From positions 8,278-72,277 of IMG/VR virus record IMGVR_UViG_3300035661_000053: a stretch of DNA of 64,000 bases. One strand, given 5' to 3'. Source of the stretch: a virus. The notes below the pieces were generated by a model that worked only from the letters and a program-made list of their open reading frames with translations, made no database searches and was not told the DNA's origin. Positions within the stretch are counted from its first letter, which is position 1, and the number at the start of each line of letters is the position of its first letter. Made by a program: the position numbers and the translations under genes. Of this stretch, positions 1 to 64,000 are shown piece by piece.

Positions 1-1498
1 TCACGGCGTCCTCGTAGTAATACTTGTTTATATACGCGGAGTCTTGTCTTATTTTTTGTTTTGGCTTTTTTATTTCCACGTACGCGACCTTCAAGTCTTT
101 ACCATAAACAGCCTGCACGTAGAATTGTTTTGGACTCCCAGCAGGAATTGTGAAAGACATATTTTTCGTGATAATGACATTCGCGGTATAAGTTGTGCCA
201 TGAGGGTCAGCACAAAGACTTTCTATAGCAAGCGTTGTACGCACGCCATTAGCAATATCGACATAGCCATATTCATAAGTGCTATCAGGAAAAGTACTGG
301 CCAAAAGAGTGGTCACCTCGTAGTCGCCTGGTTCCAGAAATTCAGAGACAAGAGCCTGCATACTGGAGAGATCAACATACTCCTTGTTTCTAAATAGCGT
401 TCCCGGTACGAAGTCCGTTATGGGTGCATCCTCATAAAGTAACGTATTCGAGCCACCCGCGAAATCGTAGAGCTTCCAGAAGGTCTTTCTACCATTGTAT
501 TTATTGAAATAACAACCACGAACAACAGTTGAAAGAATATCGGTTCTTTCAGTCGTGTCTGTACCCCCGTTAGCAGTATTGTCATACACGTTTATATCAG
601 TATAATCATACATACGGGGTGTCCATATTTTCGTGTAGTATATGACCCAATCGGTACCCGTGGGAACTCTTGGGAATACTCTTATTTGTTGCCGCATAAC
701 CAATTCATATGCCGCGTTCTCCGTGCCGTAAATAGCGAGAGAGGATTCCCTTGCCTCCAAAACAAGAAGATAAGTACTTGCATCGTCATCAATCTCGGGG
801 TCACCACAATCAGCGGGAGCCTTTATAATATCGCCCGCCCTGAAGTAAGTTATTAAATTCTCGTGGACTTTGAAAGTATTCAGATGATTTACCATGTCCT
901 CCAAATGATCAGAACCTTGCGTGGACCAGTAATAAACAATAGTCTCATAGCTCAAAATGCTCGTACCATCCACATCATCCGTCGCGTATACCGTTATCTT
1001 TTTGTCTGTACTTGAAATAGGGCTCATTTGAATTATAGGATTCGCCTTCAATTCCATGTAGTAGCTATCTCTTAATTCTATCTCCCGGAGCATTGCAATA
1101 CTACTCAGTTTGTCAAGAATATCAAAAGAGACAATATTTATGATTTCCCCGGTGGCATCCTTCATCAGGGGATACGTGATAGTCATAAAGTCAAGCACGC
1201 CATAAAAAATGTTCTTTTGCGTGGGTACATCTTCAAAAAGATACCAAATGGATAGTCTGAACAAGTACCTTTTCTTTTCATTAAAGGGCTTCCGCAAACG
1301 ATCACGAACAATGTCCTCATAACGAAATGTAACATTATAAGTATCAAAAGCAACAACCCCAATATCAGCAGGATTATCACTTTCGACTTTTTTACTAATT
1401 ACACCGTCATTCAAAAGCCACGGTGTCCAGTCAATCCAATTCGCGTCAACGCCGAATTCCATGAACTCTATTTGATACTTGGGTTTTGGTTCACTCAT
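1..1498 (-). CDS. Tail protein downstream of tape measure (distal tail/hub-like), runs off the window edge
   Basis: Not in the ORF track. ATG at 1498 overlaps the TMP stop (ATGA). Reads MSEPKPKYQIEFMEFGVDANWIDWTPWLLNDG... and is open at both ends I translated (the middle was not fully checked). Position right after the TMP. Confidence 0.65.
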   Translation of the reverse strand, partial: MSEPKPKYQIEFMEFGVDANWIDWTPWLLNDGVISKKVESDNPADIGVVAFDTYNVTFRYEDIVRDRLRKPFNEKKRYLFRLSIWYLFEDVPTQKNIFYGVLDFMTITYPLMKDATGEIINIVSFDILDKLSSIAMLREIELRDSYYMELKANPIIQMSPISSTDKKITVYATDDVDGTSILSYETIVYYWSTQGSDHLEDMVNHLNTFKVHENLITYFRAGDIIKAPADCGDPEIDDDASTYLLVLEARESSLAIYGTENAAYELVMRQQIRVFPRVPTGTDWVIYYTKIWTPRMYDYTDINVYDNTANGGTDTTERTDILSTVVRGCYFNKYNGRKTFWKLYDFAGGSNTLLYEDAPITDFVPGTLFRNKEYVDLSSMQALVSEFLEPGDYEVTTLLASTFPDSTYEYGYVDIANGVRTTLAIESLCADPHGTTYTANVIITKNMSFTIPAGSPKQFYVQAVYGKDLKVAYVEIKKPKQKIRQDSAYINKYYYEDAV

Positions 1499-4400
1499 AA
1501 TCCGGCTCCACGTTTCATTTCCTGTATCCCAATACCTGCTATTTCCCCGGCAGTATACTTGTCAATAATAAGTATAGGTCTAACAGGATTCTCGAGATGC
1601 TTCGTTAAATTCTTATTCATGTCTTTCAGTTCACTATGCAGCGCGCTAGTGTTGGCACTAAAATTCATGGCATAGAGATCAGTCTTGATACCACCACCAA
1701 ACAAACCGCCGTTCGCGAAGCCGTCATTAATAGCCTGAAGTAAGGGTAAGTGTTTCTTTGTCTGCTGGGCATTAACAATAAATTCGTTGTCACTAAGCAG
1801 AACAAGGTTTTTATCATCCTTCTCACCACCAACACCCCGGAATAAACCCTTTGGCAAATAGCTTATGCCTTTCCCATTTACATTAAGACCGCCTTCAGCA
1901 AATTTGGGTGGTGTTTGAGAGGCTGCTATTGCCAGTTCCGTGGCACCTGTTGCACCAATGATAATAGACAAAGGAATATTGGGGGGAAGCATCGCTAAAG
2001 CTGACATCACGCCGATCGCGGTATTGGTAACAATTTGTGCCATAGCGAGAGCATGGGAGATTTCCCAGTCCTTTTTCAAAGCAGCATGCTTCCTCTGTTC
2101 CGCTTCTTTATCAAGTTGCTGTTTACGTATTTCAAATTGTTGACGAACCCGCTCCTTTTGATTCTCCGTTGTCGCGAAACGCATCGCGGAGTTTTCCTCG
2201 TTCGTAAGAATTACTTCTTGAGCTTTCTTCCAAGTTTCAACCTCATCAGTAATCTTTTGCTTCTTCCATTCAAAATACGTGTTAAAAGCGGATGTAATTC
2301 TATCCAGAAAATCCTTTGTCGTGTTGAATTTGGAGAGCATACTTTTCTTGTCAACCTTATCCGTTTCCTTATCCTTGTCCTTTGACAAAGCTATAATTTG
2401 CGCGTTACGCGCAGCAGTATTCCTGTCATAAAGATTAGCACGTTTCGTTTCCTCCGGGCTCAAAGGGACACCACTATTGCCTTTTTCGTAGTCTTTTCTC
2501 TTCTTGAGAATATCCGCGATACTCGCCTCTTCTTCTTCTTGCTTTGCTCTTATATCAGCTATTTTTTTGTCATACTGCGCTCTAATAAGAGACTTCTCAG
2601 CCTCTATTTTTTCTGTAGCATTAAACAAATGCTTGTAATCCTGGGAGTCTTCACCCATCGATTCAACGAGTTTAGAAAGCCTATCAATATTTACCTCTGC
2701 TTCTATATCAGCCGCTTTTTGTTCTTCGACCGTGAACAGTTTATTAATTCCCGCCTGGCTGGTATTTTTCAGGTTCTCTAATTCTTTTGCTTTTTGTTCC
2801 GGGGTTGTGGCATAATTAGACAATATCCTTTCCCGGAGTTTTTCTTTCTTATCCTCTAAAGACTCGTACGCTTTCATTATAGAGTCAGCACTCCCTGAAA
2901 GATTTGTTATTTCTGCTTCCAGATCAGAAGTTTTCTTTTGCGTGGCAGCATTTTCTTTCAAGTCCTTCGTGAGCATATCATACAAAACTTCTATTTGTAC
3001 AAAGGAAAAGCCATTCTTCCTACCCTCATCAATGAGTTGTCTTATTCTTGCAGTGTGATCTTCTTTTGCCTCCCGATATTTATTCTGCATCTCGATCATT
3101 GTCTTCTGTTCGGTAGCCTTTTCCTCCGGAGTACCCGCGGAGTAAAAACGAATCTCGGCAGCACTAAGGTCTTCTTTCATGCGATTGACCATGTTATCAT
3201 AAGGAAGCATTTGCAGCTTGAAATTTTCTGCTTCTGCTTGCTTTAGCATTTGATCAATCTCATTGGCCTGTCTAAAACCAAAATCCCTATTTGTATTCGC
3301 GAGCGCACGTGCTTTGAATTTCTTCAGTTCTGCTATTTTTTCGAGAACCTTTTTAGAGTAATCCTGAACACCTTCCTTGAAAGTTTTTTCTATTTCTGTC
3401 TGGGGAGCGGTGAGCCGTTTAATAAGCTGATCGCTATTTCCCAGAGAAGCCATAGAAGCACTCATTTCCATGAGAGTGGAAGCAAGGTGGTTATACTGCT
3501 CAGTCATGATAGAAGCTTGTAGCTTGAATTCTTTCAACTCCTTTGTCAACGGGTCATCGTTGTACTTGTCCTTTGGCACCTTATCCTCGTCATTCGGAAC
3601 AGTTGGCTTCTCTGCTATCTTCACTGAATTTACAAGAGCATTATTCACGGCGATTCTTTTAGACTCAAGCATAGTAACCTGTGCCAAGTCCTTGTTGTAC
3701 CTGTCAATAATATCTTGCACGTAGTCAGTTTTTTCAAAGTCCCCAAGAGAACTGATGTCAACAAAATCTACACCGAAAGCTGATTTAATAGCCTCCTTGT
3801 ACTTGTCCTCGTCAAGCTTACCTTCCTTCGTGCTATACACGCCACCTAGAAATTGCTTAAAGAGCGATATAATTCCTTTGCTGTTCTCATTATCAATCCT
3901 TTTACGAAGGCTTGTAGCGATAGCGGTTATTTGGTTTGTTACCTGCTCTGGGGTTGCATCAACAGGTATAGCATCAATGTTCTTAATAATTTCAGCATTT
4001 ATTTCCTGCTGAGGCTTTATGATATTATCAAGTTTGTGTGACAAGTTGGAGTTACTCTCGAATATACCGTATGAGCGTTTGCTTTCACCAATGGCATCCT
4101 TGTTTGCTTTTGACTTTGCATAAGAACGAACGTCCTCAATAGCAAGATCAATCGCGAGACCCGACATTTGAGTCCGCAAATCGATAGCTGTCTGTTTGAG
4201 TGCTGCCATTCTTTCGTTAATAATGAAAAGCAATCCCGAAGTATTACTTGAAGAGATACCCACGTTATCAATTTGCGCTGCAAGGTCAGGGAAAAGTCTT
4301 TTAAGCACATTCGTTTTTTCAATGAGTGCAGACTTCGCGGTAATAGCAGCGTTATAAGAGTCTGCCAGATCATTTACCTTAACACGCTGATTCGAAATTT

Positions 4401-7155
4401 CATTACTGAGTTTCTTTAAAGCATCCGTGTCCAAAGCTGCTGTGGACAAAGTCTTTGCTGAAAGTTTAGCCCTTTTATCCTCGAGGTCTTCAAGTACTTT
4501 TACCTCGGCATCATAAAGAGCTTTTCTTTCTTTAATAGACTGAATGTATTCTCCATCGACCTTTTGGCCTTTATCCCCGGATAGTGCAGCAGCTTGCCGC
4601 CTGTCACGTTCCATTGTCATAGCAATATCACGAGCGTACTCAAGTTGCTTTACCTGCTTCTCAGTTAATTCTGCTTCTTCCTTGTAGTAGTCTATTCTCT
4701 GTTTTATAGCATCGGCTGTTGAGGCTCGCGCTTTTTCTGCTGACTCCTCAGCCTTCTTATCACTCTCTTCCCAGAAGCTCTTCACAGCACTATACACCGT
4801 GAGAACACCCGTGAGCAGAGCGAGCGGGGAAGAAAGAAACATTGCCTTGAGATCAGCCATAAGAGCCTTACCAAAAGACAGCAACCCGTTAAAAGCAGAC
4901 TGCGCGATAGCAGATAAGGATATTTCTTTTGTCTGCATCATAACAGCCGTGGTAATTTCCTCTTGTTGCGCCTTTATTTTATTCAAAACAAGACTCCGTT
5001 GTTCCTCAACGAACGAGGCTTCAACTTCTTTTGCCGCCTGTTCAGCAACAAGAGACCTTATGCTGCCCTCCCGGTTTGCCCGTTCAGCCAATTGATCGTC
5101 ATACTTCCGAAGATTCTTTGCGCCTTTTTCTGTCATCAATGCAGTGGCCTCCCAGCTAAGCGTTCCACGCTCATTTAATGCCTGCGCCTCAGTCATCATC
5201 TCAATTTCTTCAGCAATCTGTCGCAGTTTTGAAATTCGTAATTCAATACCCGCTGCCTCAGTAGCATTACCTTCTTCTAAAAGAATTTCTCTCTCTGTGT
5301 CTAAAGCAAGAATGTCAACCTCAATAGACTTGACAAATTCTTTCTTTACCGCCTTGCCTATTTCAGCATCAACAATTTGTTCCTGCAATGCAAACTCAGA
5401 CATAAGCGCCGCGTTGCCTCTTATACGTTCAGTAGCCTCCTGCGTGGCAAGTATAAGCTTTTCCTGCATGGCACGAATTTCAGCCTGAGTTGTTCCGACT
5501 TGCTGTTCGCCATCAACTAAAAGTATTTTCTGTCGCTCGACGATCATATTCTGAATAGCCCTTGCTTTTTGGTACAAGGTATTCTTACTTTGTAAAATAG
5601 CAAGGTGTTCCTTGTCAATAAAAAGTTGCTCTTTCATTGTTGTTGGTTTAAGAGTTTCCGCGATATTCTTTTTTATTTGATCGCGAATTTCTGTGGCTTC
5701 TTGTAGTTCTTTTTGAAGTTCTTTTCTCGTCTCTTCATTAGGCTTAAACACGTTTCTTGACAAGAGCCCATTACCACCTATGACATCGTTTTTGAATTGC
5801 GCGTTTGCCACGGCTTTATTCGCGGTAATAAGCAGCTGTCTTTGCCGAATAATCTCATCCACATTATCAGGATTCACACCCGGGATGCCACTATTCATCA
5901 TACCTGCACGAGTTGGTGTTTGACGACCCATGACACCATACATATCTCGTTTTGCCATGCTCTCGATTCTGCTGGACATGTTCGTGGCTTCTTTATTCAA
6001 AATGCCCATAGCTTTAGCATGCTGCATAATTTGAGCAGAGGCAATACCATGCGACTCAGCCCAATTGTCAATTGTATTTTTCATTAGCCTGTTTGACAAA
6101 GCTTTACCCGCGGTGAGCATTAGAAAAGCATTAAGAGAATTCATCATCAAAGAAATAGAATTGTTGACGCCACCAAAAACAGCGGACACCCCTGTGAATA
6201 AAGTTTTAATGGGGCTTAGCATATGGGACACAAAATTGAGGGAAGTCTCAGAGGTGTGCTTTATCGTGTCAGCAATTTCAATAATTTCTTTCTTATGCTG
6301 CTGAACGTAATTGGTCGTCTCGATCAAGAATTTCTTTACTTCAGGCATGTAGGTATCACCAACACCCGCCATAACCTGCTGCATGATGTCCCGAAGGTTC
6401 TGCATGCGTCCCTGGTAGGTTTCCATCTGCTTATCCATCATCCCCGCGAAACCTTTTTTCTCGATTATTCGAGGAAGCGCATCAAGCAAGTCCTCAATAG
6501 AGGCATCAATTTCCCGTCCCCCTTTTTTAGTCTTAACATGTAGCTCATCCATGAAATCTTGGTAAGTCACTAGAAGCGTTCTGAACATTCTGAGGGCAAT
6601 ACCCTTCCTTCCTACCGCTAAAGCCTGAAAAGCAGCCAGAGCCTCCTCCATTGGCTTTCCAGAAGCAGCAGCAAGGTCACCCAGAGACCTCAAGGTATCC
6701 AACGAGTACCTACCAACAGCCTGAAGCTGATTTCCTGCCTCAATAACCTGTGTAACCGAGAAAGGAGTGACCGCAGCGAACTTAACCATTTCCTCAAACC
6801 GTTCCCTCGCGAGTTCAGTGTCCTTGAGCATTACACCAAGAGTTGTCCGGTATTTTTCAAACAGCCCGGAATCATCAAGAGGTGCAGAGATCACGGCCTT
6901 AATTTGTGTTACCATGTACAGGATACGCTCAAAGGCAATAATGTTAAGAGACCAACCCCTGATATTTGTCTTTATCTCATTTATAAATTTGTTTATTTCA
7001 GTGAGATCAGCCTTTGTCTGCGGGGGGACAACCATATCACGAAGGGCTGAAGCAGAAGTTTGTTTGAGTTCTGTTATTCCGGATTTTATTCTCGTGAAGG
7101 CTTGCTCAATATCCTTAATATCAGCAATGAAACGGACTCCATCCTGTACGGGCAT
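1495..7155 (-). CDS. Tail tape measure protein
   Basis: 1886 aa, helical/coiled-coil. N-terminal tape-measure motif (FAAVTPFSVTQVIEAG...SLGDLAAASG), C-terminal PPKFAEGG...LSDNEFIVNA. Follows the tail chaperone gene. Confidence 0.92.
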   Translation of the reverse strand: MPVQDGVRFIADIKDIEQAFTRIKSGITELKQTSASALRDMVVPPQTKADLTEINKFINEIKTNIRGWSLNIIAFERILYMVTQIKAVISAPLDDSGLFEKYRTTLGVMLKDTELARERFEEMVKFAAVTPFSVTQVIEAGNQLQAVGRYSLDTLRSLGDLAAASGKPMEEALAAFQALAVGRKGIALRMFRTLLVTYQDFMDELHVKTKKGGREIDASIEDLLDALPRIIEKKGFAGMMDKQMETYQGRMQNLRDIMQQVMAGVGDTYMPEVKKFLIETTNYVQQHKKEIIEIADTIKHTSETSLNFVSHMLSPIKTLFTGVSAVFGGVNNSISLMMNSLNAFLMLTAGKALSNRLMKNTIDNWAESHGIASAQIMQHAKAMGILNKEATNMSSRIESMAKRDMYGVMGRQTPTRAGMMNSGIPGVNPDNVDEIIRQRQLLITANKAVANAQFKNDVIGGNGLLSRNVFKPNEETRKELQKELQEATEIRDQIKKNIAETLKPTTMKEQLFIDKEHLAILQSKNTLYQKARAIQNMIVERQKILLVDGEQQVGTTQAEIRAMQEKLILATQEATERIRGNAALMSEFALQEQIVDAEIGKAVKKEFVKSIEVDILALDTEREILLEEGNATEAAGIELRISKLRQIAEEIEMMTEAQALNERGTLSWEATALMTEKGAKNLRKYDDQLAERANREGSIRSLVAEQAAKEVEASFVEEQRSLVLNKIKAQQEEITTAVMMQTKEISLSAIAQSAFNGLLSFGKALMADLKAMFLSSPLALLTGVLTVYSAVKSFWEESDKKAEESAEKARASTADAIKQRIDYYKEEAELTEKQVKQLEYARDIAMTMERDRRQAAALSGDKGQKVDGEYIQSIKERKALYDAEVKVLEDLEDKRAKLSAKTLSTAALDTDALKKLSNEISNQRVKVNDLADSYNAAITAKSALIEKTNVLKRLFPDLAAQIDNVGISSSNTSGLLFIINERMAALKQTAIDLRTQMSGLAIDLAIEDVRSYAKSKANKDAIGESKRSYGIFESNSNLSHKLDNIIKPQQEINAEIIKNIDAIPVDATPEQVTNQITAIATSLRKRIDNENSKGIISLFKQFLGGVYSTKEGKLDEDKYKEAIKSAFGVDFVDISSLGDFEKTDYVQDIIDRYNKDLAQVTMLESKRIAVNNALVNSVKIAEKPTVPNDEDKVPKDKYNDDPLTKELKEFKLQASIMTEQYNHLASTLMEMSASMASLGNSDQLIKRLTAPQTEIEKTFKEGVQDYSKKVLEKIAELKKFKARALANTNRDFGFRQANEIDQMLKQAEAENFKLQMLPYDNMVNRMKEDLSAAEIRFYSAGTPEEKATEQKTMIEMQNKYREAKEDHTARIRQLIDEGRKNGFSFVQIEVLYDMLTKDLKENAATQKKTSDLEAEITNLSGSADSIMKAYESLEDKKEKLRERILSNYATTPEQKAKELENLKNTSQAGINKLFTVEEQKAADIEAEVNIDRLSKLVESMGEDSQDYKHLFNATEKIEAEKSLIRAQYDKKIADIRAKQEEEEASIADILKKRKDYEKGNSGVPLSPEETKRANLYDRNTAARNAQIIALSKDKDKETDKVDKKSMLSKFNTTKDFLDRITSAFNTYFEWKKQKITDEVETWKKAQEVILTNEENSAMRFATTENQKERVRQQFEIRKQQLDKEAEQRKHAALKKDWEISHALAMAQIVTNTAIGVMSALAMLPPNIPLSIIIGATGATELAIAASQTPPKFAEGGLNVNGKGISYLPKGLFRGVGGEKDDKNLVLLSDNEFIVNAQQTKKHLPLLQAINDGFANGGLFGGGIKTDLYAMNFSANTSALHSELKDMNKNLTKHLENPVRPILIIDKYTAGEIAGIGIQEMKRGAGL

Positions 7156-7177
7156 TTCTTATGATCTTTCTATAAAT

Positions 7178-7207
7178 AAAAAAAGGGTTATCCTAAGATA
7201 ACCCTTT
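7178..7207 (-). terminator. Intrinsic terminator between chaperone extension and TMP
   Basis: 11-bp inverted repeat AAAGGGTTATC-TTAG-GATAACCCTTT running into a T tract on the minus strand. Confidence 0.7.
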
Positions 7208-7225
7208 GGTGCAACTGAATGCAAA

Positions 7226-7531
7226 CTAGCTTTTGTACATGTGTATCGAATCATATATCTCGTTGAGCCTTTCGACCTTCTTCAGATATAGGGTGTAGAA
7301 GACTTCGCCTACTTTGCTTTTACGTATTGCCTGATACTTTGTCACATCACCATCTGATAGTTGGTATAGTAGTTGTCTCGTTGCATTTGCCGCTATTTTT
7401 GGTTCGTATACTTCTGGGAGGTCACCCTTCTTTTTTAGCTTTAGCTGACCACTCGCTAATTTTATTCGTTCATCAACTTCTTGAAGGAGTTGATTAAAGT
7501 TGTTATCAAATCCTTCCTTCCAGATAAAAAA
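7226..7531 (-). CDS. -1 frameshift extension of the tail assembly chaperone (gpT-like)
   Basis: Slippery T TTT TTA at 7531-7525 in the chaperone frame. The -1 frame stays open about 100 codons (FIWKEGFDNN...LYQLSDGDVTKYQAIRKSKVGEVFYTLYLKK...) to TAG at 7226 and has no upstream start codon of its own. Confidence 0.75.
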   Translation of the reverse strand, partial: FFIWKEGFDNNFNQLLQEVDERIKLASGQLKLKKKGDLPEVYEPKIAANATRQLLYQLSDGDVTKYQAIRKSKVGEVFYTLYLKKVERLNEIYDSIHMYKS

Positions 7532-7851
7532 TCCTGTAGCACGCTTGCTATCGACTTGTCGCCGACCTTCTTGAAATCGTTTTTGCGTAAGTCAGCAAAT
7601 TCAGGCTCCCACTCCTCGCACACGTCATTTTCATCCACGCGTACCAAAAGAATAGCAAGAGCCTGACCTATGACGCCTTGCTGCATGAATTTCATAAAGA
7701 GTGCGGTGATTATTTGCCACGCGTCCGTTATGTCCCCTGAATCCAAAGACAGATCAAGTTTTGTTAGCATTTCGCTGATAGCCGTATATTGCTCCAGAGA
7801 TATTTCTTCGGGCAGAACGTAAGTGAAATCTTTTGTTTTAATTTTTTGCAT
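7462..7851 (-). CDS. Tail assembly chaperone (gpG-like)
   Basis: 129 aa between the tube-like genes and the TMP, with a slippery site near the 3' end. Confidence 0.75.
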   Translation of the reverse strand: MQKIKTKDFTYVLPEEISLEQYTAISEMLTKLDLSLDSGDITDAWQIITALFMKFMQQGVIGQALAILLVRVDENDVCEEWEPEFADLRKNDFKKVGDKSIASVLQDFLSGRKDLITTLINSFKKLMNE

Positions 7852-7886
7852 TGAAAATTGCTCCTAAATAAATGTTGAAATAATTA

Positions 7887-9041
7887 TTATAAGTACTTGT
7901 TAAAGTTAACGCCGTTTACTGGATACGTTGTGTAATCGGGGTCATATTCACCTGTTAGAGTGAATGATGCTTCCCGCTTGTCATCATCAATCGTGACCTC
8001 GCCAATTTTGGTAATACCGTCCCGGCTGAAGATCAGGTTCTTTGTTCCTGCCGCGGAAGGATCGAGATCAATGATAATATCCGAGCTAAATGTCTCATGC
8101 TTCAGGATATTCTGGATACCCATATAGTCCGCACCAGAGCATGTTGCTTTCATTTCAACAGTTATAGCATTCATGAGTGAAGTATTGAAGCCATTTTTGC
8201 TGGATTTTGATTTCACGGTGCACGAGAAATCCGTGATAAGAGCATCATCAAAATACGCGACGCATGACTGTGGAATGTAAGAGGGGTTTATGAACCCGGC
8301 TGATACCTTGCTGTCGTCAATCGAGGGTATTTTGTTTGCTGAATAACCAATTTGCCGAACACCAGAACCTTTAACAAGTTCAAGACCTGCCTCATAACGC
8401 ATAGCCCCTTCAAGCGTTAATTTCAGTACACGCTCCTTGAGGCTAAATGTTAGATCAAAATCAATACCGAGATAACGGTCATAAATGTACGCCGCATCAC
8501 CTGACATTTGGGAAGGTGCAGTATCAACAACGAAAGTGTCCCCACCAACAGTTACACTAATAATATGTCTCCATTGCCCATTCAGAGAAACGGGAGAACC
8601 AATAGCATCCCTTGTGAGGCCATGATTGATGTCCGTGGTTACCGTGACTCCCGAAGAAGTCCACGCGCCTAAGTTTTTATTTGCATCCTGTCTGAATACA
8701 AACAGACCTCCATCAGGAGCCGTGACAATCGCCGGGGCACCAGACTTCTGGATACCAGAGGACAGAATGGCAACATCACAGCCACCATTTCTGGAAAAAG
8801 CGATGATGTCTTGCAGCAAAGTTAAATCCATGATCTGCATGGTATTAACTTCTGCTTTGAAATTTAACATGTTAGGAAATTTCTTTCCTGTTCTGTCTTG
8901 TGTTTCATTGATATGGGTTATTACAAGAGAACCATTTTGTCTTGTGCCCATTCCATGTACAGTTGAAGCAGTGAGGTCTGAAAACCCCGTGCCCCTCGGA
9001 GCAATGAAAGCCTCCTTGATACCCGCGGAAATAAAGCTCAT
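7887..9041 (-). CDS. Major tail/tube-like protein, paralog 2
   Basis: Beta-rich, directly upstream of the chaperone. Clear paralog of 9326..10930 (AGIKEAF/AGIKECF, GTRQ, TMQI, DDKREA). Confidence 0.65.
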   Translation of the reverse strand: MSFISAGIKEAFIAPRGTGFSDLTASTVHGMGTRQNGSLVITHINETQDRTGKKFPNMLNFKAEVNTMQIMDLTLLQDIIAFSRNGGCDVAILSSGIQKSGAPAIVTAPDGGLFVFRQDANKNLGAWTSSGVTVTTDINHGLTRDAIGSPVSLNGQWRHIISVTVGGDTFVVDTAPSQMSGDAAYIYDRYLGIDFDLTFSLKERVLKLTLEGAMRYEAGLELVKGSGVRQIGYSANKIPSIDDSKVSAGFINPSYIPQSCVAYFDDALITDFSCTVKSKSSKNGFNTSLMNAITVEMKATCSGADYMGIQNILKHETFSSDIIIDLDPSAAGTKNLIFSRDGITKIGEVTIDDDKREASFTLTGEYDPDYTTYPVNGVNFNKYL

Positions 9042-9067
9042 ATTCTTTTCCTTTTTAAGTTATTATT

Positions 9068-9313
9068 TTATAAAGTCGCACCAAAAGTAATCACGTCACC
9101 AGTAACAGAAATAAGATCAGGGTCGAATTTACCCGGGAGTATTACAGGAGCCTTTCTCTTATAATCATCAATGGTCGCGTCTCCTAATTTTGCCAGACAC
9201 TTCTTATCGAAAATTAGGGTAACACCTTCGCCTAAGTCAACAATTAAATTAGCAGAAAGTCCTTCATATTTGCAGAATCGCAAGGGTACTGCTTTTACGA
9301 GTACTCCGCCCAT
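9068..9313 (-). pseudogene. Fragment of a third tube-like paralog (C-terminal part only)
   Basis: LAKLGDATIDDYKRKAPVILPGKFDPD matches the C-termini of both neighbours (ITKIGEVTIDDDKREASFTLTGEYDPD; LTQLGNIEVNDDKREATITLGGTFDVD). Confidence 0.55.
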
Positions 9314-9325
9314 AACTTTTTACTT

Positions 9326-10930
9326 TTAAGATACGTATACGTTAAAATAAATAGTGTTTTCTGCATCCGAAGATGCAACAAGATCAACGTCAAAAGTACC
9401 ACCTAATGTTATGGTTGCTTCTCGTTTGTCATCATTGACTTCTATGTTCCCTAATTGCGTGAGACCATCCTTGCAGAACACGAGTTTCACCCGTGTACCA
9501 GTAACAGACGGAAGTGAAAGAACAATATCCTCATGCATGACGTATCGCATAGCCTCTATGAGACCACCCACGTCCAAGCTTGAAGCCGTGGCTTTTAGCT
9601 CAACAGTGAAACCACTATACATACTGACACCCCACGTATTCTTCTGTGTCTTTGACTTGATACTCCCGGTGAAATCAACAATATTCATTTCCTGAAAGTA
9701 CACCTCAAGATTATTAGGTATAAAATCAGGCATGTCAAAAAAAGAGGATACTTTTTTTGAATCAAGCGCGGGAATACTATTAGAAGCAAAGCCCATCCGG
9801 GTGTACTGGCTTCCGATTATTTGAGCGATACCCTGAAGATAAGGCATTTGCCTCTCGAAGTTGAATTTCAAATAACGGTCTTTCAAACCAAAACTAAAAT
9901 CGACTTCAAACCCCATACGGGAATCCGCCGCCGTCATGATACCATTATTGGGTAAAACGTCCTGCGCGATAGGGAAAACCATGTAGGTGTTAGAAACTGC
10001 ACGAGCCGCCATGTAGTCCGTGTGTGCCAGGATAGATTTGTTTGTATGAAAATGACAGACGCTATTGACCGGGTCATAGTAGCTATTTGGTGTGGGTGTG
10101 TCTCCTGGACCATGACCATAAGAGCCACGAACCAGCAGCCCTGTTCTCGCGTCAATCAGCTGTATAGCAGTACCCACGTTGACAGTAGGATAGCCCCCAC
10201 CCTCCAGAGTAGTTGGCATCCACGGGGCAACCACAACATAGTACCCTTTAGGAAGAATCACATAGGACTTTCCATTATCATCTGTACTGAAGCCTTCATA
10301 AGGTGGGTTCCCTGATTGGTTTCCTTCAACAGTGAAATTTTGCTTGTACATAACATCATCAACATAGATAACATCACCCGCGCGTAAATTTCTATTCTGC
10401 CATGTACCACTAAAAGCGATATTATATGGGGTACCTTCAACAAAAATTGGAAGCGTTGGTGAGTTTGCCATATCAGCAAACAGGGTCATACCCCAGAGAT
10501 AGCCACTATTCTCTGGATTATCAAACCTGAAGATACCACCTGTGTCCGACGTCATGATTGTCGCGCTCGGTGAGTCAGTGTTACCAGAGGAGACACGATC
10601 ATTCACAATTTTTTTAAGACCAGAGGTGAGTATTGCTACTTCCATGCAGTTTTGTTTTGGTTTTGTCGCGAAAACCCTTTTCAACAATTGGTAGTCTATG
10701 ATCTGCATGGTACCTATTTCAGATTTAAAAGACATTTTGTTGGGATACTTTCTACCTTTGTTATCCGTGAACTCATCAACGTTGACTATGGTGAAATTCC
10801 CAGATTGCCTGGTACCTAAACCCATAACAGGAGAATTTGAATCCTTGCTCAAATTCTCTTGGAGGCTTCTTTCCGAGAAAGCGCCATCACCGAGAAAGCA
10901 TTCTTTAATACCCGCGTTAACAGTATTCAT
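9326..10930 (-). CDS. Major tail/tube-like protein, paralog 1, with larger inserted domain
   Basis: Follows the tail terminator-like gene. Paralog of 7887..9041 with a roughly 200-aa unrelated central insert. Confidence 0.65.
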   Translation of the reverse strand: MNTVNAGIKECFLGDGAFSERSLQENLSKDSNSPVMGLGTRQSGNFTIVNVDEFTDNKGRKYPNKMSFKSEIGTMQIIDYQLLKRVFATKPKQNCMEVAILTSGLKKIVNDRVSSGNTDSPSATIMTSDTGGIFRFDNPENSGYLWGMTLFADMANSPTLPIFVEGTPYNIAFSGTWQNRNLRAGDVIYVDDVMYKQNFTVEGNQSGNPPYEGFSTDDNGKSYVILPKGYYVVVAPWMPTTLEGGGYPTVNVGTAIQLIDARTGLLVRGSYGHGPGDTPTPNSYYDPVNSVCHFHTNKSILAHTDYMAARAVSNTYMVFPIAQDVLPNNGIMTAADSRMGFEVDFSFGLKDRYLKFNFERQMPYLQGIAQIIGSQYTRMGFASNSIPALDSKKVSSFFDMPDFIPNNLEVYFQEMNIVDFTGSIKSKTQKNTWGVSMYSGFTVELKATASSLDVGGLIEAMRYVMHEDIVLSLPSVTGTRVKLVFCKDGLTQLGNIEVNDDKREATITLGGTFDVDLVASSDAENTIYFNVYVS

Positions 10931-10945
10931 TTTTTTCCTTAAGTT

Positions 10946-11401
10946 TTAGTTATTAATTCTTTGATCAAACACGAGAGTTGCACCACTCATTTGCATTTTG
11001 TCATCAAACTCATAGTCATCATAAGTGAGAGACACGAAATTATAGGCTATGTCTGGCCGATACGCGAAAGCGTACACGAGCTTCTTGACCACGTTGGTTA
11101 TTCGTGCCTTGTATTCTCGCCACGGAGAACCTATGGAGGGGCTTAGAATTTTTAGTCGTATTTGCCGTGTGCCGTATGCTAAATTTCCTTTCGCGCTTAT
11201 TCCCGTTGGAAAAACGCCGGAGGCCTCAACAATAATCCCAACCTTAAAAGTATTGTCACCATTATCAAAATCAAAGACCTCGTCGGGGTCTATGGATATA
11301 AATGCTTCTGTAGCCGTGATGCTTGTTTCCAAATATTCTTTCAGATCATCCAATACTGGGACAACATCGACCCAATCAAAAAAACTCATATCTACTGGCA
11401 T
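10946..11401 (-). CDS. Putative tail terminator/completion protein
   Basis: 151 aa, acidic, between the gp10-like and tube genes; call rests on synteny. Confidence 0.5.
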   Translation of the reverse strand: MPVDMSFFDWVDVVPVLDDLKEYLETSITATEAFISIDPDEVFDFDNGDNTFKVGIIVEASGVFPTGISAKGNLAYGTRQIRLKILSPSIGSPWREYKARITNVVKKLVYAFAYRPDIAYNFVSLTYDDYEFDDKMQMSGATLVFDQRINN

Positions 11402-11928
11402 TATGATATTCCCGTGTAATCCAAGTTTACTCTTTCTTTAACAAGAGACTCAACCATTTCTTTAATGGGTGGTACAGAGAGCTCAACATAATTAAAAGGT
11501 GGAATACCTTTTTTACCAATATGCCTGCGAATGAGGAAAAGAGTTCTTTGCAAATCCCTTTCATAATCATTCCCGGATTTTCTGCGATAAGACCGCCCAT
11601 TTATCTTAGCATCATGGCGTATAACAATGTGTTTCGCTTTAAGCCAAGCCTCAAGAGCATCAGCAGGTGGCATAGTTGACATAGCACGCCTACCATTAAT
11701 AATGTTATGACTTTTAGGTAATGCAGAAAAGATTTCTATGTACACCTGTGACTGACTGAGTAGCCGTATTTCAGACTGTATGGAATTCAACAGCTGTCCC
11801 GTGGCTACCTTATGGTTCTCCTCGATGATTCGCTTTGTTATCGCCACGCCATTATTGGCTATCTTATTAGCCAGTTTACGCATATGATAGACTATTCGTC
11901 TTCGTAAAGTTATAGTAACGTCAGCCAT
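11401..11928 (-). CDS. HK97 gp10-like tail completion/neck protein
   Basis: Basic 175 aa with VATGQLLNSI, MPPADALEAWLKAK and IGKKGIPP motifs typical of this family. Confidence 0.65.
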   Translation of the reverse strand: MADVTITLRRRIVYHMRKLANKIANNGVAITKRIIEENHKVATGQLLNSIQSEIRLLSQSQVYIEIFSALPKSHNIINGRRAMSTMPPADALEAWLKAKHIVIRHDAKINGRSYRRKSGNDYERDLQRTLFLIRRHIGKKGIPPFNYVELSVPPIKEMVESLVKERVNLDYTGIS

Positions 11929-11953
11929 GAGTCTTTCTTGTTTTTCGTTATGC

Positions 11954-11985
11954 CAAAGTTACTGCTTTTTAAGCAATTAAATCAA
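11954..11985 (-). promoter_or_regulatory. Candidate Bacteroidota-type promoter for the tail operon
   Basis: TTG-N21-TAACTTTG on the minus strand just upstream of 11928; resembles TTTG-N19-21-TAnnTTTG. Confidence 0.4.
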
Positions 11986-11988
11986 TTT

Positions 11989-13026
11989 TTAACTTTTAGA
12001 AGGAACCTTCGCCATATTTAGCACTTCAGATACAGGATTCACTACCTCTGCCGCGGGCAATTGCTGAACAGCCACCGGGGCCAGGGCAGACCGTCCTTGC
12101 AGGAGATCACCAAATAAAGTGGCAAGAATACCCGTGCCTTTTGACCCGGTAGCTTTTATCTCGATAGATTGCGTGTTGTCTGAATTTAGATTTTCAACAT
12201 TAAACATAAGCTGGGATAGTACACTTATCTCGTTTGTTAAATTCTTGTCAAGAACGCCACCATCAATTTTCTCATTCAGGACTGCACGCATAACACGCTC
12301 CTTTTGGATATTAACAAGAACACGCATACCAGTTTTAGTATCACTAAAATCAGTATCCAGCGAAAAATTAAAAACGCAAGATTGATTCACCACAAATTTA
12401 GGGCACCGTCCAGCAAGATAGCAAGTGTTGCAAACAATGAGGTCATCCTGTAATAACGGGTTGGCTTCTATCTTCCGCACCTCGATCGTCTGGGAACCTC
12501 CTTGACTTTTAAGCTCACGGGTAAGCATGTTGAAACAATGATTGTAGAATTGCTTCTTTGTCACGCATAAACCACAGTCACGGGGACAGTCTGTGCCATT
12601 TTTTTCATGCGTTGTGAATAGCCATTGTCTTGCTTCTTCATTTGAAGGAGAAAGGAAGAAAGATTGTATTTCACCTTCTGTCTGTATCTGATAGAATTCT
12701 ACTGGATTCACAACGAGTTTATCAACCTTCTTTTGTATGACAGTATCCTTCTTCCCCTCGTTACAAGAATGACAGAGCGTCTCCAAATTCGTGAGGTCAT
12801 TTGTCCCTCCAGCTGAAAGCGGCACAATGTGATCTATTACCAATTCTACCGTGGGATCAGTTTTTGGAGATGCACCGCAGCGTTTACAACGATGCTGATC
12901 TCTTTCAAGAATCTCGAACCTTAACTTGTGAGTTATCTCATTACGAAGCTTTTTCTTCTCCTTCGTGGTTAATTTCTTGCTGTCTTCTTCTGCTTGCTTC
13001 TTTTTCTGCTCTTTAAGTGTTGCCAT
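11989..13026 (-). CDS. HNH endonuclease fused to a Cys-rich domain and a helical C-terminal domain
   Basis: CKRCG...DHIVPLSAGGTNDLTNLETLCHSCN is an HNH motif. Extra CPRDCGLC and CNTC-x5-C-x8-C clusters follow. Start probably MATLKE at 13026 (ORF track gives 13074). Confidence 0.75.
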   Translation of the reverse strand: MATLKEQKKKQAEEDSKKLTTKEKKKLRNEITHKLRFEILERDQHRCKRCGASPKTDPTVELVIDHIVPLSAGGTNDLTNLETLCHSCNEGKKDTVIQKKVDKLVVNPVEFYQIQTEGEIQSFFLSPSNEEARQWLFTTHEKNGTDCPRDCGLCVTKKQFYNHCFNMLTRELKSQGGSQTIEVRKIEANPLLQDDLIVCNTCYLAGRCPKFVVNQSCVFNFSLDTDFSDTKTGMRVLVNIQKERVMRAVLNEKIDGGVLDKNLTNEISVLSQLMFNVENLNSDNTQSIEIKATGSKGTGILATLFGDLLQGRSALAPVAVQQLPAAEVVNPVSEVLNMAKVPSKS

Positions 13027-14005
13027 TTTCTTCTTTCTTTTTCTTTCGTCTACCACGTCGGCCTTTCGGCGCAACCTTTGGTGCTACACCGTGCATTACT
13101 TCAAGCTCATTTGGTGTACACATGTAAAAAGGATTCGTTTTAATGAAATCGCGTTCTGCTTCAGTGAGCCACCATTGTCTATTCAGTGTTCTCCTGTTAA
13201 AATTTTTCTCATTCATAAGCCAAGCATTGATATTGAATTTATTCACCTGCCGAGTATTATCATCCATGAATTTGCCAAAGTCAACACCCCATTTATGGCA
13301 GGTACGAAATTGCTGTCTACGAATAGCTTCCTTCTTCGTGTAATCAATCGTCTCAAAGAAACTCCCATTCCAGACATATGTGATGCCATATTTACCACCA
13401 CTAAAATACGTGGTTGAATCAGCACTAAACAAGGGAAATTTATCAAATGACACGAAGTTTGTCATAGCGAACCCATGAACCAATTTCCTGTACCTGTAGG
13501 AGAGATTGTATACTTGCTCAAAGTATCCAGTATCAGTTTTTGAATTGATACCACCTGATGCACCTATAAAGTTATAACGATCAAAGTATTCGTAAAGATT
13601 CTTGTATGGTAGGCTATAATCGTGAGTGACATAGCAGACTCGCTGACCTTCTTTCTCCAATTGCTCAAATTCTTTATTCCAATCATAGACCTGTTTGTCC
13701 CCCACAAGCAGGTTAACATCATAGTTAGCGACCCAAAAGAGTCTCCCAATATACTTGGATGCGAAATTGAGATAGTCTGAAAGATATTTGACATGGTTAA
13801 TTTTCTCGTGATTATCTTGTGCTTTTGAGAACATGGTGAAAGCCCCAGAATCAAGAACAACGAGAGGAAACATATCGAGAACTTCGTCAAAGGGAACACC
13901 CTTGTCAATAATATAGTAATAGGACATCAGGACTTTCTTGACTCCCGCGCTATAGCAATCATTCCTGATCTGCCTGTCTTCCACACCCGCGAATATTAAT
14001 TCCAT
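13013..14005 (-). CDS. DpdA/TGT-like deazaguanine transglycosylase
   Basis: LDSGAFT, NYDV, VTH, VHGFAMT and SADSTTY motifs of phage TGT-fold proteins, within a que gene cluster; basic C-terminal tail. Confidence 0.75.
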   Translation of the reverse strand: MELIFAGVEDRQIRNDCYSAGVKKVLMSYYYIIDKGVPFDEVLDMFPLVVLDSGAFTMFSKAQDNHEKINHVKYLSDYLNFASKYIGRLFWVANYDVNLLVGDKQVYDWNKEFEQLEKEGQRVCYVTHDYSLPYKNLYEYFDRYNFIGASGGINSKTDTGYFEQVYNLSYRYRKLVHGFAMTNFVSFDKFPLFSADSTTYFSGGKYGITYVWNGSFFETIDYTKKEAIRRQQFRTCHKWGVDFGKFMDDNTRQVNKFNINAWLMNEKNFNRRTLNRQWWLTEAERDFIKTNPFYMCTPNELEVMHGVAPKVAPKGRRGRRKKKKEENGNT

Positions 14006-14009
14006 TTTC

Positions 14010-14984
14010 TCACCCGTGACAATCCATAGGATTTATAAGACGTTCGTACACATTTTTTGCTGAGAAATGATTCACCACCATTTCCAAACTAAGAAAGCCT
14101 GCCTCATCAGTCCTTTGAGCTTTATAAAGATCAGCTTGAAGAATATCCGAGTACAGGAAATTCCGTGGAAACAGATCATGATAAGAACCAACATCTCGGC
14201 ATAAAGGGATAGTCCCTGTTGCGACAGCATCCATAACGGAAAGGCCAAAGGACTCACAAAAGGCTGTGCTCACGATAATCTCGCAAGTGGATGCAAGCTT
14301 CTGGTATTCCTCCGAAGTAAGTCCCACGTGTAACTCCATATTAGGATGTTCCTTTGCTAGAGTTTCCGCCACGGATAAGGGTATTCGTCTCGTGCAAACA
14401 TGAAATTCAAAATCAGGAAATTCACGCATTAGTTTTTGAAAATCAGGAAATCCTTTTACAGGATTGTTAATATCATTTCCTGCCCAAATAACCGTCTTGC
14501 TTCTTTTAATAGAGGCATTCTGAAAAGGAAGCAAGGGGCAACCAATAGACCTATATTGTGATTCATGCAAACCATAAGATAAAGCTGTTGAAGAAGTTGA
14601 CACGAGCATCGGTGTACAAAGAGAATTTTGCTTATAGTACGCTGGAGCGTGCACATAATCTTGATAATCCTTTGACACGTGCACGTATATCTCAAAAGGA
14701 ATTTCCCTATCAAGACCAATCATTTGTTGGAAGGGCAATTGCATAGAATCCAAGAAAATTATTTTCTCGATGTTCTCATGCCCGATCATTTCTACTTTCC
14801 CACGCAATTCAAGCATTGATTTATAACCATAATAAGCAAGGTTTTCAAACAACGTTGAGTTGCTCAAAACGGAGATAGGCTCCCCATAAAAAAGGACACG
14901 ATTATCCGCGACAGCCTCAAGACGTTCCTGAAAATCCTTGCTCCAAGAATCAGCAGTCTTATGCAACCTGTTTATTAAAATCAT
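14010..14984 (-). CDS. GT-B (GT4-like) glycosyltransferase
   Basis: KGFPDF and STAFCESFGLSVMDAVATGTIPL (E-x7-D/E nucleotide-sugar motif). Confidence 0.8.
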   Translation of the reverse strand: MILINRLHKTADSWSKDFQERLEAVADNRVLFYGEPISVLSNSTLFENLAYYGYKSMLELRGKVEMIGHENIEKIIFLDSMQLPFQQMIGLDREIPFEIYVHVSKDYQDYVHAPAYYKQNSLCTPMLVSTSSTALSYGLHESQYRSIGCPLLPFQNASIKRSKTVIWAGNDINNPVKGFPDFQKLMREFPDFEFHVCTRRIPLSVAETLAKEHPNMELHVGLTSEEYQKLASTCEIIVSTAFCESFGLSVMDAVATGTIPLCRDVGSYHDLFPRNFLYSDILQADLYKAQRTDEAGFLSLEMVVNHFSAKNVYERLINPMDCHG

Positions 14985-15118
14985 TCAGCCACCTCACCCA
15001 CCCCGGCATTTGGCTCCAGGTACTCTAAAGTAACATGGGGGTCACCATTGGAAGAACCACGTGCACGTATGAATTTTATCCTTTTACCTTCAAGTTTATC
15101 TTCTTTTTTCTCGTCCAT
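14981..15118 (-). CDS. Small hypothetical protein
   Basis: MDEKKEDKLEGKRIKF..., fills the gap between QueC and the glycosyltransferase with an ATGA overlap. Confidence 0.4.
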   Translation of the reverse strand: MDEKKEDKLEGKRIKFIRARGSSNGDPHVTLEYLEPNAGVGEVAE

Positions 15119-15863
15119 GCGTAATTTCTTTCGTAATAAATAGTCGTGTTTTCTTAGCAATAGCATCCTTTATGCGGTGCTGTCTTTTCTCGCTATACTT
15201 ATTTAGGTTCTCCAAGTAAGTACGCGCCGTGGTTGACTCAGCAGGATTCACCGCGAAATTTCCTGTAATATCATTGTTTGCCAGAGCAACAAATTTTCGA
15301 AAGCAAGCCGGGCAATTACCACATTCAATAAAACCCGAGTTACTACGAACCGGGCTATAGCAAGAATGTGTACTCACGAGCGAAGCTATGCCAGACTTGC
15401 CATAATTTTCAATGTACCAATGAACCATGTCTGTTTTGTCCATGTGCACGAAAGGAGACTCCACGATGATATTTTTCCCGGACAGACTTGTAAGAAGCGT
15501 GCTCATGTTCATCATAAATTCTTGTGTCCTGTCAGGGATACTCATTTCATCCTCCTGAACAATAAGAGCAATCATGTAGCTGTTTGCTGCCGGGTATTCA
15601 CGAAGTGCCATACTCGTTGCAACATGGCAAAGATAAGAATTCCGAAGGGGGATTTCAGCGTCATTTTTTTCGAATGCCCCAATGTGCATGCCCGGGGCAT
15701 AATGTATTTTTCCTACATGATTTGTCCTCATAATGGACTTCATCTCAGCTTCCTGGTACCTATGCCCAAGAGGAACGTATACCCGCATATCGGGTTTCAA
15801 GTAAGCAGAAGCAATAAAGGAGTCAAGACCACCACTATACAGTAGGACTTTCTTTGGCTTCAT
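15096..15863 (-). CDS. queC: 7-cyano-7-deazaguanine synthase
   Basis: YSGGLDS PP-loop, IPLRN, PDR, SPF...K, SCY...CGNCPAC Zn site. Start MKPKK at 15863 behind GGAAGGAGG. Confidence 0.9.
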   Translation of the reverse strand: MKPKKVLLYSGGLDSFIASAYLKPDMRVYVPLGHRYQEAEMKSIMRTNHVGKIHYAPGMHIGAFEKNDAEIPLRNSYLCHVATSMALREYPAANSYMIALIVQEDEMSIPDRTQEFMMNMSTLLTSLSGKNIIVESPFVHMDKTDMVHWYIENYGKSGIASLVSTHSCYSPVRSNSGFIECGNCPACFRKFVALANNDITGNFAVNPAESTTARTYLENLNKYSEKRQHRIKDAIAKKTRLFITKEITHGREKRR

Positions 15864-16623
15864 AATAATCACTAACCTCCTTCCGCATACCTTTCCAATG
15901 CTCGTTAAAAAAAGGCTCATAGCAACCTATATGCCACGCGGTCGCCTGACCCAATTGCACCCGTTTATCCTCCGGTATACTCAAGAATAATTCCGTGTCA
16001 TAACCACGTTCACCTTTTTTATAGGCTATGAATGACTCGTAGAGAGCTAAAAAGCAATCTCTTTTTATAATATACGTACCCGAGACACCATACGCCGGAC
16101 CAACATGATCAAAACGAACCTTGCCATACATCTTAAGTGGAATGTCCTTCCTCAAAATAATGTCGGTACCATCGGGGTTTGAAAAAACCTTGTCCGTGTA
16201 ATCCGGGAAGCCACGTGCATTCTCGACATCAACCGTGGATATGACTATCATATCAGGGGTACATTTTTTGTCACTATCCAATTTTTCCATTGCTTCGACT
16301 ATTTTCTGAAAGTCATTTTGAGCGATCAAAACATCGTCATCAAGCACGAGAAAAACGTCATACCCCTCGTGCGACAGAGCCCATCGTGCTTTCGCCGCGG
16401 GCATGGAGACATCATGAGAAACAAGGTGCACGTCAATAAGGTGTTTGTTTCGTTTAGCAATTGCGAATTCCGTTTTGAAGAATTTCGCGAAATCCATCGA
16501 GTACGTGAGAATTTCCCACTCTATACTTATGCTCGTCGTGTTCAACAAGAGATTCGTCATAACCTTTGAGAACATGGCAAAGCGATCCTCCCGAACCATC
16601 GTTAAAATTTTAGCTGTTTGCAT
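15835..16623 (-). CDS. GT-A (GT2-like) glycosyltransferase
   Basis: AKAR...YDVFLVLDDDVLI DxD motif, GYDTEL and late WH motifs. Confidence 0.65.
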   Translation of the reverse strand: MQTAKILTMVREDRFAMFSKVMTNLLLNTTSISIEWEILTYSMDFAKFFKTEFAIAKRNKHLIDVHLVSHDVSMPAAKARWALSHEGYDVFLVLDDDVLIAQNDFQKIVEAMEKLDSDKKCTPDMIVISTVDVENARGFPDYTDKVFSNPDGTDIILRKDIPLKMYGKVRFDHVGPAYGVSGTYIIKRDCFLALYESFIAYKKGERGYDTELFLSIPEDKRVQLGQATAWHIGCYEPFFNEHWKGMRKEVSDYYEAKESPTV

Positions 16624-17654
16624 GTATTAATTTTCCTTAAAAATTCCAGTAAAGCAGGTTTATCAGAATAATGCTGAAGGAGTGATGCTTCAACACTTGC
16701 CCCGTCTTCTTCCCTCGTTACTTCCTTGTACATTTTTCTGTCAAAACCATGCAATTTTTTATTCGCGCCCATCAAGTAAAGAGTATCACATTTGAAGCAG
16801 TGATAGCAAAAATCCATGAAGTCTTCACTATTACAATGAGCGAAGTCTACCTTCATCTTCTTGAGGGTCTCCAGAATAGTCAAAGAATCCATGTGACTTA
16901 TTGGAGAAGCAACATGCTTACCCGCGTGGGAAAGAGAATTATAATAAGCTTTCATATCAAAGCCTTGAACAAGAATTAGATTATCCCAAACCTCCTTTTC
17001 ATAGCCAACAAGAATATTTTGTCCGTTATAAAAAATAGGATACGCAAATTCAACGAGCACTTCTTTATAATATCTGTCATCCCCAAGAGCCCTTCTAAGT
17101 AATGAAAACATACTCCCCTCTATAACAAAGTCACTCCTTCTTCTATCAGTTACCCCGAAAAACTCCGCGTACATAACTCTTATGCTTTCTGGTACGTTTG
17201 AATTGAGGTAAGAAATCATGGTGCTATCCTTACCACCAGAATACATTACCAAAAAAGGATAGACACTTTTTGTAGAGTCCTCAATGTTCAAACCATGATA
17301 AGAGACCTCCTTAAAAATTATTTTTTTATCCCGATTTTGTAATATTTCCAAATAGCTAATAACAACAGAAAACATTCTTTTATTCAGAAAATAAGGAACC
17401 TCAATCTCTGCCTCATCATAAACGTAAAGGCAATACAGTAGAACATAATTGAGTTTATTCAAAAAAGGAGAGGTCTTGTGGTAAATAGCCTCTATTGATT
17501 TGAAGCCATCCTCATGCGAAACTATAACACGAGTCAACTCTGGATTAGAGCCGAAGTCCAAGCGTACGTGCTTCAAAGTTTTATCCGAAATTATGTAACA
17601 AATATTAGTGTAATATACTGTTTTTATTTTATACAAAAAATACTCTTTGGGCAT
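16602..17654 (-). CDS. Second QueC-family PP-loop ATPase with N-terminal extension
   Basis: MYSGGKDS PP-loop preceded by about 130 extra residues; SPI motif; C-x8-C-x2-C-x2-C (CNSEDFMDFCYHCFKC) QueC-type Zn site. Start uncertain: 17654 likely because 17693 lies upstream of a terminator. Confidence 0.7.
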   Translation of the reverse strand: MPKEYFLYKIKTVYYTNICYIISDKTLKHVRLDFGSNPELTRVIVSHEDGFKSIEAIYHKTSPFLNKLNYVLLYCLYVYDEAEIEVPYFLNKRMFSVVISYLEILQNRDKKIIFKEVSYHGLNIEDSTKSVYPFLVMYSGGKDSTMISYLNSNVPESIRVMYAEFFGVTDRRRSDFVIEGSMFSLLRRALGDDRYYKEVLVEFAYPIFYNGQNILVGYEKEVWDNLILVQGFDMKAYYNSLSHAGKHVASPISHMDSLTILETLKKMKVDFAHCNSEDFMDFCYHCFKCDTLYLMGANKKLHGFDRKMYKEVTREEDGASVEASLLQHYSDKPALLEFLRKINTCKQLKF

Positions 17655-17655
17655 T

Positions 17656-17681
17656 AAAAAACCCGCCATAACAGCGGGTTT
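17656..17681 (-). terminator. Intrinsic terminator after the basic peptide gene
   Basis: AAACCCGC-TGTTATG-GCGGGTTT-TTT on the minus strand. Confidence 0.7.
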
Positions 17682-17710
17682 GAGAAGAAGCATAGGAAAT
17701 TTTGGGAGGC

Positions 17711-17842
17711 TTATTTGCCGCGTGCCCTTTTACCTACTTTAGGATTGGACTTGCTATTTACTTTGCCGCCCCGTGCCGGAGTGGCTTTGCCTTTCGCGGC
17801 AATCATCTTTCCTGCCGGTTTGCCTTTCGCGGAGTTACCCAT
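17711..17842 (-). CDS. 43-aa Lys/Gly/Ala-rich basic peptide (histone-tail-like)
   Basis: Too short for the ORF track: MGNSAKGKPAGKMIAAKGKATPARGGKVNSKSNPKVGKRARGK. GAAAGG Shine-Dalgarno upstream, terminator downstream, GC-rich relative to its flanks. Confidence 0.75.
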   Translation of the reverse strand: MGNSAKGKPAGKMIAAKGKATPARGGKVNSKSNPKVGKRARGK

Positions 17843-17905
17843 TTTCGTGACCTTTCATGTTAGAGATTAAGTTATTTTTTGCACTGCACAAAATTACCAT
17901 GAACG

Positions 17906-18661
17906 TTACTTTAAATCAAGTGTTTTGTGCATCTGAGTGGATAATCGAACATTTGGAAAATCTTCAAGAAACAACAATAATTTATTTATCAATGTTTTAT
18001 CTTTCTGAAAAACGTAGTAATCGGGTTGTATAAAGATTAGAGTATTCAATTTGAAGCCTTTACAAGTTGCAAAAATATTTCGCAAATCCCTTAAATCAGC
18101 ATCAGTACCAACAACGAATTTCAATTGCACATTAAAAGTCATATCAGGAGATAACCAAAATTCTACAACCTCCTTCGCGCGAGCAAGAGATGCATCTATT
18201 TTAGCCGAACCTTTTGTAGCTGAAGAAAGCTTTGGTGATACAGAAAAGAAAACATTATCATTAAGCATATCGAATAAAACTTTCCTGTCCGGGAAGGGAT
18301 ACCCGGAGGTCTCAACAGAAATATAATCATAGCCATTCTTATGAAGCTTGCCAATCAGCCAATGTACTGATTCTGCTTGTTCCATAGGTTCACCCCCAGT
18401 TATGCAAATCCAAGCGTTCTTATTCCAGCCCTCAACTATTCTTTTGTAAACATCAGCACAGAGCACTTTGAATTTTTTATTTTGTCTCCAAGAATTTTTA
18501 GTGTCACACCAAGCACAACCAACAGTGCAACCATTCGTTCTGACAAACCTTGTCAAGAAACCACTTAAGAGACCTTCACCTTGTATAGAATCAAAAATTT
18601 CTTGCACATACAGCGAAGCAATATTGCTATTAATCCCACTACGTCTCCTTTTCACGATCAT
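17906..18661 (-). CDS. queE: 7-carboxy-7-deazaguanine synthase (radical SAM)
   Basis: EIFDSIQGEG, FVRTNGCTVGCAWCDT (CxxxCxxC), ITGGEP, ETSG, SPK, STQMHK. Confidence 0.95.
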   Translation of the reverse strand: MIVKRRRSGINSNIASLYVQEIFDSIQGEGLLSGFLTRFVRTNGCTVGCAWCDTKNSWRQNKKFKVLCADVYKRIVEGWNKNAWICITGGEPMEQAESVHWLIGKLHKNGYDYISVETSGYPFPDRKVLFDMLNDNVFFSVSPKLSSATKGSAKIDASLARAKEVVEFWLSPDMTFNVQLKFVVGTDADLRDLRNIFATCKGFKLNTLIFIQPDYYVFQKDKTLINKLLLFLEDFPNVRLSTQMHKTLDLK

Positions 18662-18676
18662 CCTGGTATCTACATT

Positions 18677-19234
18677 TTATTGAAAAAATTGTTTGTTACT
18701 TTGTAAAAGATTAAGAGCCTCCGCCTTATCAATGTCACCAAGCATACAAGATGTTGTCGTGACACTCCCGATACTTTTAACACCCCGTATTGTCATGCAA
18801 AGATGCTCCGCTGAACACACCACGAAAATACCTTTTGGCTGAAGGCGTTTCATTATGTCTTCTGCTATATCCGCGGTAAGGTTCTCTTGCACCTGTGGTT
18901 TAGCAGAGTGGTATCCTATTATTCTCGCGATTTTGGAAAGACCTACAATGGTGCGATTACTGCAATGATATACAACACCAACCTTGCCAAAAAAGGGCAA
19001 CAAATGATGCGCGCAATAAGAAGTGAAATTTATATTCGATACTGCCACATACCCATCCTTACCCTCGAACGTGGTTATCTTGGGTGGGTTCTTATACAGC
19101 CCGGAGAAAAGCTCCAGGTACATTTTAGCAACCCTTTTTGGTGTGTCTTTCGTGTGCCCGTCAACAGGTAATTGAAGCCAAGCAAGCAGATCACCAATTA
19201 TTTTCTCCCCTTCAGCTATATTTGGCTTTTTCAT
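18677..19234 (-). CDS. folE: GTP cyclohydrolase I
   Basis: DTPKRVAKMY, SYCAHHLLPFFG, GLSKIAR, QVQENLT, AEHLCMTIRGV. Confidence 0.95.
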   Translation of the reverse strand: MKKPNIAEGEKIIGDLLAWLQLPVDGHTKDTPKRVAKMYLELFSGLYKNPPKITTFEGKDGYVAVSNINFTSYCAHHLLPFFGKVGVVYHCSNRTIVGLSKIARIIGYHSAKPQVQENLTADIAEDIMKRLQPKGIFVVCSAEHLCMTIRGVKSIGSVTTTSCMLGDIDKAEALNLLQSNKQFFQ

Positions 19235-19236
19235 TT

Positions 19237-19494
19237 TTAATCCAAGAAGCTGAAGCTTGCTTTGTTATGGTCATTAATAATAAAAGTATGATCTTTTGAA
19301 ATTCTCGACGGTATACGGCTATTGAAGAACTTGAAAGTGTTTGTAGCCTTATCATAACTTATGAGTTTACTGTTATGTAAATTATAGAAATTATAAGTGC
19401 CACCTACCTTCATTTCCCGTCCATGAATAGAAGCCGTTGTTTGGAAGCTTTCCTTTTGCTTTCCTGATGAGCGATTCGCCCTTGAGCCACCCAT
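19237..19494 (-). CDS. 85-aa protein with MGGSR N-terminal tail
   Basis: Start MGGSRANRSSGKQ at 19494, 1 nt after the DUF4417-like stop, with an AAGGA Shine-Dalgarno (ORF track start 19563 overlaps the upstream gene). Confidence 0.7.
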   Translation of the reverse strand: MGGSRANRSSGKQKESFQTTASIHGREMKVGGTYNFYNLHNSKLISYDKATNTFKFFNSRIPSRISKDHTFIINDHNKASFSFLD

Positions 19495-19495
19495 G

Positions 19496-20581
19496 TTATT
19501 TGATTCCTTTCTTTGCCAATTCTTTTCTAAAATTAGCGGCGTTTTCCATAAAGATGTCATCACTCAAATAAAATTGATCTGTCGAGTATCTACTTTCCTT
19601 CACGCCCCAGATCAAACGGCGGGAGGATATAACAGGTATATAAGAGTTCATGTACAAGGCGTTCTTGTCAATCGCGTGATACTGCACGATACGACTAACT
19701 GTAGAGGCACCAACGACAATTATCTTAACACTGGGGTTCAGCAAAGACCTGATCAGCTTGAATTGTTTCACCGCGTAATCATGGTAAACTTCTTGACGTG
19801 CCATTTGAATTGGAAAATAGACATGGGAAAAACCCGTCTTGTTAATCCAATTCGCGAAAGCTTTTGCATCACTCTCCCAAAGATACAAAAAACAAGGTAT
19901 TGTTGGGAAACCATTATCAACCAAATCCTTGATAAACTTATAACTAAGGAGCCTATTCTGAACAGTTGAGCAAGCAGGTTGATTAAAGAAAAAGCTTACC
20001 GTGGGAGACATAACATATTCAAATCCCTTCTCCCTAAAAGGCTTTGTCCAATCCCTTTGCAAGTACGCGTAAGTAGGGCTTGCAATGTTCATACCCTCGT
20101 TATTATAGACACCAAGATACTGCTCATTACTTTGAAAGACTTCTTTGCCGAATAACCAACTAAGCAAAGATTTATCATCATCTGACATGAGCAACCCTAA
20201 AGAGCATTGACGTGACTTTGCAAGATTCGTCAATCGTTTCTCCATACCCATTGAAAGCTTTGACAAAGGAAAGGTGAGTACTTTTTCGTGCGCGTCAATT
20301 TTCTGGTGGGTCACGAAAGATACCTTTGGAAAGTCCACGGGTATTTCTGCAAGCTTGCCTAACCGGGGTGCACGATACTTTTCAATGTCAGGGAACATGG
20401 TTGCTATCGCGTAAGGGTTATCAGGAAAGAATTGTTTCGCATCCGCATGCTCGAAAGGTGCTTTAACAACAACTGTTTTTTCACAGTGCTTCTTATAATT
20501 GCAAGTAGAGCAATAAAAGTTCTCATCCTCAAGAGAAAAGTATTTTTCAGGAGAAATGATCATTTTTCTATCTTTAGCCAT
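19496..20581 (-). CDS. DUF4417-like protein with N-terminal Cys cluster
   Basis: YVMSPTVSFFFNQP...QNRLLSY...NGFPTIP resembles the DUF4417 PDFS...P...N...G..VIP pattern; CSTCNYKKHC at the N-terminus; followed by an MGG- gene as is typical. Confidence 0.6.
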   Translation of the reverse strand: MAKDRKMIISPEKYFSLEDENFYCSTCNYKKHCEKTVVVKAPFEHADAKQFFPDNPYAIATMFPDIEKYRAPRLGKLAEIPVDFPKVSFVTHQKIDAHEKVLTFPLSKLSMGMEKRLTNLAKSRQCSLGLLMSDDDKSLLSWLFGKEVFQSNEQYLGVYNNEGMNIASPTYAYLQRDWTKPFREKGFEYVMSPTVSFFFNQPACSTVQNRLLSYKFIKDLVDNGFPTIPCFLYLWESDAKAFANWINKTGFSHVYFPIQMARQEVYHDYAVKQFKLIRSLLNPSVKIIVVGASTVSRIVQYHAIDKNALYMNSYIPVISSRRLIWGVKESRYSTDQFYLSDDIFMENAANFRKELAKKGIK

Positions 20582-20595
20582 AAAAGTTCCTTAGA

Positions 20596-21033
20596 TTATT
20601 CTTCATAACGTGCGCTACTCGTGGGAGTCTCGCACCATTCTACAAATTTTACTTTCGCAAAGCCATTGAATTTTTCTTTCAAAATTTGAAAACATAGCTT
20701 AGCAAGATTCTCCGCAGTGGGTGTTTCCTCAACACGCAAGATATTCTGAAAGACACCCGCGTGAGATAAAAGCATATTCAATCTTTCATCATCCTTGCAC
20801 AAAATTAATTTATGATCAAATGTTTCCTCGATACTCTCCTTCAGGAAAGCTTTCACGGTGCCATAATCAAGAACCATACCCTCCATAGCTGTGCCTTTCA
20901 TAATAGGTGAGGGTGTGCCTTCCAGGGCTATCGTGATACGAGCAGTATGACCATGTATACCCCTGCATCTACCATTATGCAGATGCAGAGCATGGCCATA
21001 GTCAACGGTTATCGTTTTCGTTATCGTTGTCAT
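20596..21033 (-). CDS. queD: 6-carboxy-tetrahydropterin synthase
   Basis: GH...CRGIHGH, LDYG, FDH, PTAENLA, ETPTS. Confidence 0.95.
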   Translation of the reverse strand: MTTITKTITVDYGHALHLHNGRCRGIHGHTARITIALEGTPSPIMKGTAMEGMVLDYGTVKAFLKESIEETFDHKLILCKDDERLNMLLSHAGVFQNILRVEETPTAENLAKLCFQILKEKFNGFAKVKFVEWCETPTSSARYEE

Positions 21034-21310
21034 TCGTAGGTTCTTTGTTTATTCGTTTAATAATTGACACTAATTGCGCGTTTACTTCTTTTGGCCCCGG
21101 GGTTATTTTACCAAACCATTCTATCCTGCCATAAAGTAAAAACAACTCAAGCATTTTATCGTCATCCAAAGTAAGCAGAGACAAAGACTCGTCATCCATC
21201 ATGCCTATGACACCTGTCATAATATCATCATTGTCCATTTTGGCAATAGCATGATCGCCTACTTTTAAGTATTTTCGAAAATACCGTTCATCCATTAGGA
21301 TAGCCTGCAA
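21002..21310 (-). CDS. Hypothetical protein (small beta-barrel-like)
   Basis: Co-oriented ORF filling the gap between spoVS and queD. Confidence 0.5.
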   Translation of the reverse strand: MQAILMDERYFRKYLKVGDHAIAKMDNDDIMTGVIGMMDDESLSLLTLDDDKMLELFLLYGRIEWFGKITPGPKEVNAQLVSIIKRINKEPTNDNDNENDNR

Positions 21311-21579
21311 GTGAAGATAATTGCTGTCCTTATGTCCCCTGAGATAGATACCTCCGTGAAACCGATTCGGGTGTTTATCGTTTTAGCCTTTTGACCGCAT
21401 AAACCACCTGCTATAGCGATAGCTTTAACCGTTTGGTTTATTGACTGAAGACCTATTGCTGTTAGTGTTATGCACTTGAAGTTGTTGAATTCTGAAAAAA
21501 TTGCTATAGCCAACTCTTTCGCGTTCGTGCTTCCCGCGACGCGCATTTCTTTTATTACTTCTTCTTTAACGTCTGACAT
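21295..21579 (-). CDS. spoVS: SpoVS-family (Alba-like) protein
   Basis: MRVAGSTNAKELAIAI...AIGLQSINQTVKAIAIAGG...GFTEVSISGDIRTAI aligns by eye with SpoVS (AIGAGALNQAVKAVAIARG...AFTDIQIDGEERTAI). Confidence 0.85.
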   Translation of the reverse strand: MSDVKEEVIKEMRVAGSTNAKELAIAIFSEFNNFKCITLTAIGLQSINQTVKAIAIAGGLCGQKAKTINTRIGFTEVSISGDIRTAIIFTCRLS

Positions 21580-21624
21580 GTGATACTTTCAATTTTTGTT
21601 TCTCAAATATACAACAGATTTTCA

Positions 21625-22128
21625 TTATAGCTCTTTTATTCCCAATCTAACAGTCAATATTCTGCTTGCCAATTTGTAAGCCCTGTCGCAAGACTCGAAT
21701 ATAGATTTCAGCATGATATACCGGCCATTGGCTTTATTGTAGACTTCTTCTGCCTGCCTGTACTTATCGCTCGCCCTCACGGCATCCTTTCGCTCGTTCA
21801 GCGTCCCATCCTTCGTACCCATGAGAACAGAGGTTGTATGAGCAAGTTGTGAGTCAGCCACACCCCTGATAATTTCCATTTGCGCAAGTAAGCTACCATA
21901 AAAATTCTGGTAACCAATAAAAATTGTCATGCATTTCTCAAGATACTGCAAGTCCCTTTGATACATGGTAGCAACGTGGTTCAAAAAATACGCGATCTCA
22001 ATAGTAGGCTTAGAAATGAAATCAAGCTGATTCATCGCGGAAACAACCTCCTCTTGCTTGTGTAAGTCCTCGTAGGATCGAACAACTACAATAGGTTTTG
22101 GTATTTGTGACACACCTTGTACTTTCAT
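21625..22128 (-). CDS. UvsY-like recombination mediator
   Basis: Helical 167 aa ending LASRILTVR, next to an exonuclease in a RecA/SSB block. Confidence 0.45.
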   Translation of the reverse strand: MKVQGVSQIPKPIVVVRSYEDLHKQEEVVSAMNQLDFISKPTIEIAYFLNHVATMYQRDLQYLEKCMTIFIGYQNFYGSLLAQMEIIRGVADSQLAHTTSVLMGTKDGTLNERKDAVRASDKYRQAEEVYNKANGRYIMLKSIFESCDRAYKLASRILTVRLGIKEL

Positions 22129-22934
22129 ACAGTTCCTTTCGTAATTTTTTTAATAGCATCCAATGTTTTGCACTTCATACAGTGAATAGCATAGGGGCAG
22201 TCCAGGTACATACCTTCCCCCGCGAGGCATTCCTGAAGAATTTTCACGTACGTTTTCCCGTTTATAAAATCTGTCGCCGTCTTTGCCAGAGCCAACATAG
22301 CATTCACGATTTTCATATCCGGCTTATCAAAAAAGAACTCCTTCATCGACTGATCATTCTTGTTAAAGAAAAGGATACAACCACGAACCTTTAGTGCGTA
22401 CATGTATAAATTTATTTGCCCAATATATTTAGGGCTTATATCCGCAATAGTATTCGTACTGCGGAATTTCTCCGTTCGCTGTGTCTTGTAGTCAATAACA
22501 TACAAGTTACCATCCTGCAAGCGGATAACCTGATCCGCCGTACCACCAATATTGTAATCTTTCAAGGACTCAATAGGAACATCACATTTAGCAGTACTAT
22601 CATAATTACGCATATAGCTTTCTTGAATTAACGCGTGAATAACATGACCAACATCAAAGATAAGCTCCAGTTTAGAGTCCTTCCGACTTTCCTTTTTCAA
22701 ATCCATGTGTCGCAATTTCCCACGTTCATCAGCCAAGCCGAATCCCATTTTTCTGGGACAGTCCCCATACATGCTAGAAGGATGAAAACCTTTAAAGGAA
22801 CCCCGGTTAATACTAAAAGAAAAAGGTTGTATCTTATCTCGATTTTCGAGATACGTGTAGATTAATCTGATCATTGACACGTTTGATGATCTCGCTGATT
22901 TTGGATTCGTTGTTAGAAGGTCTGATAATGCCAT
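22125..22934 (-). CDS. Cas4-like PD-(D/E)XK exonuclease
   Basis: HPSS...CPRK, GHVIH, GTAD...IDYKT, QINLY, C-terminal C...CPYAIHC. Confidence 0.8.
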   Translation of the reverse strand: MALSDLLTTNPKSARSSNVSMIRLIYTYLENRDKIQPFSFSINRGSFKGFHPSSMYGDCPRKMGFGLADERGKLRHMDLKKESRKDSKLELIFDVGHVIHALIQESYMRNYDSTAKCDVPIESLKDYNIGGTADQVIRLQDGNLYVIDYKTQRTEKFRSTNTIADISPKYIGQINLYMYALKVRGCILFFNKNDQSMKEFFFDKPDMKIVNAMLALAKTATDFINGKTYVKILQECLAGEGMYLDCPYAIHCMKCKTLDAIKKITKGTV

Positions 22935-23127
22935 CTTTTGTTATCTCTGTTATTGTTAAAACTTTTTTTGGTTTATTCTTTTCGCTGATTAAAGCGCGTA
23001 GAATAGCGTCCACTATTAGGTCCAATTCTTGAAAGGAATATTTCTGCAAACGAAGTACTAATACCTGCTCAACCCTCAGGGACACCATGTACTTTACTTG
23101 TAGGTATATCGCGTCTGATCGTCCCAT
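22834..23127 (-). CDS. Hypothetical protein
   Basis: Starts 3 nt after the ligase stop; long 3' overlap with the next gene lowers confidence. Confidence 0.4.
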   Translation of the reverse strand: MGRSDAIYLQVKYMVSLRVEQVLVLRLQKYSFQELDLIVDAILRALISEKNKPKKVLTITEITKDGIIRPSNNESKISEIIKRVNDQINLHVSRKSR

Positions 23128-23130
23128 ATG

Positions 23131-24237
23131 TTACCCTTCTTTTATTTGCCGTAGAGTGCAACGCTTTAGTAATTTGTCATCCCGAAACCCAACACTATTA
23201 TCAATTCGGGGGTGGAAAAGTTTCTCACCTGTCCAGTGCTTGTACTTTACTGTTATTATTCGCCCCAAGTACGCGTTAGGGTGGTTAGTCATGTCGAGTC
23301 TGCGGTCGTTATCTATGCCCGCCACATTACCAACGCTAATAATTTGCTCCTGCTTTATTAGACGCTTTACTTCACTAGGTGTTATATAAGTTCTGTTATC
23401 AAGAACCCTTGCTGCCTCCTTAGTTAACACGCCTATTTGAATAGCACCCACCTGTCCAGTATACTTGTTCTTCCCGGGTGTGAATCCTGTGATAATAACA
23501 TCAATGTTTCTTTGCTTCAAGACCTTTAGTGAAAGCCGGCTATTCAAATCCTTCACGACAAAGCCCTCGTACTTGAATTTAGGAGAATCCACAATCTCCT
23601 GAAGAGCAGCAAAGTAATCACCAGTAATACTTTTTGATTTACCAAATGCGTTTAGCACCGACGCGACAGGTTGTGAGCTAACTATTGCAAGCGTACCCTT
23701 AATGCTTTTCAATTTATCACCAAAGAAGCCTGCTATGGGTAGTGGGCTATTCTGAAGATTGTCATTCAAAAGACCCAGATGATTCTCAACATCACCATAA
23801 GTCCTGGACATGAAGGATTTACCCTCGAAATAAAGAATATCGTGCACGACAAGTTTAAGACCATGACCATAGGGAAATTTTTCAGCAAGAGTCTTTGCGC
23901 TACTGTTCATGATGCCCGCAACGAAGCCACAGATGACACCTTGCTCCTTGCCTAAGTGTTCCGCAACAGCCTCGGCAACAAGTATGGTCTCTTTCGTGCA
24001 GGGTATAGTTTCTTTTTTTAAGGTGGGAAAGCAGGATAGCTTCTCGTTTAAACCAGTAGTTTTTTTAGATTCACGTTTACTCGTAAGCCCGTATACTCTT
24101 TCATTTTCAACGTGAACATGGTAAAGAGCCCCGTTGTACTTCAAATTTACAACAAGATCATCTATCGCGTATTTTGTGTAGTCCGGGGTGAGACCACCCA
24201 CGCCACCAAAAATTATTTGTCGTATTTTACGCGCCAT
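23131..24237 (-). CDS. ATP-dependent DNA ligase
   Basis: Motif I LKYNG, VHDIL, motif IV EGFVVK, motif V LKV, OB domain ending LFHPR...FRDDK. Start MARKIR at 24237. Confidence 0.85.
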   Translation of the reverse strand: MARKIRQIIFGGVGGLTPDYTKYAIDDLVVNLKYNGALYHVHVENERVYGLTSKRESKKTTGLNEKLSCFPTLKKETIPCTKETILVAEAVAEHLGKEQGVICGFVAGIMNSSAKTLAEKFPYGHGLKLVVHDILYFEGKSFMSRTYGDVENHLGLLNDNLQNSPLPIAGFFGDKLKSIKGTLAIVSSQPVASVLNAFGKSKSITGDYFAALQEIVDSPKFKYEGFVVKDLNSRLSLKVLKQRNIDVIITGFTPGKNKYTGQVGAIQIGVLTKEAARVLDNRTYITPSEVKRLIKQEQIISVGNVAGIDNDRRLDMTNHPNAYLGRIITVKYKHWTGEKLFHPRIDNSVGFRDDKLLKRCTLRQIKEG

Positions 24238-24312
24238 GAAAATTTCTCCGAATTTGTTTGTAGTGAATTTTAGTACCTCAAATATAAGAATATTGAGGCA
24301 AATAATCAAAAG

Positions 24313-24591
24313 TTATACCTTGAAATCAAAGACCATTTGTAGGTTATCCCGGATACCCTGCAAAGCTGTTCTTGTTGCAACCAGAGTAGCGAGTTGAAAC
24401 CTCAATTCTGCCGCCTTTGATTCATTCCCCTCATTCTGAGACAAAGCCACCAGTTTGCTTTCTGCCATAGAAAGATTGTCCACGATATTCACAGCAAGAA
24501 GGCTGTCAAATTGCTTAACGTGATACTTTACAACTTTATCAGTCATTTTACTTTCATCTATTGCAAAAAATTTGACCATTTCTTGCATCAT
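24313..24591 (-). CDS. Hypothetical protein
   Basis: Co-oriented helical ORF. Confidence 0.5.
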   Translation of the reverse strand: MMQEMVKFFAIDESKMTDKVVKYHVKQFDSLLAVNIVDNLSMAESKLVALSQNEGNESKAAELRFQLATLVATRTALQGIRDNLQMVFDFKV

Positions 24592-24648
24592 TTGTTAAAA
24601 AATAAAAGGGAAGAAGAAATTCTCCTTCCCTTCATCAAGGTATGGGTA

Positions 24649-24801
24649 TTACGTGGAGAGTTTCGCGATTGCTTTCGCGTTTCTTTCAAGAGCTTTTGTT
24701 ACCATCTTGATAGACTTTTCGAGCCTTTTCTTTTCAGCGTTAAGCTCTTTGAGTTTCGCTTTTGTTTCCGCGGGTGTTAGTTTTTTAGGCATATTTGCCA
24801 T
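24649..24801 (-). CDS. 50-aa basic coiled-coil protein
   Basis: Not in track: MANMPKKLTPAETKAKLKELNAEKKRLEKSIKMVTKALERNAKAIAKLST, followed by a terminator-like hairpin at 24606-24632. Confidence 0.55.
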   Translation of the reverse strand: MANMPKKLTPAETKAKLKELNAEKKRLEKSIKMVTKALERNAKAIAKLST

Positions 24802-24843
24802 CCTTTCTGTTTGTATGATTATAGAACTCCTGCTACATGCAGT

Positions 24844-25038
24844 TTATAAACCTTCATCCTTCTTGTAGCCGTGGCATGATGACTTGATATACTTCCCATA
24901 TTGCATATCATGTTTTTTTGTCCAAACACCAGGGCGTATTTTGAGATCACAATTTATTTTTGGTTTATTAATACCCTTAAAAGTCTTATTTGCCAACACC
25001 AAAACATACTCACAATCCAAGCAATCAATATTTGCCAT
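24844..25038 (-). CDS. Small Cys-containing hypothetical protein
   Basis: CLDC...C...C pattern, TAATG overlap with the upstream gene. Confidence 0.5.
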   Translation of the reverse strand: MANIDCLDCEYVLVLANKTFKGINKPKINCDLKIRPGVWTKKHDMQYGKYIKSSCHGYKKDEGL

Positions 25039-25697
25039 TAAAAGAGTCTCCCATGCTTATTTGGTCTTGTTTGATTGTACCAATGCTTAATCTCAAAGAC
25101 CTTCGTTATAGGGAAATAACCCTCCATGTTTGTGCTTATGTTATCGATAAGTTTACAAAAGCCATTTATTTGTGCAATTGCTGAAGTCCTTGAAATAGGG
25201 ACTATATTAAGATCAATAAGCTGCCGGGTTATTGACAGCATGAAGGAACTTAAATCAGCAACAGTAAACTTTAAGTAATTCCTGCTGAAAGGTACTTGCT
25301 TTTCCATCAGGATGCCAAGTTTGCGTATGTTATCAATGGCTTGCTCCTCAATGCCGAATTTATCGAGCAGATAACCAAGAAGACCGAGCAACCTCACTTG
25401 TATATCAACAATTTCTTCTTCAACAGTTCCCTTAACATGCATAGTGTAACCACGTACGCAGTATTCTTCCGGGGTGGCACCTAATTCATGCTCATCGTCA
25501 AGAAAATTCTTAAGACGTTCCAAGTCCAAATAAGAGCCACGCCGCATTGCCTCAACAACCTCACCAACCTCAGTGAGAACGAGGCATAGATGAAGATCAG
25601 GAATCATATCCTCCGGAGCTAAGAAGCCCTTTTCCCGCAAACCTGCATAAACCATTTTCGTGGCTTGATAAATATTTAGTGTATTAGGCTTGTCCAT
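25038..25697 (-). CDS. MazG-like NTP pyrophosphohydrolase
   Basis: TEVGEVVEA and EEEIVDIQVR acidic motifs; C-terminal KHWYNQTRPNKHG. Confidence 0.75.
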   Translation of the reverse strand: MDKPNTLNIYQATKMVYAGLREKGFLAPEDMIPDLHLCLVLTEVGEVVEAMRRGSYLDLERLKNFLDDEHELGATPEEYCVRGYTMHVKGTVEEEIVDIQVRLLGLLGYLLDKFGIEEQAIDNIRKLGILMEKQVPFSRNYLKFTVADLSSFMLSITRQLIDLNIVPISRTSAIAQINGFCKLIDNISTNMEGYFPITKVFEIKHWYNQTRPNKHGRLF

Positions 25698-26148
25698 TTA
25701 CCCGTTCTTTCCGGGCTTGCCGCCGCATTTTTCTTTCGTTGAGGTATCGTTCGTCTTTTACAAGTTTAATTGGTGAATAGAGAGACTTAAGATACTGTTC
25801 TTCTTTCTTGTACTCCAAGACAATTCTATCACTTCTCCTGTTATCAATTTCGGAAAGAATCAAGCGTGGCTGCTGTAGAAAGTACCTTATACACGCGCGC
25901 AGTTCCCGGTAAATACGAAAAATCAAAAGTTCATCATTGCCATAACGCCCAATCGCGTACCCATCACGAGATCGCTTATATCGATCTAAGATAGAAGCTT
26001 TATACTGTCTGCCAATGACGACCTTAGCAGTCCCTTCCCGGACGCTATCGCTGTACTGTTTGAATATCTCATCTAAAGGCTGAACGCCTACTGTTTCTAT
26101 AGCTTTTGTTTGCATTGAAAAGAACCTTATATTGTTTGAAGTGACCAC
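25684..26148 (-). CDS. Hypothetical protein
   Basis: Co-oriented ORF in operon. Confidence 0.5.
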   Translation of the reverse strand: MVTSNNIRFFSMQTKAIETVGVQPLDEIFKQYSDSVREGTAKVVIGRQYKASILDRYKRSRDGYAIGRYGNDELLIFRIYRELRACIRYFLQQPRLILSEIDNRRSDRIVLEYKKEEQYLKSLYSPIKLVKDERYLNERKMRRQARKERVNGQA

Positions 26149-26471
26149 ATCTTGTGAATTAAACCTTTTGCATGAGGAAAGTTTAAGAGTAGTATAGGAA
26201 TCTTACCAACACGTATAGCATCCTGCTCTAACTTAACAAGCATATCAACGGTTATAGTTATTGAATTCGTGGTGAGAGCAGATTTAATATCCATAACCTG
26301 ATCGCCTTTTATCATATCGCCTTTAAGGAAAGGAGTTGAACCTGAATTAGGTGTCTGTTTCGCGCCTAGCTTTTTTGCAATAATTTTCTCTTGCTTATTT
26401 GCCTGCTTTTTAATGCTATCCCTATCGGATAGACTGAAGAGTTTTTTTTCTTTTTTTGGTGTGGGTATCAT
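26127..26471 (-). CDS. PD-(D/E)XK Holliday-junction-resolvase-like nuclease
   Basis: QEKIIAK...PNSGS...KGD...DIK; ATGA overlap with the recA stop. Confidence 0.65.
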   Translation of the reverse strand: MIPTPKKEKKLFSLSDRDSIKKQANKQEKIIAKKLGAKQTPNSGSTPFLKGDMIKGDQVMDIKSALTTNSITITVDMLVKLEQDAIRVGKIPILLLNFPHAKGLIHKMWSLQTI

Positions 26472-27769
26472 GTTGCCGCCTGTTCTACTTTTGTAAAGCA
26501 TTGTTCCATCAGGGCAGCTGCCAAATCAGGGCGCTCGTCAAGAGCCTTTGCAAATTTGTCTGCACCCTGAAAACGATCATTCTTGTAAGTATACCACGCT
26601 CCCGCCTGCTTCACAATGCCAAGCTCAACGGAGACGTGCACAACGCTTAAGTTATTTACGATGTCATCCTTCAATATAGAATAGAAGAACTTTCCATATT
26701 GCCACGGCTTCCCGGTTTTGTTTTTAAGAATAGTGAAATTTATCCAGATACCCTCGATGAGTCTTTTCTCCTGACTTATCCAAACCTTTTCTCCGGCAGT
26801 GAAATCTATCGTGGTTGAGGAACCATACTTAAGACCACCACCCCCACCCATAACACGAGAGTCACCATATGCGCCGATTTTCTCGCGCCATTGCTGAATG
26901 ACAACAAGGATAGGCTCCGCCTGCTTCCGCACCTCAACCATCTTACCCTCCTTATCACGATACACGAAATCAAACCTACTATTAAGACGAGAAGTAAGCA
27001 CACGAACAATCTTGTTCCATATGCGTGCCTGCAAACCTTGCTGGTAATCCTCAAGAGACTTTTCAGATTCCTCCTTACCACCTATTGCATCCACCGAATC
27101 AACACCAACGAAAGTAACTCGCCCGGTGTTAAGAGCCTCACGCATGACATCACCAACCTGCTGACTGTGTTCAGGATTAAACAAAACTACATTGTTATGC
27201 ACGACACCGAATTTAGTCGCCCATTCTCTTGTATAGTTATGTTCAGAATCGACAAGAAAAAATAAGGAATAAGACGGCTCACTACAATGTGAACATTCAA
27301 TGTCATACTCGAGAGCATAAAAAGGCTTCTTGTGGTGGAATTTTTGATTGGGGCAATAGATGTTCTTCTTCTGGTGATTAGCGTAGTACTTCTTGGAGAT
27401 GACAGTCGCGGGGTCAACAACAACCTTCTTGAAATTCTTCTCCGTAATATGCCCCTCAAGGCAGGTGCCACAGATTCTTTGAGCTATTCCAGCGCCTATG
27501 TACATTGTTGTGGATTTTGTACTGCTCGCGGCTCCTACCAAAATATGCCAACGACCCCTCGTGTACCCACCTATCTTTATATCAATGGCAAAAATCCCCG
27601 TTCGAGACTTGACCATTTTAATGTCAGAGCCCACGCGTATAACCTCATCCTTGTAGGCGAGATTAACCGTATTCATGAGTCTGTTTTTAACATCCTCCGT
27701 GGTTTCTGTCTTTAATTCGTCTTTCTTTCCCGCCGTTGCGGGTTTTTTGCCTTCTATCTTCTTCGCCAT
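26468..27769 (-). CDS. recA: RecA/UvsX-like recombinase with Cys-rich insertion
   Basis: TGIFAIDIKIGG, Walker A GAASSTKST, DSEH, VDSV, QARIW, QWREKIG, GGGGLKY, KNK, GAWY...FQG. Confidence 0.9.
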   Translation of the reverse strand: MAKKIEGKKPATAGKKDELKTETTEDVKNRLMNTVNLAYKDEVIRVGSDIKMVKSRTGIFAIDIKIGGYTRGRWHILVGAASSTKSTTMYIGAGIAQRICGTCLEGHITEKNFKKVVVDPATVISKKYYANHQKKNIYCPNQKFHHKKPFYALEYDIECSHCSEPSYSLFFLVDSEHNYTREWATKFGVVHNNVVLFNPEHSQQVGDVMREALNTGRVTFVGVDSVDAIGGKEESEKSLEDYQQGLQARIWNKIVRVLTSRLNSRFDFVYRDKEGKMVEVRKQAEPILVVIQQWREKIGAYGDSRVMGGGGGLKYGSSTTIDFTAGEKVWISQEKRLIEGIWINFTILKNKTGKPWQYGKFFYSILKDDIVNNLSVVHVSVELGIVKQAGAWYTYKNDRFQGADKFAKALDERPDLAAALMEQCFTKVEQAAT

Positions 27770-27802
27770 GATTTTCTTCACTTATAAGTTAATAAAAAGA
27801 CA

Positions 27803-27912
27803 ACCTCTGCATCAGATGTTAGCACATTCGCGTGACTATTGTGAAATATTCGCGTGGCCTTTATCCTGACAACGTATTCCCGAAGAAATTGCTTCTCCAC
27901 GTTTCCAGAGGT
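27803..27912 (-). ncRNA. Candidate structured intergenic RNA between SSB and recA
   Basis: Closing stem ACCTCTG/CAGAGGT with nested AACGT/ACGTT, GAAG/CTTC and TCAG/CTGA pairings. Confidence 0.35.
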
Positions 27913-27925
27913 CTCTATTTACATA

Positions 27926-29293
27926 TTAGTCACGTTCTTCAAGGAAGGTCACCTTTTTCTGTAGGGCACCTTGCGTAAGCGGAGCAAGGTCTTCAGATAA
28001 TTTCTGAATAGTGCCTTCTGCTTTTTGCTCCGGGGTTAATTTAACCCGACCTTCAAAAGTGAAGATGTCCCCAGTTGCGTAGGATTTCTCACCTGTTGTG
28101 CGTTTAATGCGGAATTTCAAACCTTCGAAATTTATGTTCTCCTCACCTCTAAGAGCGGCGGAAGCGACTTCCTTCAAAAATTCGTAATTCTGCTTAAAAA
28201 CCATAAGCCGAATAGAATCAGTTATAGTTTTGTTGTCCTTATTCTTATACGGCGTATGATCAATTACCTTGAACGCACGAGCAACATAAGCACGAGAAGT
28301 TCCGGCTTCACAGATAGGACAACGCTTGCCCATCGGGGTGATGCAGGTCAACGTGTCATATTTACCGCCTATTTTAACAGAGTGCTCCTTAAAAACAAGC
28401 GGTTTTGGAGATATAATCGTGATATGCTTAACACCGCCTTTTTCGAGCCATGTACGGAAAGCTTTACGCTGTTCCTTGTTGTCCTCAACAAAAGTGTCTT
28501 CTTCTTCACCTGTGGCGAACCAGCTGCTCGTTTCGGTATTGTATTCTTCGTCATCACCACCTTGTACACCGGGTGTTCCAAAAGGGTCTGTATCCTCATC
28601 CTGCTTCTCACCACCGCCCTGGAGAGCTTCTTCAATTGCGTCACGGAGTTGCTCGTCTGTCATTCTCGCGATACCAACAATATCAAGCTCGTTATCAGAA
28701 ACGAAAGCTTTGAGTTGCGCGCGATCAAGGAGAGATAGATCAACGGGTTCGGGTTCCTGCTCCTCATCCTTATCCTCCTCCGGGGATTCGGGGGTCATGG
28801 CTGCACGAATAGCGGCACGAAGTTCATCCTCATCCATTTTTGCAATACCAGTAATTTCCAATTCCTTATCTATGATAAAAGCCTTGAGACCTTTTTTGTC
28901 CAGATCGTCAAGGTTGTCTGCTTCTGGTTCCAGCTCATCATCTAACTCCTCGTGATTCATGGTATCGGGATCAATGATGTCATCGTCTGAAGGCTCAAAA
29001 CTATCAACCTCAACAGGGAAATCATCAGCATCAAGCTCTTCCTTTTTGCCTTTGGTTTTCTTTTCGGGTTCAGGTTCTTTCACCTTTGATTTAGTGGGTG
29101 TCCCCGCAGCAGTCTTCTTGCTAAATGTTGTGGCATCAGCAAGGGTGTTAAGCTTGACTTGTTGCACAGAACCATCAGCCTCCCATTGCACCTTTGCAAC
29201 CTTGCCAACAACGGCAAGTACTTTGCCGTAAATGACCTTTTTCTTCCCATCCAAAATGCCTACACGTGTACCTTTTTTAATATCATTAGCCAT
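27926..29293 (-). CDS. Single-stranded DNA-binding protein (gp32-like) with long N-terminal extension
   Basis: C-terminal domain EH...TC...CPICE...FKVIDH...FRIKRT; N-terminal SH3-like segment, acidic linkers and two helical repeats; next to recA. Confidence 0.7.
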   Translation of the reverse strand: MANDIKKGTRVGILDGKKKVIYGKVLAVVGKVAKVQWEADGSVQQVKLNTLADATTFSKKTAAGTPTKSKVKEPEPEKKTKGKKEELDADDFPVEVDSFEPSDDDIIDPDTMNHEELDDELEPEADNLDDLDKKGLKAFIIDKELEITGIAKMDEDELRAAIRAAMTPESPEEDKDEEQEPEPVDLSLLDRAQLKAFVSDNELDIVGIARMTDEQLRDAIEEALQGGGEKQDEDTDPFGTPGVQGGDDEEYNTETSSWFATGEEEDTFVEDNKEQRKAFRTWLEKGGVKHITIISPKPLVFKEHSVKIGGKYDTLTCITPMGKRCPICEAGTSRAYVARAFKVIDHTPYKNKDNKTITDSIRLMVFKQNYEFLKEVASAALRGEENINFEGLKFRIKRTTGEKSYATGDIFTFEGRVKLTPEQKAEGTIQKLSEDLAPLTQGALQKKVTFLEERD

Positions 29294-29298
29294 GTTCC

Positions 29299-29523
29299 TT
29301 ATCCTTCTTTGTGTGAGTTTATATTTTTGCGTTTTACACGCATTAGTTTATCAATCTCAGGTTTCATTTGTGTCTCCACGAATGCTTTCGCACGCAGAGC
29401 GGCTTGCTGCGGGGTCTCCCCCAATTTGCAATCCGTTGCATAAGCTATCTCTATGTTGACAGGTTCATACTGTGTAACTTGTATCTTTTGTCCAAACGTT
29501 ACACTAACTCTATCGGCGGGCAT
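29299..29523 (-). CDS. Hypothetical phage protein
   Basis: VSVTFGQKIQVTQYEPVNIEI, a pattern common in small phage proteins. Confidence 0.55.
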   Translation of the reverse strand: MPADRVSVTFGQKIQVTQYEPVNIEIAYATDCKLGETPQQAALRAKAFVETQMKPEIDKLMRVKRKNINSHKEG

Positions 29524-30016
29524 TATCTTCTTCCTTCTTCTGCTTAATTTTCAAAATAGCCCACTCTTTTCTGAGTGTTTCAAAAAATACCGGCAAGTCC
29601 CTGTTTGTTCGGACAATTTTAGTCCAAACCCTTTGAATGAGGATTACTTGCGCTTTCGTGTAATATCTCATTTTGTTGTAGATTACAGGCTTCGGGAAAC
29701 TGTTACTTTTCTCCCAAAGCTTGATTGTCGCGGGTGTCCTATCTATGAGCATAGCTACATATGATATTTTCGCGCATTGGTGAACAATCCCATTTATACG
29801 CAATTTTCTCCAAATACGCTTTTCCTGCTTGTATATCTTGCGAAGTGCTCGCTTCTCATCCTGCTTCCTTCGCGTGTTTTCACTTACGCGCTTTTTTTGC
29901 GCGTCACGAAAAATGGGATCAGTCCTATAACGCATTCTCGCGCGGGCAAGAATCTTATGTTTATTCTTGTCATAATAGGTTGTCTCAGAGCCCTTTGAGG
30001 TATTCAGTTGGGGCAT
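29510..30016 (-). CDS. MerR-like HTH DNA-binding protein
   Basis: ISYVAMLIDRTPATIKLWEK...PKP...RYYT. Confidence 0.65.
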   Translation of the reverse strand: MPQLNTSKGSETTYYDKNKHKILARARMRYRTDPIFRDAQKKRVSENTRRKQDEKRALRKIYKQEKRIWRKLRINGIVHQCAKISYVAMLIDRTPATIKLWEKSNSFPKPVIYNKMRYYTKAQVILIQRVWTKIVRTNRDLPVFFETLRKEWAILKIKQKKEEDNARR

Positions 30017-30503
30017 TTGACACCATCCTATGGAGTTGTTTTTCTGTTAATTTTGCTCGATTCGCGAAAGCCTCAAAATTTGAGGCTGTAAGTTTACGCT
30101 TAACGGTTAAGCACCCAGAAGCAATGAGGTTTTTTCGTAATTTAGGGGACAAGCTTTCCATATCTACTATATACGTTAAGTCATAGACCTCAGAATCCTC
30201 GAGTCCTTTCTTCTTGAGATACTCGTCAATTTCTGGCTCATCAAACGTGTAGTTATTACGAACACTCAGGGTTATATGGCCTGAATCTGCTTCAATAACA
30301 CCTTTCGATTTTTTAGCCCTACGTATGAGTTCTTCTTTCGCTATTCCCTCATACAAATCAATGAAAGTTCGCATTTTATGAAGTGTGTCAACGATGCTAT
30401 CAGCGGTAGCTCTTTTAACCGCCTGTTGCATCTGATCTTTAGTCTGCTTGAGGAAATCGAGAGAGAATACCTGTCTAACAATAGTTGACATTTTTTTTGT
30501 CAT
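29985..30503 (-). CDS. Hypothetical protein
   Basis: 172 aa with AGGAG Shine-Dalgarno, first gene after an AT-rich promoter region. Confidence 0.6.
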   Translation of the reverse strand: MTKKMSTIVRQVFSLDFLKQTKDQMQQAVKRATADSIVDTLHKMRTFIDLYEGIAKEELIRRAKKSKGVIEADSGHITLSVRNNYTFDEPEIDEYLKKKGLEDSEVYDLTYIVDMESLSPKLRKNLIASGCLTVKRKLTASNFEAFANRAKLTEKQLHRMVSNAPTEYLKGL

Positions 30504-30607
30504 TAGAAGCTCCTATGAAATAAATGAAATAATGATACAAAAGTGGTTAATTTTGTTTATTAAACATAGTACTTTTTTAAATACTATCCAAATAAAAAAT
30601 TAAAAAA

Positions 30608-32023
30608 TTAAAAATAATCTACTTTATACCCCCATTTCCTGTACATGGTATACCTTTTGTCCGCCATACCTTCTAGCATACGTATGCCCTTGTCCGCGAA
30701 ATCCACAACAAAAGGTTCCTTTCCCTGCATTAATCGTTGCACCCTGCCAATTGTCTGCTCAAGCATTACTTTTGAGGAGAAAGGCATCGCTAAAATAAGC
30801 CCCTCCAGGGTTTCCACATTCAGACCAAGACTGGCTTTCTGGTATGTCGCGAATAGTATATCAGCCGAATCCATCTCTATCTGTGTGGGTGTAGGAATTA
30901 TTTCTTGTTTCATTCCTTGCGCCCTCTGCTTCTTTGTGAGTTTCTTTGCACCATACATTCTACAAACTTTCTTATTCGGGAATTCCCGACGATACTGAGC
31001 AGCCATAAAATCCAGCTGTGCTATGCGATCAGACAGAACTACCATTTTCTTTGATGCCAATTTTACAATGTATGAGAAAATAAACATATTTCGATCAACG
31101 TTCTTCTCCAAATACATCTTGAGACCAACAAGATATGGTAGATACGACGGTATATATGGCTTATCGGAGTGCACAAATTCTGCAATGCCAACCTCAACAG
31201 GCATGTTCCGCACATTCTCATGCATTACCAGATTTGAAGACAAATGCAAGTAAGAGTACCTTTCCATCCCATCCTCTCTCTTTGGGGTAGCTGTCAACCC
31301 TAAAGATGCTATCCTGTTGAACCTCGTGAAAGATCGCAAGAACATTCTCGTTGGCAAAGTATGTACCTCATCAACGACGATAAAATCAAAAAGATTATTT
31401 ATTTCCTTTCCAAATGTTGATGTCATCAAAGATTGGAAAGTCCCTATTACTACTTTGCCATCCTTGAATTTACCGTTACGCAGGGTGCCTATTTCGTTAT
31501 CCTCAAGACCAAGCACCTCCTTCAACTCCTTGCGCCATTGCTCCGCGAGAAAATCCTTGTGCACCAGAATAAGGGTCTTCATTTTCAGGTGCGCGATAAT
31601 ATTGCATCCCATGAAAGTCTTCCCCTCAGCAGGTTTCGCGACAATCACCGAACCACCAAACTTTTTAATGTTTGCCAATGATGCATTGATTGTTTTCTCC
31701 TGCTGAGGCGACGGGGTTTTTTCTTTAGCAATTTGAAAATCTATGGTATTACATTTCAGCATTCTGGAAGTAACAAATTCTTCTATCCTTGTTACTGAAG
31801 GCTCAAAGAAATAGCGAGGCACCGCGTAACCAGACAACCCTTGTTTATTCTTTACAGGGTAATAAAGCTTTATGTCAAAATTCTCATCCTCATCCACGGG
31901 GATGCCCATGCGTATTTTCGCGCGTATCATGTCCGAAGCAGTGATTGTGAGCTCCTGCTTTTCCATTTTTGTAAGATAGCTAACAATAAAATCTTTGCTA
32001 AACCCGTATGCTGTTCTAATCAT
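30608..32023 (-). CDS. SF2 DExH helicase
   Basis: PAEGKT, DEVH, TATP, GLNV, QTIGRVQR. Confidence 0.9.
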   Translation of the reverse strand: MIRTAYGFSKDFIVSYLTKMEKQELTITASDMIRAKIRMGIPVDEDENFDIKLYYPVKNKQGLSGYAVPRYFFEPSVTRIEEFVTSRMLKCNTIDFQIAKEKTPSPQQEKTINASLANIKKFGGSVIVAKPAEGKTFMGCNIIAHLKMKTLILVHKDFLAEQWRKELKEVLGLEDNEIGTLRNGKFKDGKVVIGTFQSLMTSTFGKEINNLFDFIVVDEVHTLPTRMFLRSFTRFNRIASLGLTATPKREDGMERYSYLHLSSNLVMHENVRNMPVEVGIAEFVHSDKPYIPSYLPYLVGLKMYLEKNVDRNMFIFSYIVKLASKKMVVLSDRIAQLDFMAAQYRREFPNKKVCRMYGAKKLTKKQRAQGMKQEIIPTPTQIEMDSADILFATYQKASLGLNVETLEGLILAMPFSSKVMLEQTIGRVQRLMQGKEPFVVDFADKGIRMLEGMADKRYTMYRKWGYKVDYF

Positions 32024-32159
32024 AGCTTATGATCACTTCTGTCCCGATTAATTAAATACATGAGTTCCTCATCGTCATCACGAAGAAGTATTTCGATAAT
32101 GCCAAGTTGTACTTGATATTCTTTTCCCTTGTTTTTATCTCGCGCATTTGTTTTGTTCC

Positions 32160-34154
32160 TTAATGTACTTCTCTCCAAGACATGCCGATATTCGGCTCGA
32201 CCTTGAATTTTATGTTTTTAATAATGTGTGACAGGGACGTTTCCATTTCCTTCTTTATGATAGGAACGAAACCTTCCGCCTTGTCCTCGTCTACCTCAAG
32301 CAAAAGCTCATCATGTATCTGAAGAACGATTCTACAGCTATCTCCCTGGCATATTTGTTGCCAAATATTTATCATGGATTGCTTAACCAAGTCACCCGCG
32401 GAGCCTTGAATAACAGTAGATACTGCGGCGTTCTTCGCGTTGTTATGCCGCCACCAGTTTCCCCTGTCCATATCCCGAATGCCCATAGATAATAGACAGC
32501 GTCTTCTGCCGAGTATTGTGCATACCCAACCTGTTCTTATAGCGCTCGAATGCACGCGTTCAACAAAAGCACCCACGACCTTCAATTCTTCTTTCCAAGC
32601 CCTCACCAGTTTCTCCGCGAGGTCTTCTGCTATTCGAAGCTTGCGAGCAAAAGTCTTGTACCACATACCATACAACAAGCTAAAATTGGATTCCTTCGCT
32701 TTCCACCTTTCAATAGGTATACCAATTCTGGCAGTCATATTGTCAGCCATTCGCTGATGCACATCGCGATCATTGTTATACGCATCCAGAAGAAAAGGGT
32801 CGTTTGAATACGCGCCCATCATTCTCAATTCCAGCTGGCTTTCATCAGCACCTATGAATACTTTGCCGGGCATTGGAATGAAAATAGATCGCATGTCAAT
32901 GAAATAAGGCTTAAGAATAGCTTTTAATTGCGCCTGTCTTTTCGGGGACTGTTTTGCAATTATATCTTTTACTTCTTTCTCCGTAATAAATAAAGCCTTT
33001 GTTTTTAGAAGACCTAATTTTATAAGCTTTCGTGTTATGAGTATCAACATTGGAGTAGGGTCACGGGGCTGATTTTGCATATTAGGGTGGGTGCTTGAAA
33101 GTCTCCCGGTTCTGGTGCCTATTTGATTGAAATTGTACCCGGTGAGAACAAAAATACCTTTATCAACCTCTACTATCTGATCTTCAATGCCTTGAATGAA
33201 AGTGCTGTTTAGCGTCATTAAGCTACGCCTGTGCAGTATCAGTTCTATAATCAAGCCACCCTGCTTCTCCTGAAGCTCATCAAGAGCATCCTCATCAAGA
33301 GTGTAGTTTCCTTCCGCGGTCATTCCTTTTTTCTCCGCCTGCTTAATCATGAATTCAGTTGGCTTTTTTCTTTTTATTTTGTAGCCGTGGCGAGATAAAG
33401 CATCTCCCAGTTGCTTCTGTGAATCAAAATTTATTTCCCCTAAAATATCCGTGAGTTTGGTTGTTATAATGTCTATCTCATCAAAAAGATTTCGTGCGAA
33501 CGCATCATACAAAGGTTTATCTATTCGTATATAATTCCTCTCTACATTCATGTCCCGCATAACCTCCATGAGCGGAAGATCATGCTTATAATAAAGGTCT
33601 TTCACCCTCGGTAACTTGTCAAGCTTTGATTGGAGATCAAGATAGAGCTTCATTGTATTTATAGCGTCATCCTCACCATACTGGGAGAATACTGCAAACC
33701 CAGCCTTCTCAGCCTCCTTATACTTTACAGTGTCCTCCTTGCCGTATTCATCTATCATTATAGATTTTAGCCCATGTAAGCGCTCCGTGTTTATAGCGTG
33801 GTGAGCAAGTATGGTGTCCTCAACCTTATCAATAGGAATATTTATGCCAATTTTCTTCAAAACGCTTGTGTCAAATATAGCGTTATGAAAAACAACTTTT
33901 TCTGACCTCTGGATTAATTTTTCCAGAACAGCATTAGCCGCATTATAAGGGAGATTCCGGTACTCAGTCTTTTCTATCATGTTGAATTCATGACTAACAG
34001 GTACATAACAAGCGATAAGTTTACCACTTTTGGCTTTATAGCATATTGACCAACCTTTTGGCAACATATTGGGGTGGGTTTCGAAATCGAGACTAAAGAC
34101 TGACGGCACCTTTGCCGCGAAATCCCGCAAGTCTGTCATAGATTGTATAAGCAT
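32160..34154 (-). CDS. polA: Family A DNA polymerase with 3'-5' exonuclease
   Basis: LDFET, HNAIFD, YGEDD; TGRLSS.HPNMQN; motif A ADESQLELR, motif B RWKAKESNFSLLYG, QGSAGD, motif C IHDE. Confidence 0.95.
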   Translation of the reverse strand: MLIQSMTDLRDFAAKVPSVFSLDFETHPNMLPKGWSICYKAKSGKLIACYVPVSHEFNMIEKTEYRNLPYNAANAVLEKLIQRSEKVVFHNAIFDTSVLKKIGINIPIDKVEDTILAHHAINTERLHGLKSIMIDEYGKEDTVKYKEAEKAGFAVFSQYGEDDAINTMKLYLDLQSKLDKLPRVKDLYYKHDLPLMEVMRDMNVERNYIRIDKPLYDAFARNLFDEIDIITTKLTDILGEINFDSQKQLGDALSRHGYKIKRKKPTEFMIKQAEKKGMTAEGNYTLDEDALDELQEKQGGLIIELILHRRSLMTLNSTFIQGIEDQIVEVDKGIFVLTGYNFNQIGTRTGRLSSTHPNMQNQPRDPTPMLILITRKLIKLGLLKTKALFITEKEVKDIIAKQSPKRQAQLKAILKPYFIDMRSIFIPMPGKVFIGADESQLELRMMGAYSNDPFLLDAYNNDRDVHQRMADNMTARIGIPIERWKAKESNFSLLYGMWYKTFARKLRIAEDLAEKLVRAWKEELKVVGAFVERVHSSAIRTGWVCTILGRRRCLLSMGIRDMDRGNWWRHNNAKNAAVSTVIQGSAGDLVKQSMINIWQQICQGDSCRIVLQIHDELLLEVDEDKAEGFVPIIKKEMETSLSHIIKNIKFKVEPNIGMSWREVH

Positions 34155-34219
34155 AAAAATTCTCCAAAATTTTGCAATGAATGCTATAATATAAATAATT
34201 TTTTTCTATATAAAAATAC

Positions 34220-35203
34220 TCAAACAATACTTTTATACAGCGTAACGCCTTCCAATACGTGAGCTAATGTCTTAGCTGTGGGTATCTTAGCGGGGTCTTG
34301 ATAATCATACCGGGCACGCCATATAAGGGGCACCTGCTTTGAAAGCCTCGTGTATATTCTCTTCTCCATATCTATACCCGCTTGATCGTTGTCTCCCATG
34401 AGTATTAATTGCGCGAATTTTTTTCTCATGGCAGACACTTGATGTAAGCCCACATTGCTGCCGAAACAACCAACAACAGAAAACCTTTCAAGTAATTTTA
34501 ATTGCTTCAGGAACATGTAGATGCGAAGGGCATCATACATACCTTCCACAACAATAGCTGTCTTTGCTTTACTCAGCCAACCCAGATATAAATAAGACTC
34601 AGTATTGAAGTTATTCGCATACTTTGGGAGTCTCCCATCAATATAATGTGACACGTACCCAACAAGTTTACCATTATCAATTTGAGGAAAAACCGTTTGC
34701 TTATTCTTCATGTCATAGAGCAAATTCGCGTCAACAAGAATATCCTTAGTTAAGCCCCTCTTGTTTAAGTTATAGTCTAAGAACTCTTTACTATTGGCAT
34801 CAAAGTGCTTCACAGCTTCTTCAATAGACTCAGTCCTCGTTTCATCCGGTGCAACATCTATTCTTTCATTGTATCTCGGAAAAACAACCTTGAAGGAATT
34901 CTGTATTTGATAGGGATTACCAATAGTCTTTACAAGGCCCTCTTTTTGAAGTTCGAGCATAAAAGCAACGAACGTTCTGAAAGAGCGTTTACAAGTAAAG
35001 CAATGTGCCTTGAAACCCTCATCTGTCATCTTGATTCCGAAAGAGGGCTTCGAGTCAATAGAGTTCCTGTGACCGCTTACCGGGGCAAAAGGGCACCCGA
35101 ACATGATATTCCCGGAAGAAGAGCGTGTAGTGCCTATTCTGATGCCAACACCCCTCAAATATTCAAGTATTTGAGACTGCAAAGCCTCATTATTGTCAAT
35201 CAT
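34220..35203 (-). CDS. dnaG: DNA primase (Zn finger + TOPRIM)
   Basis: CPFA...H...PSF...HCFTC; VVEGMYD; DNDQAG. Confidence 0.9.
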   Translation of the reverse strand: MIDNNEALQSQILEYLRGVGIRIGTTRSSSGNIMFGCPFAPVSGHRNSIDSKPSFGIKMTDEGFKAHCFTCKRSFRTFVAFMLELQKEGLVKTIGNPYQIQNSFKVVFPRYNERIDVAPDETRTESIEEAVKHFDANSKEFLDYNLNKRGLTKDILVDANLLYDMKNKQTVFPQIDNGKLVGYVSHYIDGRLPKYANNFNTESYLYLGWLSKAKTAIVVEGMYDALRIYMFLKQLKLLERFSVVGCFGSNVGLHQVSAMRKKFAQLILMGDNDQAGIDMEKRIYTRLSKQVPLIWRARYDYQDPAKIPTAKTLAHVLEGVTLYKSIV

Positions 35204-35310
35204 GGGAAACTAAACTCCTTTTTGCTGACCTTGTAGATTCCACAATAGCAAAGCAACCTTCTTCCTTGAAATGCTTCCGCTTCATATTCCCATCACAATA
35301 AAAAGCTGAC

Positions 35311-36546
35311 TCACCCATTAAAGCTATCCTCCGTGTACTGTCCACCCTCATTTTCTGGAATCTCTTCAAAATTCCAGTTCTCGAAGTCCCAAACGTTAAG
35401 ACCCTTCGCCCCATTACGCGCCATTCTTGTCTTTAGAAATTCAAAACCCATCAAAGGTGGAACATTCATAAGCATGGCCTGACTCTGATAAATCTTGAGT
35501 AAAATGTCAACGTCCTGCCGGACAGATTTTGCATAAGCAATATCCCCATCAGCGTTAAACTGAAAGGTTCCTATGAAGGGCGTTTTATACTTCTTTGTTA
35601 ACGCTTGTATTTTTCGTGAAGCAATCATAGTATCCTTGAATAAATCCTTCCCTGTCTCTACTGACAGATAAACACCGTCTATGAAGACAGCCGCAGGCTC
35701 AAGCCTGATCATTTCGAGCTCAATGTCATCAATACTTTTCCCCGCCCCGGATATAACATGAACCTTGCCCATTTGCGTGTACAAGCTTGACAGTTGCCTA
35801 AGCCTGCTCTCCTCCTCAGCATTGAGCCTGCCTTCACGATACTTTGTCGCGGAAAATTCCCCCACAATAGAATCACACCTTGTACTTATATCCTCAACGG
35901 ACATTTCGTTTGTAACAATAAGAATACACCCGTCTACTTGTGCCGCATAATTCATAGCTACACGCAGAAAGAAATACGTCTTACCTACACCTGAAGTACC
36001 TATGATGCCTATGTATTCCGTGCGTATACCCCCAACAACCTTGTCGAAGAACTCAAAGCCTGTTTGCACGCCTATAACACCTTCATTCGCCTTCGTGCGT
36101 TCATACAGGGCTATCCGTTCTTCCAGGGAAGCGTCTACCGTTTCCGAATCAGCCATTTGAACCTCGGATAGACCTATCCTTAAATCCTGAAGACTTTTCT
36201 CCGCCTTTGCAAGGTCCATGCTGAAAAGCTGATTCTGCATGGTTGCTAGATATGTAGTGAACAGTTGATATTTTCTGCGCCCGTATAACTCGTCAATGTA
36301 GTATGACAAAGCATCCTGTGGGCGGGTGAGTTTTAATTGTGGAAACTTTAGGGAAAGAGCTGTTTTAGAAGGAAGTTCACCTTTTGATTTCTTATAGTAA
36401 TCAAGGATAAAAGTATAAGCGAGTCTTTCTTCGCCCTCTAGTAAATCTACGGGTACCTTTTTTATTGCCTGTGTGAATTCCTCTTTTGTTGATGCTAATA
36501 TTCCACCTAAAAATTCATTGTCAATGTTTTGTGAAATTTCTGCCAT
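35311..36546 (-). CDS. dnaB: DnaB-like replicative helicase
   Basis: GTSGVGKT, NEMS, FIDGVY, QFN, QDVD, KTR. Confidence 0.9.
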   Translation of the reverse strand: MAEISQNIDNEFLGGILASTKEEFTQAIKKVPVDLLEGEERLAYTFILDYYKKSKGELPSKTALSLKFPQLKLTRPQDALSYYIDELYGRRKYQLFTTYLATMQNQLFSMDLAKAEKSLQDLRIGLSEVQMADSETVDASLEERIALYERTKANEGVIGVQTGFEFFDKVVGGIRTEYIGIIGTSGVGKTYFFLRVAMNYAAQVDGCILIVTNEMSVEDISTRCDSIVGEFSATKYREGRLNAEEESRLRQLSSLYTQMGKVHVISGAGKSIDDIELEMIRLEPAAVFIDGVYLSVETGKDLFKDTMIASRKIQALTKKYKTPFIGTFQFNADGDIAYAKSVRQDVDILLKIYQSQAMLMNVPPLMGFEFLKTRMARNGAKGLNVWDFENWNFEEIPENEGGQYTEDSFNG

Positions 36547-36554
36547 GATAACCC

Positions 36555-36983
36555 TTACATGAAATATTTTTTGAAATCATCGTCAAGCAAGATAGCCTGC
36601 CTACAGATGTACCGTTTCTCTAACGTTGTGAAATGCATCGAAGGATTCGTAACCAAAAGCCATTTCTTCAGCATGTCTTCCGAGCTCATAAAAAGAACAT
36701 CGAAGGGCAGACCGAAGGTATCATTTATAATTTCTTTTATCTTGCTCGCATGATCATTGCACACAATAACAACACGGTCAATATTCCCATTCGTTAAATG
36801 ACCCTTCAAAGTATTGAAGACTGTGTGCGCGTGCTTAGATAATTCAAGCGTTGTCTTTTTCCAGAATAACCACTTTTTAGTGGTTGCGCGTATGAAAAGA
36901 GCATCAGCATCAATGCTAATCACCAAAAGTTCTGGCCAGACGTCCTGTGACAAATCATTGTTACGCATCATTCGACCCGTCAT
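36555..36983 (-). CDS. Hypothetical protein
   Basis: Co-oriented ORF in the replication operon. Confidence 0.5.
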   Translation of the reverse strand: MTGRMMRNNDLSQDVWPELLVISIDADALFIRATTKKWLFWKKTTLELSKHAHTVFNTLKGHLTNGNIDRVVIVCNDHASKIKEIINDTFGLPFDVLFMSSEDMLKKWLLVTNPSMHFTTLEKRYICRQAILLDDDFKKYFM

Positions 36984-37266
36984 AATGAAATATGCTATTT
37001 TGGCTATAACGGGGGAACAAAAGAGGTTCGTCTTTTACAAGACCAAATAAAACCCTTGATGAACCCAGCTGCACCAAGTTAAGGGTAACCCGAAAGGGAT
37101 TCGCATTAGAAATTCTGGCAGACAAGAAAACATTGTTCTTTACCGCGTCCCGGATAATATCCGTGAAGCGTATCTTTGTGAGGTTATCATTAAATAAAAG
37201 AATGATCTCCGTGTTGTTGTCCTGCAAGTGTTGAACCACACCTTGCACGCCCATTGTCTGTTTCAT
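36961..37266 (-). CDS. Hypothetical protein
   Basis: ATGA overlap with the upstream ORF. Confidence 0.5.
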   Translation of the reverse strand: MKQTMGVQGVVQHLQDNNTEIILLFNDNLTKIRFTDIIRDAVKNNVFLSARISNANPFRVTLNLVQLGSSRVLFGLVKDEPLLFPRYSQNSIFHYDGSNDA

Positions 37267-37541
37267 CTCTTTTCTTTCTTTTTTAATCTTTTATTCGCGA
37301 AAAAAAGTGCTATACTACCTAAAAAAGTAGTTCGTAATTCTGATATAATCCGTTCATTCTCAACACCTTTAAGCAAGGTCGCGTAAGCTGTCTGTATGTT
37401 ATCCCGAACAACAGTCCCCAGGTAAGCGCCTACCGTTTTTAATAAGCGTGCCTCCAAGTCAAGGATTGCCTGCAAATAGTTGCTGCCTGTTTCTTTTTCC
37501 GTTGCCGTTTCTTCAAGCTGTTCTGCCATGTTATAACCCAA
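37263..37541 (-). CDS. Hypothetical protein
   Basis: Co-oriented helical ORF. Confidence 0.45.
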   Translation of the reverse strand: MGYNMAEQLEETATEKETGSNYLQAILDLEARLLKTVGAYLGTVVRDNIQTAYATLLKGVENERIISELRTTFLGSIALFFANKRLKKKEKR

Positions 37542-37792
37542 TCAAATTCGTCTATTAAAATATCACTAAAAATATGGGTGCAAATAATTATATAACCCTT
37601 ATGATAAAAAGAACCTCTATGTCTCTTGACACCTAAACGTTTCATTTCACGTATGAAAGAAACGAGTTCATTTGCCGGACTCACGAGAAGGATAGCATTG
37701 CCTTTTCTACAGAGGTTAAGAACCTCAAGTGTTCTTTCCTCAACGTCGCTACAGTCAATTTCTCTTTCTAATTTCATCAACCTTCTCATCAC
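37439..37792 (-). CDS. Hypothetical protein
   Basis: Fills the gap after the DnaC-like gene; long overlap lowers confidence. Confidence 0.35.
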   Translation of the reverse strand: MMRRLMKLEREIDCSDVEERTLEVLNLCRKGNAILLVSPANELVSFIREMKRLGVKRHRGSFYHKGYIIICTHIFSDILIDEFDWVITWQNSLKKRQRKKKQAATICRQSLTWRHAY

Positions 37793-38354
37793 GTATTATA
37801 GAGCTCATATTCTTGCCCTCCAAATGATAGATGATGTACTCATTACTTATGAAATTTTGAAGGGATAAACTGTACATATCGCCTATCGTTGAGGTGGAAC
37901 CATTCGTGCAAATTATGGTTACTTTTTTATTATTGAACCTGTACCGTAGTAAATTCTCAAATTTTGTCTCAACGAAACCAGATTTTGAGCCCCTATATTC
38001 TTGTCCAAAGTCATCAATAACAAGTATGCGTACTGAACCGAGATACTCAACCCAAAGGACACTATCGTCTTTTCTTGCCTGCGTGTTGAAATAACCTTGC
38101 AAAGTCGGGGCATCAATGAAATGCACATAGGGCTCCTTCAAATCATTCTTGAAGAAATTTAAAATCGCATGGCAAATCCAAGTTTTGCCTACGCGATAAT
38201 CGCCGTAGATATAATAAGAAAGGCTATCCTTGTAGAGAGTCTCCTTGCTCAATCTACGAAAGAACCCTACCAATTTCTGGAGGGACGGTGAAGCCTCCTC
38301 ATGAAGAGTATCAAAGGAGGCATCCGCGTATCGCGCGAGCATACCATTAGCCAT
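37755..38354 (-). CDS. DnaC/IstB-like helicase loader ATPase
   Basis: ASFD, YGDYRVGKT, LVIDDFGQE, LLRYR...TIICTN. Start MANG at 38354. Confidence 0.85.
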   Translation of the reverse strand: MANGMLARYADASFDTLHEEASPSLQKLVGFFRRLSKETLYKDSLSYYIYGDYRVGKTWICHAILNFFKNDLKEPYVHFIDAPTLQGYFNTQARKDDSVLWVEYLGSVRILVIDDFGQEYRGSKSGFVETKFENLLRYRFNNKKVTIICTNGSTSTIGDMYSLSLQNFISNEYIIYHLEGKNMSSIIRDEKVDEIRKRN

Positions 38355-38558
38355 TAGATGTTCTCCTTCACCATGAGAGGAATAATGGAACCAAAAATAC
38401 AAGCTCGAAGAGCAAGAGCAAGGCGACCTCCTTCTTGCTCCCCATGTATGCTACTCCTTAATAAGCTTGTGCCCTCCGATTTAAGAAAATCAAAATCAAG
38501 GGCATACACCTTAAAAGTTGTCACCACTGAATGGTGTTGCATTTTGTGACCTTTCTAC

Positions 38559-38981
38559 TTATGCTTGATAGATTGTTACTATTGTTCGTGGTGTTACCTT
38601 ATCCAGAATGGAAGCATCCACACTATACCTTCGTATATTATTGTCGTTCGTGATCAGCCCATTATGCTGAAAAATATCAAAAAGAATTTCGATACTCGCG
38701 TCCGAGAGAGGGTTCTCATAACCAATATCAAAATGCCAATGATAAGTGCGTATGTCTAAAGGAAAAATCTTATGCCGTTCTTTGAGCCTACGAATTTGTT
38801 TCTCAACAAGAGTGACATATGATCGTGCTTCCTTTCCCAGAACAAAAGAAGACCCGGTGAAAGACCTTTGGTTCTTCATACTTGCCGGGGAGCCATACAA
38901 GACAAATCGCAAGATAATATCCTTATCCGATAAGTTTAGAGCCGGACTCAGAATCGGTTGTGTTAGGTCTTTTATATTCAA
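38559..38981 (-). CDS. rusA: RusA-like Holliday junction resolvase
   Basis: GSPASMKN, SDASIEILFDIFQ...ITNDNNI, PRTIVTI. Confidence 0.7.
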   Translation of the reverse strand: MNIKDLTQPILSPALNLSDKDIILRFVLYGSPASMKNQRSFTGSSFVLGKEARSYVTLVEKQIRRLKERHKIFPLDIRTYHWHFDIGYENPLSDASIEILFDIFQHNGLITNDNNIRRYSVDASILDKVTPRTIVTIYQA

Positions 38982-39279
38982 CAGAACTCCTCGTCTTTCT
39001 GCTCTTAGTAAAGTAATCGAAAAAACTCATTCGAAAACCAAAAATAATGGCCATTGTCGGGTACGTGCTGATGATGTTGAAATCATCTTTAATACTCGAC
39101 CATTTCTTGCATGTTTGATCAATGAGATTCTTGCACTCGGACAATGAATACTCGGAGAGCATATTTTTACAAAGAGTGACGTCTTTTATCGTTCGGTTAA
39201 TTCGTCTGCCGAAATAAAAGTCAATTTGCTCCTTATAATAAATAAATAATTCTACAGAAGGGGCGTATTGCTTAGACAT
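38923..39279 (-). CDS. Hypothetical protein
   Basis: Co-oriented ORF upstream of rusA. Confidence 0.5.
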   Translation of the reverse strand: MSKQYAPSVELFIYYKEQIDFYFGRRINRTIKDVTLCKNMLSEYSLSECKNLIDQTCKKWSSIKDDFNIISTYPTMAIIFGFRMSFFDYFTKSRKTRSSVEYKRPNTTDSESGSKLIG

Positions 39280-39601
39280 TTGCTACCTTTCGGGGAATTA
39301 TTTTCACAGCTGTCTTTTTGTTTTTAAAGTAGGCTTGTTCCTTGCCATTTACTTTGATGATACACTTTTCCAAAAGTGCATCGAACATCTCTTTCGTGCC
39401 GCCTTTCGCGATAAAATCCTTCTCGAGTTGCTCTTTAACAGCTGGCAAACCCTTTTGGAAGAACATTTGGTACGTCGCGTCCTTACTGTGAAGGATTCGT
39501 GCACCTAATTCCACGATAGCCAGAACTATCTCACCATTTACCTTTTTGGGTATCGTGATAGTCCTTTTTATAGTCATAGTATCCTGATATACTACAGGCA
39601 T
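39272..39601 (-). CDS. Hypothetical protein, first gene of the replication block
   Basis: AAGGAG Shine-Dalgarno with a promoter candidate upstream. Confidence 0.6.
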   Translation of the reverse strand: MPVVYQDTMTIKRTITIPKKVNGEIVLAIVELGARILHSKDATYQMFFQKGLPAVKEQLEKDFIAKGGTKEMFDALLEKCIIKVNGKEQAYFKNKKTAVKIIPRKVANV

Positions 39602-39639
39602 TTTGAGACTCCTTTTTAAGTGATTGAATTTTGTGGGAA

Positions 39640-39670
39640 CAAATATACGAGTTTTTATATAAAAAACAAA
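39640..39670 (-). promoter_or_regulatory. Candidate Bacteroidota-type promoter for the replication block
   Basis: TTTG-N19-TATATTTG on the minus strand. Confidence 0.5.
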
Positions 39671-39723
39671 ATTATTTTATATAATTTTTTAACAGCCTAT
39701 AGAGCCATTATAAACGTATTTTG

Positions 39724-40152
39724 TTAGATATTTGAGGTTCTGCTGAAAGCAGAAAGAGACGTGACAAAAAAGTCTATGAACATAGCCATATTGTAATTGT
39801 TTACAAGTTGAACATTGCTATCAACATAGTCTATCTCACTGATAGAGTAAGAGACACCACCAAGAACAATCTTGTCCTTTAATTTTGGAATATCGTGATC
39901 ATTGAACATTAAAGCTGGACAGACAATATGCGTCTCATGCTTTGTCCGCAAGTATCCAAAAATAGATAGATACCCTTCTACCTCCACCAAACCCCGGATA
40001 GGGAAGCTATGCTCAACAGAATGCACGCCATTCACCGCGCTGAAATAAACGGCATCATGGCCTTCATTCTTTATAAGGCTTATAACGTCTTGCTGGGCGA
40101 GGGACATTGTTTTTGCATCCGAAGTACGCAGAAGGATATTATCTAATCTCAT
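39724..40152 (-). CDS. Putative head closure/stopper protein
   Basis: Follows the adaptor; PKLKDKIVLGGVSYSISEI beta-barrel pattern. Confidence 0.55.
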   Translation of the reverse strand: MRLDNILLRTSDAKTMSLAQQDVISLIKNEGHDAVYFSAVNGVHSVEHSFPIRGLVEVEGYLSIFGYLRTKHETHIVCPALMFNDHDIPKLKDKIVLGGVSYSISEIDYVDSNVQLVNNYNMAMFIDFFVTSLSAFSRTSNI

Positions 40153-40913
40153 ATACTTATCGACTTCTTTACGCTTGATTGCACGCCGTTGTAATTTTCA
40201 ACGATCACGTTGTACCCGTAAGTCTTACCTGGAGTAACATTTGCATCAATAAATTCCGTCTGTGATAAATCCGTTTCGCTTGCAAACAAGTTAACAGTAT
40301 CGTCGACAATTTTTTGAATATATAATGCAGAAAAATCGGGGAAGAAACCAAGCAGCAATGTTAGCGTTATTGTGTGCGCAGTAGCGTCATAAGCGAGACT
40401 AAAATTAATCTTGCCTTTATCAGGGGCTTTATTGAATTCATAAGGCTCATTTGCACCAGTCCTATCATCCTTCTTGAACATGACAGACTGTGTTACGTTA
40501 GACACCGCGAGATCATCACCAGAGTCATCAATTAATTTTGACAAGGTTACTGTTAGGTACCTCGCGATATTAACCCATTCTGATGGTGGCAACCTTTCGA
40601 TGTTAGCCTCACGCATGTTATACTTGGCATAGCGAGCAGAGTTGATAGAAAGAACAGTAGCAAGCTCAATCCGTGCATGAAGCAAGATAATTATTTGCTG
40701 TATGGCATTGCACATTTCAATACTTGGTATCTTTCCTTTATAAACTGTAGCAAGTGACATTGTCAGCTCGTTAAGCAATTCATCATCAGACCAAACCTGA
40801 AGAGACGTGTCAGGTACAAGGGAACCCTCAATCGCGCCGGGCTTTGTAGGATTATCACCTATTTTTTGCCGCAGGAGATCAACAAGCTTTTCTGATATTG
40901 TTTGCGTTGCCAT
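40149..40913 (-). CDS. Head-tail adaptor with C-terminal FN3-like domain
   Basis: LRQKIGD...WSDDEL adaptor-type N-terminus; FIDANVTPGKTYGYNVIVENYNG is FN3-like. Confidence 0.6.
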   Translation of the reverse strand: MATQTISEKLVDLLRQKIGDNPTKPGAIEGSLVPDTSLQVWSDDELLNELTMSLATVYKGKIPSIEMCNAIQQIIILLHARIELATVLSINSARYAKYNMREANIERLPPSEWVNIARYLTVTLSKLIDDSGDDLAVSNVTQSVMFKKDDRTGANEPYEFNKAPDKGKINFSLAYDATAHTITLTLLLGFFPDFSALYIQKIVDDTVNLFASETDLSQTEFIDANVTPGKTYGYNVIVENYNGVQSSVKKSISI

Positions 40914-41287
40914 TATAGCGCGTCGCCTGATTCTCTAAGAATCCTCGCGAGTGACTGTGGTACCTTGTGAATTTTTTTCTCATGCAAGAAGCGAACGACA
41001 CCCGCATAAAAATGACGGCCAACATCTTTTTTCATGAGAATAGCTTCCATAGGTTCTCCGTCTGTGAAATCGTCCACGGAAGCTTCCTGGACATCAGGAA
41101 TCTTATCTTGTTTAGATTCAATAACAGTTGCTACTTCTGGGGTGACAACCTCCTCTGAAACAGCGTCTTCTTGTACTTCAGGAGCATCGTCCTGAGTGGT
41201 AAGAGTTCCGTCTTCCAGCTGAACATCATCGGTAAGTTCTTTTCCCACGGCGTATTTCCCGTCTTTTCCATTCTTATCTTTACCCAT
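40913..41287 (-). CDS. Hypothetical virion-associated protein
   Basis: Directly after the capsid gene; acidic linker and C-terminal HKVPQSLARILRESG. Confidence 0.55.
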   Translation of the reverse strand: MGKDKNGKDGKYAVGKELTDDVQLEDGTLTTQDDAPEVQEDAVSEEVVTPEVATVIESKQDKIPDVQEASVDDFTDGEPMEAILMKKDVGRHFYAGVVRFLHEKKIHKVPQSLARILRESGDAL

Positions 41288-41335
41288 TGTGGTAATCCTT
41301 TATGTTATTCTTGTAATAAAAATATTGTGTTAAAT

Positions 41336-41390
41336 AAAAAAGGTGCTCCTTGTGGCTACCTTGCTTACAGGTAAACACAAGTAGCACCTT
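41336..41390 (-). terminator. Long-stem terminator-like hairpin downstream of the capsid gene
   Basis: AAGGTGCT...CTTGTG...TACCT / AGGTA...CACAAG...AGCACCTT followed by a T tract on the minus strand. Confidence 0.65.
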
Positions 41391-41397
41391 AAAAGTC

Positions 41398-41570
41398 AGG
41401 GGTGCAGTCCCGAAGTGGCTTCACCCCCTCCTTGCGGATTATGCCCTCAGCACTGAGCATCAGGCAGTCCTCCTTCCAAAGGTTCGGAGAGTCTGACCAC
41501 GAAGTCCCACTCTCCTCTCCTACACGGAACCAGAACCAACAGCCGAACTGACGAATCCGGTTCAATGTGT
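41398..41570 (-). ncRNA. Candidate multi-hairpin structured RNA after the major capsid gene
   Basis: GC-rich non-coding stretch with six consecutive pairable stems (see findings); family not recognised. Confidence 0.55.
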
Positions 41571-41578
41571 TGAATAGC

Positions 41579-42610
41579 TTACGCTGTTTCTATAACAATA
41601 ATTTCCTCATTGTTAATTTTCCCGGCACCTTGAATTGTATAATACGCGATCGCGCGTTTACGACCAAAGGATGAATAGGAAGGGTCTTCCCGGAGTTCAA
41701 CCTCATACGCGATAGCCCAACCATAAGCGCGAGCCGAAATAAGAGCCGCCTTGTAAATAAACGGGGTGCTGAGTGATCCAGTTGCAGCCTTGTTCAGAGC
41801 GGCAGCATAGCTTGAGTCAGTAGGGTCAGCAGCTCCGTTAGGAGTGTTGGTAGTCTCGATGAAGCGTACTCCATTGTACTCCCCTATCTCGCCCTTGAAT
41901 ATCATTTCAGGATAAGCATATTGTTTAATAGAGTTAAGAGCATTTTTAAGAGCACGAGCCTGATGAGGATGAACAAAGCAAATGTAGAACTCCCCGTTCG
42001 CATCAGCAAACTTGAGCACATTTGCAGTATTCATTTGCTCAACAGCGGTATCAATATCATCCAGTGACAAGGTATTGACGACAGCATTTCTGTTCGCCGC
42101 TTTGTTAGCATAGATAACCTGTGTGCCAGAGAAAACGGCATCACGAAGCATATCATCAGTAACACGAGCATAGTCACGACCGAGGGAGATAGACGCGATG
42201 CTCATCTCATCCATGAAGGACAAAGAAAGCATTTTGCCTGTAACGCCTGCGGCGTTCATGTACTCCGTAACCTGAATAGGAACGGTAGTTTTGCTAAGTG
42301 ACTTGATGACAACATCAGAATCTTCAGCAATTGCACCGCCACGGGCGAGGTTATTGTACTTGCTGAACACAATAGTGTCGCCGGGCTGCGCGATAAGGTC
42401 TTTTTTCAAAACAGCAAACTGATCATACTTCAATGCAGGAGCAGCACTAAATAGGAGCTCATTCGTGTGCACCTTCAGGATGTTAGCTGGAATACCGGTC
42501 ATGTTATTTCCATCAGCGGTAGCCGTGTAACCCTGACGCATTGCAGGAGCCACCATTTTCATGAAGAGTTTTTCAGCACTTTTTCCGTGCTTCTTAGAAA
42601 TCAAGGACAT
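41579..42610 (-). CDS. Major capsid protein (N4-gp56-like)
   Basis: PGDTIVFSKY, FVHPHQ, GEIGEYNGVRFIETT, FGRKRAIAYY; follows the scaffold gene. Confidence 0.9.
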   Translation of the reverse strand: MSLISKKHGKSAEKLFMKMVAPAMRQGYTATADGNNMTGIPANILKVHTNELLFSAAPALKYDQFAVLKKDLIAQPGDTIVFSKYNNLARGGAIAEDSDVVIKSLSKTTVPIQVTEYMNAAGVTGKMLSLSFMDEMSIASISLGRDYARVTDDMLRDAVFSGTQVIYANKAANRNAVVNTLSLDDIDTAVEQMNTANVLKFADANGEFYICFVHPHQARALKNALNSIKQYAYPEMIFKGEIGEYNGVRFIETTNTPNGAADPTDSSYAAALNKAATGSLSTPFIYKAALISARAYGWAIAYEVELREDPSYSSFGRKRAIAYYTIQGAGKINNEEIIVIETA

Positions 42611-42729
42611 GTTATTTTCCTTTAAGTTATTTTAAGATGTTATAGATATTTTTTAGTAGCTATAACTTAAAGGACATTGAAATTTAGCGTGAATACTTTA
42701 CTATGAACAGTTTTGCTAATTTTAAGTTT

Positions 42730-43500
42730 TTAATTCTGTTTTAATTTTGCTCGTTCTGCTTCGTATACCTTGCTGAGCTCAGACTGCTTGCGTTGCTGAT
42801 AATCGAAGCCATTACGCAGTTTGCTAATGTCGAGCCGCTCAATGACCACAGGTGCTGGAGGTTCTTCACCACCTGGTACCTTTACTTCTGGGGCAATTTT
42901 CAAATTCGAACGTATGGTTGCCTCCATTTCAGAGTAACGGCTTTTCGCATTTTCAGCACTTGCCATAATTTCGGCTTCCGTATTTCCCTGAATAAGTTCT
43001 GGGAATATTTTTCCCTGCGCCTGCGCGATAACCGTCTGCTTCAAGGTCTCCAATTTCTGCTGATCAAATGCCTTCTTAAGATTTTCGTTCTCAATTTTTG
43101 TTTCCGTGAAGGCATCCTCTAGAGCAGCAAGTTTCGCGTTCATTTCTCTGGTAGAAGCTTCAATAGCTTCAGACGTTTTCTTGTCGAGCCCTTCTGTCTT
43201 CTTCTGTACCTCATACGCGTTAAGCTTTTCAGCAAGGTCTTTCTTTTCCTGCTCAAGAGCTGCTACCTTAGCATCAGACTCATTCTTTTTTTGAGCGAGA
43301 TTGTCTCGTTCTGCTTGAGCAGCCTGCGCTTCCTGTTGAGCCTTCTCAATATCAGTATGCAACTGAGATTTTGTCTGCGTTGCCGCTGTCTTCATTGCCT
43401 CCGTTGCGAGGTTGCGCACCTTTACGAGGTCCTCAGGTGTTACTTTCTCATCATCATACGAGTAATCAATACCTGCAATTTTTTCTGTCTTGATAGCCAT
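42730..43500 (-). CDS. Capsid scaffolding protein
   Basis: Coiled coil, IFPELIQGNTEAEI; between portal and capsid. Confidence 0.75.
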   Translation of the reverse strand: MAIKTEKIAGIDYSYDDEKVTPEDLVKVRNLATEAMKTAATQTKSQLHTDIEKAQQEAQAAQAERDNLAQKKNESDAKVAALEQEKKDLAEKLNAYEVQKKTEGLDKKTSEAIEASTREMNAKLAALEDAFTETKIENENLKKAFDQQKLETLKQTVIAQAQGKIFPELIQGNTEAEIMASAENAKSRYSEMEATIRSNLKIAPEVKVPGGEEPPAPVVIERLDISKLRNGFDYQQRKQSELSKVYEAERAKLKQN

Positions 43501-43611
43501 GTTACTTTTCCTGCGAATTTTAAGTTATTGAATGATTGTTTAGATTAAAAATATTCTACAAATAAAAAAAGGTGTGCATTAATGCAATCATCAATGCACG
43601 CCCAAGAAGAA

Positions 43612-43827
43612 TCAGGAAACACCGAGATTCTGGGAAGTACCTGCTGGTTGCTTGTTGTATGGCGTAGGAATTGCCCGGAGATCATCATTTTTTCCCTGCG
43701 GCATAGATTTCGTGGGAACACTTGCTAAATTGTTTTTCGTAACACCGCCGGTTACAGTTCTTGCTGCACCAACTGCATTAGGCGTGCCAGTTTCCTGAAC
43801 CTTAAAAACTGAAAAATCTTTCTCCAT
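43612..43827 (-). CDS. Small hypothetical protein
   Basis: AAGGA Shine-Dalgarno; hairpin plus T tract downstream (about 43565-43602). Confidence 0.55.
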   Translation of the reverse strand: MEKDFSVFKVQETGTPNAVGAARTVTGGVTKNNLASVPTKSMPQGKNDDLRAIPTPYNKQPAGTSQNLGVS

Positions 43828-43934
43828 GACTTGTCCTTTTTATTTGAGTTGTTAATATTTTCAAAGCAATAATAAGCTATAAAGTTTTATTAACGCAAAT
43901 AAAAAAATAGCTTACATAATTTTAAGCGCATGCC

Positions 43935-45614
43935 CTACTTCATCATGTTCTTCATCGCGTTATCATAAGTTTGCTGACTATGCACATCAGGATTTGTATT
44001 CATATTGGGTTCCTGCGTTTTTCTTGTTGCATTCGTGACAACAGTGTCACCCGCGAGAGAAGCCGCTTGTGCCATATCGTCACGAATTTCTTTTTCAATT
44101 TCCTTAGACTCAATATCAGTGATACCAATGTATGCACGAGCATAACGAGTAGACCACAAGCCTCCCGCAACCATATTTATCGCCATGTCAGCATCTAACT
44201 TTTCATCTCTTGGCATGGGGTTCTGCCACGTGATATAAGACTCGTATAACTCCGTGGGTATATCGTCATCTTGTATCATAGCAAGAGAATCATACTGAGT
44301 AAGATTGTCTTCTTCTATTGGACTTTCAAAAGGATAATTCTGTTTTCTCGTTATCTCATCATAATTGCTGTAAGCTTTATTGAATTGGTCAAGAGCCTCT
44401 TTTATTATAGCTCCCGGCTTTAGTGTACCCTTCAAAAAAGCAATTTTCAGAATTGTCTTATTCATTTCAAGAAAGCCTGCCCCGTAAGTAATTCTCTTTT
44501 GCTCCATGACTTCAATCATGGGCATATACTGAAGAGCCACCGCGATACCTGCCGTGTTAGAGATACTCGTGGGATTGCGCACTGCAATGGAAGGTATTCT
44601 TGCTTGCGAAAGAATAGCTTCTTCGAGTCTTGCAAGATGCGCAGACGCCGCTTCGAGATCAGAGTTAAGCATGAGGTTATTTATCGTTGCTCCCGCGGGT
44701 AACGACCACACGCGATTAGCCCCCCTTTGCAGGTCAGAGGCTTTTGCACCAATAATCACAGTTACGGGAGAAGCGTGATACTCGATAGTTTGCTGGATAT
44801 TCTGGAGGGCTTCATCGTATTTCTTGCTGAGATCATTTGAACCAACGAGATCAGAGACACCAAAATAATCAAAAGCGAGGGGACTGTTCCTGAAATGCAC
44901 AATAGGAATATTTGGTAGCACGTAACTCTCTGGGTCACTTGCAGGTTTATCCTCCATCAATTGCTGTCTCGCTCCAGGAGTATAGTAATACCCCGTTTGC
45001 AATTCCCCGTATTCAGAAAAACCAAAATTTGCTTTCGTGACAATTTCCTCGGTACCATAATAGAGGAAAGAGTGTAATTTGCCACGATCTAAAATGGGAA
45101 AGCATTTCAAGGGGTTCAGCAATTCAAACAAAACGTCCTTCTGGTCTTCAAGTATCAATATCCAACCATCACCAGTGATACCTCCAACAAGACCGAGCTC
45201 CAAACCCAATTCATTATTTTCACGATTGCCGAGTTTGTTTCTCTTGTACTGCCTTTGTAACCAGCGTTCTGTCGAGGGAAAATCCGTCGCCACGAGGAAA
45301 CCTTTATTCATGAGGAAAGCAAGATGCTTGTCAACAATAATTTTAGAGTAATTCTTCTCAATAAACCTGTTTTTGTACGTGACACCTCGAGCCTCTATCT
45401 GATTCCAATGATGCCCTATATACATGTTAAAATTTTCCACGTACGAGTTGAGCCGTTGTTGGTGTCGTTGCACGAGTTGCTGATATAGAGTTTTTGAAAC
45501 CTCCGTGTCAACCTCCATATTCTGTGCCTTCATAAACGTGGAATTACGGAAATCAAAACCACGACTCATGACATTTGGGTAATCGGTTAGTCTCTTAGCT
45601 AAACCTCTTAGCAT
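43935..45614 (-). CDS. Portal protein (SPP1-like)
   Basis: NYSKIIVD, GITGDG, IPIVHFRN...FGVSDL, AGIAVAL; directly follows TerL. Confidence 0.9.
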   Translation of the reverse strand: MLRGLAKRLTDYPNVMSRGFDFRNSTFMKAQNMEVDTEVSKTLYQQLVQRHQQRLNSYVENFNMYIGHHWNQIEARGVTYKNRFIEKNYSKIIVDKHLAFLMNKGFLVATDFPSTERWLQRQYKRNKLGNRENNELGLELGLVGGITGDGWILILEDQKDVLFELLNPLKCFPILDRGKLHSFLYYGTEEIVTKANFGFSEYGELQTGYYYTPGARQQLMEDKPASDPESYVLPNIPIVHFRNSPLAFDYFGVSDLVGSNDLSKKYDEALQNIQQTIEYHASPVTVIIGAKASDLQRGANRVWSLPAGATINNLMLNSDLEAASAHLARLEEAILSQARIPSIAVRNPTSISNTAGIAVALQYMPMIEVMEQKRITYGAGFLEMNKTILKIAFLKGTLKPGAIIKEALDQFNKAYSNYDEITRKQNYPFESPIEEDNLTQYDSLAMIQDDDIPTELYESYITWQNPMPRDEKLDADMAINMVAGGLWSTRYARAYIGITDIESKEIEKEIRDDMAQAASLAGDTVVTNATRKTQEPNMNTNPDVHSQQTYDNAMKNMMK

Positions 45615-45617
45615 CTT

Positions 45618-47264
45618 TTATCTCCAAAAATTTTTATCAAATTGGCTTACGGAATATATGGAATCTTGTGTCTCTAAAGCTATATCATCTATTTTTGTCT
45701 CAACACCATACACTGCCAAAGCAAGTGAATCAGGGTAGTCATCATGACCCTGCTCGGATGAATGATTCACTACAAGATAACCGTTCTTCACATTCTTTGT
45801 CATATTTGAAAGTTGTGTTATAAAATTTTTCCATTTCCGCAATTGCTTCGCGCCTGAAGAATTTGGAAAGGTTAACCTTTTGGCAAGAAGCTCCTTATAC
45901 AACAACGAGTACATGGTTGACTTTGACTGCGTGCTGAAAACAAAAGGCATCACATTTTTCGAGCTATACTTATTCTTCAGCCTGTCAAACATGGGAGCAC
46001 CAACACCCGTGGCATCAACAACAAGGGTGTCCCATTTATAGTTATCTATGAATTCACAAATTTGATAGAACTGCGCGTCATAATCGTCACCACTAAGCTC
46101 CAACCAGTTCTTTATTTTTTTATCATGGCGCAAAAGCCTGCTATCAGAGTCAATGAGTATAGGGTTATCCCAATCAACCTCCAGAACAGTTACGACAGTG
46201 CTATCAAACTTTTTAGCAATGTCAACACCGATAACGTGTACTTTTTTGCGATCAAAAGGGGCAGTATAAAAGTCGCCACCTAAAGAAAGCAAGTACTCCT
46301 CGGTAACAAACATACCAGACTCGATGAGCCATTTCAAACAGTAGCTCATTTGAAACTCATCAGAAAATTCACCAAGCTTTTCTTTTTCCTTCTCCACGTA
46401 CCTGCGATAATACTTGTTGTATTTCCCGGCGAGAATATAATCAACCTCGTAATGATTCTTATGCGCGCGCTTTTTATTCATATCCTTGTCTTTATTCATT
46501 TTTATGATGTCATAAAAATAAGACTTCTCAGTATGCACAGAGCCAAGATGTACAGTAGTTCCCAATGTTGAAGAGAGCATGGGTGAAATGGATTTCTTCA
46601 ATATCGTGTCATTCATCAATTGAGTTTCATCAGTAACAACCAAATGATACGTGTCACCTTCAATAGCAACACGGGGGTCTGCGGATTTTACTTTGATAAT
46701 AGAATTGTGCGGGAGCGCGGACAAATAATAGCTAAGCCTTTCTGGAAAACGCATACCAATATCAGGGTCAGAAAGTATTTCCCGTGCCTCATCCCTCTTG
46801 AAGATATTATTCACCTTGTTGCCGATAATAGCTGAACGGTCATAGTCAGGGGCGTACACGCCCGTGAAGAATCCCTTTTCAAATCTTATTATATGTGTTC
46901 TGATTTCCTGCTCACGAAATAACCTTCCCAAAATAGGGAAAAGAACACTCATGGCGACTATTAAGCCGGATATGCCTGTACTTTTGCCGGACTGCCGAGA
47001 GAACAATTGCGTGATAGTTTCGCCATCAGCAATAATCAAAGAGTAAAGAATCCTTTGGTTAACCTCACGTTGATAGGGGTAAAAAGGAAAACCTTGAAGC
47101 AACTCCGCGAATTTTATAATAGCGTCAACTATCTTTTGCATGGTTAAGCGATCAAGCTTTAAGGCATTAATTTTCGCCTTATCAAGTATCTCCTCATCAC
47201 TCAATTTTTGAGAAAAGGAGGATTCCATTTTCTGCGCGTCAGGTGTTTTTGATGTTTTAGCCAT
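45618..47264 (-). CDS. terL: Terminase large subunit
   Basis: YQ motif, SRQSGKS Walker A, VVTDE Walker B, GVDIA, VDATGVG, HDDYPDS nuclease motifs. Confidence 0.93.
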   Translation of the reverse strand: MAKTSKTPDAQKMESSFSQKLSDEEILDKAKINALKLDRLTMQKIVDAIIKFAELLQGFPFYPYQREVNQRILYSLIIADGETITQLFSRQSGKSTGISGLIVAMSVLFPILGRLFREQEIRTHIIRFEKGFFTGVYAPDYDRSAIIGNKVNNIFKRDEAREILSDPDIGMRFPERLSYYLSALPHNSIIKVKSADPRVAIEGDTYHLVVTDETQLMNDTILKKSISPMLSSTLGTTVHLGSVHTEKSYFYDIIKMNKDKDMNKKRAHKNHYEVDYILAGKYNKYYRRYVEKEKEKLGEFSDEFQMSYCLKWLIESGMFVTEEYLLSLGGDFYTAPFDRKKVHVIGVDIAKKFDSTVVTVLEVDWDNPILIDSDSRLLRHDKKIKNWLELSGDDYDAQFYQICEFIDNYKWDTLVVDATGVGAPMFDRLKNKYSSKNVMPFVFSTQSKSTMYSLLYKELLAKRLTFPNSSGAKQLRKWKNFITQLSNMTKNVKNGYLVVNHSSEQGHDDYPDSLALAVYGVETKIDDIALETQDSIYSVSQFDKNFWR

Positions 47265-47279
47265 TATTTTATTTTTTTG

Positions 47280-47522
47280 TTATATATAAATATAACAAAA
47301 TTTCTGTAGAACTGGATACTGATTTATCGTGTCATAGTATTTTTTATGCTCCAAGCATTCCCTTTTCAAAAGAAAGTTCACGTCATCAATTTCACAACCG
47401 AGGACACCCACGGAACCCTGAACGTAATCCACCTTCTCCAAAATAGCATGGTCTTTCTTCTTGGGATGTCTGAGGAGTTTTCTACCTCGGCAATTCTCTT
47501 GTGATTTTATCATTAGCATCAT
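47280..47522 (-). CDS. Hypothetical protein
   Basis: 80-aa ORF upstream of terL; no recognisable motif. Confidence 0.3.
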   Translation of the reverse strand: MMLMIKSQENCRGRKLLRHPKKKDHAILEKVDYVQGSVGVLGCEIDDVNFLLKRECLEHKKYYDTINQYPVLQKFCYIYI

Positions 47523-47743
47523 TCGTTATTGCTGCGGGGTAAATTGTTGCGAAATGTATTCGCTTATTTAATCCCTAAATTTAGTCTCAAATACCTTCAG
47601 AAACGTCGGCGAAGCCTCTGATTTTTTCGGCAGAAAAAATCAGACCTCAAAACCATGTTTTCAGCATTAATACGTAGTATTAATGCGTTATTATTATTAT
47701 AAGTAATTAATAGTTGCAGGTTTCCCGTAAACGGAAAACCCGT

Positions 47744-48079
47744 TTACGGCTTATGTTTTTCATGTTGTGGAACCTCGAAAATTGTATAGTTATAACCGTT
47801 GAATTTGTTCTGGCTCGTTCTTAGTTGTTTTCTTTGCATGTAACCGAGATCAATTAATTCATTTATCGCGCTTAGTATACTTTCCCTGCCATCACGGAAA
47901 TGCTTTTGTAGTTCCGATACATAGAGTACCCAAGTGTCAGGCAAAGACATACAATAGCAGTGTAGTCCCTTTGCTTTAAGAGAGAGACGGTTATCCCGTA
48001 GAGCATGGTTATTAATAATCGAAAAGCCTTCTGTGTGCTTTACCCGGATAATAGTTTTCCCTTTATTAATTTTTTTCAT
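47744..48079 (-). pseudogene. Phage replication-initiator-like wHTH protein, apparently cut by an in-frame stop
   Basis: FSIINN...DNRLSLKAKGL...SLPDTW...DGRESI...ELIDLGY. After the TAA the frame continues TGFPFTGNLQLLIT, the linker typical of this family. Confidence 0.6.
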
Positions 48080-48504
48080 CTCTTGTTCTCCATAATCCGT
48101 GCAAAAACAAGACCACCATTAAGAACGTGGGTGTATTCTTCAGGTTGATACATTAGGAGAAGAGGAATAAGCTGGAAGTGTAGTTCGTTAATTTCTTTCT
48201 GCATAAGATAGCTCCTTTGAAAAGTGTTAGTGAATTCTTATCGAAGTATGGTTGCTAATATAATAAAAGTCCCTCCCAATCCAAAAGTAGGGAGGGACAA
48301 AAAGGCTTCATTAGAGCCGTTTTAAGCGAGGAAAAGGATTTTTTGGGGTATTTCCTCGCCTGAGCCTTTTTTAGGGGCTTTTTGCCCCATAAATGGTCGT
48401 TTTACGGGCATTTAAGAGGGCTATTTGAGGTACTTTTTGCCAGATAGACCGGAAAACGTGCCATAACGTGCTTTTTATATAGAAAAATATATATAATTTC
48501 TTAT

Positions 48505-48750
48505 TCACGATGCCATCAGATAAGGAGCAAAAAAACAACCTTGTCTAATGGCTTTGTAGCCCGATAAATTAGCAGCCACAGTAATAACAGCGCAGCCTAA
48601 AAGATAAGTTGCTTTGGCATCGTTTGATGCGCGCTCCGCGATGCCACGCGTTTTATTAGCTATAGAAATAATCATGTCTTTGTTTTCTTTCTTTTGCTTT
48701 CTTTCTTCCACGCGCGACTGCTTCCTTGTTAGCAATTTTTTTGCAATCAT
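48505..48750 (-). CDS. Hypothetical protein
   Basis: Overlaps 48656..48931 (CxxC...CxxC); which frame is real is uncertain. Confidence 0.3.
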   Translation of the reverse strand: MIAKKLLTRKQSRVEERKQKKENKDMIISIANKTRGIAERASNDAKATYLLGCAVITVAANLSGYKAIRQGCFFAPYLMAS

Positions 48751-48828
48751 TGCAGTATTTACTTTTTACATCACCAGTGCAACTTTTTCTGCATATTGCA
48801 CATTTGTATTCTACTGACCGATCAGTTT

Positions 48829-49206
48829 TCAGAGTAATTTGCATAGAAACCTTAGTATTATTTGGTAGGATATTGAGAACCATTTGTACTGCCATTCCGA
48901 GTACATAATTTCTAAAAACCAAGAGGCGCACTCAAAATAAATGACCCACCATTTCCAAGCACCATTTGAATCATGCATAAAGAAGTCTTGTCCTATATGC
49001 AAGTTCCAGAGTGGTATCCAATAGCAGTACCAAGTGTGATGAGCCCATTTGTAAAATCTATCCCAATCTTTTGGGTCTTTTTGAAAGAGCCTTCCTAAGT
49101 CCGGGGTCATAGATATAACACAAGCAACACCCAGTATAAGAATGTTGCTTGTGAATAGACGAGTTAGCAGGAGTCCTTGTACCCCGTGCTGCGGCGTTGA
49201 TGCCAT
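48829..49206 (-). CDS. Membrane protein, possible metal-dependent hydrolase-like
   Basis: H near the N-terminus, SMTPD, HH, LHIGQD..H pattern with hydrophobic segments. Confidence 0.5.
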   Translation of the reverse strand: MASTPQHGVQGLLLTRLFTSNILILGVACVISMTPDLGRLFQKDPKDWDRFYKWAHHTWYCYWIPLWNLHIGQDFFMHDSNGAWKWWVIYFECASWFLEIMYSEWQYKWFSISYQIILRFLCKLL

Positions 49207-49222
49207 TAGTTTATTGATGCCA

Positions 49223-50065
49223 TTAGTTTATTGGTGGCGTACTTGATACATCAGGTGGCTTTATCATCGGGGTAGGGGGTGGAGCAGTCGCAGCACCATT
49301 TCCTTTTATTTCCACTGGTGAAGTATTAACTGGATGATGAACCGGTCGTTTCGTGGGTGCGGTTTTTGTTGAGTCAACCTGCATTGCTTGTGGTACGGGT
49401 ATTTTTTTTGTTTTTACTGGCATTGTTGGTGTTCCTTGTAATGGTATTTGACAACCGAGCAATCGCTGAATATTTGTTATATCTGTTTCTGTTTTACGCG
49501 TCTGTTTTGTATTGTCATAGATTGTACAGTGTAATATAGCATTATTTGACAACGATTGCACTACTCTCCAATAATGTCTTGGAAGGAGAATTCGTATGTC
49601 ACTATAATAATATGTAAGGATGCAATCTTGGTAGCTTATTCCAGCAATGATCCATAAACTATCAGATTGACTTTCTTGCCGATTTAGAGATTCATCAAGT
49701 TTCCATATTATTCGGTTAAGGTTTGGTGTTAGAGGCACCGCATCGTAGTATTTAAAAGTGCTATTCGTTAAAGCGCATGAGTCTGCAAAATCCTGAATGC
49801 CTGCTAAATGACCCCTATCATAGCCGAGGATTGCGCGGTTTATATTTGCTGCGATGTAAGTATTCGTGTCTACTTGAAAGCCCATAGTATCACGGTTACA
49901 TGAGTCGCTCGCGTGCCAAAGCTTGAAGGTTACGAAAACTGGAATTTGGTATTTCCTGTTGTAATAGGATTTGTAGCTGCCCCGGTCGATCACCGTATCA
50001 TAGGGTGCTTGCGCGAATGCGCTGAACAGCAAGAGGATTGAGAAAATGAATGTTTGGAGTTTCAT
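49223..50065 (-). CDS. Secreted DNA/RNA non-specific endonuclease (NucA/EndA family)
   Basis: Signal peptide MKLQTFIFSILLLFSAFA; YDRGHLA active site; LNRIIWKLDE; Pro/Thr-rich tail. Confidence 0.85.
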   Translation of the reverse strand: MKLQTFIFSILLLFSAFAQAPYDTVIDRGSYKSYYNRKYQIPVFVTFKLWHASDSCNRDTMGFQVDTNTYIAANINRAILGYDRGHLAGIQDFADSCALTNSTFKYYDAVPLTPNLNRIIWKLDESLNRQESQSDSLWIIAGISYQDCILTYYYSDIRILLPRHYWRVVQSLSNNAILHCTIYDNTKQTRKTETDITNIQRLLGCQIPLQGTPTMPVKTKKIPVPQAMQVDSTKTAPTKRPVHHPVNTSPVEIKGNGAATAPPPTPMIKPPDVSSTPPIN

Positions 50066-50108
50066 AGAGTTTCCTTTTATTTATTGAATAAGCTCATTAG
50101 AACCAAAA

Positions 50109-50378
50109 TTAAAGATCAAGAATTTTCGTGGATACAAACAAGGCATCAAATTTTTCCCGGGTGACAGGTATTTTATCGAGGGTGGAAAAAGTAAGAATGC
50201 CTGTCTTCGAAGTAACCTTGTTATCATAATGAACAAAAGAGTTTTTAGTTATTGCAAAATAACCTTTTCTTTCGCGCATAACAACAGGATTTTCGTGGAA
50301 AGCAACGTTTTTCATAATTGATCCTAAACATTTTAGTATCGTTTTTTGAATACTTCTGGATTGAAAAAGATTTGGCAT
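50109..50378 (-). CDS. Hypothetical protein
   Basis: Co-oriented ORF. Confidence 0.4.
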   Translation of the reverse strand: MPNLFQSRSIQKTILKCLGSIMKNVAFHENPVVMRERKGYFAITKNSFVHYDNKVTSKTGILTFSTLDKIPVTREKFDALFVSTKILDL

Positions 50379-50680
50379 TTTATTTCTTCTTCAATTTTAC
50401 TAATAGCATCCCGGTGCGCACGTTTTAACTACAGCACCGTTTTCTTTTTTCTTTTGCTCAAAAGAAGGCGAATCGAGTTTTTCACCGCTATCAAGATGAA
50501 TAGGCGTGATAGCCTGAAACTCAAAGTAGACAATTTTCTTTTCATTTCTGCCATATTGCAATTGAGTTTGCTTCATTTTTAATCATCTGCCTTAATGAAA
50601 ATGTTGCTTAATAATCTGCCGTTCTTTCTCTTTTAATAAACGTGCAACTTACGAAATCTATTTTTGTAGCAGTTTCATTT

Positions 50681-51529
50681 TTATTCATTATCATCTCCGT
50701 CCATAAATGATAATGTGTCATTATTATTCACGGGTAAATAATTAGTCCAAAGAGCTTCTCTTTTTTCTGCTTTTGAAGAATTTATCTTTTTTAATGGACC
50801 AAACGAGACATTCCAGTCTCCGTATAGCTCCGACATTAAGTCACACTCATAACCAGAAACAGCAACCTTTCCTTTAGCTGAATGCAAAGCTTTTGATAAC
50901 TCTTTATGGTCGGGATTCTTCATTTCATATTTATAAGCATTTGAATCTGATCTTGATTCGTGAGGGTATGGTGGGTCGCAATAAAAAAGAGTATCCGGGC
51001 TATCAAATCTTTCTATAACTTCGAGCGCGGGTCTATGTTCGATTTGAACTCTTAGTAATCTTTGTGAAATTTCTGATAAACCCTCAACACTTCCAAGCCA
51101 TCTAGAAACAGCACCCGCCATTCCCGCTCTACTAGTCAAAAGACAGTGCGCCCATCGACCACCACTTGCCTTTTGAGCGAGTCCGGTTCTGACCTGTCTG
51201 GCTCTAATAAAAAATCGTCTAGCCCTCTCCATTTCGCTTATATCAGCATCTATCGTTGAGGAAAGTTCAAATTCTTCTCTAGAAAAAGGAGTCAGTCCAA
51301 TTTTTTCTATTAATTCATCCTTATGGTCACGCAACACTTCAAAAAAATTTGTTATGTCGCTGTCTAGATCATTAAAGGTTTCAATCGGGGAGGGCATTCT
51401 ATTTAAAATAACAGCGGCTGAACCACCAAATGGTTCACAATAGTGGAGTGTTTTTGGTAATAATGGTAATAGCCACTCCAAATGACTGAATTTGCCACCG
51501 TACCAACCAAAAGCTATTTTTTTTGTCAT
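50681..51529 (-). CDS. DNA adenine methyltransferase (Dam/D12 class)
   Basis: WYGGK, EPFGGS, FND, YCDPPY. Confidence 0.92.
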   Translation of the reverse strand: MTKKIAFGWYGGKFSHLEWLLPLLPKTLHYCEPFGGSAAVILNRMPSPIETFNDLDSDITNFFEVLRDHKDELIEKIGLTPFSREEFELSSTIDADISEMERARRFFIRARQVRTGLAQKASGGRWAHCLLTSRAGMAGAVSRWLGSVEGLSEISQRLLRVQIEHRPALEVIERFDSPDTLFYCDPPYPHESRSDSNAYKYEMKNPDHKELSKALHSAKGKVAVSGYECDLMSELYGDWNVSFGPLKKINSSKAEKREALWTNYLPVNNNDTLSFMDGDDNE

Positions 51530-51656
51530 AAAACTCCTAAAATTAAATACAAATACAACCTTTTAAGAAAAATAAGTTAAAAACAAGAATATTTGACAGT
51601 TTTTTATCATGTATAAAATGAATTTACAAGGGACAGAAAACAGTACCATTGGTTAA

Positions 51657-54245
51657 TCAAAAAACTCGATTGTCCATTTTCGAATATATGGTACTACCAA
51701 TCAGAGTGGTCGCCTTTTCGCTATTGATGAGTCTTGATACCTCCCTTATAAAACTCTCTGGATTTATCCTGAAATTCGCGAACGTTGATTTTTTTATTCC
51801 CTGCAAAATCTTCACAACTGTTTTGCGGGTTAAATTGGTTTCCTTGACAATTTTGGTGATAAGATCATATTTAAGAGCACCCAGTAAAGACCCCGTTCTT
51901 TTGACAACGTTTTTCTTTTTCGTCATGCTTTCGCCTGATTTTAGACTGGATTCATCAATCTGATCTTTTTGTTCTCCTTCTGTAATTATTACAAGAGCCT
52001 CTTTCACTTCTAATTTGGTATCAAGCGCGTTAATAACCTTTTCAATCAGTTCTTCGCTATTAAAATCAACCTCATAAATTGTTTTTGCTTCAATCCTGTT
52101 CCATAAGTCTTGGGATTCCTTCTTCACGAAGTTAGAGTTAGCTTGTAATGCCACTTCATTAATGTTGTTTTCTTTCTCGTTATCAGCAGCCTTAAAATTA
52201 GCCGTGGTATAAATACTTTGTATTAAGTCAATTACTGCCTCTTTGAAGTCCATTAATTCTTCAGGAAGTTCGACTCTATCCACTTCAACGTCTTCAATAA
52301 ATTGGTCAGTAATTTTGTATTCTTTATCCACGTACCCCTTTATCCTGAAGGTAAGAATCAAATCCATTGCCTTCTGATTGTCAAATACAAGTTTTTTTCC
52401 TTCCCTATTCTTCAGAATATGACCAACCAATATACCTGTGGTTAATTTAGTGGGTCTCTCGGAAAGAGATTCCACAATTTCCTTTTGCAGATCACGGGCG
52501 AAACTATCATAAGACTCACTGGCAATAACGGTAAGCGTGTTAAAATTGAAAAATTCGTGCCCTAATACAGAATAATCCATTCGTTCCCCGGTATTATTGA
52601 CACAAATTCGCAAGCCCCTGCCTATTTCCTGCCTCTTACTAATCGTGGACTGGCTATGCTTAAGTGTGCAAATTTGGAATATATTCGGGTTGTCCCAGCC
52701 CTCCCGAAGAGCAGAATGAGAAAAGATAAATCTTGTTGGCTCACCCAAGCTTAACAACCGCTCTTTGTTCTTCATTATCAGTTCGTAGGCGCCCCCATCG
52801 TCACTTCCACCTTCGGTTTTCTTTTCGGTAGAGTCAATAAATTGTCCTTTTTTATCAATTGAGAAATATCCCTCGTGTATTTCTTCTACAGAATGAAGAT
52901 TCAGGTAATCATTATAATCTTTTTCAAACGGGCTTTGCTCTTGTATCGCCTTTCTGTATTCATCTTCAAATATCAACGCGTATTCACCCTTTAACGGGTT
53001 GTTATTATCATCATAGGCCCGGTATTTGGCTACTTCATCAATGAAGAATAATGACAATACCTTAATCCCCTTCCGGTAGAGCATTCTTTCTTTTTCGATA
53101 TGAGATTTTATCGTTTCCCGTATCTGGATTCTTCTCACGTGTTCCTCGTCAACATCTCCAATGGTTTGCCCTGCATGAATTTCAACCCCGTTGGTAAACA
53201 CGACCCTGTTTTTCAGCCCATTAATTTCTCTAACAATAAAACCCTTGTATTGAGCTAATTTACCAGAGTGCTGATATAAGTCATCCTTTTCCGAAATATG
53301 CTTAATTACTTTTTTTATCCCAGTTTTTTGATTAACCTCCATTTCAATGAATGCGGTTGGATAATGCTTTGAACTTATTTGTACCCGATCCAGAAACAGA
53401 TAACTGTTTGTGCCACTATTCCTTATGACTTCAATCCCTTTTACGTTTATCCTTTTCACAAGTTTCTGATTATACGCGTCAATTGCATCGAGGCGGTAAA
53501 TTTTATTGTAATCTCTTTTATGTGTAGCGGAATAGCGAAGATTAAAGAGCGGGTTAAATTCATGAAGAAGCGATTCCGCTTTGTCTCCAAAGCGCTGTGG
53601 CTCATCAATAATAAGTATCGGGCGAGCCCTTTTGATTATATCTATCGGTTTTTCAGACTGAATACTATCTAACTTTTGATAGATTTTCCGAGATTCTTTG
53701 CTTTTCGTGGCAAATGCCTGGTAATTCATTATAATTACTTCTATGTTAGAAGTATTAGCAAAGTTCTTGATATTCACCAGGTTGGATTTGTTCCGCGCGT
53801 TGTAAATAGTAAAGCGAATCTTTTTCCCGTAAATTTCCTGAAAATGATCGGCTGTAATTTCCAGAGACTTATGAACGCCCTCTCGAATTGCAATAGAAGG
53901 AACCATTATGATGAATTTACTCCATCCGTAATGAGCATTTAATTCATACATGGTTTTGGTGTAGACATAAGTTTTACCCGTCCCGGTCTCCATTTCAATG
54001 GTGAAGTTCATCCCCTCTAATGCCTTATTGACCTTTAACCCCTGATCCTTCTGAACCTCCCGAATGTTTTTAAGTAGTTCCTCGGGGGTTAGATTCAGTT
54101 TTTTATTTGAAAATATTTCATCGCCGAATAACCCGTGTCTTCTGACAAGTTCTTCGCGTTTCCCTTTGGACTGACCAATGAAACAGTTAACTACTGCCAT
54201 TGTTGCATCAAACTGATATTGTTGCTGCTTGAATTTTAATTTCAT
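51657..54245 (-). CDS. res: Type III restriction Res subunit, C-terminally truncated
   Basis: METGTGKT, IIDEPQ, RYSATH, SHSALREGWDNPN, QEIGRGLR. Ends shortly after INSEKATT with no PD...ETK nuclease domain. Confidence 0.88.
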   Translation of the reverse strand: MKLKFKQQQYQFDATMAVVNCFIGQSKGKREELVRRHGLFGDEIFSNKKLNLTPEELLKNIREVQKDQGLKVNKALEGMNFTIEMETGTGKTYVYTKTMYELNAHYGWSKFIIMVPSIAIREGVHKSLEITADHFQEIYGKKIRFTIYNARNKSNLVNIKNFANTSNIEVIIMNYQAFATKSKESRKIYQKLDSIQSEKPIDIIKRARPILIIDEPQRFGDKAESLLHEFNPLFNLRYSATHKRDYNKIYRLDAIDAYNQKLVKRINVKGIEVIRNSGTNSYLFLDRVQISSKHYPTAFIEMEVNQKTGIKKVIKHISEKDDLYQHSGKLAQYKGFIVREINGLKNRVVFTNGVEIHAGQTIGDVDEEHVRRIQIRETIKSHIEKERMLYRKGIKVLSLFFIDEVAKYRAYDDNNNPLKGEYALIFEDEYRKAIQEQSPFEKDYNDYLNLHSVEEIHEGYFSIDKKGQFIDSTEKKTEGGSDDGGAYELIMKNKERLLSLGEPTRFIFSHSALREGWDNPNIFQICTLKHSQSTISKRQEIGRGLRICVNNTGERMDYSVLGHEFFNFNTLTVIASESYDSFARDLQKEIVESLSERPTKLTTGILVGHILKNREGKKLVFDNQKAMDLILTFRIKGYVDKEYKITDQFIEDVEVDRVELPEELMDFKEAVIDLIQSIYTTANFKAADNEKENNINEVALQANSNFVKKESQDLWNRIEAKTIYEVDFNSEELIEKVINALDTKLEVKEALVIITEGEQKDQIDESSLKSGESMTKKKNVVKRTGSLLGALKYDLITKIVKETNLTRKTVVKILQGIKKSTFANFRINPESFIREVSRLINSEKATTLIGSTIYSKMDNRVF

Positions 54246-54246
54246 T

Positions 54247-56337
54247 CTATATCACCATAATGACTGTTTCCGGAGAAAGTCTTTTGAAGCGTTTTTCTAC
54301 ATTAATTTTATCCTTGTCATACGCAAAACACGCGTCCTTAAAGACCATTTTGGAAGGTTTCATATCAGCAATCACGTTCACTATACTAAAATTAATGTTG
54401 TCATCAAAACACGCTACAAGAGCGTTTTCCTGAACGACAAGCACACTATTTCCAAGAATTTCACGCTTATCGATCGATAAAGATAATTCCAGACCAAGAT
54501 CAAGCATCACCTGGGTAAGTAAATCTTCCGGTGTTCTGTCTTCCTTAATATTGCTCTCGAATGCCGATAGTTGTTCTTGTGTTATATCCATCGGGTGATA
54601 AAAAGCATCCTTCATGTTGCTTGAATCAGTCTTGTATACTCGGAACCCAATATCGAGATTTTTAATGTGCTCAATTTTTAATTCGAGTTCTGACTTCTTT
54701 TCCCTCAGTTCTTCGCTCCCAGCTAAGGTTTTGTATTTTAATTCACGATTGATTTTCGTGAGTTCGATTTCACGCTCTTTCAAGTATTCATCTTTTATTC
54801 TCCTCCCCGCGCGTCGAATTCTTTCTTTGCCTATCTCTGATACATTTGTTGGTTTTCCCAGAGAATTTAGAAATTTAATGCTGGCTAATATTCTCTTCTT
54901 CTCGTTCGCATCCCTCGCCTTTTTTTCGTCAAGTTCTTCCTGTAGTTGCACTAAAATATATTTCAACTTTGAATGATTCTCAATATTGAACTGATAAACC
55001 GCCTCCGCGGTCGTTGCTGATCCGGCAAAGAAATCAAGAACTATATCATTTTGTTTGCAAACAAAATTTATCAAGTATTTTATTAAGCTAACTGGTTTTG
55101 GGTAATCAAAATAATATCCACCAAGCAGCTCAATTAACTCACTTGATGCATTTTCATTAGTGCCCACACCATTCTCTTTCTTATTTATAAGAGGAGATGT
55201 GTATTTTTCCTTGATATAATTCGTTGGTCGCTTATACCCTTCTTCATCTCTAATAAATCTAATTGATAGTTTTTCGGATTTTATTAAAAATTTTGTTCCT
55301 TTCTGTATCTCGGCATTAAGGAAATCCTGTGTCCACTTAAACTCACCCTCTAAAATAAAATCGCTCTTTGAATAGCCGTCATGAATAATAATGTCCTCGC
55401 TCAATGTTACTCTATCATACAGCCCGGCTGCTAATTTCCCATTAGGAAATTTATCTTTTCTAAAATAAACTGATTCTTTTGGAAATTTCAGAGCAACAAC
55501 TGAATTCCCAGAATTTAATAGTGGCTGGTCTCCTCCATCCAATAATTCTCCGTTATATTTTTGGGAATTTTTATATTTTTCATAACACAGTATGTATTCA
55601 TTTGTCTTTCTTGATTTAGTTGAAAGTGCGGGTGGAGTTGAGGTCTTAACCCAAGAGAATATTTCGACAAAATTTTCCTCCCCGAATGTTTCGTCAAGAA
55701 TTGCTTTTAAATTTTTAAGCTCTTCAACTCCAATAGAAACAAGTATTATGCCATCATCTGCTAACAAATCTCTAGCAATCAATAGCCGCTCGTAAAGCAT
55801 AGTTAACCAATCAGAGTGAAATCGCCCGTTTGAATCCGTATTCTTGAATAATTTTCCTCCCTCCTCATCAATTGCATTTATTTCTTCCTTGTATTCATTA
55901 GTACTTTTCTTAAAGGCATCCCTGTATATAAAATCATTCCCCGTATTATAAGGTGGATCAATGTATATCATTTTTACCTTGCCCAGATACGACTCCTGAA
56001 GAATCTTCAGTACTTCAAAGTTATCCCCCTCAATGTAAAGGTTCTCTGTTTTATCAAAGTTAACACTATCCTCCACTACTGGTCTTAGTGTTTTGGTTAT
56101 CGGGGTATTCGCCTTTAACAAGGATGCCTTTTTACCTGGCCAGTCAAGGCGGTACCGTTCATTTTCGCCTTCCACAAGTACATGAGAAAGTTTCTGTTTA
56201 AGGAGATCAAAATCGATTCCCTTGATAATATTACCTTCTTTGTCCTTTATCTCAGTGATAACCTCGGGAAATAAACCTGCTATTTGTTCAACATTTTTAT
56301 CAACCAGATTCGGAGTCTGCATTTTTAATTTGTTCAT
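54247..56337 (-). CDS. mod: Type III restriction-modification Mod methyltransferase
   Basis: WPGKK, EGDN, YIDPPYNTG, HSDWL, PKPVSL, DFFAGSATT; adjacent to res. Confidence 0.93.
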   Translation of the reverse strand: MNKLKMQTPNLVDKNVEQIAGLFPEVITEIKDKEGNIIKGIDFDLLKQKLSHVLVEGENERYRLDWPGKKASLLKANTPITKTLRPVVEDSVNFDKTENLYIEGDNFEVLKILQESYLGKVKMIYIDPPYNTGNDFIYRDAFKKSTNEYKEEINAIDEEGGKLFKNTDSNGRFHSDWLTMLYERLLIARDLLADDGIILVSIGVEELKNLKAILDETFGEENFVEIFSWVKTSTPPALSTKSRKTNEYILCYEKYKNSQKYNGELLDGGDQPLLNSGNSVVALKFPKESVYFRKDKFPNGKLAAGLYDRVTLSEDIIIHDGYSKSDFILEGEFKWTQDFLNAEIQKGTKFLIKSEKLSIRFIRDEEGYKRPTNYIKEKYTSPLINKKENGVGTNENASSELIELLGGYYFDYPKPVSLIKYLINFVCKQNDIVLDFFAGSATTAEAVYQFNIENHSKLKYILVQLQEELDEKKARDANEKKRILASIKFLNSLGKPTNVSEIGKERIRRAGRRIKDEYLKEREIELTKINRELKYKTLAGSEELREKKSELELKIEHIKNLDIGFRVYKTDSSNMKDAFYHPMDITQEQLSAFESNIKEDRTPEDLLTQVMLDLGLELSLSIDKREILGNSVLVVQENALVACFDDNINFSIVNVIADMKPSKMVFKDACFAYDKDKINVEKRFKRLSPETVIMVI

Positions 56338-56444
56338 AATTTTAGCTTTAATAGTTGCCGTGTATTATTCTAATTCTTTTCTTGCAAGGCGTTCTTTTAC
56401 TTCAATAACCGCTTTGTGTAATTTCATATAAGTCAATTTTCATA

Positions 56445-57410
56445 TTAATTTTTAACTTTTTTATTTCTTATTAAAATTCTGAAGTATGTATATTTACCAT
56501 TTATTGCTAAATCCTTATCGTCATCACCCTTACGAAATCTAACAATCTCAAATTGTTCAGGATTATATTTATAAAGAAATGTTATAGGAACTCCCATATC
56601 TCCAGAAAAATTCATCGGGATATTTGAAACTCTTGATACCTCAATAGCTTCATAATTATCATATTTGGGGTATTCTTTTGCCGAGTATTTCTTATAGAGA
56701 CTCATTTCTTGATGACGATTATCATTATCAAGATTTGTAAACCATAAGATTCTTCCCATGCTAAAATATTTTATACCGTCAACTATCTTTTTTCTTGATT
56801 CGGTAGGAATATCATATTCCATGGGAACCTGAAACCATTTAGTACCACCATTATCGTAGCCTAGCCACAATTTATTTTGTTGAATCAGTTTGAATATTTC
56901 TTTATAAGTGATAGCGTTCTGGTCACCAAGAATTAAAAATTTTTTATCATACTCGATAAGTTGAGCGACAAATTCCCGAAATAAGGAAAATGGAGGATTA
57001 GTTACAACAATATCAGCTTCTTTAAGAAGTTCAATACATTCATCACTTCTAAAATCACCGGTACCAATCATTTTAGTCATAAATTCATTGAGGTCTGGCA
57101 AACGTCCGCCTTTTTCATTCCCCGTATATTCTAATTTATAAGGTGAATCACCAGTAAATATATTGCCGTCTTTATAGTGAGTAGCGATTAGTTTCTTTAA
57201 CCCTAGATGCTCAAAATTGATACTAAAATATTTCACAAAATTACTCTTTCTGGGATCATCACAATTACATAAAACTACTTTTCCCTTAAACTGGTCTTTA
57301 TACTTAGCTAATTCCTTGTTAATATCTATTAATTGAGTGTAAAACTCATCCTTTTTGGCAATACCTGCTTTATGTAGATTACTATTATTACCTGATTTTT
57401 TCAATACCAC
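56445..57410 (-). CDS. EcoRI-family adenine methyltransferase
   Basis: KKDEFYT, VLCNCDDP, GDFRS, VVTNPPFSLFRE, MGVPITF. Confidence 0.9.
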   Translation of the reverse strand: MVLKKSGNNSNLHKAGIAKKDEFYTQLIDINKELAKYKDQFKGKVVLCNCDDPRKSNFVKYFSINFEHLGLKKLIATHYKDGNIFTGDSPYKLEYTGNEKGGRLPDLNEFMTKMIGTGDFRSDECIELLKEADIVVTNPPFSLFREFVAQLIEYDKKFLILGDQNAITYKEIFKLIQQNKLWLGYDNGGTKWFQVPMEYDIPTESRKKIVDGIKYFSMGRILWFTNLDNDNRHQEMSLYKKYSAKEYPKYDNYEAIEVSRVSNIPMNFSGDMGVPITFLYKYNPEQFEIVRFRKGDDDKDLAINGKYTYFRILIRNKKVKN

Positions 57411-57749
57411 TAATTCTTAAACTCCATGTTTATATAAAAATACGAAATCGTATCACCATACTCTACCAGTTTGATATAATGGATACGCGATAAAGTAAAT
57501 TGCCTCTATTGGGCAAAATATCACCACATACTTTTGGATACCCTTTCCGAATGATAGAAATTTTGTTCTCAAATAACTCATGTAAACCAAAACCTTTTGT
57601 TCTACCGTGTAAGATTTTTTTTTCTGGTCCATAGCAGGAATCCCTTAACGAGTTGCTTCTTGGCATTAGTCCATTGTCTTTTGATTTGGTACATAAAAAG
57701 CGTGATATAACTATATTATGCCACGCCTAAAGGGAAGAGTCAATTTTAT

Positions 57750-58865
57750 CTATTGCTGCTCTAAGTATGAATACTTGTAATTATCATGAAGCATTCTTGG
57801 CTCTAATTTATCAAATCTTTTTCTACAAATATTAATAGCCTTTTCTGAATTATCTATTCCTATCCATTGTCTACCTAATTCAGCGGCTGCAAACAGAGTA
57901 CTTCCAGAACCACTAAAACAATCTAATACAAAACTATTTTCATTTGATGAAGCATTAATTATCGTTTTGAGCATTTCAAGATTTTTTTCTGTTGGATATA
58001 TAGGCTTTTGAGAATCTTTAAACTCCCAAATATCCTGTAATTTAGCTTTACCATGATCATCAGCAAATATTATTTTTCTAGGCACTCCCTTTTTTGACCA
58101 CTCGATAAGACCATCAGATTCCAACTTATCTAATACATCAGGAGAAAATCTCCAATGTCTACCTTCTGGAGGCAACATGCCTTTCCATAATTGGCCTGAT
58201 TTTCCATTAATAGTTTCCCCTGGGGCGTGTAATGGGTTAGTTGTATATTTTCTTCCATTCTTGTCTGTCTTATTAAATAATTTATTCATTTGTTCAGCAC
58301 TCATATCAATAGTCGGTTCATTCCAAATGTAATTTGATGTTTTGCTATAAAACAAAATCATATCCCTAATATTGCCATAAGCTTTTCTCCGAAAGTTTTT
58401 AGGGTTACATTTTATTCTAGAAATATCTCCTCTAAAATTCTTTTGACCAAAAATTTCATCCATTATTATTTTTATATAATGACCAATCTTGTAATTAGTA
58501 TGCAGATAAATTGATCCCTTATTAGACAGCAATTCCCTTAAAAAAACAAGCCTTTCCCTAATAAATTCTAAAAATTCATCTCCCTTTAGTTTATCAGAAT
58601 AAGCTATATCGTGTTTCTTGCTATTACTTATTGTTGAAACCCTATCATTTCCAACACGAAAAATATTATTAGTAGAAAATGGGGGATCAGTATAGACTAG
58701 GTCTATTGTTCCGGCATGAACATCTAATAAGGATTTCATACAAGATAAATTATCACCTTTTATAATTAAATTTTCACTTGAGATAATATCACTAAGAAAT
58801 ATAGCTTTGGGTGATGAGCTCAATATTGAATTAATATCTTTTTTATTTTTATACTGTAGAATCAT
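57750..58865 (-). CDS. Beta-class N6A/N4C DNA methyltransferase
   Basis: KGDN, YTDPPF, YPTEKN, DCFSGSGST. Confidence 0.9.
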   Translation of the reverse strand: MILQYKNKKDINSILSSSPKAIFLSDIISSENLIIKGDNLSCMKSLLDVHAGTIDLVYTDPPFSTNNIFRVGNDRVSTISNSKKHDIAYSDKLKGDEFLEFIRERLVFLRELLSNKGSIYLHTNYKIGHYIKIIMDEIFGQKNFRGDISRIKCNPKNFRRKAYGNIRDMILFYSKTSNYIWNEPTIDMSAEQMNKLFNKTDKNGRKYTTNPLHAPGETINGKSGQLWKGMLPPEGRHWRFSPDVLDKLESDGLIEWSKKGVPRKIIFADDHGKAKLQDIWEFKDSQKPIYPTEKNLEMLKTIINASSNENSFVLDCFSGSGSTLFAAAELGRQWIGIDNSEKAINICRKRFDKLEPRMLHDNYKYSYLEQQ

Positions 58866-58917
58866 TATTAACCTATAATAGTTTCTGCTTTATATAGTTA
58901 AAAAGTAAGATAGTCAA

Positions 58918-58958
58918 AATCCGCCTAGTTGGAAGCTAGTCCCTCCAATAGGCGGATT
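58918..58958 (-). terminator. Terminator-like hairpin at the left end of the early block
   Basis: AATCCGCCTA...TAGGCGGATT 10-bp inverted repeat with inner TTGGA/TCCAA. Confidence 0.55.
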
Positions 58959-59056
58959 GACTAATTCAGGCCTCTATTTTTATAACTTAAGGTCGATGCC
59001 AGAATATTTTATGGGTTGAACTCGCATTTAAGAGCATAACTTGTTGAGTATTCATT

Positions 59057-59683
59057 TTAATTTTCCAGCATAAAGTAATCATACATGTCTTTCGAGTTAT
59101 CTATCCAAGTTATGGCTGTTAGCTCGAACAGCATGCGCAGCAGAAGTGGGTAGAGGGCGAGACCTTTTAATATGTTAAATTGACGCGCACGTTTATCAGG
59201 CTTTAAGGGGGCAGGCCTCAATATGTCCCTAAGGCATACCACTATTGAAATTAATACCCCACTATAATAATCAATATGAGTTATATGGTTGGGTATCTCG
59301 GTGGGGTGATTAGATAGATCAACTATTGAATCATATAGAATATCCGAGAGCCGGGTGCAAATATGATTATCTTGTATCTGGGAAATTTCTTCATTTGTAG
59401 CGAGATCATTACGAACGAGATACAATCCAACATTAATTACAAATTGAAGGACTCTTATAAGTTCTTCGGTAGCCTGGTCGATCCCATTCACGGGGCCAAA
59501 TGTGAAGCACTTGAGCTTGGAATGGGTTTTTTTTATTTCTGATTGCAACAAAAGGACTTCCTCCACCGCGGATAATACGTTTTCACGTAGGTATTCCGCG
59601 GATGAAATATCCTTATCTTGTAAGTTAAGCTGCTGCTCTACCATTTGGTAGAGCAGAGACTTGGTATTATCGAATAAAATCAT
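59057..59683 (-). CDS. Degenerate dimeric dUTPase/MazG-like protein
   Basis: SAVEEVLLL, EELIRVLQF and YDYFMLEN echo dUTPase_2 motifs but lack several acidic residues. Confidence 0.4.
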   Translation of the reverse strand: MILFDNTKSLLYQMVEQQLNLQDKDISSAEYLRENVLSAVEEVLLLQSEIKKTHSKLKCFTFGPVNGIDQATEELIRVLQFVINVGLYLVRNDLATNEEISQIQDNHICTRLSDILYDSIVDLSNHPTEIPNHITHIDYYSGVLISIVVCLRDILRPAPLKPDKRARQFNILKGLALYPLLLRMLFELTAITWIDNSKDMYDYFMLEN

Positions 59684-59910
59684 CTGGCACTCCTATATTT
59701 TTCAATATTTTCATATTTACGTGAAAGCCCCTCAAATAGGGCTTTCTTAATGGTCCCACGTGTGACCATTCTGACTACTCCATCAGTGGAGTAGCCAATT
59801 TCTTTTGCAAATGCCTCAATAGTGAGGCCATTTTCCTTCATAAAATTTATGAAGGCGAATTTGTACATCCGCCTGTTCCCAGAGAACTCTTTGAGTGAAT
59901 TTACGTTCAT
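59680..59910 (-). CDS. Cro/XRE-like HTH regulator
   Basis: MKENGLTIEAFAKEIGYSTDGVVRM. Confidence 0.7.
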   Translation of the reverse strand: MNVNSLKEFSGNRRMYKFAFINFMKENGLTIEAFAKEIGYSTDGVVRMVTRGTIKKALFEGLSRKYENIEKYRSAR

Positions 59911-60117
59911 AACTATTTCCTTTCTTTTAATAAATTGTCTATGAAAATTTTTAAATTAATAAAATTTTTTGGTTTACTGACGATGTATACGCCTCGTGAG
60001 CCATCTTAGTGCCTTCCAGATTCCATGAACCCGTATAGCTCACGCATCCGATTCTTTTTCCTCTTGACTCGTGCTCTATACTTTTTCTTTATATCATCAC
60101 TTCTTTTTTTGGTGCAA

Positions 60118-61362
60118 TCAAGGCAGTTGAATACCATAATCCCTCCTGAAATATGAGGCTGTATATGAGAGCTTGTTCACAACCCGGGGATATATATGAT
60201 GTTCTATTCCATCGTTTGAAAATAACCAAACCAACCGAGTCGGGGTTGACTTATCCCGCTCTGAACCTCGCATTCTCGATTGCTGATAGAGTTCAGAGCT
60301 GAAGTGGATATTGTAAAAGATTATTACATCCGCCGTGGATAGGTTGATGCCACGGGAGCCAGATTGGAACTGGCTGATGAACGTCTTATCAACCGACGAA
60401 TTGAACTCATCCGGGTCGCTGGTAGTCTCCGGTATAAGGCTCCTTAACAAGCTGCCTTCGGCGGTGTAGAGATAAAAGATAGCGACCTTAACCTTTCCGA
60501 CATAATTATCAAGAATATGCCTAACTTTTGAGTCATCAATAATCTTGGAGCCAAAACTTGTAATAATAGTCCCGGAATAGAGCTGATGCAGCTTCTGCTG
60601 GAGTGAGACAGCTGAATCACATACTACCTCGGCACCATCTTTAAAAGCGTAGTATCGATTGGTTAATAATTCTCTCGCAATATGATGCGTCTCCGGCATT
60701 ATGTTGATTCCCTCAACCTCATCCTTCAACTCTGGCACCTCAAAGTTCGCCTCCTTTTGTGTAAAGGTCACGAAGAGATGCTTCGTCATTGCCTCGATCT
60801 TCACTCTGTTGGCATCCGAGTAATCATAGATGTTATACCCGCGGATTACCTTCGTTCTACGGCGAGCATATCCGTTATCAACCCATTGGAAAAAAGACTT
60901 TTCAAAAAAGGGGGATGAAGAAGACGGGTATAACTGGTGAAACAATTGGCTGTAGCTTTCGGGGGTTGGTGTCCCCGATAATAACATATAGTAATTATTA
61001 CCTACAATCCTTTTCAATTCCTTAACCCTAAGGCTCGGCTTTGGGAACGCACCAAGAGCATGAGCCTCATCGACTATAATGAGGTCGTAAAAAGGCGCCG
61101 TCTTACCGAGCCTCTCATAATTGATTACCTTCAATTGGTAATCTGTCTCATACATACCGGCCGAGTAATCATTAAGAATGGCCGGTATGACCATCTTCTT
61201 GGTCACAAAGAGGACTTTCTTCACGCCTAACAGCTTCGCGGTCTCGAGGGCAACAAGAGTCTTGCCGACTCTAACTTCCGCTGCCAGATATACCAGCCGG
61301 TGTTGCTTGATAATTTCATAACACCGGTTTGCCAGTTGGATTTGATAATCTCTTAGTATCAT
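60118..61362 (-). CDS. SF2/SNF2-like phage helicase
   Basis: LRDYQ, VRVGKT, DEAH, LSGTP, RGINL, QSRMR. Confidence 0.88.
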   Translation of the reverse strand: MILRDYQIQLANRCYEIIKQHRLVYLAAEVRVGKTLVALETAKLLGVKKVLFVTKKMVIPAILNDYSAGMYETDYQLKVINYERLGKTAPFYDLIIVDEAHALGAFPKPSLRVKELKRIVGNNYYMLLSGTPTPESYSQLFHQLYPSSSSPFFEKSFFQWVDNGYARRRTKVIRGYNIYDYSDANRVKIEAMTKHLFVTFTQKEANFEVPELKDEVEGINIMPETHHIARELLTNRYYAFKDGAEVVCDSAVSLQQKLHQLYSGTIITSFGSKIIDDSKVRHILDNYVGKVKVAIFYLYTAEGSLLRSLIPETTSDPDEFNSSVDKTFISQFQSGSRGINLSTADVIIFYNIHFSSELYQQSRMRGSERDKSTPTRLVWLFSNDGIEHHIYPRVVNKLSYTASYFRRDYGIQLP

Positions 61363-61459
61363 AATGCTTCTTCCTTTGTATTGTGTGAATATTTATATTG
61401 AAAATATGGTGATTAATTTAAAAATATGAAGGGATTGGCTTACCGAATAGGCCAATCCC

Positions 61460-62059
61460 TTATAAACCCCACTCTTTACTGGTGAACAGGGAGCTGATAA
61501 ACCCCTCCGGAAAATAATCTCCCATACTTTCGATTCGTGCCCGAGCGTCATCCGAAACAACGGACATGGCGAGGTTACCAAACTCACATTCGGTATTAGC
61601 GTGCACGAACACGTCGATAATATACGCTAACTCCACTATCTTAGATAGTACGTTATCCATACTACCTAACATACTGCGAATTAATGCCGCTTGGGATACC
61701 GTCTTCTTAAGGTCATCAAGCGCCCCTGCAAAGCCGGGGATCGTCTCCTTGAGCACCCGTTTCGTGTCAAGGGGTATACCTGAGATAGCGTCCTCGGGTG
61801 TATCGTGCAAGAGAACTTTAATCAAAATGTAGGTCATGGGCGCTATCCCAAGACCTTTAAACTTTCGTTTAAGGGTTATACTGAATGACGAGTGTGCCAT
61901 TAGCTTAACGTACAGTGTCATCGCGATAAAACTCACAAGATATGAGTGGTCCACAGCAGGTTCATCCTTTGTATGCCCCCGTCTGATAACCTGAACGAGA
62001 GTCTTCGTTCGGGAACAATGTTGCAAAACACCCACTAGGGTGTACTTTTCGGGCTTCAT
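61460..62059 (-). CDS. HD-domain (YfbR-like) protein, paralog 2
   Basis: DHSYLV, LLHDTPE, IVELAY. Start MKPEKY at 62059. Confidence 0.7.
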   Translation of the reverse strand: MKPEKYTLVGVLQHCSRTKTLVQVIRRGHTKDEPAVDHSYLVSFIAMTLYVKLMAHSSFSITLKRKFKGLGIAPMTYILIKVLLHDTPEDAISGIPLDTKRVLKETIPGFAGALDDLKKTVSQAALIRSMLGSMDNVLSKIVELAYIIDVFVHANTECEFGNLAMSVVSDDARARIESMGDYFPEGFISSLFTSKEWGL

Positions 62060-62132
62060 AATTTCCTTTCTGATAAATTGATGCTTAACAAATAATAGGG
62101 AATTGGCTAACGAATCGGCCAATCCTTTACAC

Positions 62133-62717
62133 TCACAATCCCCACCCTTCACTGGTGAACAGATCAGGGATAAACCCATTCGGAAAGTCATTTTTCATAC
62201 CCCTGATGCGCATTAGTGCATCTTCGGAAATGTCATTCAATGTGACATTTCCTAGCTTATATTCATCTTTGGTATACTTGTATATGCTGAGATTCTCACT
62301 CAGCTCTACTATCTTAGATAGTATGGGTGGCATACTATCTAGCATATCTTTTATTAAAATATTTTGGAAAAAACCTCGCTCAAGATTATCGAACGTATCC
62401 GGAGCTATTTTCATAATGAACCTTCTCGTGTCATGATCCACTTCTGAAAGGACTGCTTCGGGCAAGCCTTTCGTAATAGATTTTACAAGAATATAGGCAA
62501 GGGGTGATACCCCCTTCCCTGCAAACATCTCTTTGATTTCCTCTTTGAATGACGGGTACGTCATTAACTTGGCGTACACCATTAAGGATATGACCGCGAC
62601 AAAATAGGAGTGCTCCGCGATAGAGCATTCCTTATAGTGCAACCGCGTTACAAGCGGGGCGGTTTTCACCCTCGAGTATTCCCTAAGTATATCCATTAAT
62701 TTAAATTCTATTTCCAT
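62133..62717 (-). CDS. HD-domain (YfbR-like) protein, paralog 1, HD motif lost
   Basis: SIAEHSYFV, ITKGLPE in place of LLHDxxE; same C-terminus as paralog 2 (LFTSxxWGL). Confidence 0.65.
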   Translation of the reverse strand: MEIEFKLMDILREYSRVKTAPLVTRLHYKECSIAEHSYFVAVISLMVYAKLMTYPSFKEEIKEMFAGKGVSPLAYILVKSITKGLPEAVLSEVDHDTRRFIMKIAPDTFDNLERGFFQNILIKDMLDSMPPILSKIVELSENLSIYKYTKDEYKLGNVTLNDISEDALMRIRGMKNDFPNGFIPDLFTSEGWGL

Positions 62718-62743
62718 TTTGCTTCTTCCTTCTTATAATTAAT

Positions 62744-63163
62744 TTATGATTTGTAATGCTTATTCTTAATCTCTTTTATCCTATTTTCGATCGTGGAGAT
62801 TACCTCCGCGACCGTGTTATCTCCAGTAAACCGAATTTCATTGGGCATGCTTTGGTCGGGGTTGTAAAACCTCCGACCAGTTGGGTCGTTATCAGTGATA
62901 ACGACTGATATGTGATAGCCACATATATCGTTCATGTTCCGGGCGTTCCCGGAATGGTCAGCGACCCTGAGTTCGATGTGGGGACTTTCGTCATCGTCCT
63001 CGTCGAATGGGATGATCCTGTACTTCCCACCGAAATACCGCTGCACATCCCACAGCAGGTGCAGGGTACGGAGCTCGCGAGCCTCCGCGGCTTCACGTTC
63101 CGCGATTTTTTCAAGTTGTTCAGCCGTTGGCTCTTCGTCATCGGCTATTAAGACTTCTTCCAT
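62744..63163 (-). CDS. Hypothetical early protein
   Basis: Acidic N-terminus, ELRVADH motif; first gene behind a promoter candidate. Confidence 0.6.
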   Translation of the reverse strand: MEEVLIADDEEPTAEQLEKIAEREAAEARELRTLHLLWDVQRYFGGKYRIIPFDEDDDESPHIELRVADHSGNARNMNDICGYHISVVITDNDPTGRRFYNPDQSMPNEIRFTGDNTVAEVISTIENRIKEIKNKHYKS

Positions 63164-63210
63164 ATGCTTCCTTTATTGTGTGGTCAAAAATTTATTAAAA
63201 GAACAGGAGT

Positions 63211-63238
63211 AATTTAAGAAATTTTTGGGGATTGTCAA
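63211..63238 (-). promoter_or_regulatory. Sigma70-like promoter for the leftward early genes
   Basis: TTGACA-N16-TAAATT on the minus strand. Confidence 0.55.
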
Positions 63239-63363
63239 GAAAAATCTATGAAAAATATAGAAAAAATCTTAGAAAAATTAGGGCATCAAAGAGCATGCCA
63301 ATATCTTTTATTTATTGAATTTTTTGGCTATTTTTAATCCTCATATTTATATTTTATAAGAAA

Positions 63364-63539
63364 ATGGAAGAATTTAGAAATAATAGAGATACTATATATT
63401 TTGGGATTCCTCCGAAGTATTAGAAGATACAATATAAGACGGTTCTATTGATCTTGTATTTGCTGACCCGCCTTATAATATAGGTAAGAAATTTAATGGC
63501 AATAAGGGAAAATGGTACTCAGATAATGGCTACCTATAA
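63364..63539 (+). pseudogene. Remnant of a beta-class (YhdJ-like) DNA methyltransferase
   Basis: MEEFRNNRDTIYFG, then a frameshift, DSSEVLEDTI*DGSIDLVFADPPYNIGKKFNG...W...YL*. DPPY motif with a frameshift and stops. Confidence 0.7.
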
Positions 63540-63562
63540 AAATTGTTGTGAGAAAGTTTAAA

Positions 63563-64000
63563 ATGAATTTTAAATCTGAAAAAGAGATGAGTGAGCTTTT
63601 TTCTAAGTATGCTTATCGATTTATTAAAAATACTGGACTTCTTCTTGTCTCAGAAGTTAGAGGTCTATTCGGAATACCTGATTTTGTTTTATTTGATAAA
63701 AACGGCTCAAATATATATTCAATTGTTGCCATTGAATTAAAGTTAAAAAACTGGAGAAGAGCTTTGGTTCAAGCGTATAGGTATAGAGCATTTGCAAATC
63801 AGTCCTTTGTTATATTAGATGAGGCTTTTTGTAAAAATGCTTTACTCAACCTTTCTATGTTTGAGCAATATAATGTTGGACTTGCATCTTTTAACAATAA
63901 GAATGAGCTAAAGATTTATCATATCCCGAATTTTGAGACACCATTTTCATTAATGGTCGTCAAACAACTGGAAAAATTTATATCCATTAATGTAAAACCC
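63563..64000 (+). CDS. PD-(D/E)XK nuclease-like protein, runs off the window edge
   Basis: Not in track: MNFKSEKEM...SEVRGLFGIPDFV...AIELKLKNWRRALVQAYRY, open to 64000. Confidence 0.7.
   Translation, partial: MNFKSEKEMSELFSKYAYRFIKNTGLLLVSEVRGLFGIPDFVLFDKNGSNIYSIVAIELKLKNWRRALVQAYRYRAFANQSFVILDEAFCKNALLNLSMFEQYNVGLASFNNKNELKIYHIPNFETPFSLMVVKQLEKFISINVKP

Follow-up and report, generated by a model that had tools for sequence, protein, structure and literature searches.

The genes of the cluster all lie on the minus strand of the window, by which we mean the whole 64,000-nt stretch of virus DNA analysed here, in the order QueD, a DUF4417-like protein, an 85-aa protein starting MGGSR, FolE, QueE, a 43-codon ORF starting MGNS, a hairpin, a second QueC-like protein (QueC-2), a GT-A-like protein, a divergent QueC, a GT-B glycosyltransferase and DpdA. 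In support of the inventory that a sequence-only reading had drawn up, the named ORFs were present where it had placed them, and those of the core pathway matched their families in Pfam, PHROG or NCBIfam. Identities are given below to L003, an IMG/VR contig of 26 kb that represents an estimated 29% of its genome and holds the only QueC-2 relative read in context; the rest of that genome could encode QueC, DUF4417 or a tagged protein.

20596-21033, minus: QueD (6-carboxytetrahydropterin synthase); PF01242 E 7.8e-27, TIGR03367 E 1e-19; 29% identity to L003 QueD
19496-20581, minus: DUF4417-like, TGT-fold-like protein, long form with an N-terminal C-x2-C-x5-C (from hhalign, BLASTP and Atlas)
19237-19494, minus: 85-aa protein, N-terminus MGGSRANRSSGK; candidate Gly-tagged partner of the DUF4417-like protein, from its position after it
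18677-19234, minus: FolE (GTP cyclohydrolase I); PF01227 E 4.9e-52; 59% identity to L003 FolE
17906-18661, minus: QueE (radical-SAM CDG synthase); matches TIGR04322 (E 1.3e-24) and further QueE models, each under its cut-off
17711-17842, minus: putative 43-codon ORF, MGNSAKGK...; GAAAGG upstream, 9-bp hairpin downstream
17653-17681, minus: terminator-like hairpin with U run between the 43-codon ORF and QueC-2; 9-bp stem, -13.2 kcal/mol, z -1.99
16602-17654, minus: QueC-2, 350 aa; PP-loop ATPase, zinc site of the QueC type, additional N-terminal domain of ~125 aa (from motifs, fold and homologues)
15835-16623, minus: weakly GT-A-like protein of 262 aa (glycosyltransferase of family 2, or nucleotidyltransferase); PF00535 E 0.0058, PF00483 E 0.092, both below cut-off
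15096-15920, minus: divergent QueC, likely start Met20 at position 15863; PF06508 60.3 bits (cut-off 22)
14010-14984, minus: GT-B (GT1/GT4-like) glycosyltransferase; NF053513 E 3.6e-9, phrog_2170 E 1.2e-7, PF00534 E 1.9e-4 (below cut-off)
13013-14005, minus: barrel part of DpdA; phrog_887 positions 10-305, E 3.7e-27
11989-13026 (ORF also given as 11989-13074), minus: HNH domain and Cys-rich DpdA C-terminal domain; separate ORF with a 14-nt overlap with the barrel ORF

By these family matches, FolE, QueD and QueE produce 7-carboxy-7-deazaguanine (CDG), the divergent QueC can convert CDG to the amide or the nitrile, and a two-part DpdA, formed by the barrel ORF and the HNH/Cys-rich ORF, is the enzyme that exchanges the base in DNA. 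QueE also matched PF13353 (Fer4_12) and PF04055 (Radical_SAM), and is 43% identical to the L003 QueE. The QueC had been described as canonical, a label that did not survive: the gene matches phrog_1550 (E 2.1e-19) and the PADLOC QueC (E 3.3e-12), reaches 44.9 bits against TIGR00364 with a cut-off of 150.3, and shares 28% identity with its counterpart in Bacteroides phage BS162P1. We call it divergent because its motifs are variants (SGGLDS, IPLRN, IPD and C-x13-C-x2-C-x2-C, with Y-x-E-x-E replacing YxQxHxxE). As for DpdA, its identity stood but not its span. The barrel is 47% identical to the L003 DpdA and 31% to that of BS162P1, and the remainder of the phrog_887 profile (positions 352-481) falls on residues 201-331 of the ORF that follows (E 8.1e-18), so that DpdA reaches past 13013-14005, the span originally assigned to it, down to 11989. 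This second ORF also has HNH PHROG matches, down to E 1.8e-21, and is 40% identical to L003 14553-15692 over 360 aa, HNH included.

The same five functions, FolE-QueD-QueE-QueC-DpdA, make up the described phage 7-deazaguanine systems (Hutinet 2019, PMC6884629; Cui 2023, PMC10516641), and the DpdA found here (phrog_887) is related to those of Bacteroides phage BS162P1, Bacillus phage BCD7 and Streptomyces phage BRock. Unlike in the known systems, DpdA is here split into two ORFs, and the cluster adds a QueC-like family and glycosyltransferase-like genes. In the available portion of Cui 2023 (PMC10516641) the helper enzymes DpdL, DpdM and DpdN have other folds, and we found no mention there of glycosyl, QueC-like or second-QueC genes; the supplementary tables of Cui and Hutinet may list relatives. 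Note that the GT-B glycosyltransferase has two related genes in L003, whereas the GT-A-like protein, which matched no PHROG or NCBIfam model, is without a counterpart in that 26-kb record.

For QueC-2 itself, Pfam searched up to E 10 gave no match, and neither did PDB sequences, PHROGs, NCBIfam or PADLOC, the last two with their Cap9 and QatC models (NF041925 among them). Its family, which carries no name, comprised 12 true homologues, all metagenomic, among 1.84 billion representatives, and conserves SGGKDS, EK-x2-W and C-x8-C-x2-C-x2-C. SGGxDS and the C-x8-C-x2-C-x2-C spacing are the two hallmarks of QueC given in the available text of Libby 2026 (PMC13329287), and the zinc-site spacing of QueC-2 is exactly that of QueC. 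The AF2 model of QueC-2 (pLDDT 65) has a PP-loop fold, with structural matches at Z 8-10 that include Cap9 (9.1) and QueC (8.9), but the best of these were tied among many PP-loop enzymes, and Atlas ranked MurL first (TM 0.62). Against the phage QueCs, hhalign gave a probability of 79% over 33 columns, and only 2 of the 13 family members touched PF06508, at E 0.089 or worse. We infer that the family has kept the ATP loop and zinc site of QueC around a rebuilt pocket. Since QueC-2 matches no QueC model, its structural matches are tied among PP-loop enzymes and MurL ranks first, a substrate other than CDG is possible.

In L003, five genes upstream of QueD match those of the phage in order. The order from there is QueD, FolE, QueE and the QueC-2 homologue, followed by a gene for a 113-aa protein, two GT-like genes and a methyltransferase gene, and then by the barrel ORF of DpdA and the HNH/DpdA-C ORF. 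The start of the QueC-2 homologue overlaps the stop of QueE; the record contains no PF06508 match at E up to 1, and its 26 kb no match to the DUF4417-like protein or to either small ORF. Since QueC-2 is present in L003 without a Pfam-type QueC, a DUF4417-like gene or a small Gly ORF, it would be a core pathway enzyme there and not a peptide-specific add-on, and probably it is a core enzyme of the phage lineage. The specific pairing of QueC-2 with Gly peptides that had been claimed was not upheld, given this arrangement, the lack of a Cap9 or QatC model match and the lack of a homologue of the 43-aa ORF.

This arrangement also bears on a simpler explanation, in which the cluster makes ordinary dPreQ0 or dADG. 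All of the DNA chemistry would then fall to QueC and DpdA. The DUF4417 cassette, QueC-2 and the GT-like genes would be passengers with no part in it, QueC-2 for instance a PP-loop enzyme that amidates tRNA or sugars, and the glycosyltransferases acting on the host surface or other targets. The minimal dPreQ0 set is indeed complete, the fold of QueC-2 matches tRNA-modifying PP-loop enzymes as well as QueC, the GT matches are weak, and DUF4417 cassettes exist without que genes. However, L003, whose DpdA is just 47% identical, likewise has QueC-2 and GT genes located between QueE and DpdA; the overlap with QueE in a record devoid of Pfam-type QueC, and the exact QueC spacing of the zinc site, also speak against mere passengers. 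We consider this explanation unlikely.

The 43-codon ORF is a possible gene. It contains a 14-nt direct repeat, CCGCGAAAGGCAAA, twice, and its length is weak evidence, as shuffling the 251-nt gap 5000 times gave 449 sequences with an ORF of at least 43 codons. It has no family match (Pfam, PHROG, PADLOC) and no homologue; L003, in which the QueC-2 homologue overlaps QueE, contains no counterpart. The hairpin next to it was not listed by the consensus scan. The ATG of the 85-aa ORF lies 1 nt past the stop of the DUF4417-like gene, with AAAGGAA upstream; the protein matched no family (Pfam, PHROG, PADLOC) and no homologue besides itself. Its position is that of the MGG(R)G proteins that follow DUF4417 in prophages, with MGGSR as its tag versus MGGRG there. 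As background, Gly occupies position 2 in 2 of 70 non-overlapping ATG ORFs of at least 60 aa on the same strand.

The DUF4417 nature and TGT-like fold that had been proposed for 19496-20581 gained clear support. Pfam gave no match at E 10, the PF14386 model itself failing, but hhalign against nine PF14386 proteins reached a probability of 84% over 161 columns, BLASTP against the PF14386-positive protein of locus L105 gave E 4e-6, and the protein keeps 3/3 invariant and 5/5 near-invariant columns (alignment A7). Atlas returned a DUF4417 feature score of 0.96, with TM 0.66-0.71 to DUF4417 clusters and 0.55 to TGT.

Moreover, a survey of homologous loci confirmed that Gly-starting proteins, with unrelated bodies, accompany such enzymes. 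PF14386 was present in 9 of 401 Bacillota genomes (8 above cut-off). At the strong standard-form loci, which lie in prophages, an MG-starting ORF was directly downstream in 5/7 (MGGRG in three, MGGGY in one, MGTTY in one); of the others, one had an MGGRG protein one gene further and one had none within 1.5 kb. Two of the six MG-starting proteins matched phrog_9479, one Cys_rich_CPCC and one, weakly and below threshold, DUF3152; two were matchless. In Mycobacteriophage Adzzy, gp1 is DUF4417 and gp2 starts MGGRG, and in two of the three annotated phages inspected, phiNJ2 and proPhi6, the gene that follows DUF4417 lacks an MG start. We found no published description of such pairs of DUF4417 and MGGRG-tagged proteins. 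None of the three complete genomes (Adzzy, phiNJ2, proPhi6) carries QueC or QueD, and M. smegmatis, the host of Adzzy, has no preQ0 pathway (Hutinet 2019, PMC6884629), so the cassette cannot, as a rule, require CDG. Among 5 Bacillota DUF4417 genomes, just one had a PP-loop match on the same contig, weak and 10 kb off.

The pairing parallels that of Cap10 with the CdnD N-terminus in type IV CBASS. The background on Cap9 and QatC that had been invoked is correct: CdnD has the N-terminal sequence M(G/S)G(G/S)GG, Cap9 attaches 7-amido-7-deazaguanine (NDG) to its Gly2, and Cap10, a TGT-family protein with the catalytic Asp kept, holds the CdnD tip (Wassarman 2025, 10.1101/2025.04.06.647259), while QatC works on the Gly N-terminus of QatB (PMC13279940, PMC13376578, PMC13329287). 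As in type IV CBASS, genes for a QueC-like enzyme and a TGT-fold protein occur together with one for a Met-Gly-Gly-Ser protein, with CDG as the donor there and made by the phage here. In contrast to it, the phage cluster is without CD-NTase, effector and Cap11; QueC-2 has 350 aa and a rebuilt pocket, versus ~185 aa and canonical motifs in Cap9; the TGT-like protein is of DUF4417 lineage; and the genes lie in a phage, beside that of a DNA transglycosylase. QatC, in the available text of Libby 2026 (PMC13329287), is likewise long and related to QueC; it has retained SGGxDS and a zinc site and lost YxQxHxxE, VPxRN and YPDC, the same pattern as in QueC-2; its zinc motif is however C-x19-CGxCxxRR, versus canonical spacing in QueC-2, which also lacks QatA and QatD neighbours. 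The DUF4417 pair also resembles the phage/prophage cassettes, in which a DUF4417-type gene directly precedes a protein sharing only the Met-Gly-Gly start. Here, unlike there, the enzyme is a long Cys-rich form that fails PF14386, the tag is MGGSR, and the pair lies inside a que operon with QueC-like enzymes, the usual place being before terminase and without que genes.

The cluster content hints at protein tagging with deazaguanine in an uncultured phage. In its full form, the proposal is that CDG is joined by a QueC-like enzyme to Gly2 of the 43-aa peptide, of the MGGSR protein or of both, and that the DUF4417-like protein holds the deazaguanylated tip or exchanges it, via the free N9, into DNA, giving covalent protein-DNA adducts. 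It has the Cap9/Cap10/CdnD precedent behind it, for which integration into nucleic acid was raised as a possibility by the authors (available portion of Wassarman 2025, 10.1101/2025.04.06.647259). A DUF4417 relative and an MGGS-starting protein lie inside a CDG operon, between queD and folE, there is one QueC-like enzyme beyond the needs of dPreQ0 synthesis, and the pairing of DUF4417 with Gly tags is real. At L110, a second long-form DUF4417 locus, the gene adjoins an ORF of 84 aa that starts MGR and a pair of amide ligases, one Amidoligase_2 and one ATP-grasp. Even so we judge the proposal very unlikely: L003 has QueC-2 but neither a tag protein nor a peptide ORF nor a DUF4417-like gene, the Cap9 and QatC models do not match QueC-2, the three complete DUF4417 phages lack QueC and QueD (and the host of Adzzy the preQ0 pathway, PMC6884629), a PP-loop match shares the contig with DUF4417 in just 1/5 Bacillota genomes and is weak, and the 43-aa ORF is putative, with 449/5000 shuffles as long.

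The DUF4417-like protein could instead be a second DNA transglycosylase that inserts the QueC-2 product, DpdA inserting that of QueC, with the 85-aa protein accessory or unrelated. The TGT-like fold by Atlas agrees with this, and so does its N-terminal C-x2-C-x5-C, which resembles the Cys motif in the C-terminal domain of DpdA (BLASTP E 0.01); ParB-DUF4417 fusions, which are present in phages, are reminiscent of the reported pairing of DpdA with DpdB. It is nevertheless very unlikely in our view, with QueC-2 occurring in L003 without a DUF4417-like gene, DUF4417 being tied to Gly-tagged proteins and not to que genes, and catalytic residues not readable from our own model of the protein, which at pLDDT 36 was too poor to use.

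Our preferred reading, to which we give a probability of about 55%, is a 7-deazaguanine DNA modification cluster of an uncultured tailed phage that makes an undescribed derivative and houses a resident Gly-tag cassette. QueC-2 would most likely adenylate the carboxylate of CDG, free or already in DNA, and then couple it to an amine other than ammonia, and the conserved glycosyltransferase(s) would decorate the product; from this coupling and decoration, the phage DNA would therefore carry an undescribed deazaguanine derivative. The DUF4417-like gene and the MGGSR protein would be a copy of a widespread phage cassette, inserted here between queD and folE, and may represent an enzyme or reader and its tagged client. 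By description, in the available part of a preprint (10.64898/2026.04.15.718813), RoyL, HuiG and HuiC offer a precedent, RoyL being a QueC homologue of secondary metabolism that makes CDG amides with amino acids, and the deazapurine being tailored by GT and methyltransferase. These are actinomycete small-molecule pathways without DpdA; L003 resembles them in having GT and methyltransferase genes beside QueC-2.

The deazaguanine region belongs to a source record of 72,277 bases, estimated to be 74% complete, of which the window is bases 8278-72277. Nearly all the long ORFs of the window lie on the minus strand, no tRNA genes were found in it, and a megablast search with the 8-kb span returned no match among the GenBank phages. 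Overall, the cluster is of a known phage deazaguanine type with new components, which are arranged as follows.

Features of the region in order of transcription (window positions)
20596-21033, minus strand: QueD, first in transcription order
19496-20581, minus strand: DUF4417-like protein, 361 aa, after QueD
19237-19494, minus strand: 85-aa ORF, start MGGSRANRSSGK, its ATG one base past the DUF4417-like stop
18677-19234, minus strand: FolE, after the 85-aa ORF
17906-18661, minus strand: QueE, after FolE
17711-17842, minus strand: 43-codon ORF, start MGNSAKGK, after QueE
17653-17681, minus strand: hairpin, 9 bp with a U run, between the 43-codon ORF and QueC-2
16602-17654, minus strand: QueC-2, PP-loop ATPase
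15835-16623, minus strand: 262-aa protein, weakly GT-A-like, after QueC-2
15096-15920, minus strand: divergent QueC, after the GT-A-like gene
14981-15166, minus strand: 61-aa ORF spanning the QueC end to the GT-B start and overlapping both
14010-14984, minus strand: GT-B glycosyltransferase, before the DpdA barrel
13013-14005, minus strand: DpdA barrel, after GT-B
11989-13026, minus strand: HNH domain plus Cys-rich C-terminal domain of DpdA, last ORF of the region

All the ORFs named in the sequence-only reading are present, and three of its labels had to be corrected: the extent of DpdA, the term canonical for the QueC at 15096-15920, and the treatment of the 43-codon ORF as a gene, which it may or may not be. 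When the 251-nt gap was shuffled 5000 times, 449 of the shuffled sequences contained an ORF at least as long. The 43-codon ORF includes two copies of the 14-nt direct repeat CCGCGAAAGGCAAA (17760-17830), with AKGK encoded at each copy, and this could equally be a regulatory repeat of the intergenic region. Note that the hairpin at 17653-17681 was not listed by the consensus terminator scan. Near the structural genes, the minus strand also carries an ORF of 1886 aa (1495-7155).

QueC-2, the second, N-terminally extended QueC-like ORF, belongs to an unnamed PP-loop family with the QueC zinc site; relatives may be listed in the supplements of the Hutinet, Cui and Libby papers. A HMMER pass over 1.84 billion representatives returned 14 proteins: QueC-2 itself, 12 homologues (297-336 aa, metagenomic throughout and unnamed) and the hyalin-like animal protein P0015, a false match that was removed from the list. 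QueC-2 matched nothing in PHROGs, NCBIfam, PADLOC or the PDB sequences, did not match TIGR00364 and, with Pfam searched up to E 10, found no family, PF06508 included, except DUF7411 at E 0.08. Across the family, PF06508 was matched by 2 of the 13 members, at E 0.089 or worse, and hhalign with three phage QueCs gave a probability of 79% for QueC-2 over 33 columns only. Neither QueC-2 nor the DUF4417-like protein had a phage match by tblastn. Nothing was found by IMG/VR scans with these two proteins and the QueC-2 homologues P0003 and P0005 as queries, by a metagenome scan with a further homologue, P0008, by a genome scan with P0012, the homologue on the syntenic IMG/VR contig L003, or by PDB sequence searches; word-indexed protein searches with QueC-2, with the DUF4417-like protein and with the 85-aa one gave in each case only the query itself.

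The hallmarks of QueC have been described as SGGxDS plus C(x)8CxxCxxC, and its catalytic signature as YxQxHxxE, VPxRN and YPDC (Libby 2026, PMC13329287). In the alignment of the 13 family sequences, the SGGxDS pyrophosphate loop of QueC-2 is present as SGGKDS, with G141, D143 and S144 invariant and S139 and K142 near-invariant, and the zinc site C274-x8-C283-x2-C286-x2-C289, with the exact C(x)8CxxCxxC spacing, is invariant or near-invariant. None of YxQxHxxE, VPxRN and YPDC is among the conserved columns, and the family has private conserved residues (N181, E202, P206, G217, E219, K220 and W223). Judged from these columns, QueC-2 keeps the QueC hallmarks without the catalytic signature. The same is described for QatC, which also keeps the hallmarks and has lost the signature (Libby 2026, PMC13329287); QueC-2 did not match NF041925 or the PADLOC QatC. 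With 350 aa and no canonical motifs, it differs from Cap9, which has about 185 aa and canonical motifs.

An AF2 model of QueC-2 on the 13-row alignment (pLDDT 65, pTM 0.70) has its PP-loop core at residues 127-335. This core aligns to 3k32 (Z 9.8), to Cap9 9nto_B (Z 9.1, 150 aligned), to the B. subtilis QueC 3bl5 (Z 8.9, 160 aligned) and to ThiI, LarE and TilS as well, with the PP-loop rows at Z 8-10. On this predicted structure the PP-loop fold is settled and the subfamily is not, since the structural rows are tied. Foldseek against the PDB gave no QueC-2 row at E 0.001 or better, and the Atlas structure search placed a MurL cluster first (TM 0.62) with long QueC clusters level (TM 0.62). By structure QueC-2 is as near to MurL, a grouping that would have refuted the sequence-only reading, as it is to QueC; by sequence motif it sides with QueC.

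The neighbourhood was read for one QueC-2 homologue, P0012. Its contig, L003 (26 kb, an estimated 29% of the genome), shares its gene order with the window for at least 14 genes. The five genes ahead of QueD correspond one after the other, followed by QueD, FolE (59% identical), QueE (43%) and the homologue of QueC-2, which starts before QueE has ended; past it lie a gene of 113 aa, two that are GT-like, one for a methyltransferase and the DpdA barrel (47%). A search of these 26 kb for PF06508, with E allowed up to 1, gave no match, and the contig matches neither the DUF4417-like protein nor the two small ORFs of 85 and 43 aa. Compared with L003, the window adds three items: the DUF4417-like gene followed by the MGGSR ORF, the 43-codon ORF and the hairpin behind it, and the GT-A-like gene next to the ordinary-looking QueC. 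From this comparison QueC-2 emerges as a probable core element common to both. The sequence-only reading had counted it among extra enzymes paired with the peptides; L003 speaks against this, having the QueC-2 homologue and neither small ORF, and no small Gly ORF, which a conserved Gly2 substrate would call for, adjoins the homologue there. If anything, it is the other QueC that co-varies with the DUF4417 pair, a hint that comes from two genomes only. Eleven more IMG/VR loci with distant DpdA relatives have no QueC-2 and no DUF4417-like gene, and they say nothing on the neighbours of QueC-2.

The label canonical fits the other QueC (15096-15920) poorly, whose score is far under the NCBIfam equivalog cut-off and whose motifs are variant. 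It matches PF06508 with 60.3 bits and reaches 44.9 bits on TIGR00364, where the cut-off is 150.3. SGGLDS and IPLRN are present, IPD stands instead of YPDC and Y-x-E-x-E instead of YxQxHxxE, and the zinc site is spaced C-x13-C-x2-C-x2-C. Since the E. coli QueC mutant Y131A is described as inactive (Libby 2026, PMC13329287), it is possible that this divergent QueC yields a product other than preQ0.

DpdA, the phage DNA base-exchange enzyme, had been read as 13013-14005 alone and is in fact split over two ORFs, extending past that span. The N-terminal part (13013-14005) matches phrog_887 at E 3.7e-27 and the C-terminal part (11989-13026) at E 8.1e-18, the gene sits within the que cluster, and tblastn led to genes annotated as queuine tRNA-ribosyltransferase or dpdA-like in the BCD7, BRock, GiJojo and RHEph phages. 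The two ORFs overlap, by 14-62 nt, in the window (11989-14005), in L003 (13706-15692) and at locus L001 (10025-11657); the parts are also separate ORFs in the Bacteroides phage BS162P1, and in BCD7 and BRock a single annotated gene covers both. In L003 the barrel is followed by the second ORF with its HNH domain, 40% identical over 360 aa, and this conservation means that the HNH domain is long-standing and not a recent homing insertion. We considered a programmed frameshift joining the two ORFs and do not favour it, since an in-frame ATG is found in the overlap in both phages and the BS162P1 ORFs are separate. Two DpdA polypeptides are the simpler reading.

The phage encodes CDG (7-carboxy-7-deazaguanine) synthesis, a QueC relative and DpdA, a gene set described as giving phages dPreQ0 in their DNA through base exchange after replication (Hutinet 2019, PMC6884629; Cui 2023, PMC10516641). 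We propose that QueC-2 would adenylate the carboxylate of CDG or of a derivative, as QueC does, and would then couple it to an amine other than ammonia; that the conserved GT-B enzyme or enzymes would add a sugar to the product; and that the resulting DNA base would be a derivative not yet described. We put the probability of this reading at roughly 0.5-0.6. Actinomycete pathways offer precedents, with QueC homologues that are described as making CDG-amino acid amides and with a glycosyltransferase and a methyltransferase that tailor deazapurines (preprint 10.64898/2026.04.15.718813). In two divergent phages QueC-2 lies between QueE and DpdA together with glycosyltransferase genes, and an ordinary QueC is absent from one of them, within the 26 kb of L003. 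Eight deazaguanine derivatives have been reported in DNA (Cui 2023, PMC10516641), and the context of QueC-2 predicts one beyond these, possibly amide- or sugar-bearing, which would be relevant to restriction evasion and to enzymes for DNA labelling.

The identification of the second candidate transglycosylase (19496-20581) as DUF4417 was borne out, in the form of a distant membership. It did not match PF14386 at E up to 10. Compared with nine PF14386 proteins, it gave an hhalign probability of 84% (E 7e-6, 161 columns), and pairwise BLASTP gave E 4e-6 with the 346-aa member at locus L105, whose own PF14386 score is 51 bits. In the joint DUF4417 alignment its P72, D134 and G224 fall on the three invariant columns (3/3), and P193, S196, V227, P229 and W233 fall on near-invariant columns, all kept. 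In the Atlas it matched DUF4417 clusters with a feature score of 0.96 and TM 0.66-0.71, and clusters of the tRNA-guanine-transglycosylase (TGT) fold with TM 0.55 over about 250 residues, the Atlas ESM model being of low confidence (pLDDT 0.53). A single-sequence AF2 model reached pLDDT 36 and was left out of the fold search. These comparisons point to a distant DUF4417 member.

The window's DUF4417-like gene is followed by a Met-Gly-Gly protein, the MGGSR ORF beginning 1 nt past its stop; by way of background, Gly stands at position 2 in 2 of the 70 window ORFs. PF14386 was found in 9 of 401 Bacillota genomes and in none of 401 Pseudomonadota genomes. Two of the nine Bacillota matches are long and Cys-rich like the window's, and seven are strong matches of the standard form. 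At five of these seven loci an MG-starting ORF lies directly downstream (MGGRG in three, MGGGY and MGTTY); of the remaining two, one has MGGRG one gene later and the other has none within 1.5 kb. The six Gly-starting proteins (two phrog_9479, one Cys_rich_CPCC, one with a weak DUF3152 match and two without a match) do not form one family. The pairing of DUF4417 with a Gly-starting protein is real and far beyond chance.

A search of the GenBank phages with a DUF4417 protein gave relatives in 492 records, 385 of them mycobacteriophages. In Mycobacterium phage Adzzy (381-1945), gene 1 is DUF4417, annotated as a nuclease, and overlaps gene 2, annotated as a peptidase, which starts MGGRGTRGG and goes on into a Gly/Ser-rich linker of about 70 residues. 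Neither in phiNJ2 nor in proPhi6 does the gene after DUF4417 start with MG. In the print literature, as far as it was accessible to us, we found no functional account of the pairing of DUF4417 with a Met-Gly-Gly tag. One long Cys-rich DUF4417 (342 aa), in a Bacillota genome (locus L110, G147:C2, 7357-13792), lies directly behind genes for Amidoligase_2/SWIM (475 aa) and ATP-grasp (647 aa) proteins and is followed by an 84-aa zinc-ribbon ORF starting MGRIARGQ and an N6_N4 DNA methylase, with no que genes within the 19 kb read. The locus is suggestive, since amide ligases and a small Gly2 ORF again neighbour a TGT-like protein, here without que genes. It is likely that the window's DUF4417-like and 85-aa proteins are a functional pair of the Gly-tag type.

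The bolder proposal was that QueC-2 tags a peptide that a TGT-fold enzyme then staples into DNA, and as stated it found no support. On paper the locus closely resembles type IV CBASS, in that the window has a TGT-like protein, an MGGS-starting protein and a spare QueC-like enzyme within a CDG operon. In that system CdnD is described as starting M(G/S)G(G/S)GG, Cap9 as attaching CDG at its Gly2, and Cap10 as a TGT-family protein in which the modified tip is buried and the nucleophile Asp kept; the possibility is raised there that the free N9 allows integration into nucleic acid (Wassarman 2025, 10.1101/2025.04.06.647259). By analogy with Cap9 and CdnD, either QueC-like enzyme would attach CDG to Gly2 of the 85-aa MGGSR protein, and the DUF4417-like TGT-fold enzyme would then exchange the conjugate into nucleic acid through the free N9 of the base, a chain of steps that we consider very unlikely as a whole. 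In none of the other DUF4417 loci read do DUF4417, a Gly-tag, a CDG operon and a QueC-like enzyme occur together. Three complete DUF4417 phages have no QueC and no QueD, M. smegmatis, the host of Adzzy, is described as lacking a preQ0 pathway (Hutinet 2019, PMC6884629), and five Bacillota genomes with DUF4417 gave a single weak PP-loop match on the same contig, 10 kb off. Because of these que-less phages, this host and these contigs, the DUF4417 cassette cannot depend on CDG generally; in this phage it may do so, or it may have come to lie there by a chance insertion. The predicted complex of the DUF4417-like and 85-aa proteins scored 0.00, which weighs neither way.

We regard deazaguanylation of the tag and its transfer into DNA as very unlikely. 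A cassette wired here to 7-deazaguanine chemistry, with a protein-base conjugate exchanged into nucleic acid, is likewise very unlikely. If true, it would mean a cargo protein covalently tethered to phage DNA, and the first genomic bridge between protein deazaguanylation of the NDG (7-amido-7-deazaguanine) type and a DUF4417 system of hundreds of phages. We know of no other case of a DUF4417/Gly-tag cassette meeting deazaguanine synthesis. What is new here is a QueC-like family without a name that keeps company with DpdA and glycosyltransferases, and the Gly-tag cassette embedded in a CDG operon; the latter, together with the spare QueC-like enzyme, makes tag deazaguanylation directly testable on the 85-aa protein.

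An internal MGGGGG in the ORF at 26468-27781 (MGGGRG in L003) was considered as a tag and rejected, being the conserved glycine loop of a RecA-like protein. Behind the Walker A region of this protein (437 aa; L003 2547-3881) lies a Cys-rich insertion some 90 aa long (CGxC ... CS.C), and the protein is 44% identical between the window and L003. A cysteine motif is also common to residues 17-40 of the DUF4417-like protein (C-S-T-C-x5-C) and residues 192-215 of the DpdA C-domain (C-N-T-C-x5-C). Pairwise BLASTP between the DUF4417-like N-terminus and this domain gave E 0.01 over 99 residues, and the two possibly have a metal-binding or DNA-binding module in common.
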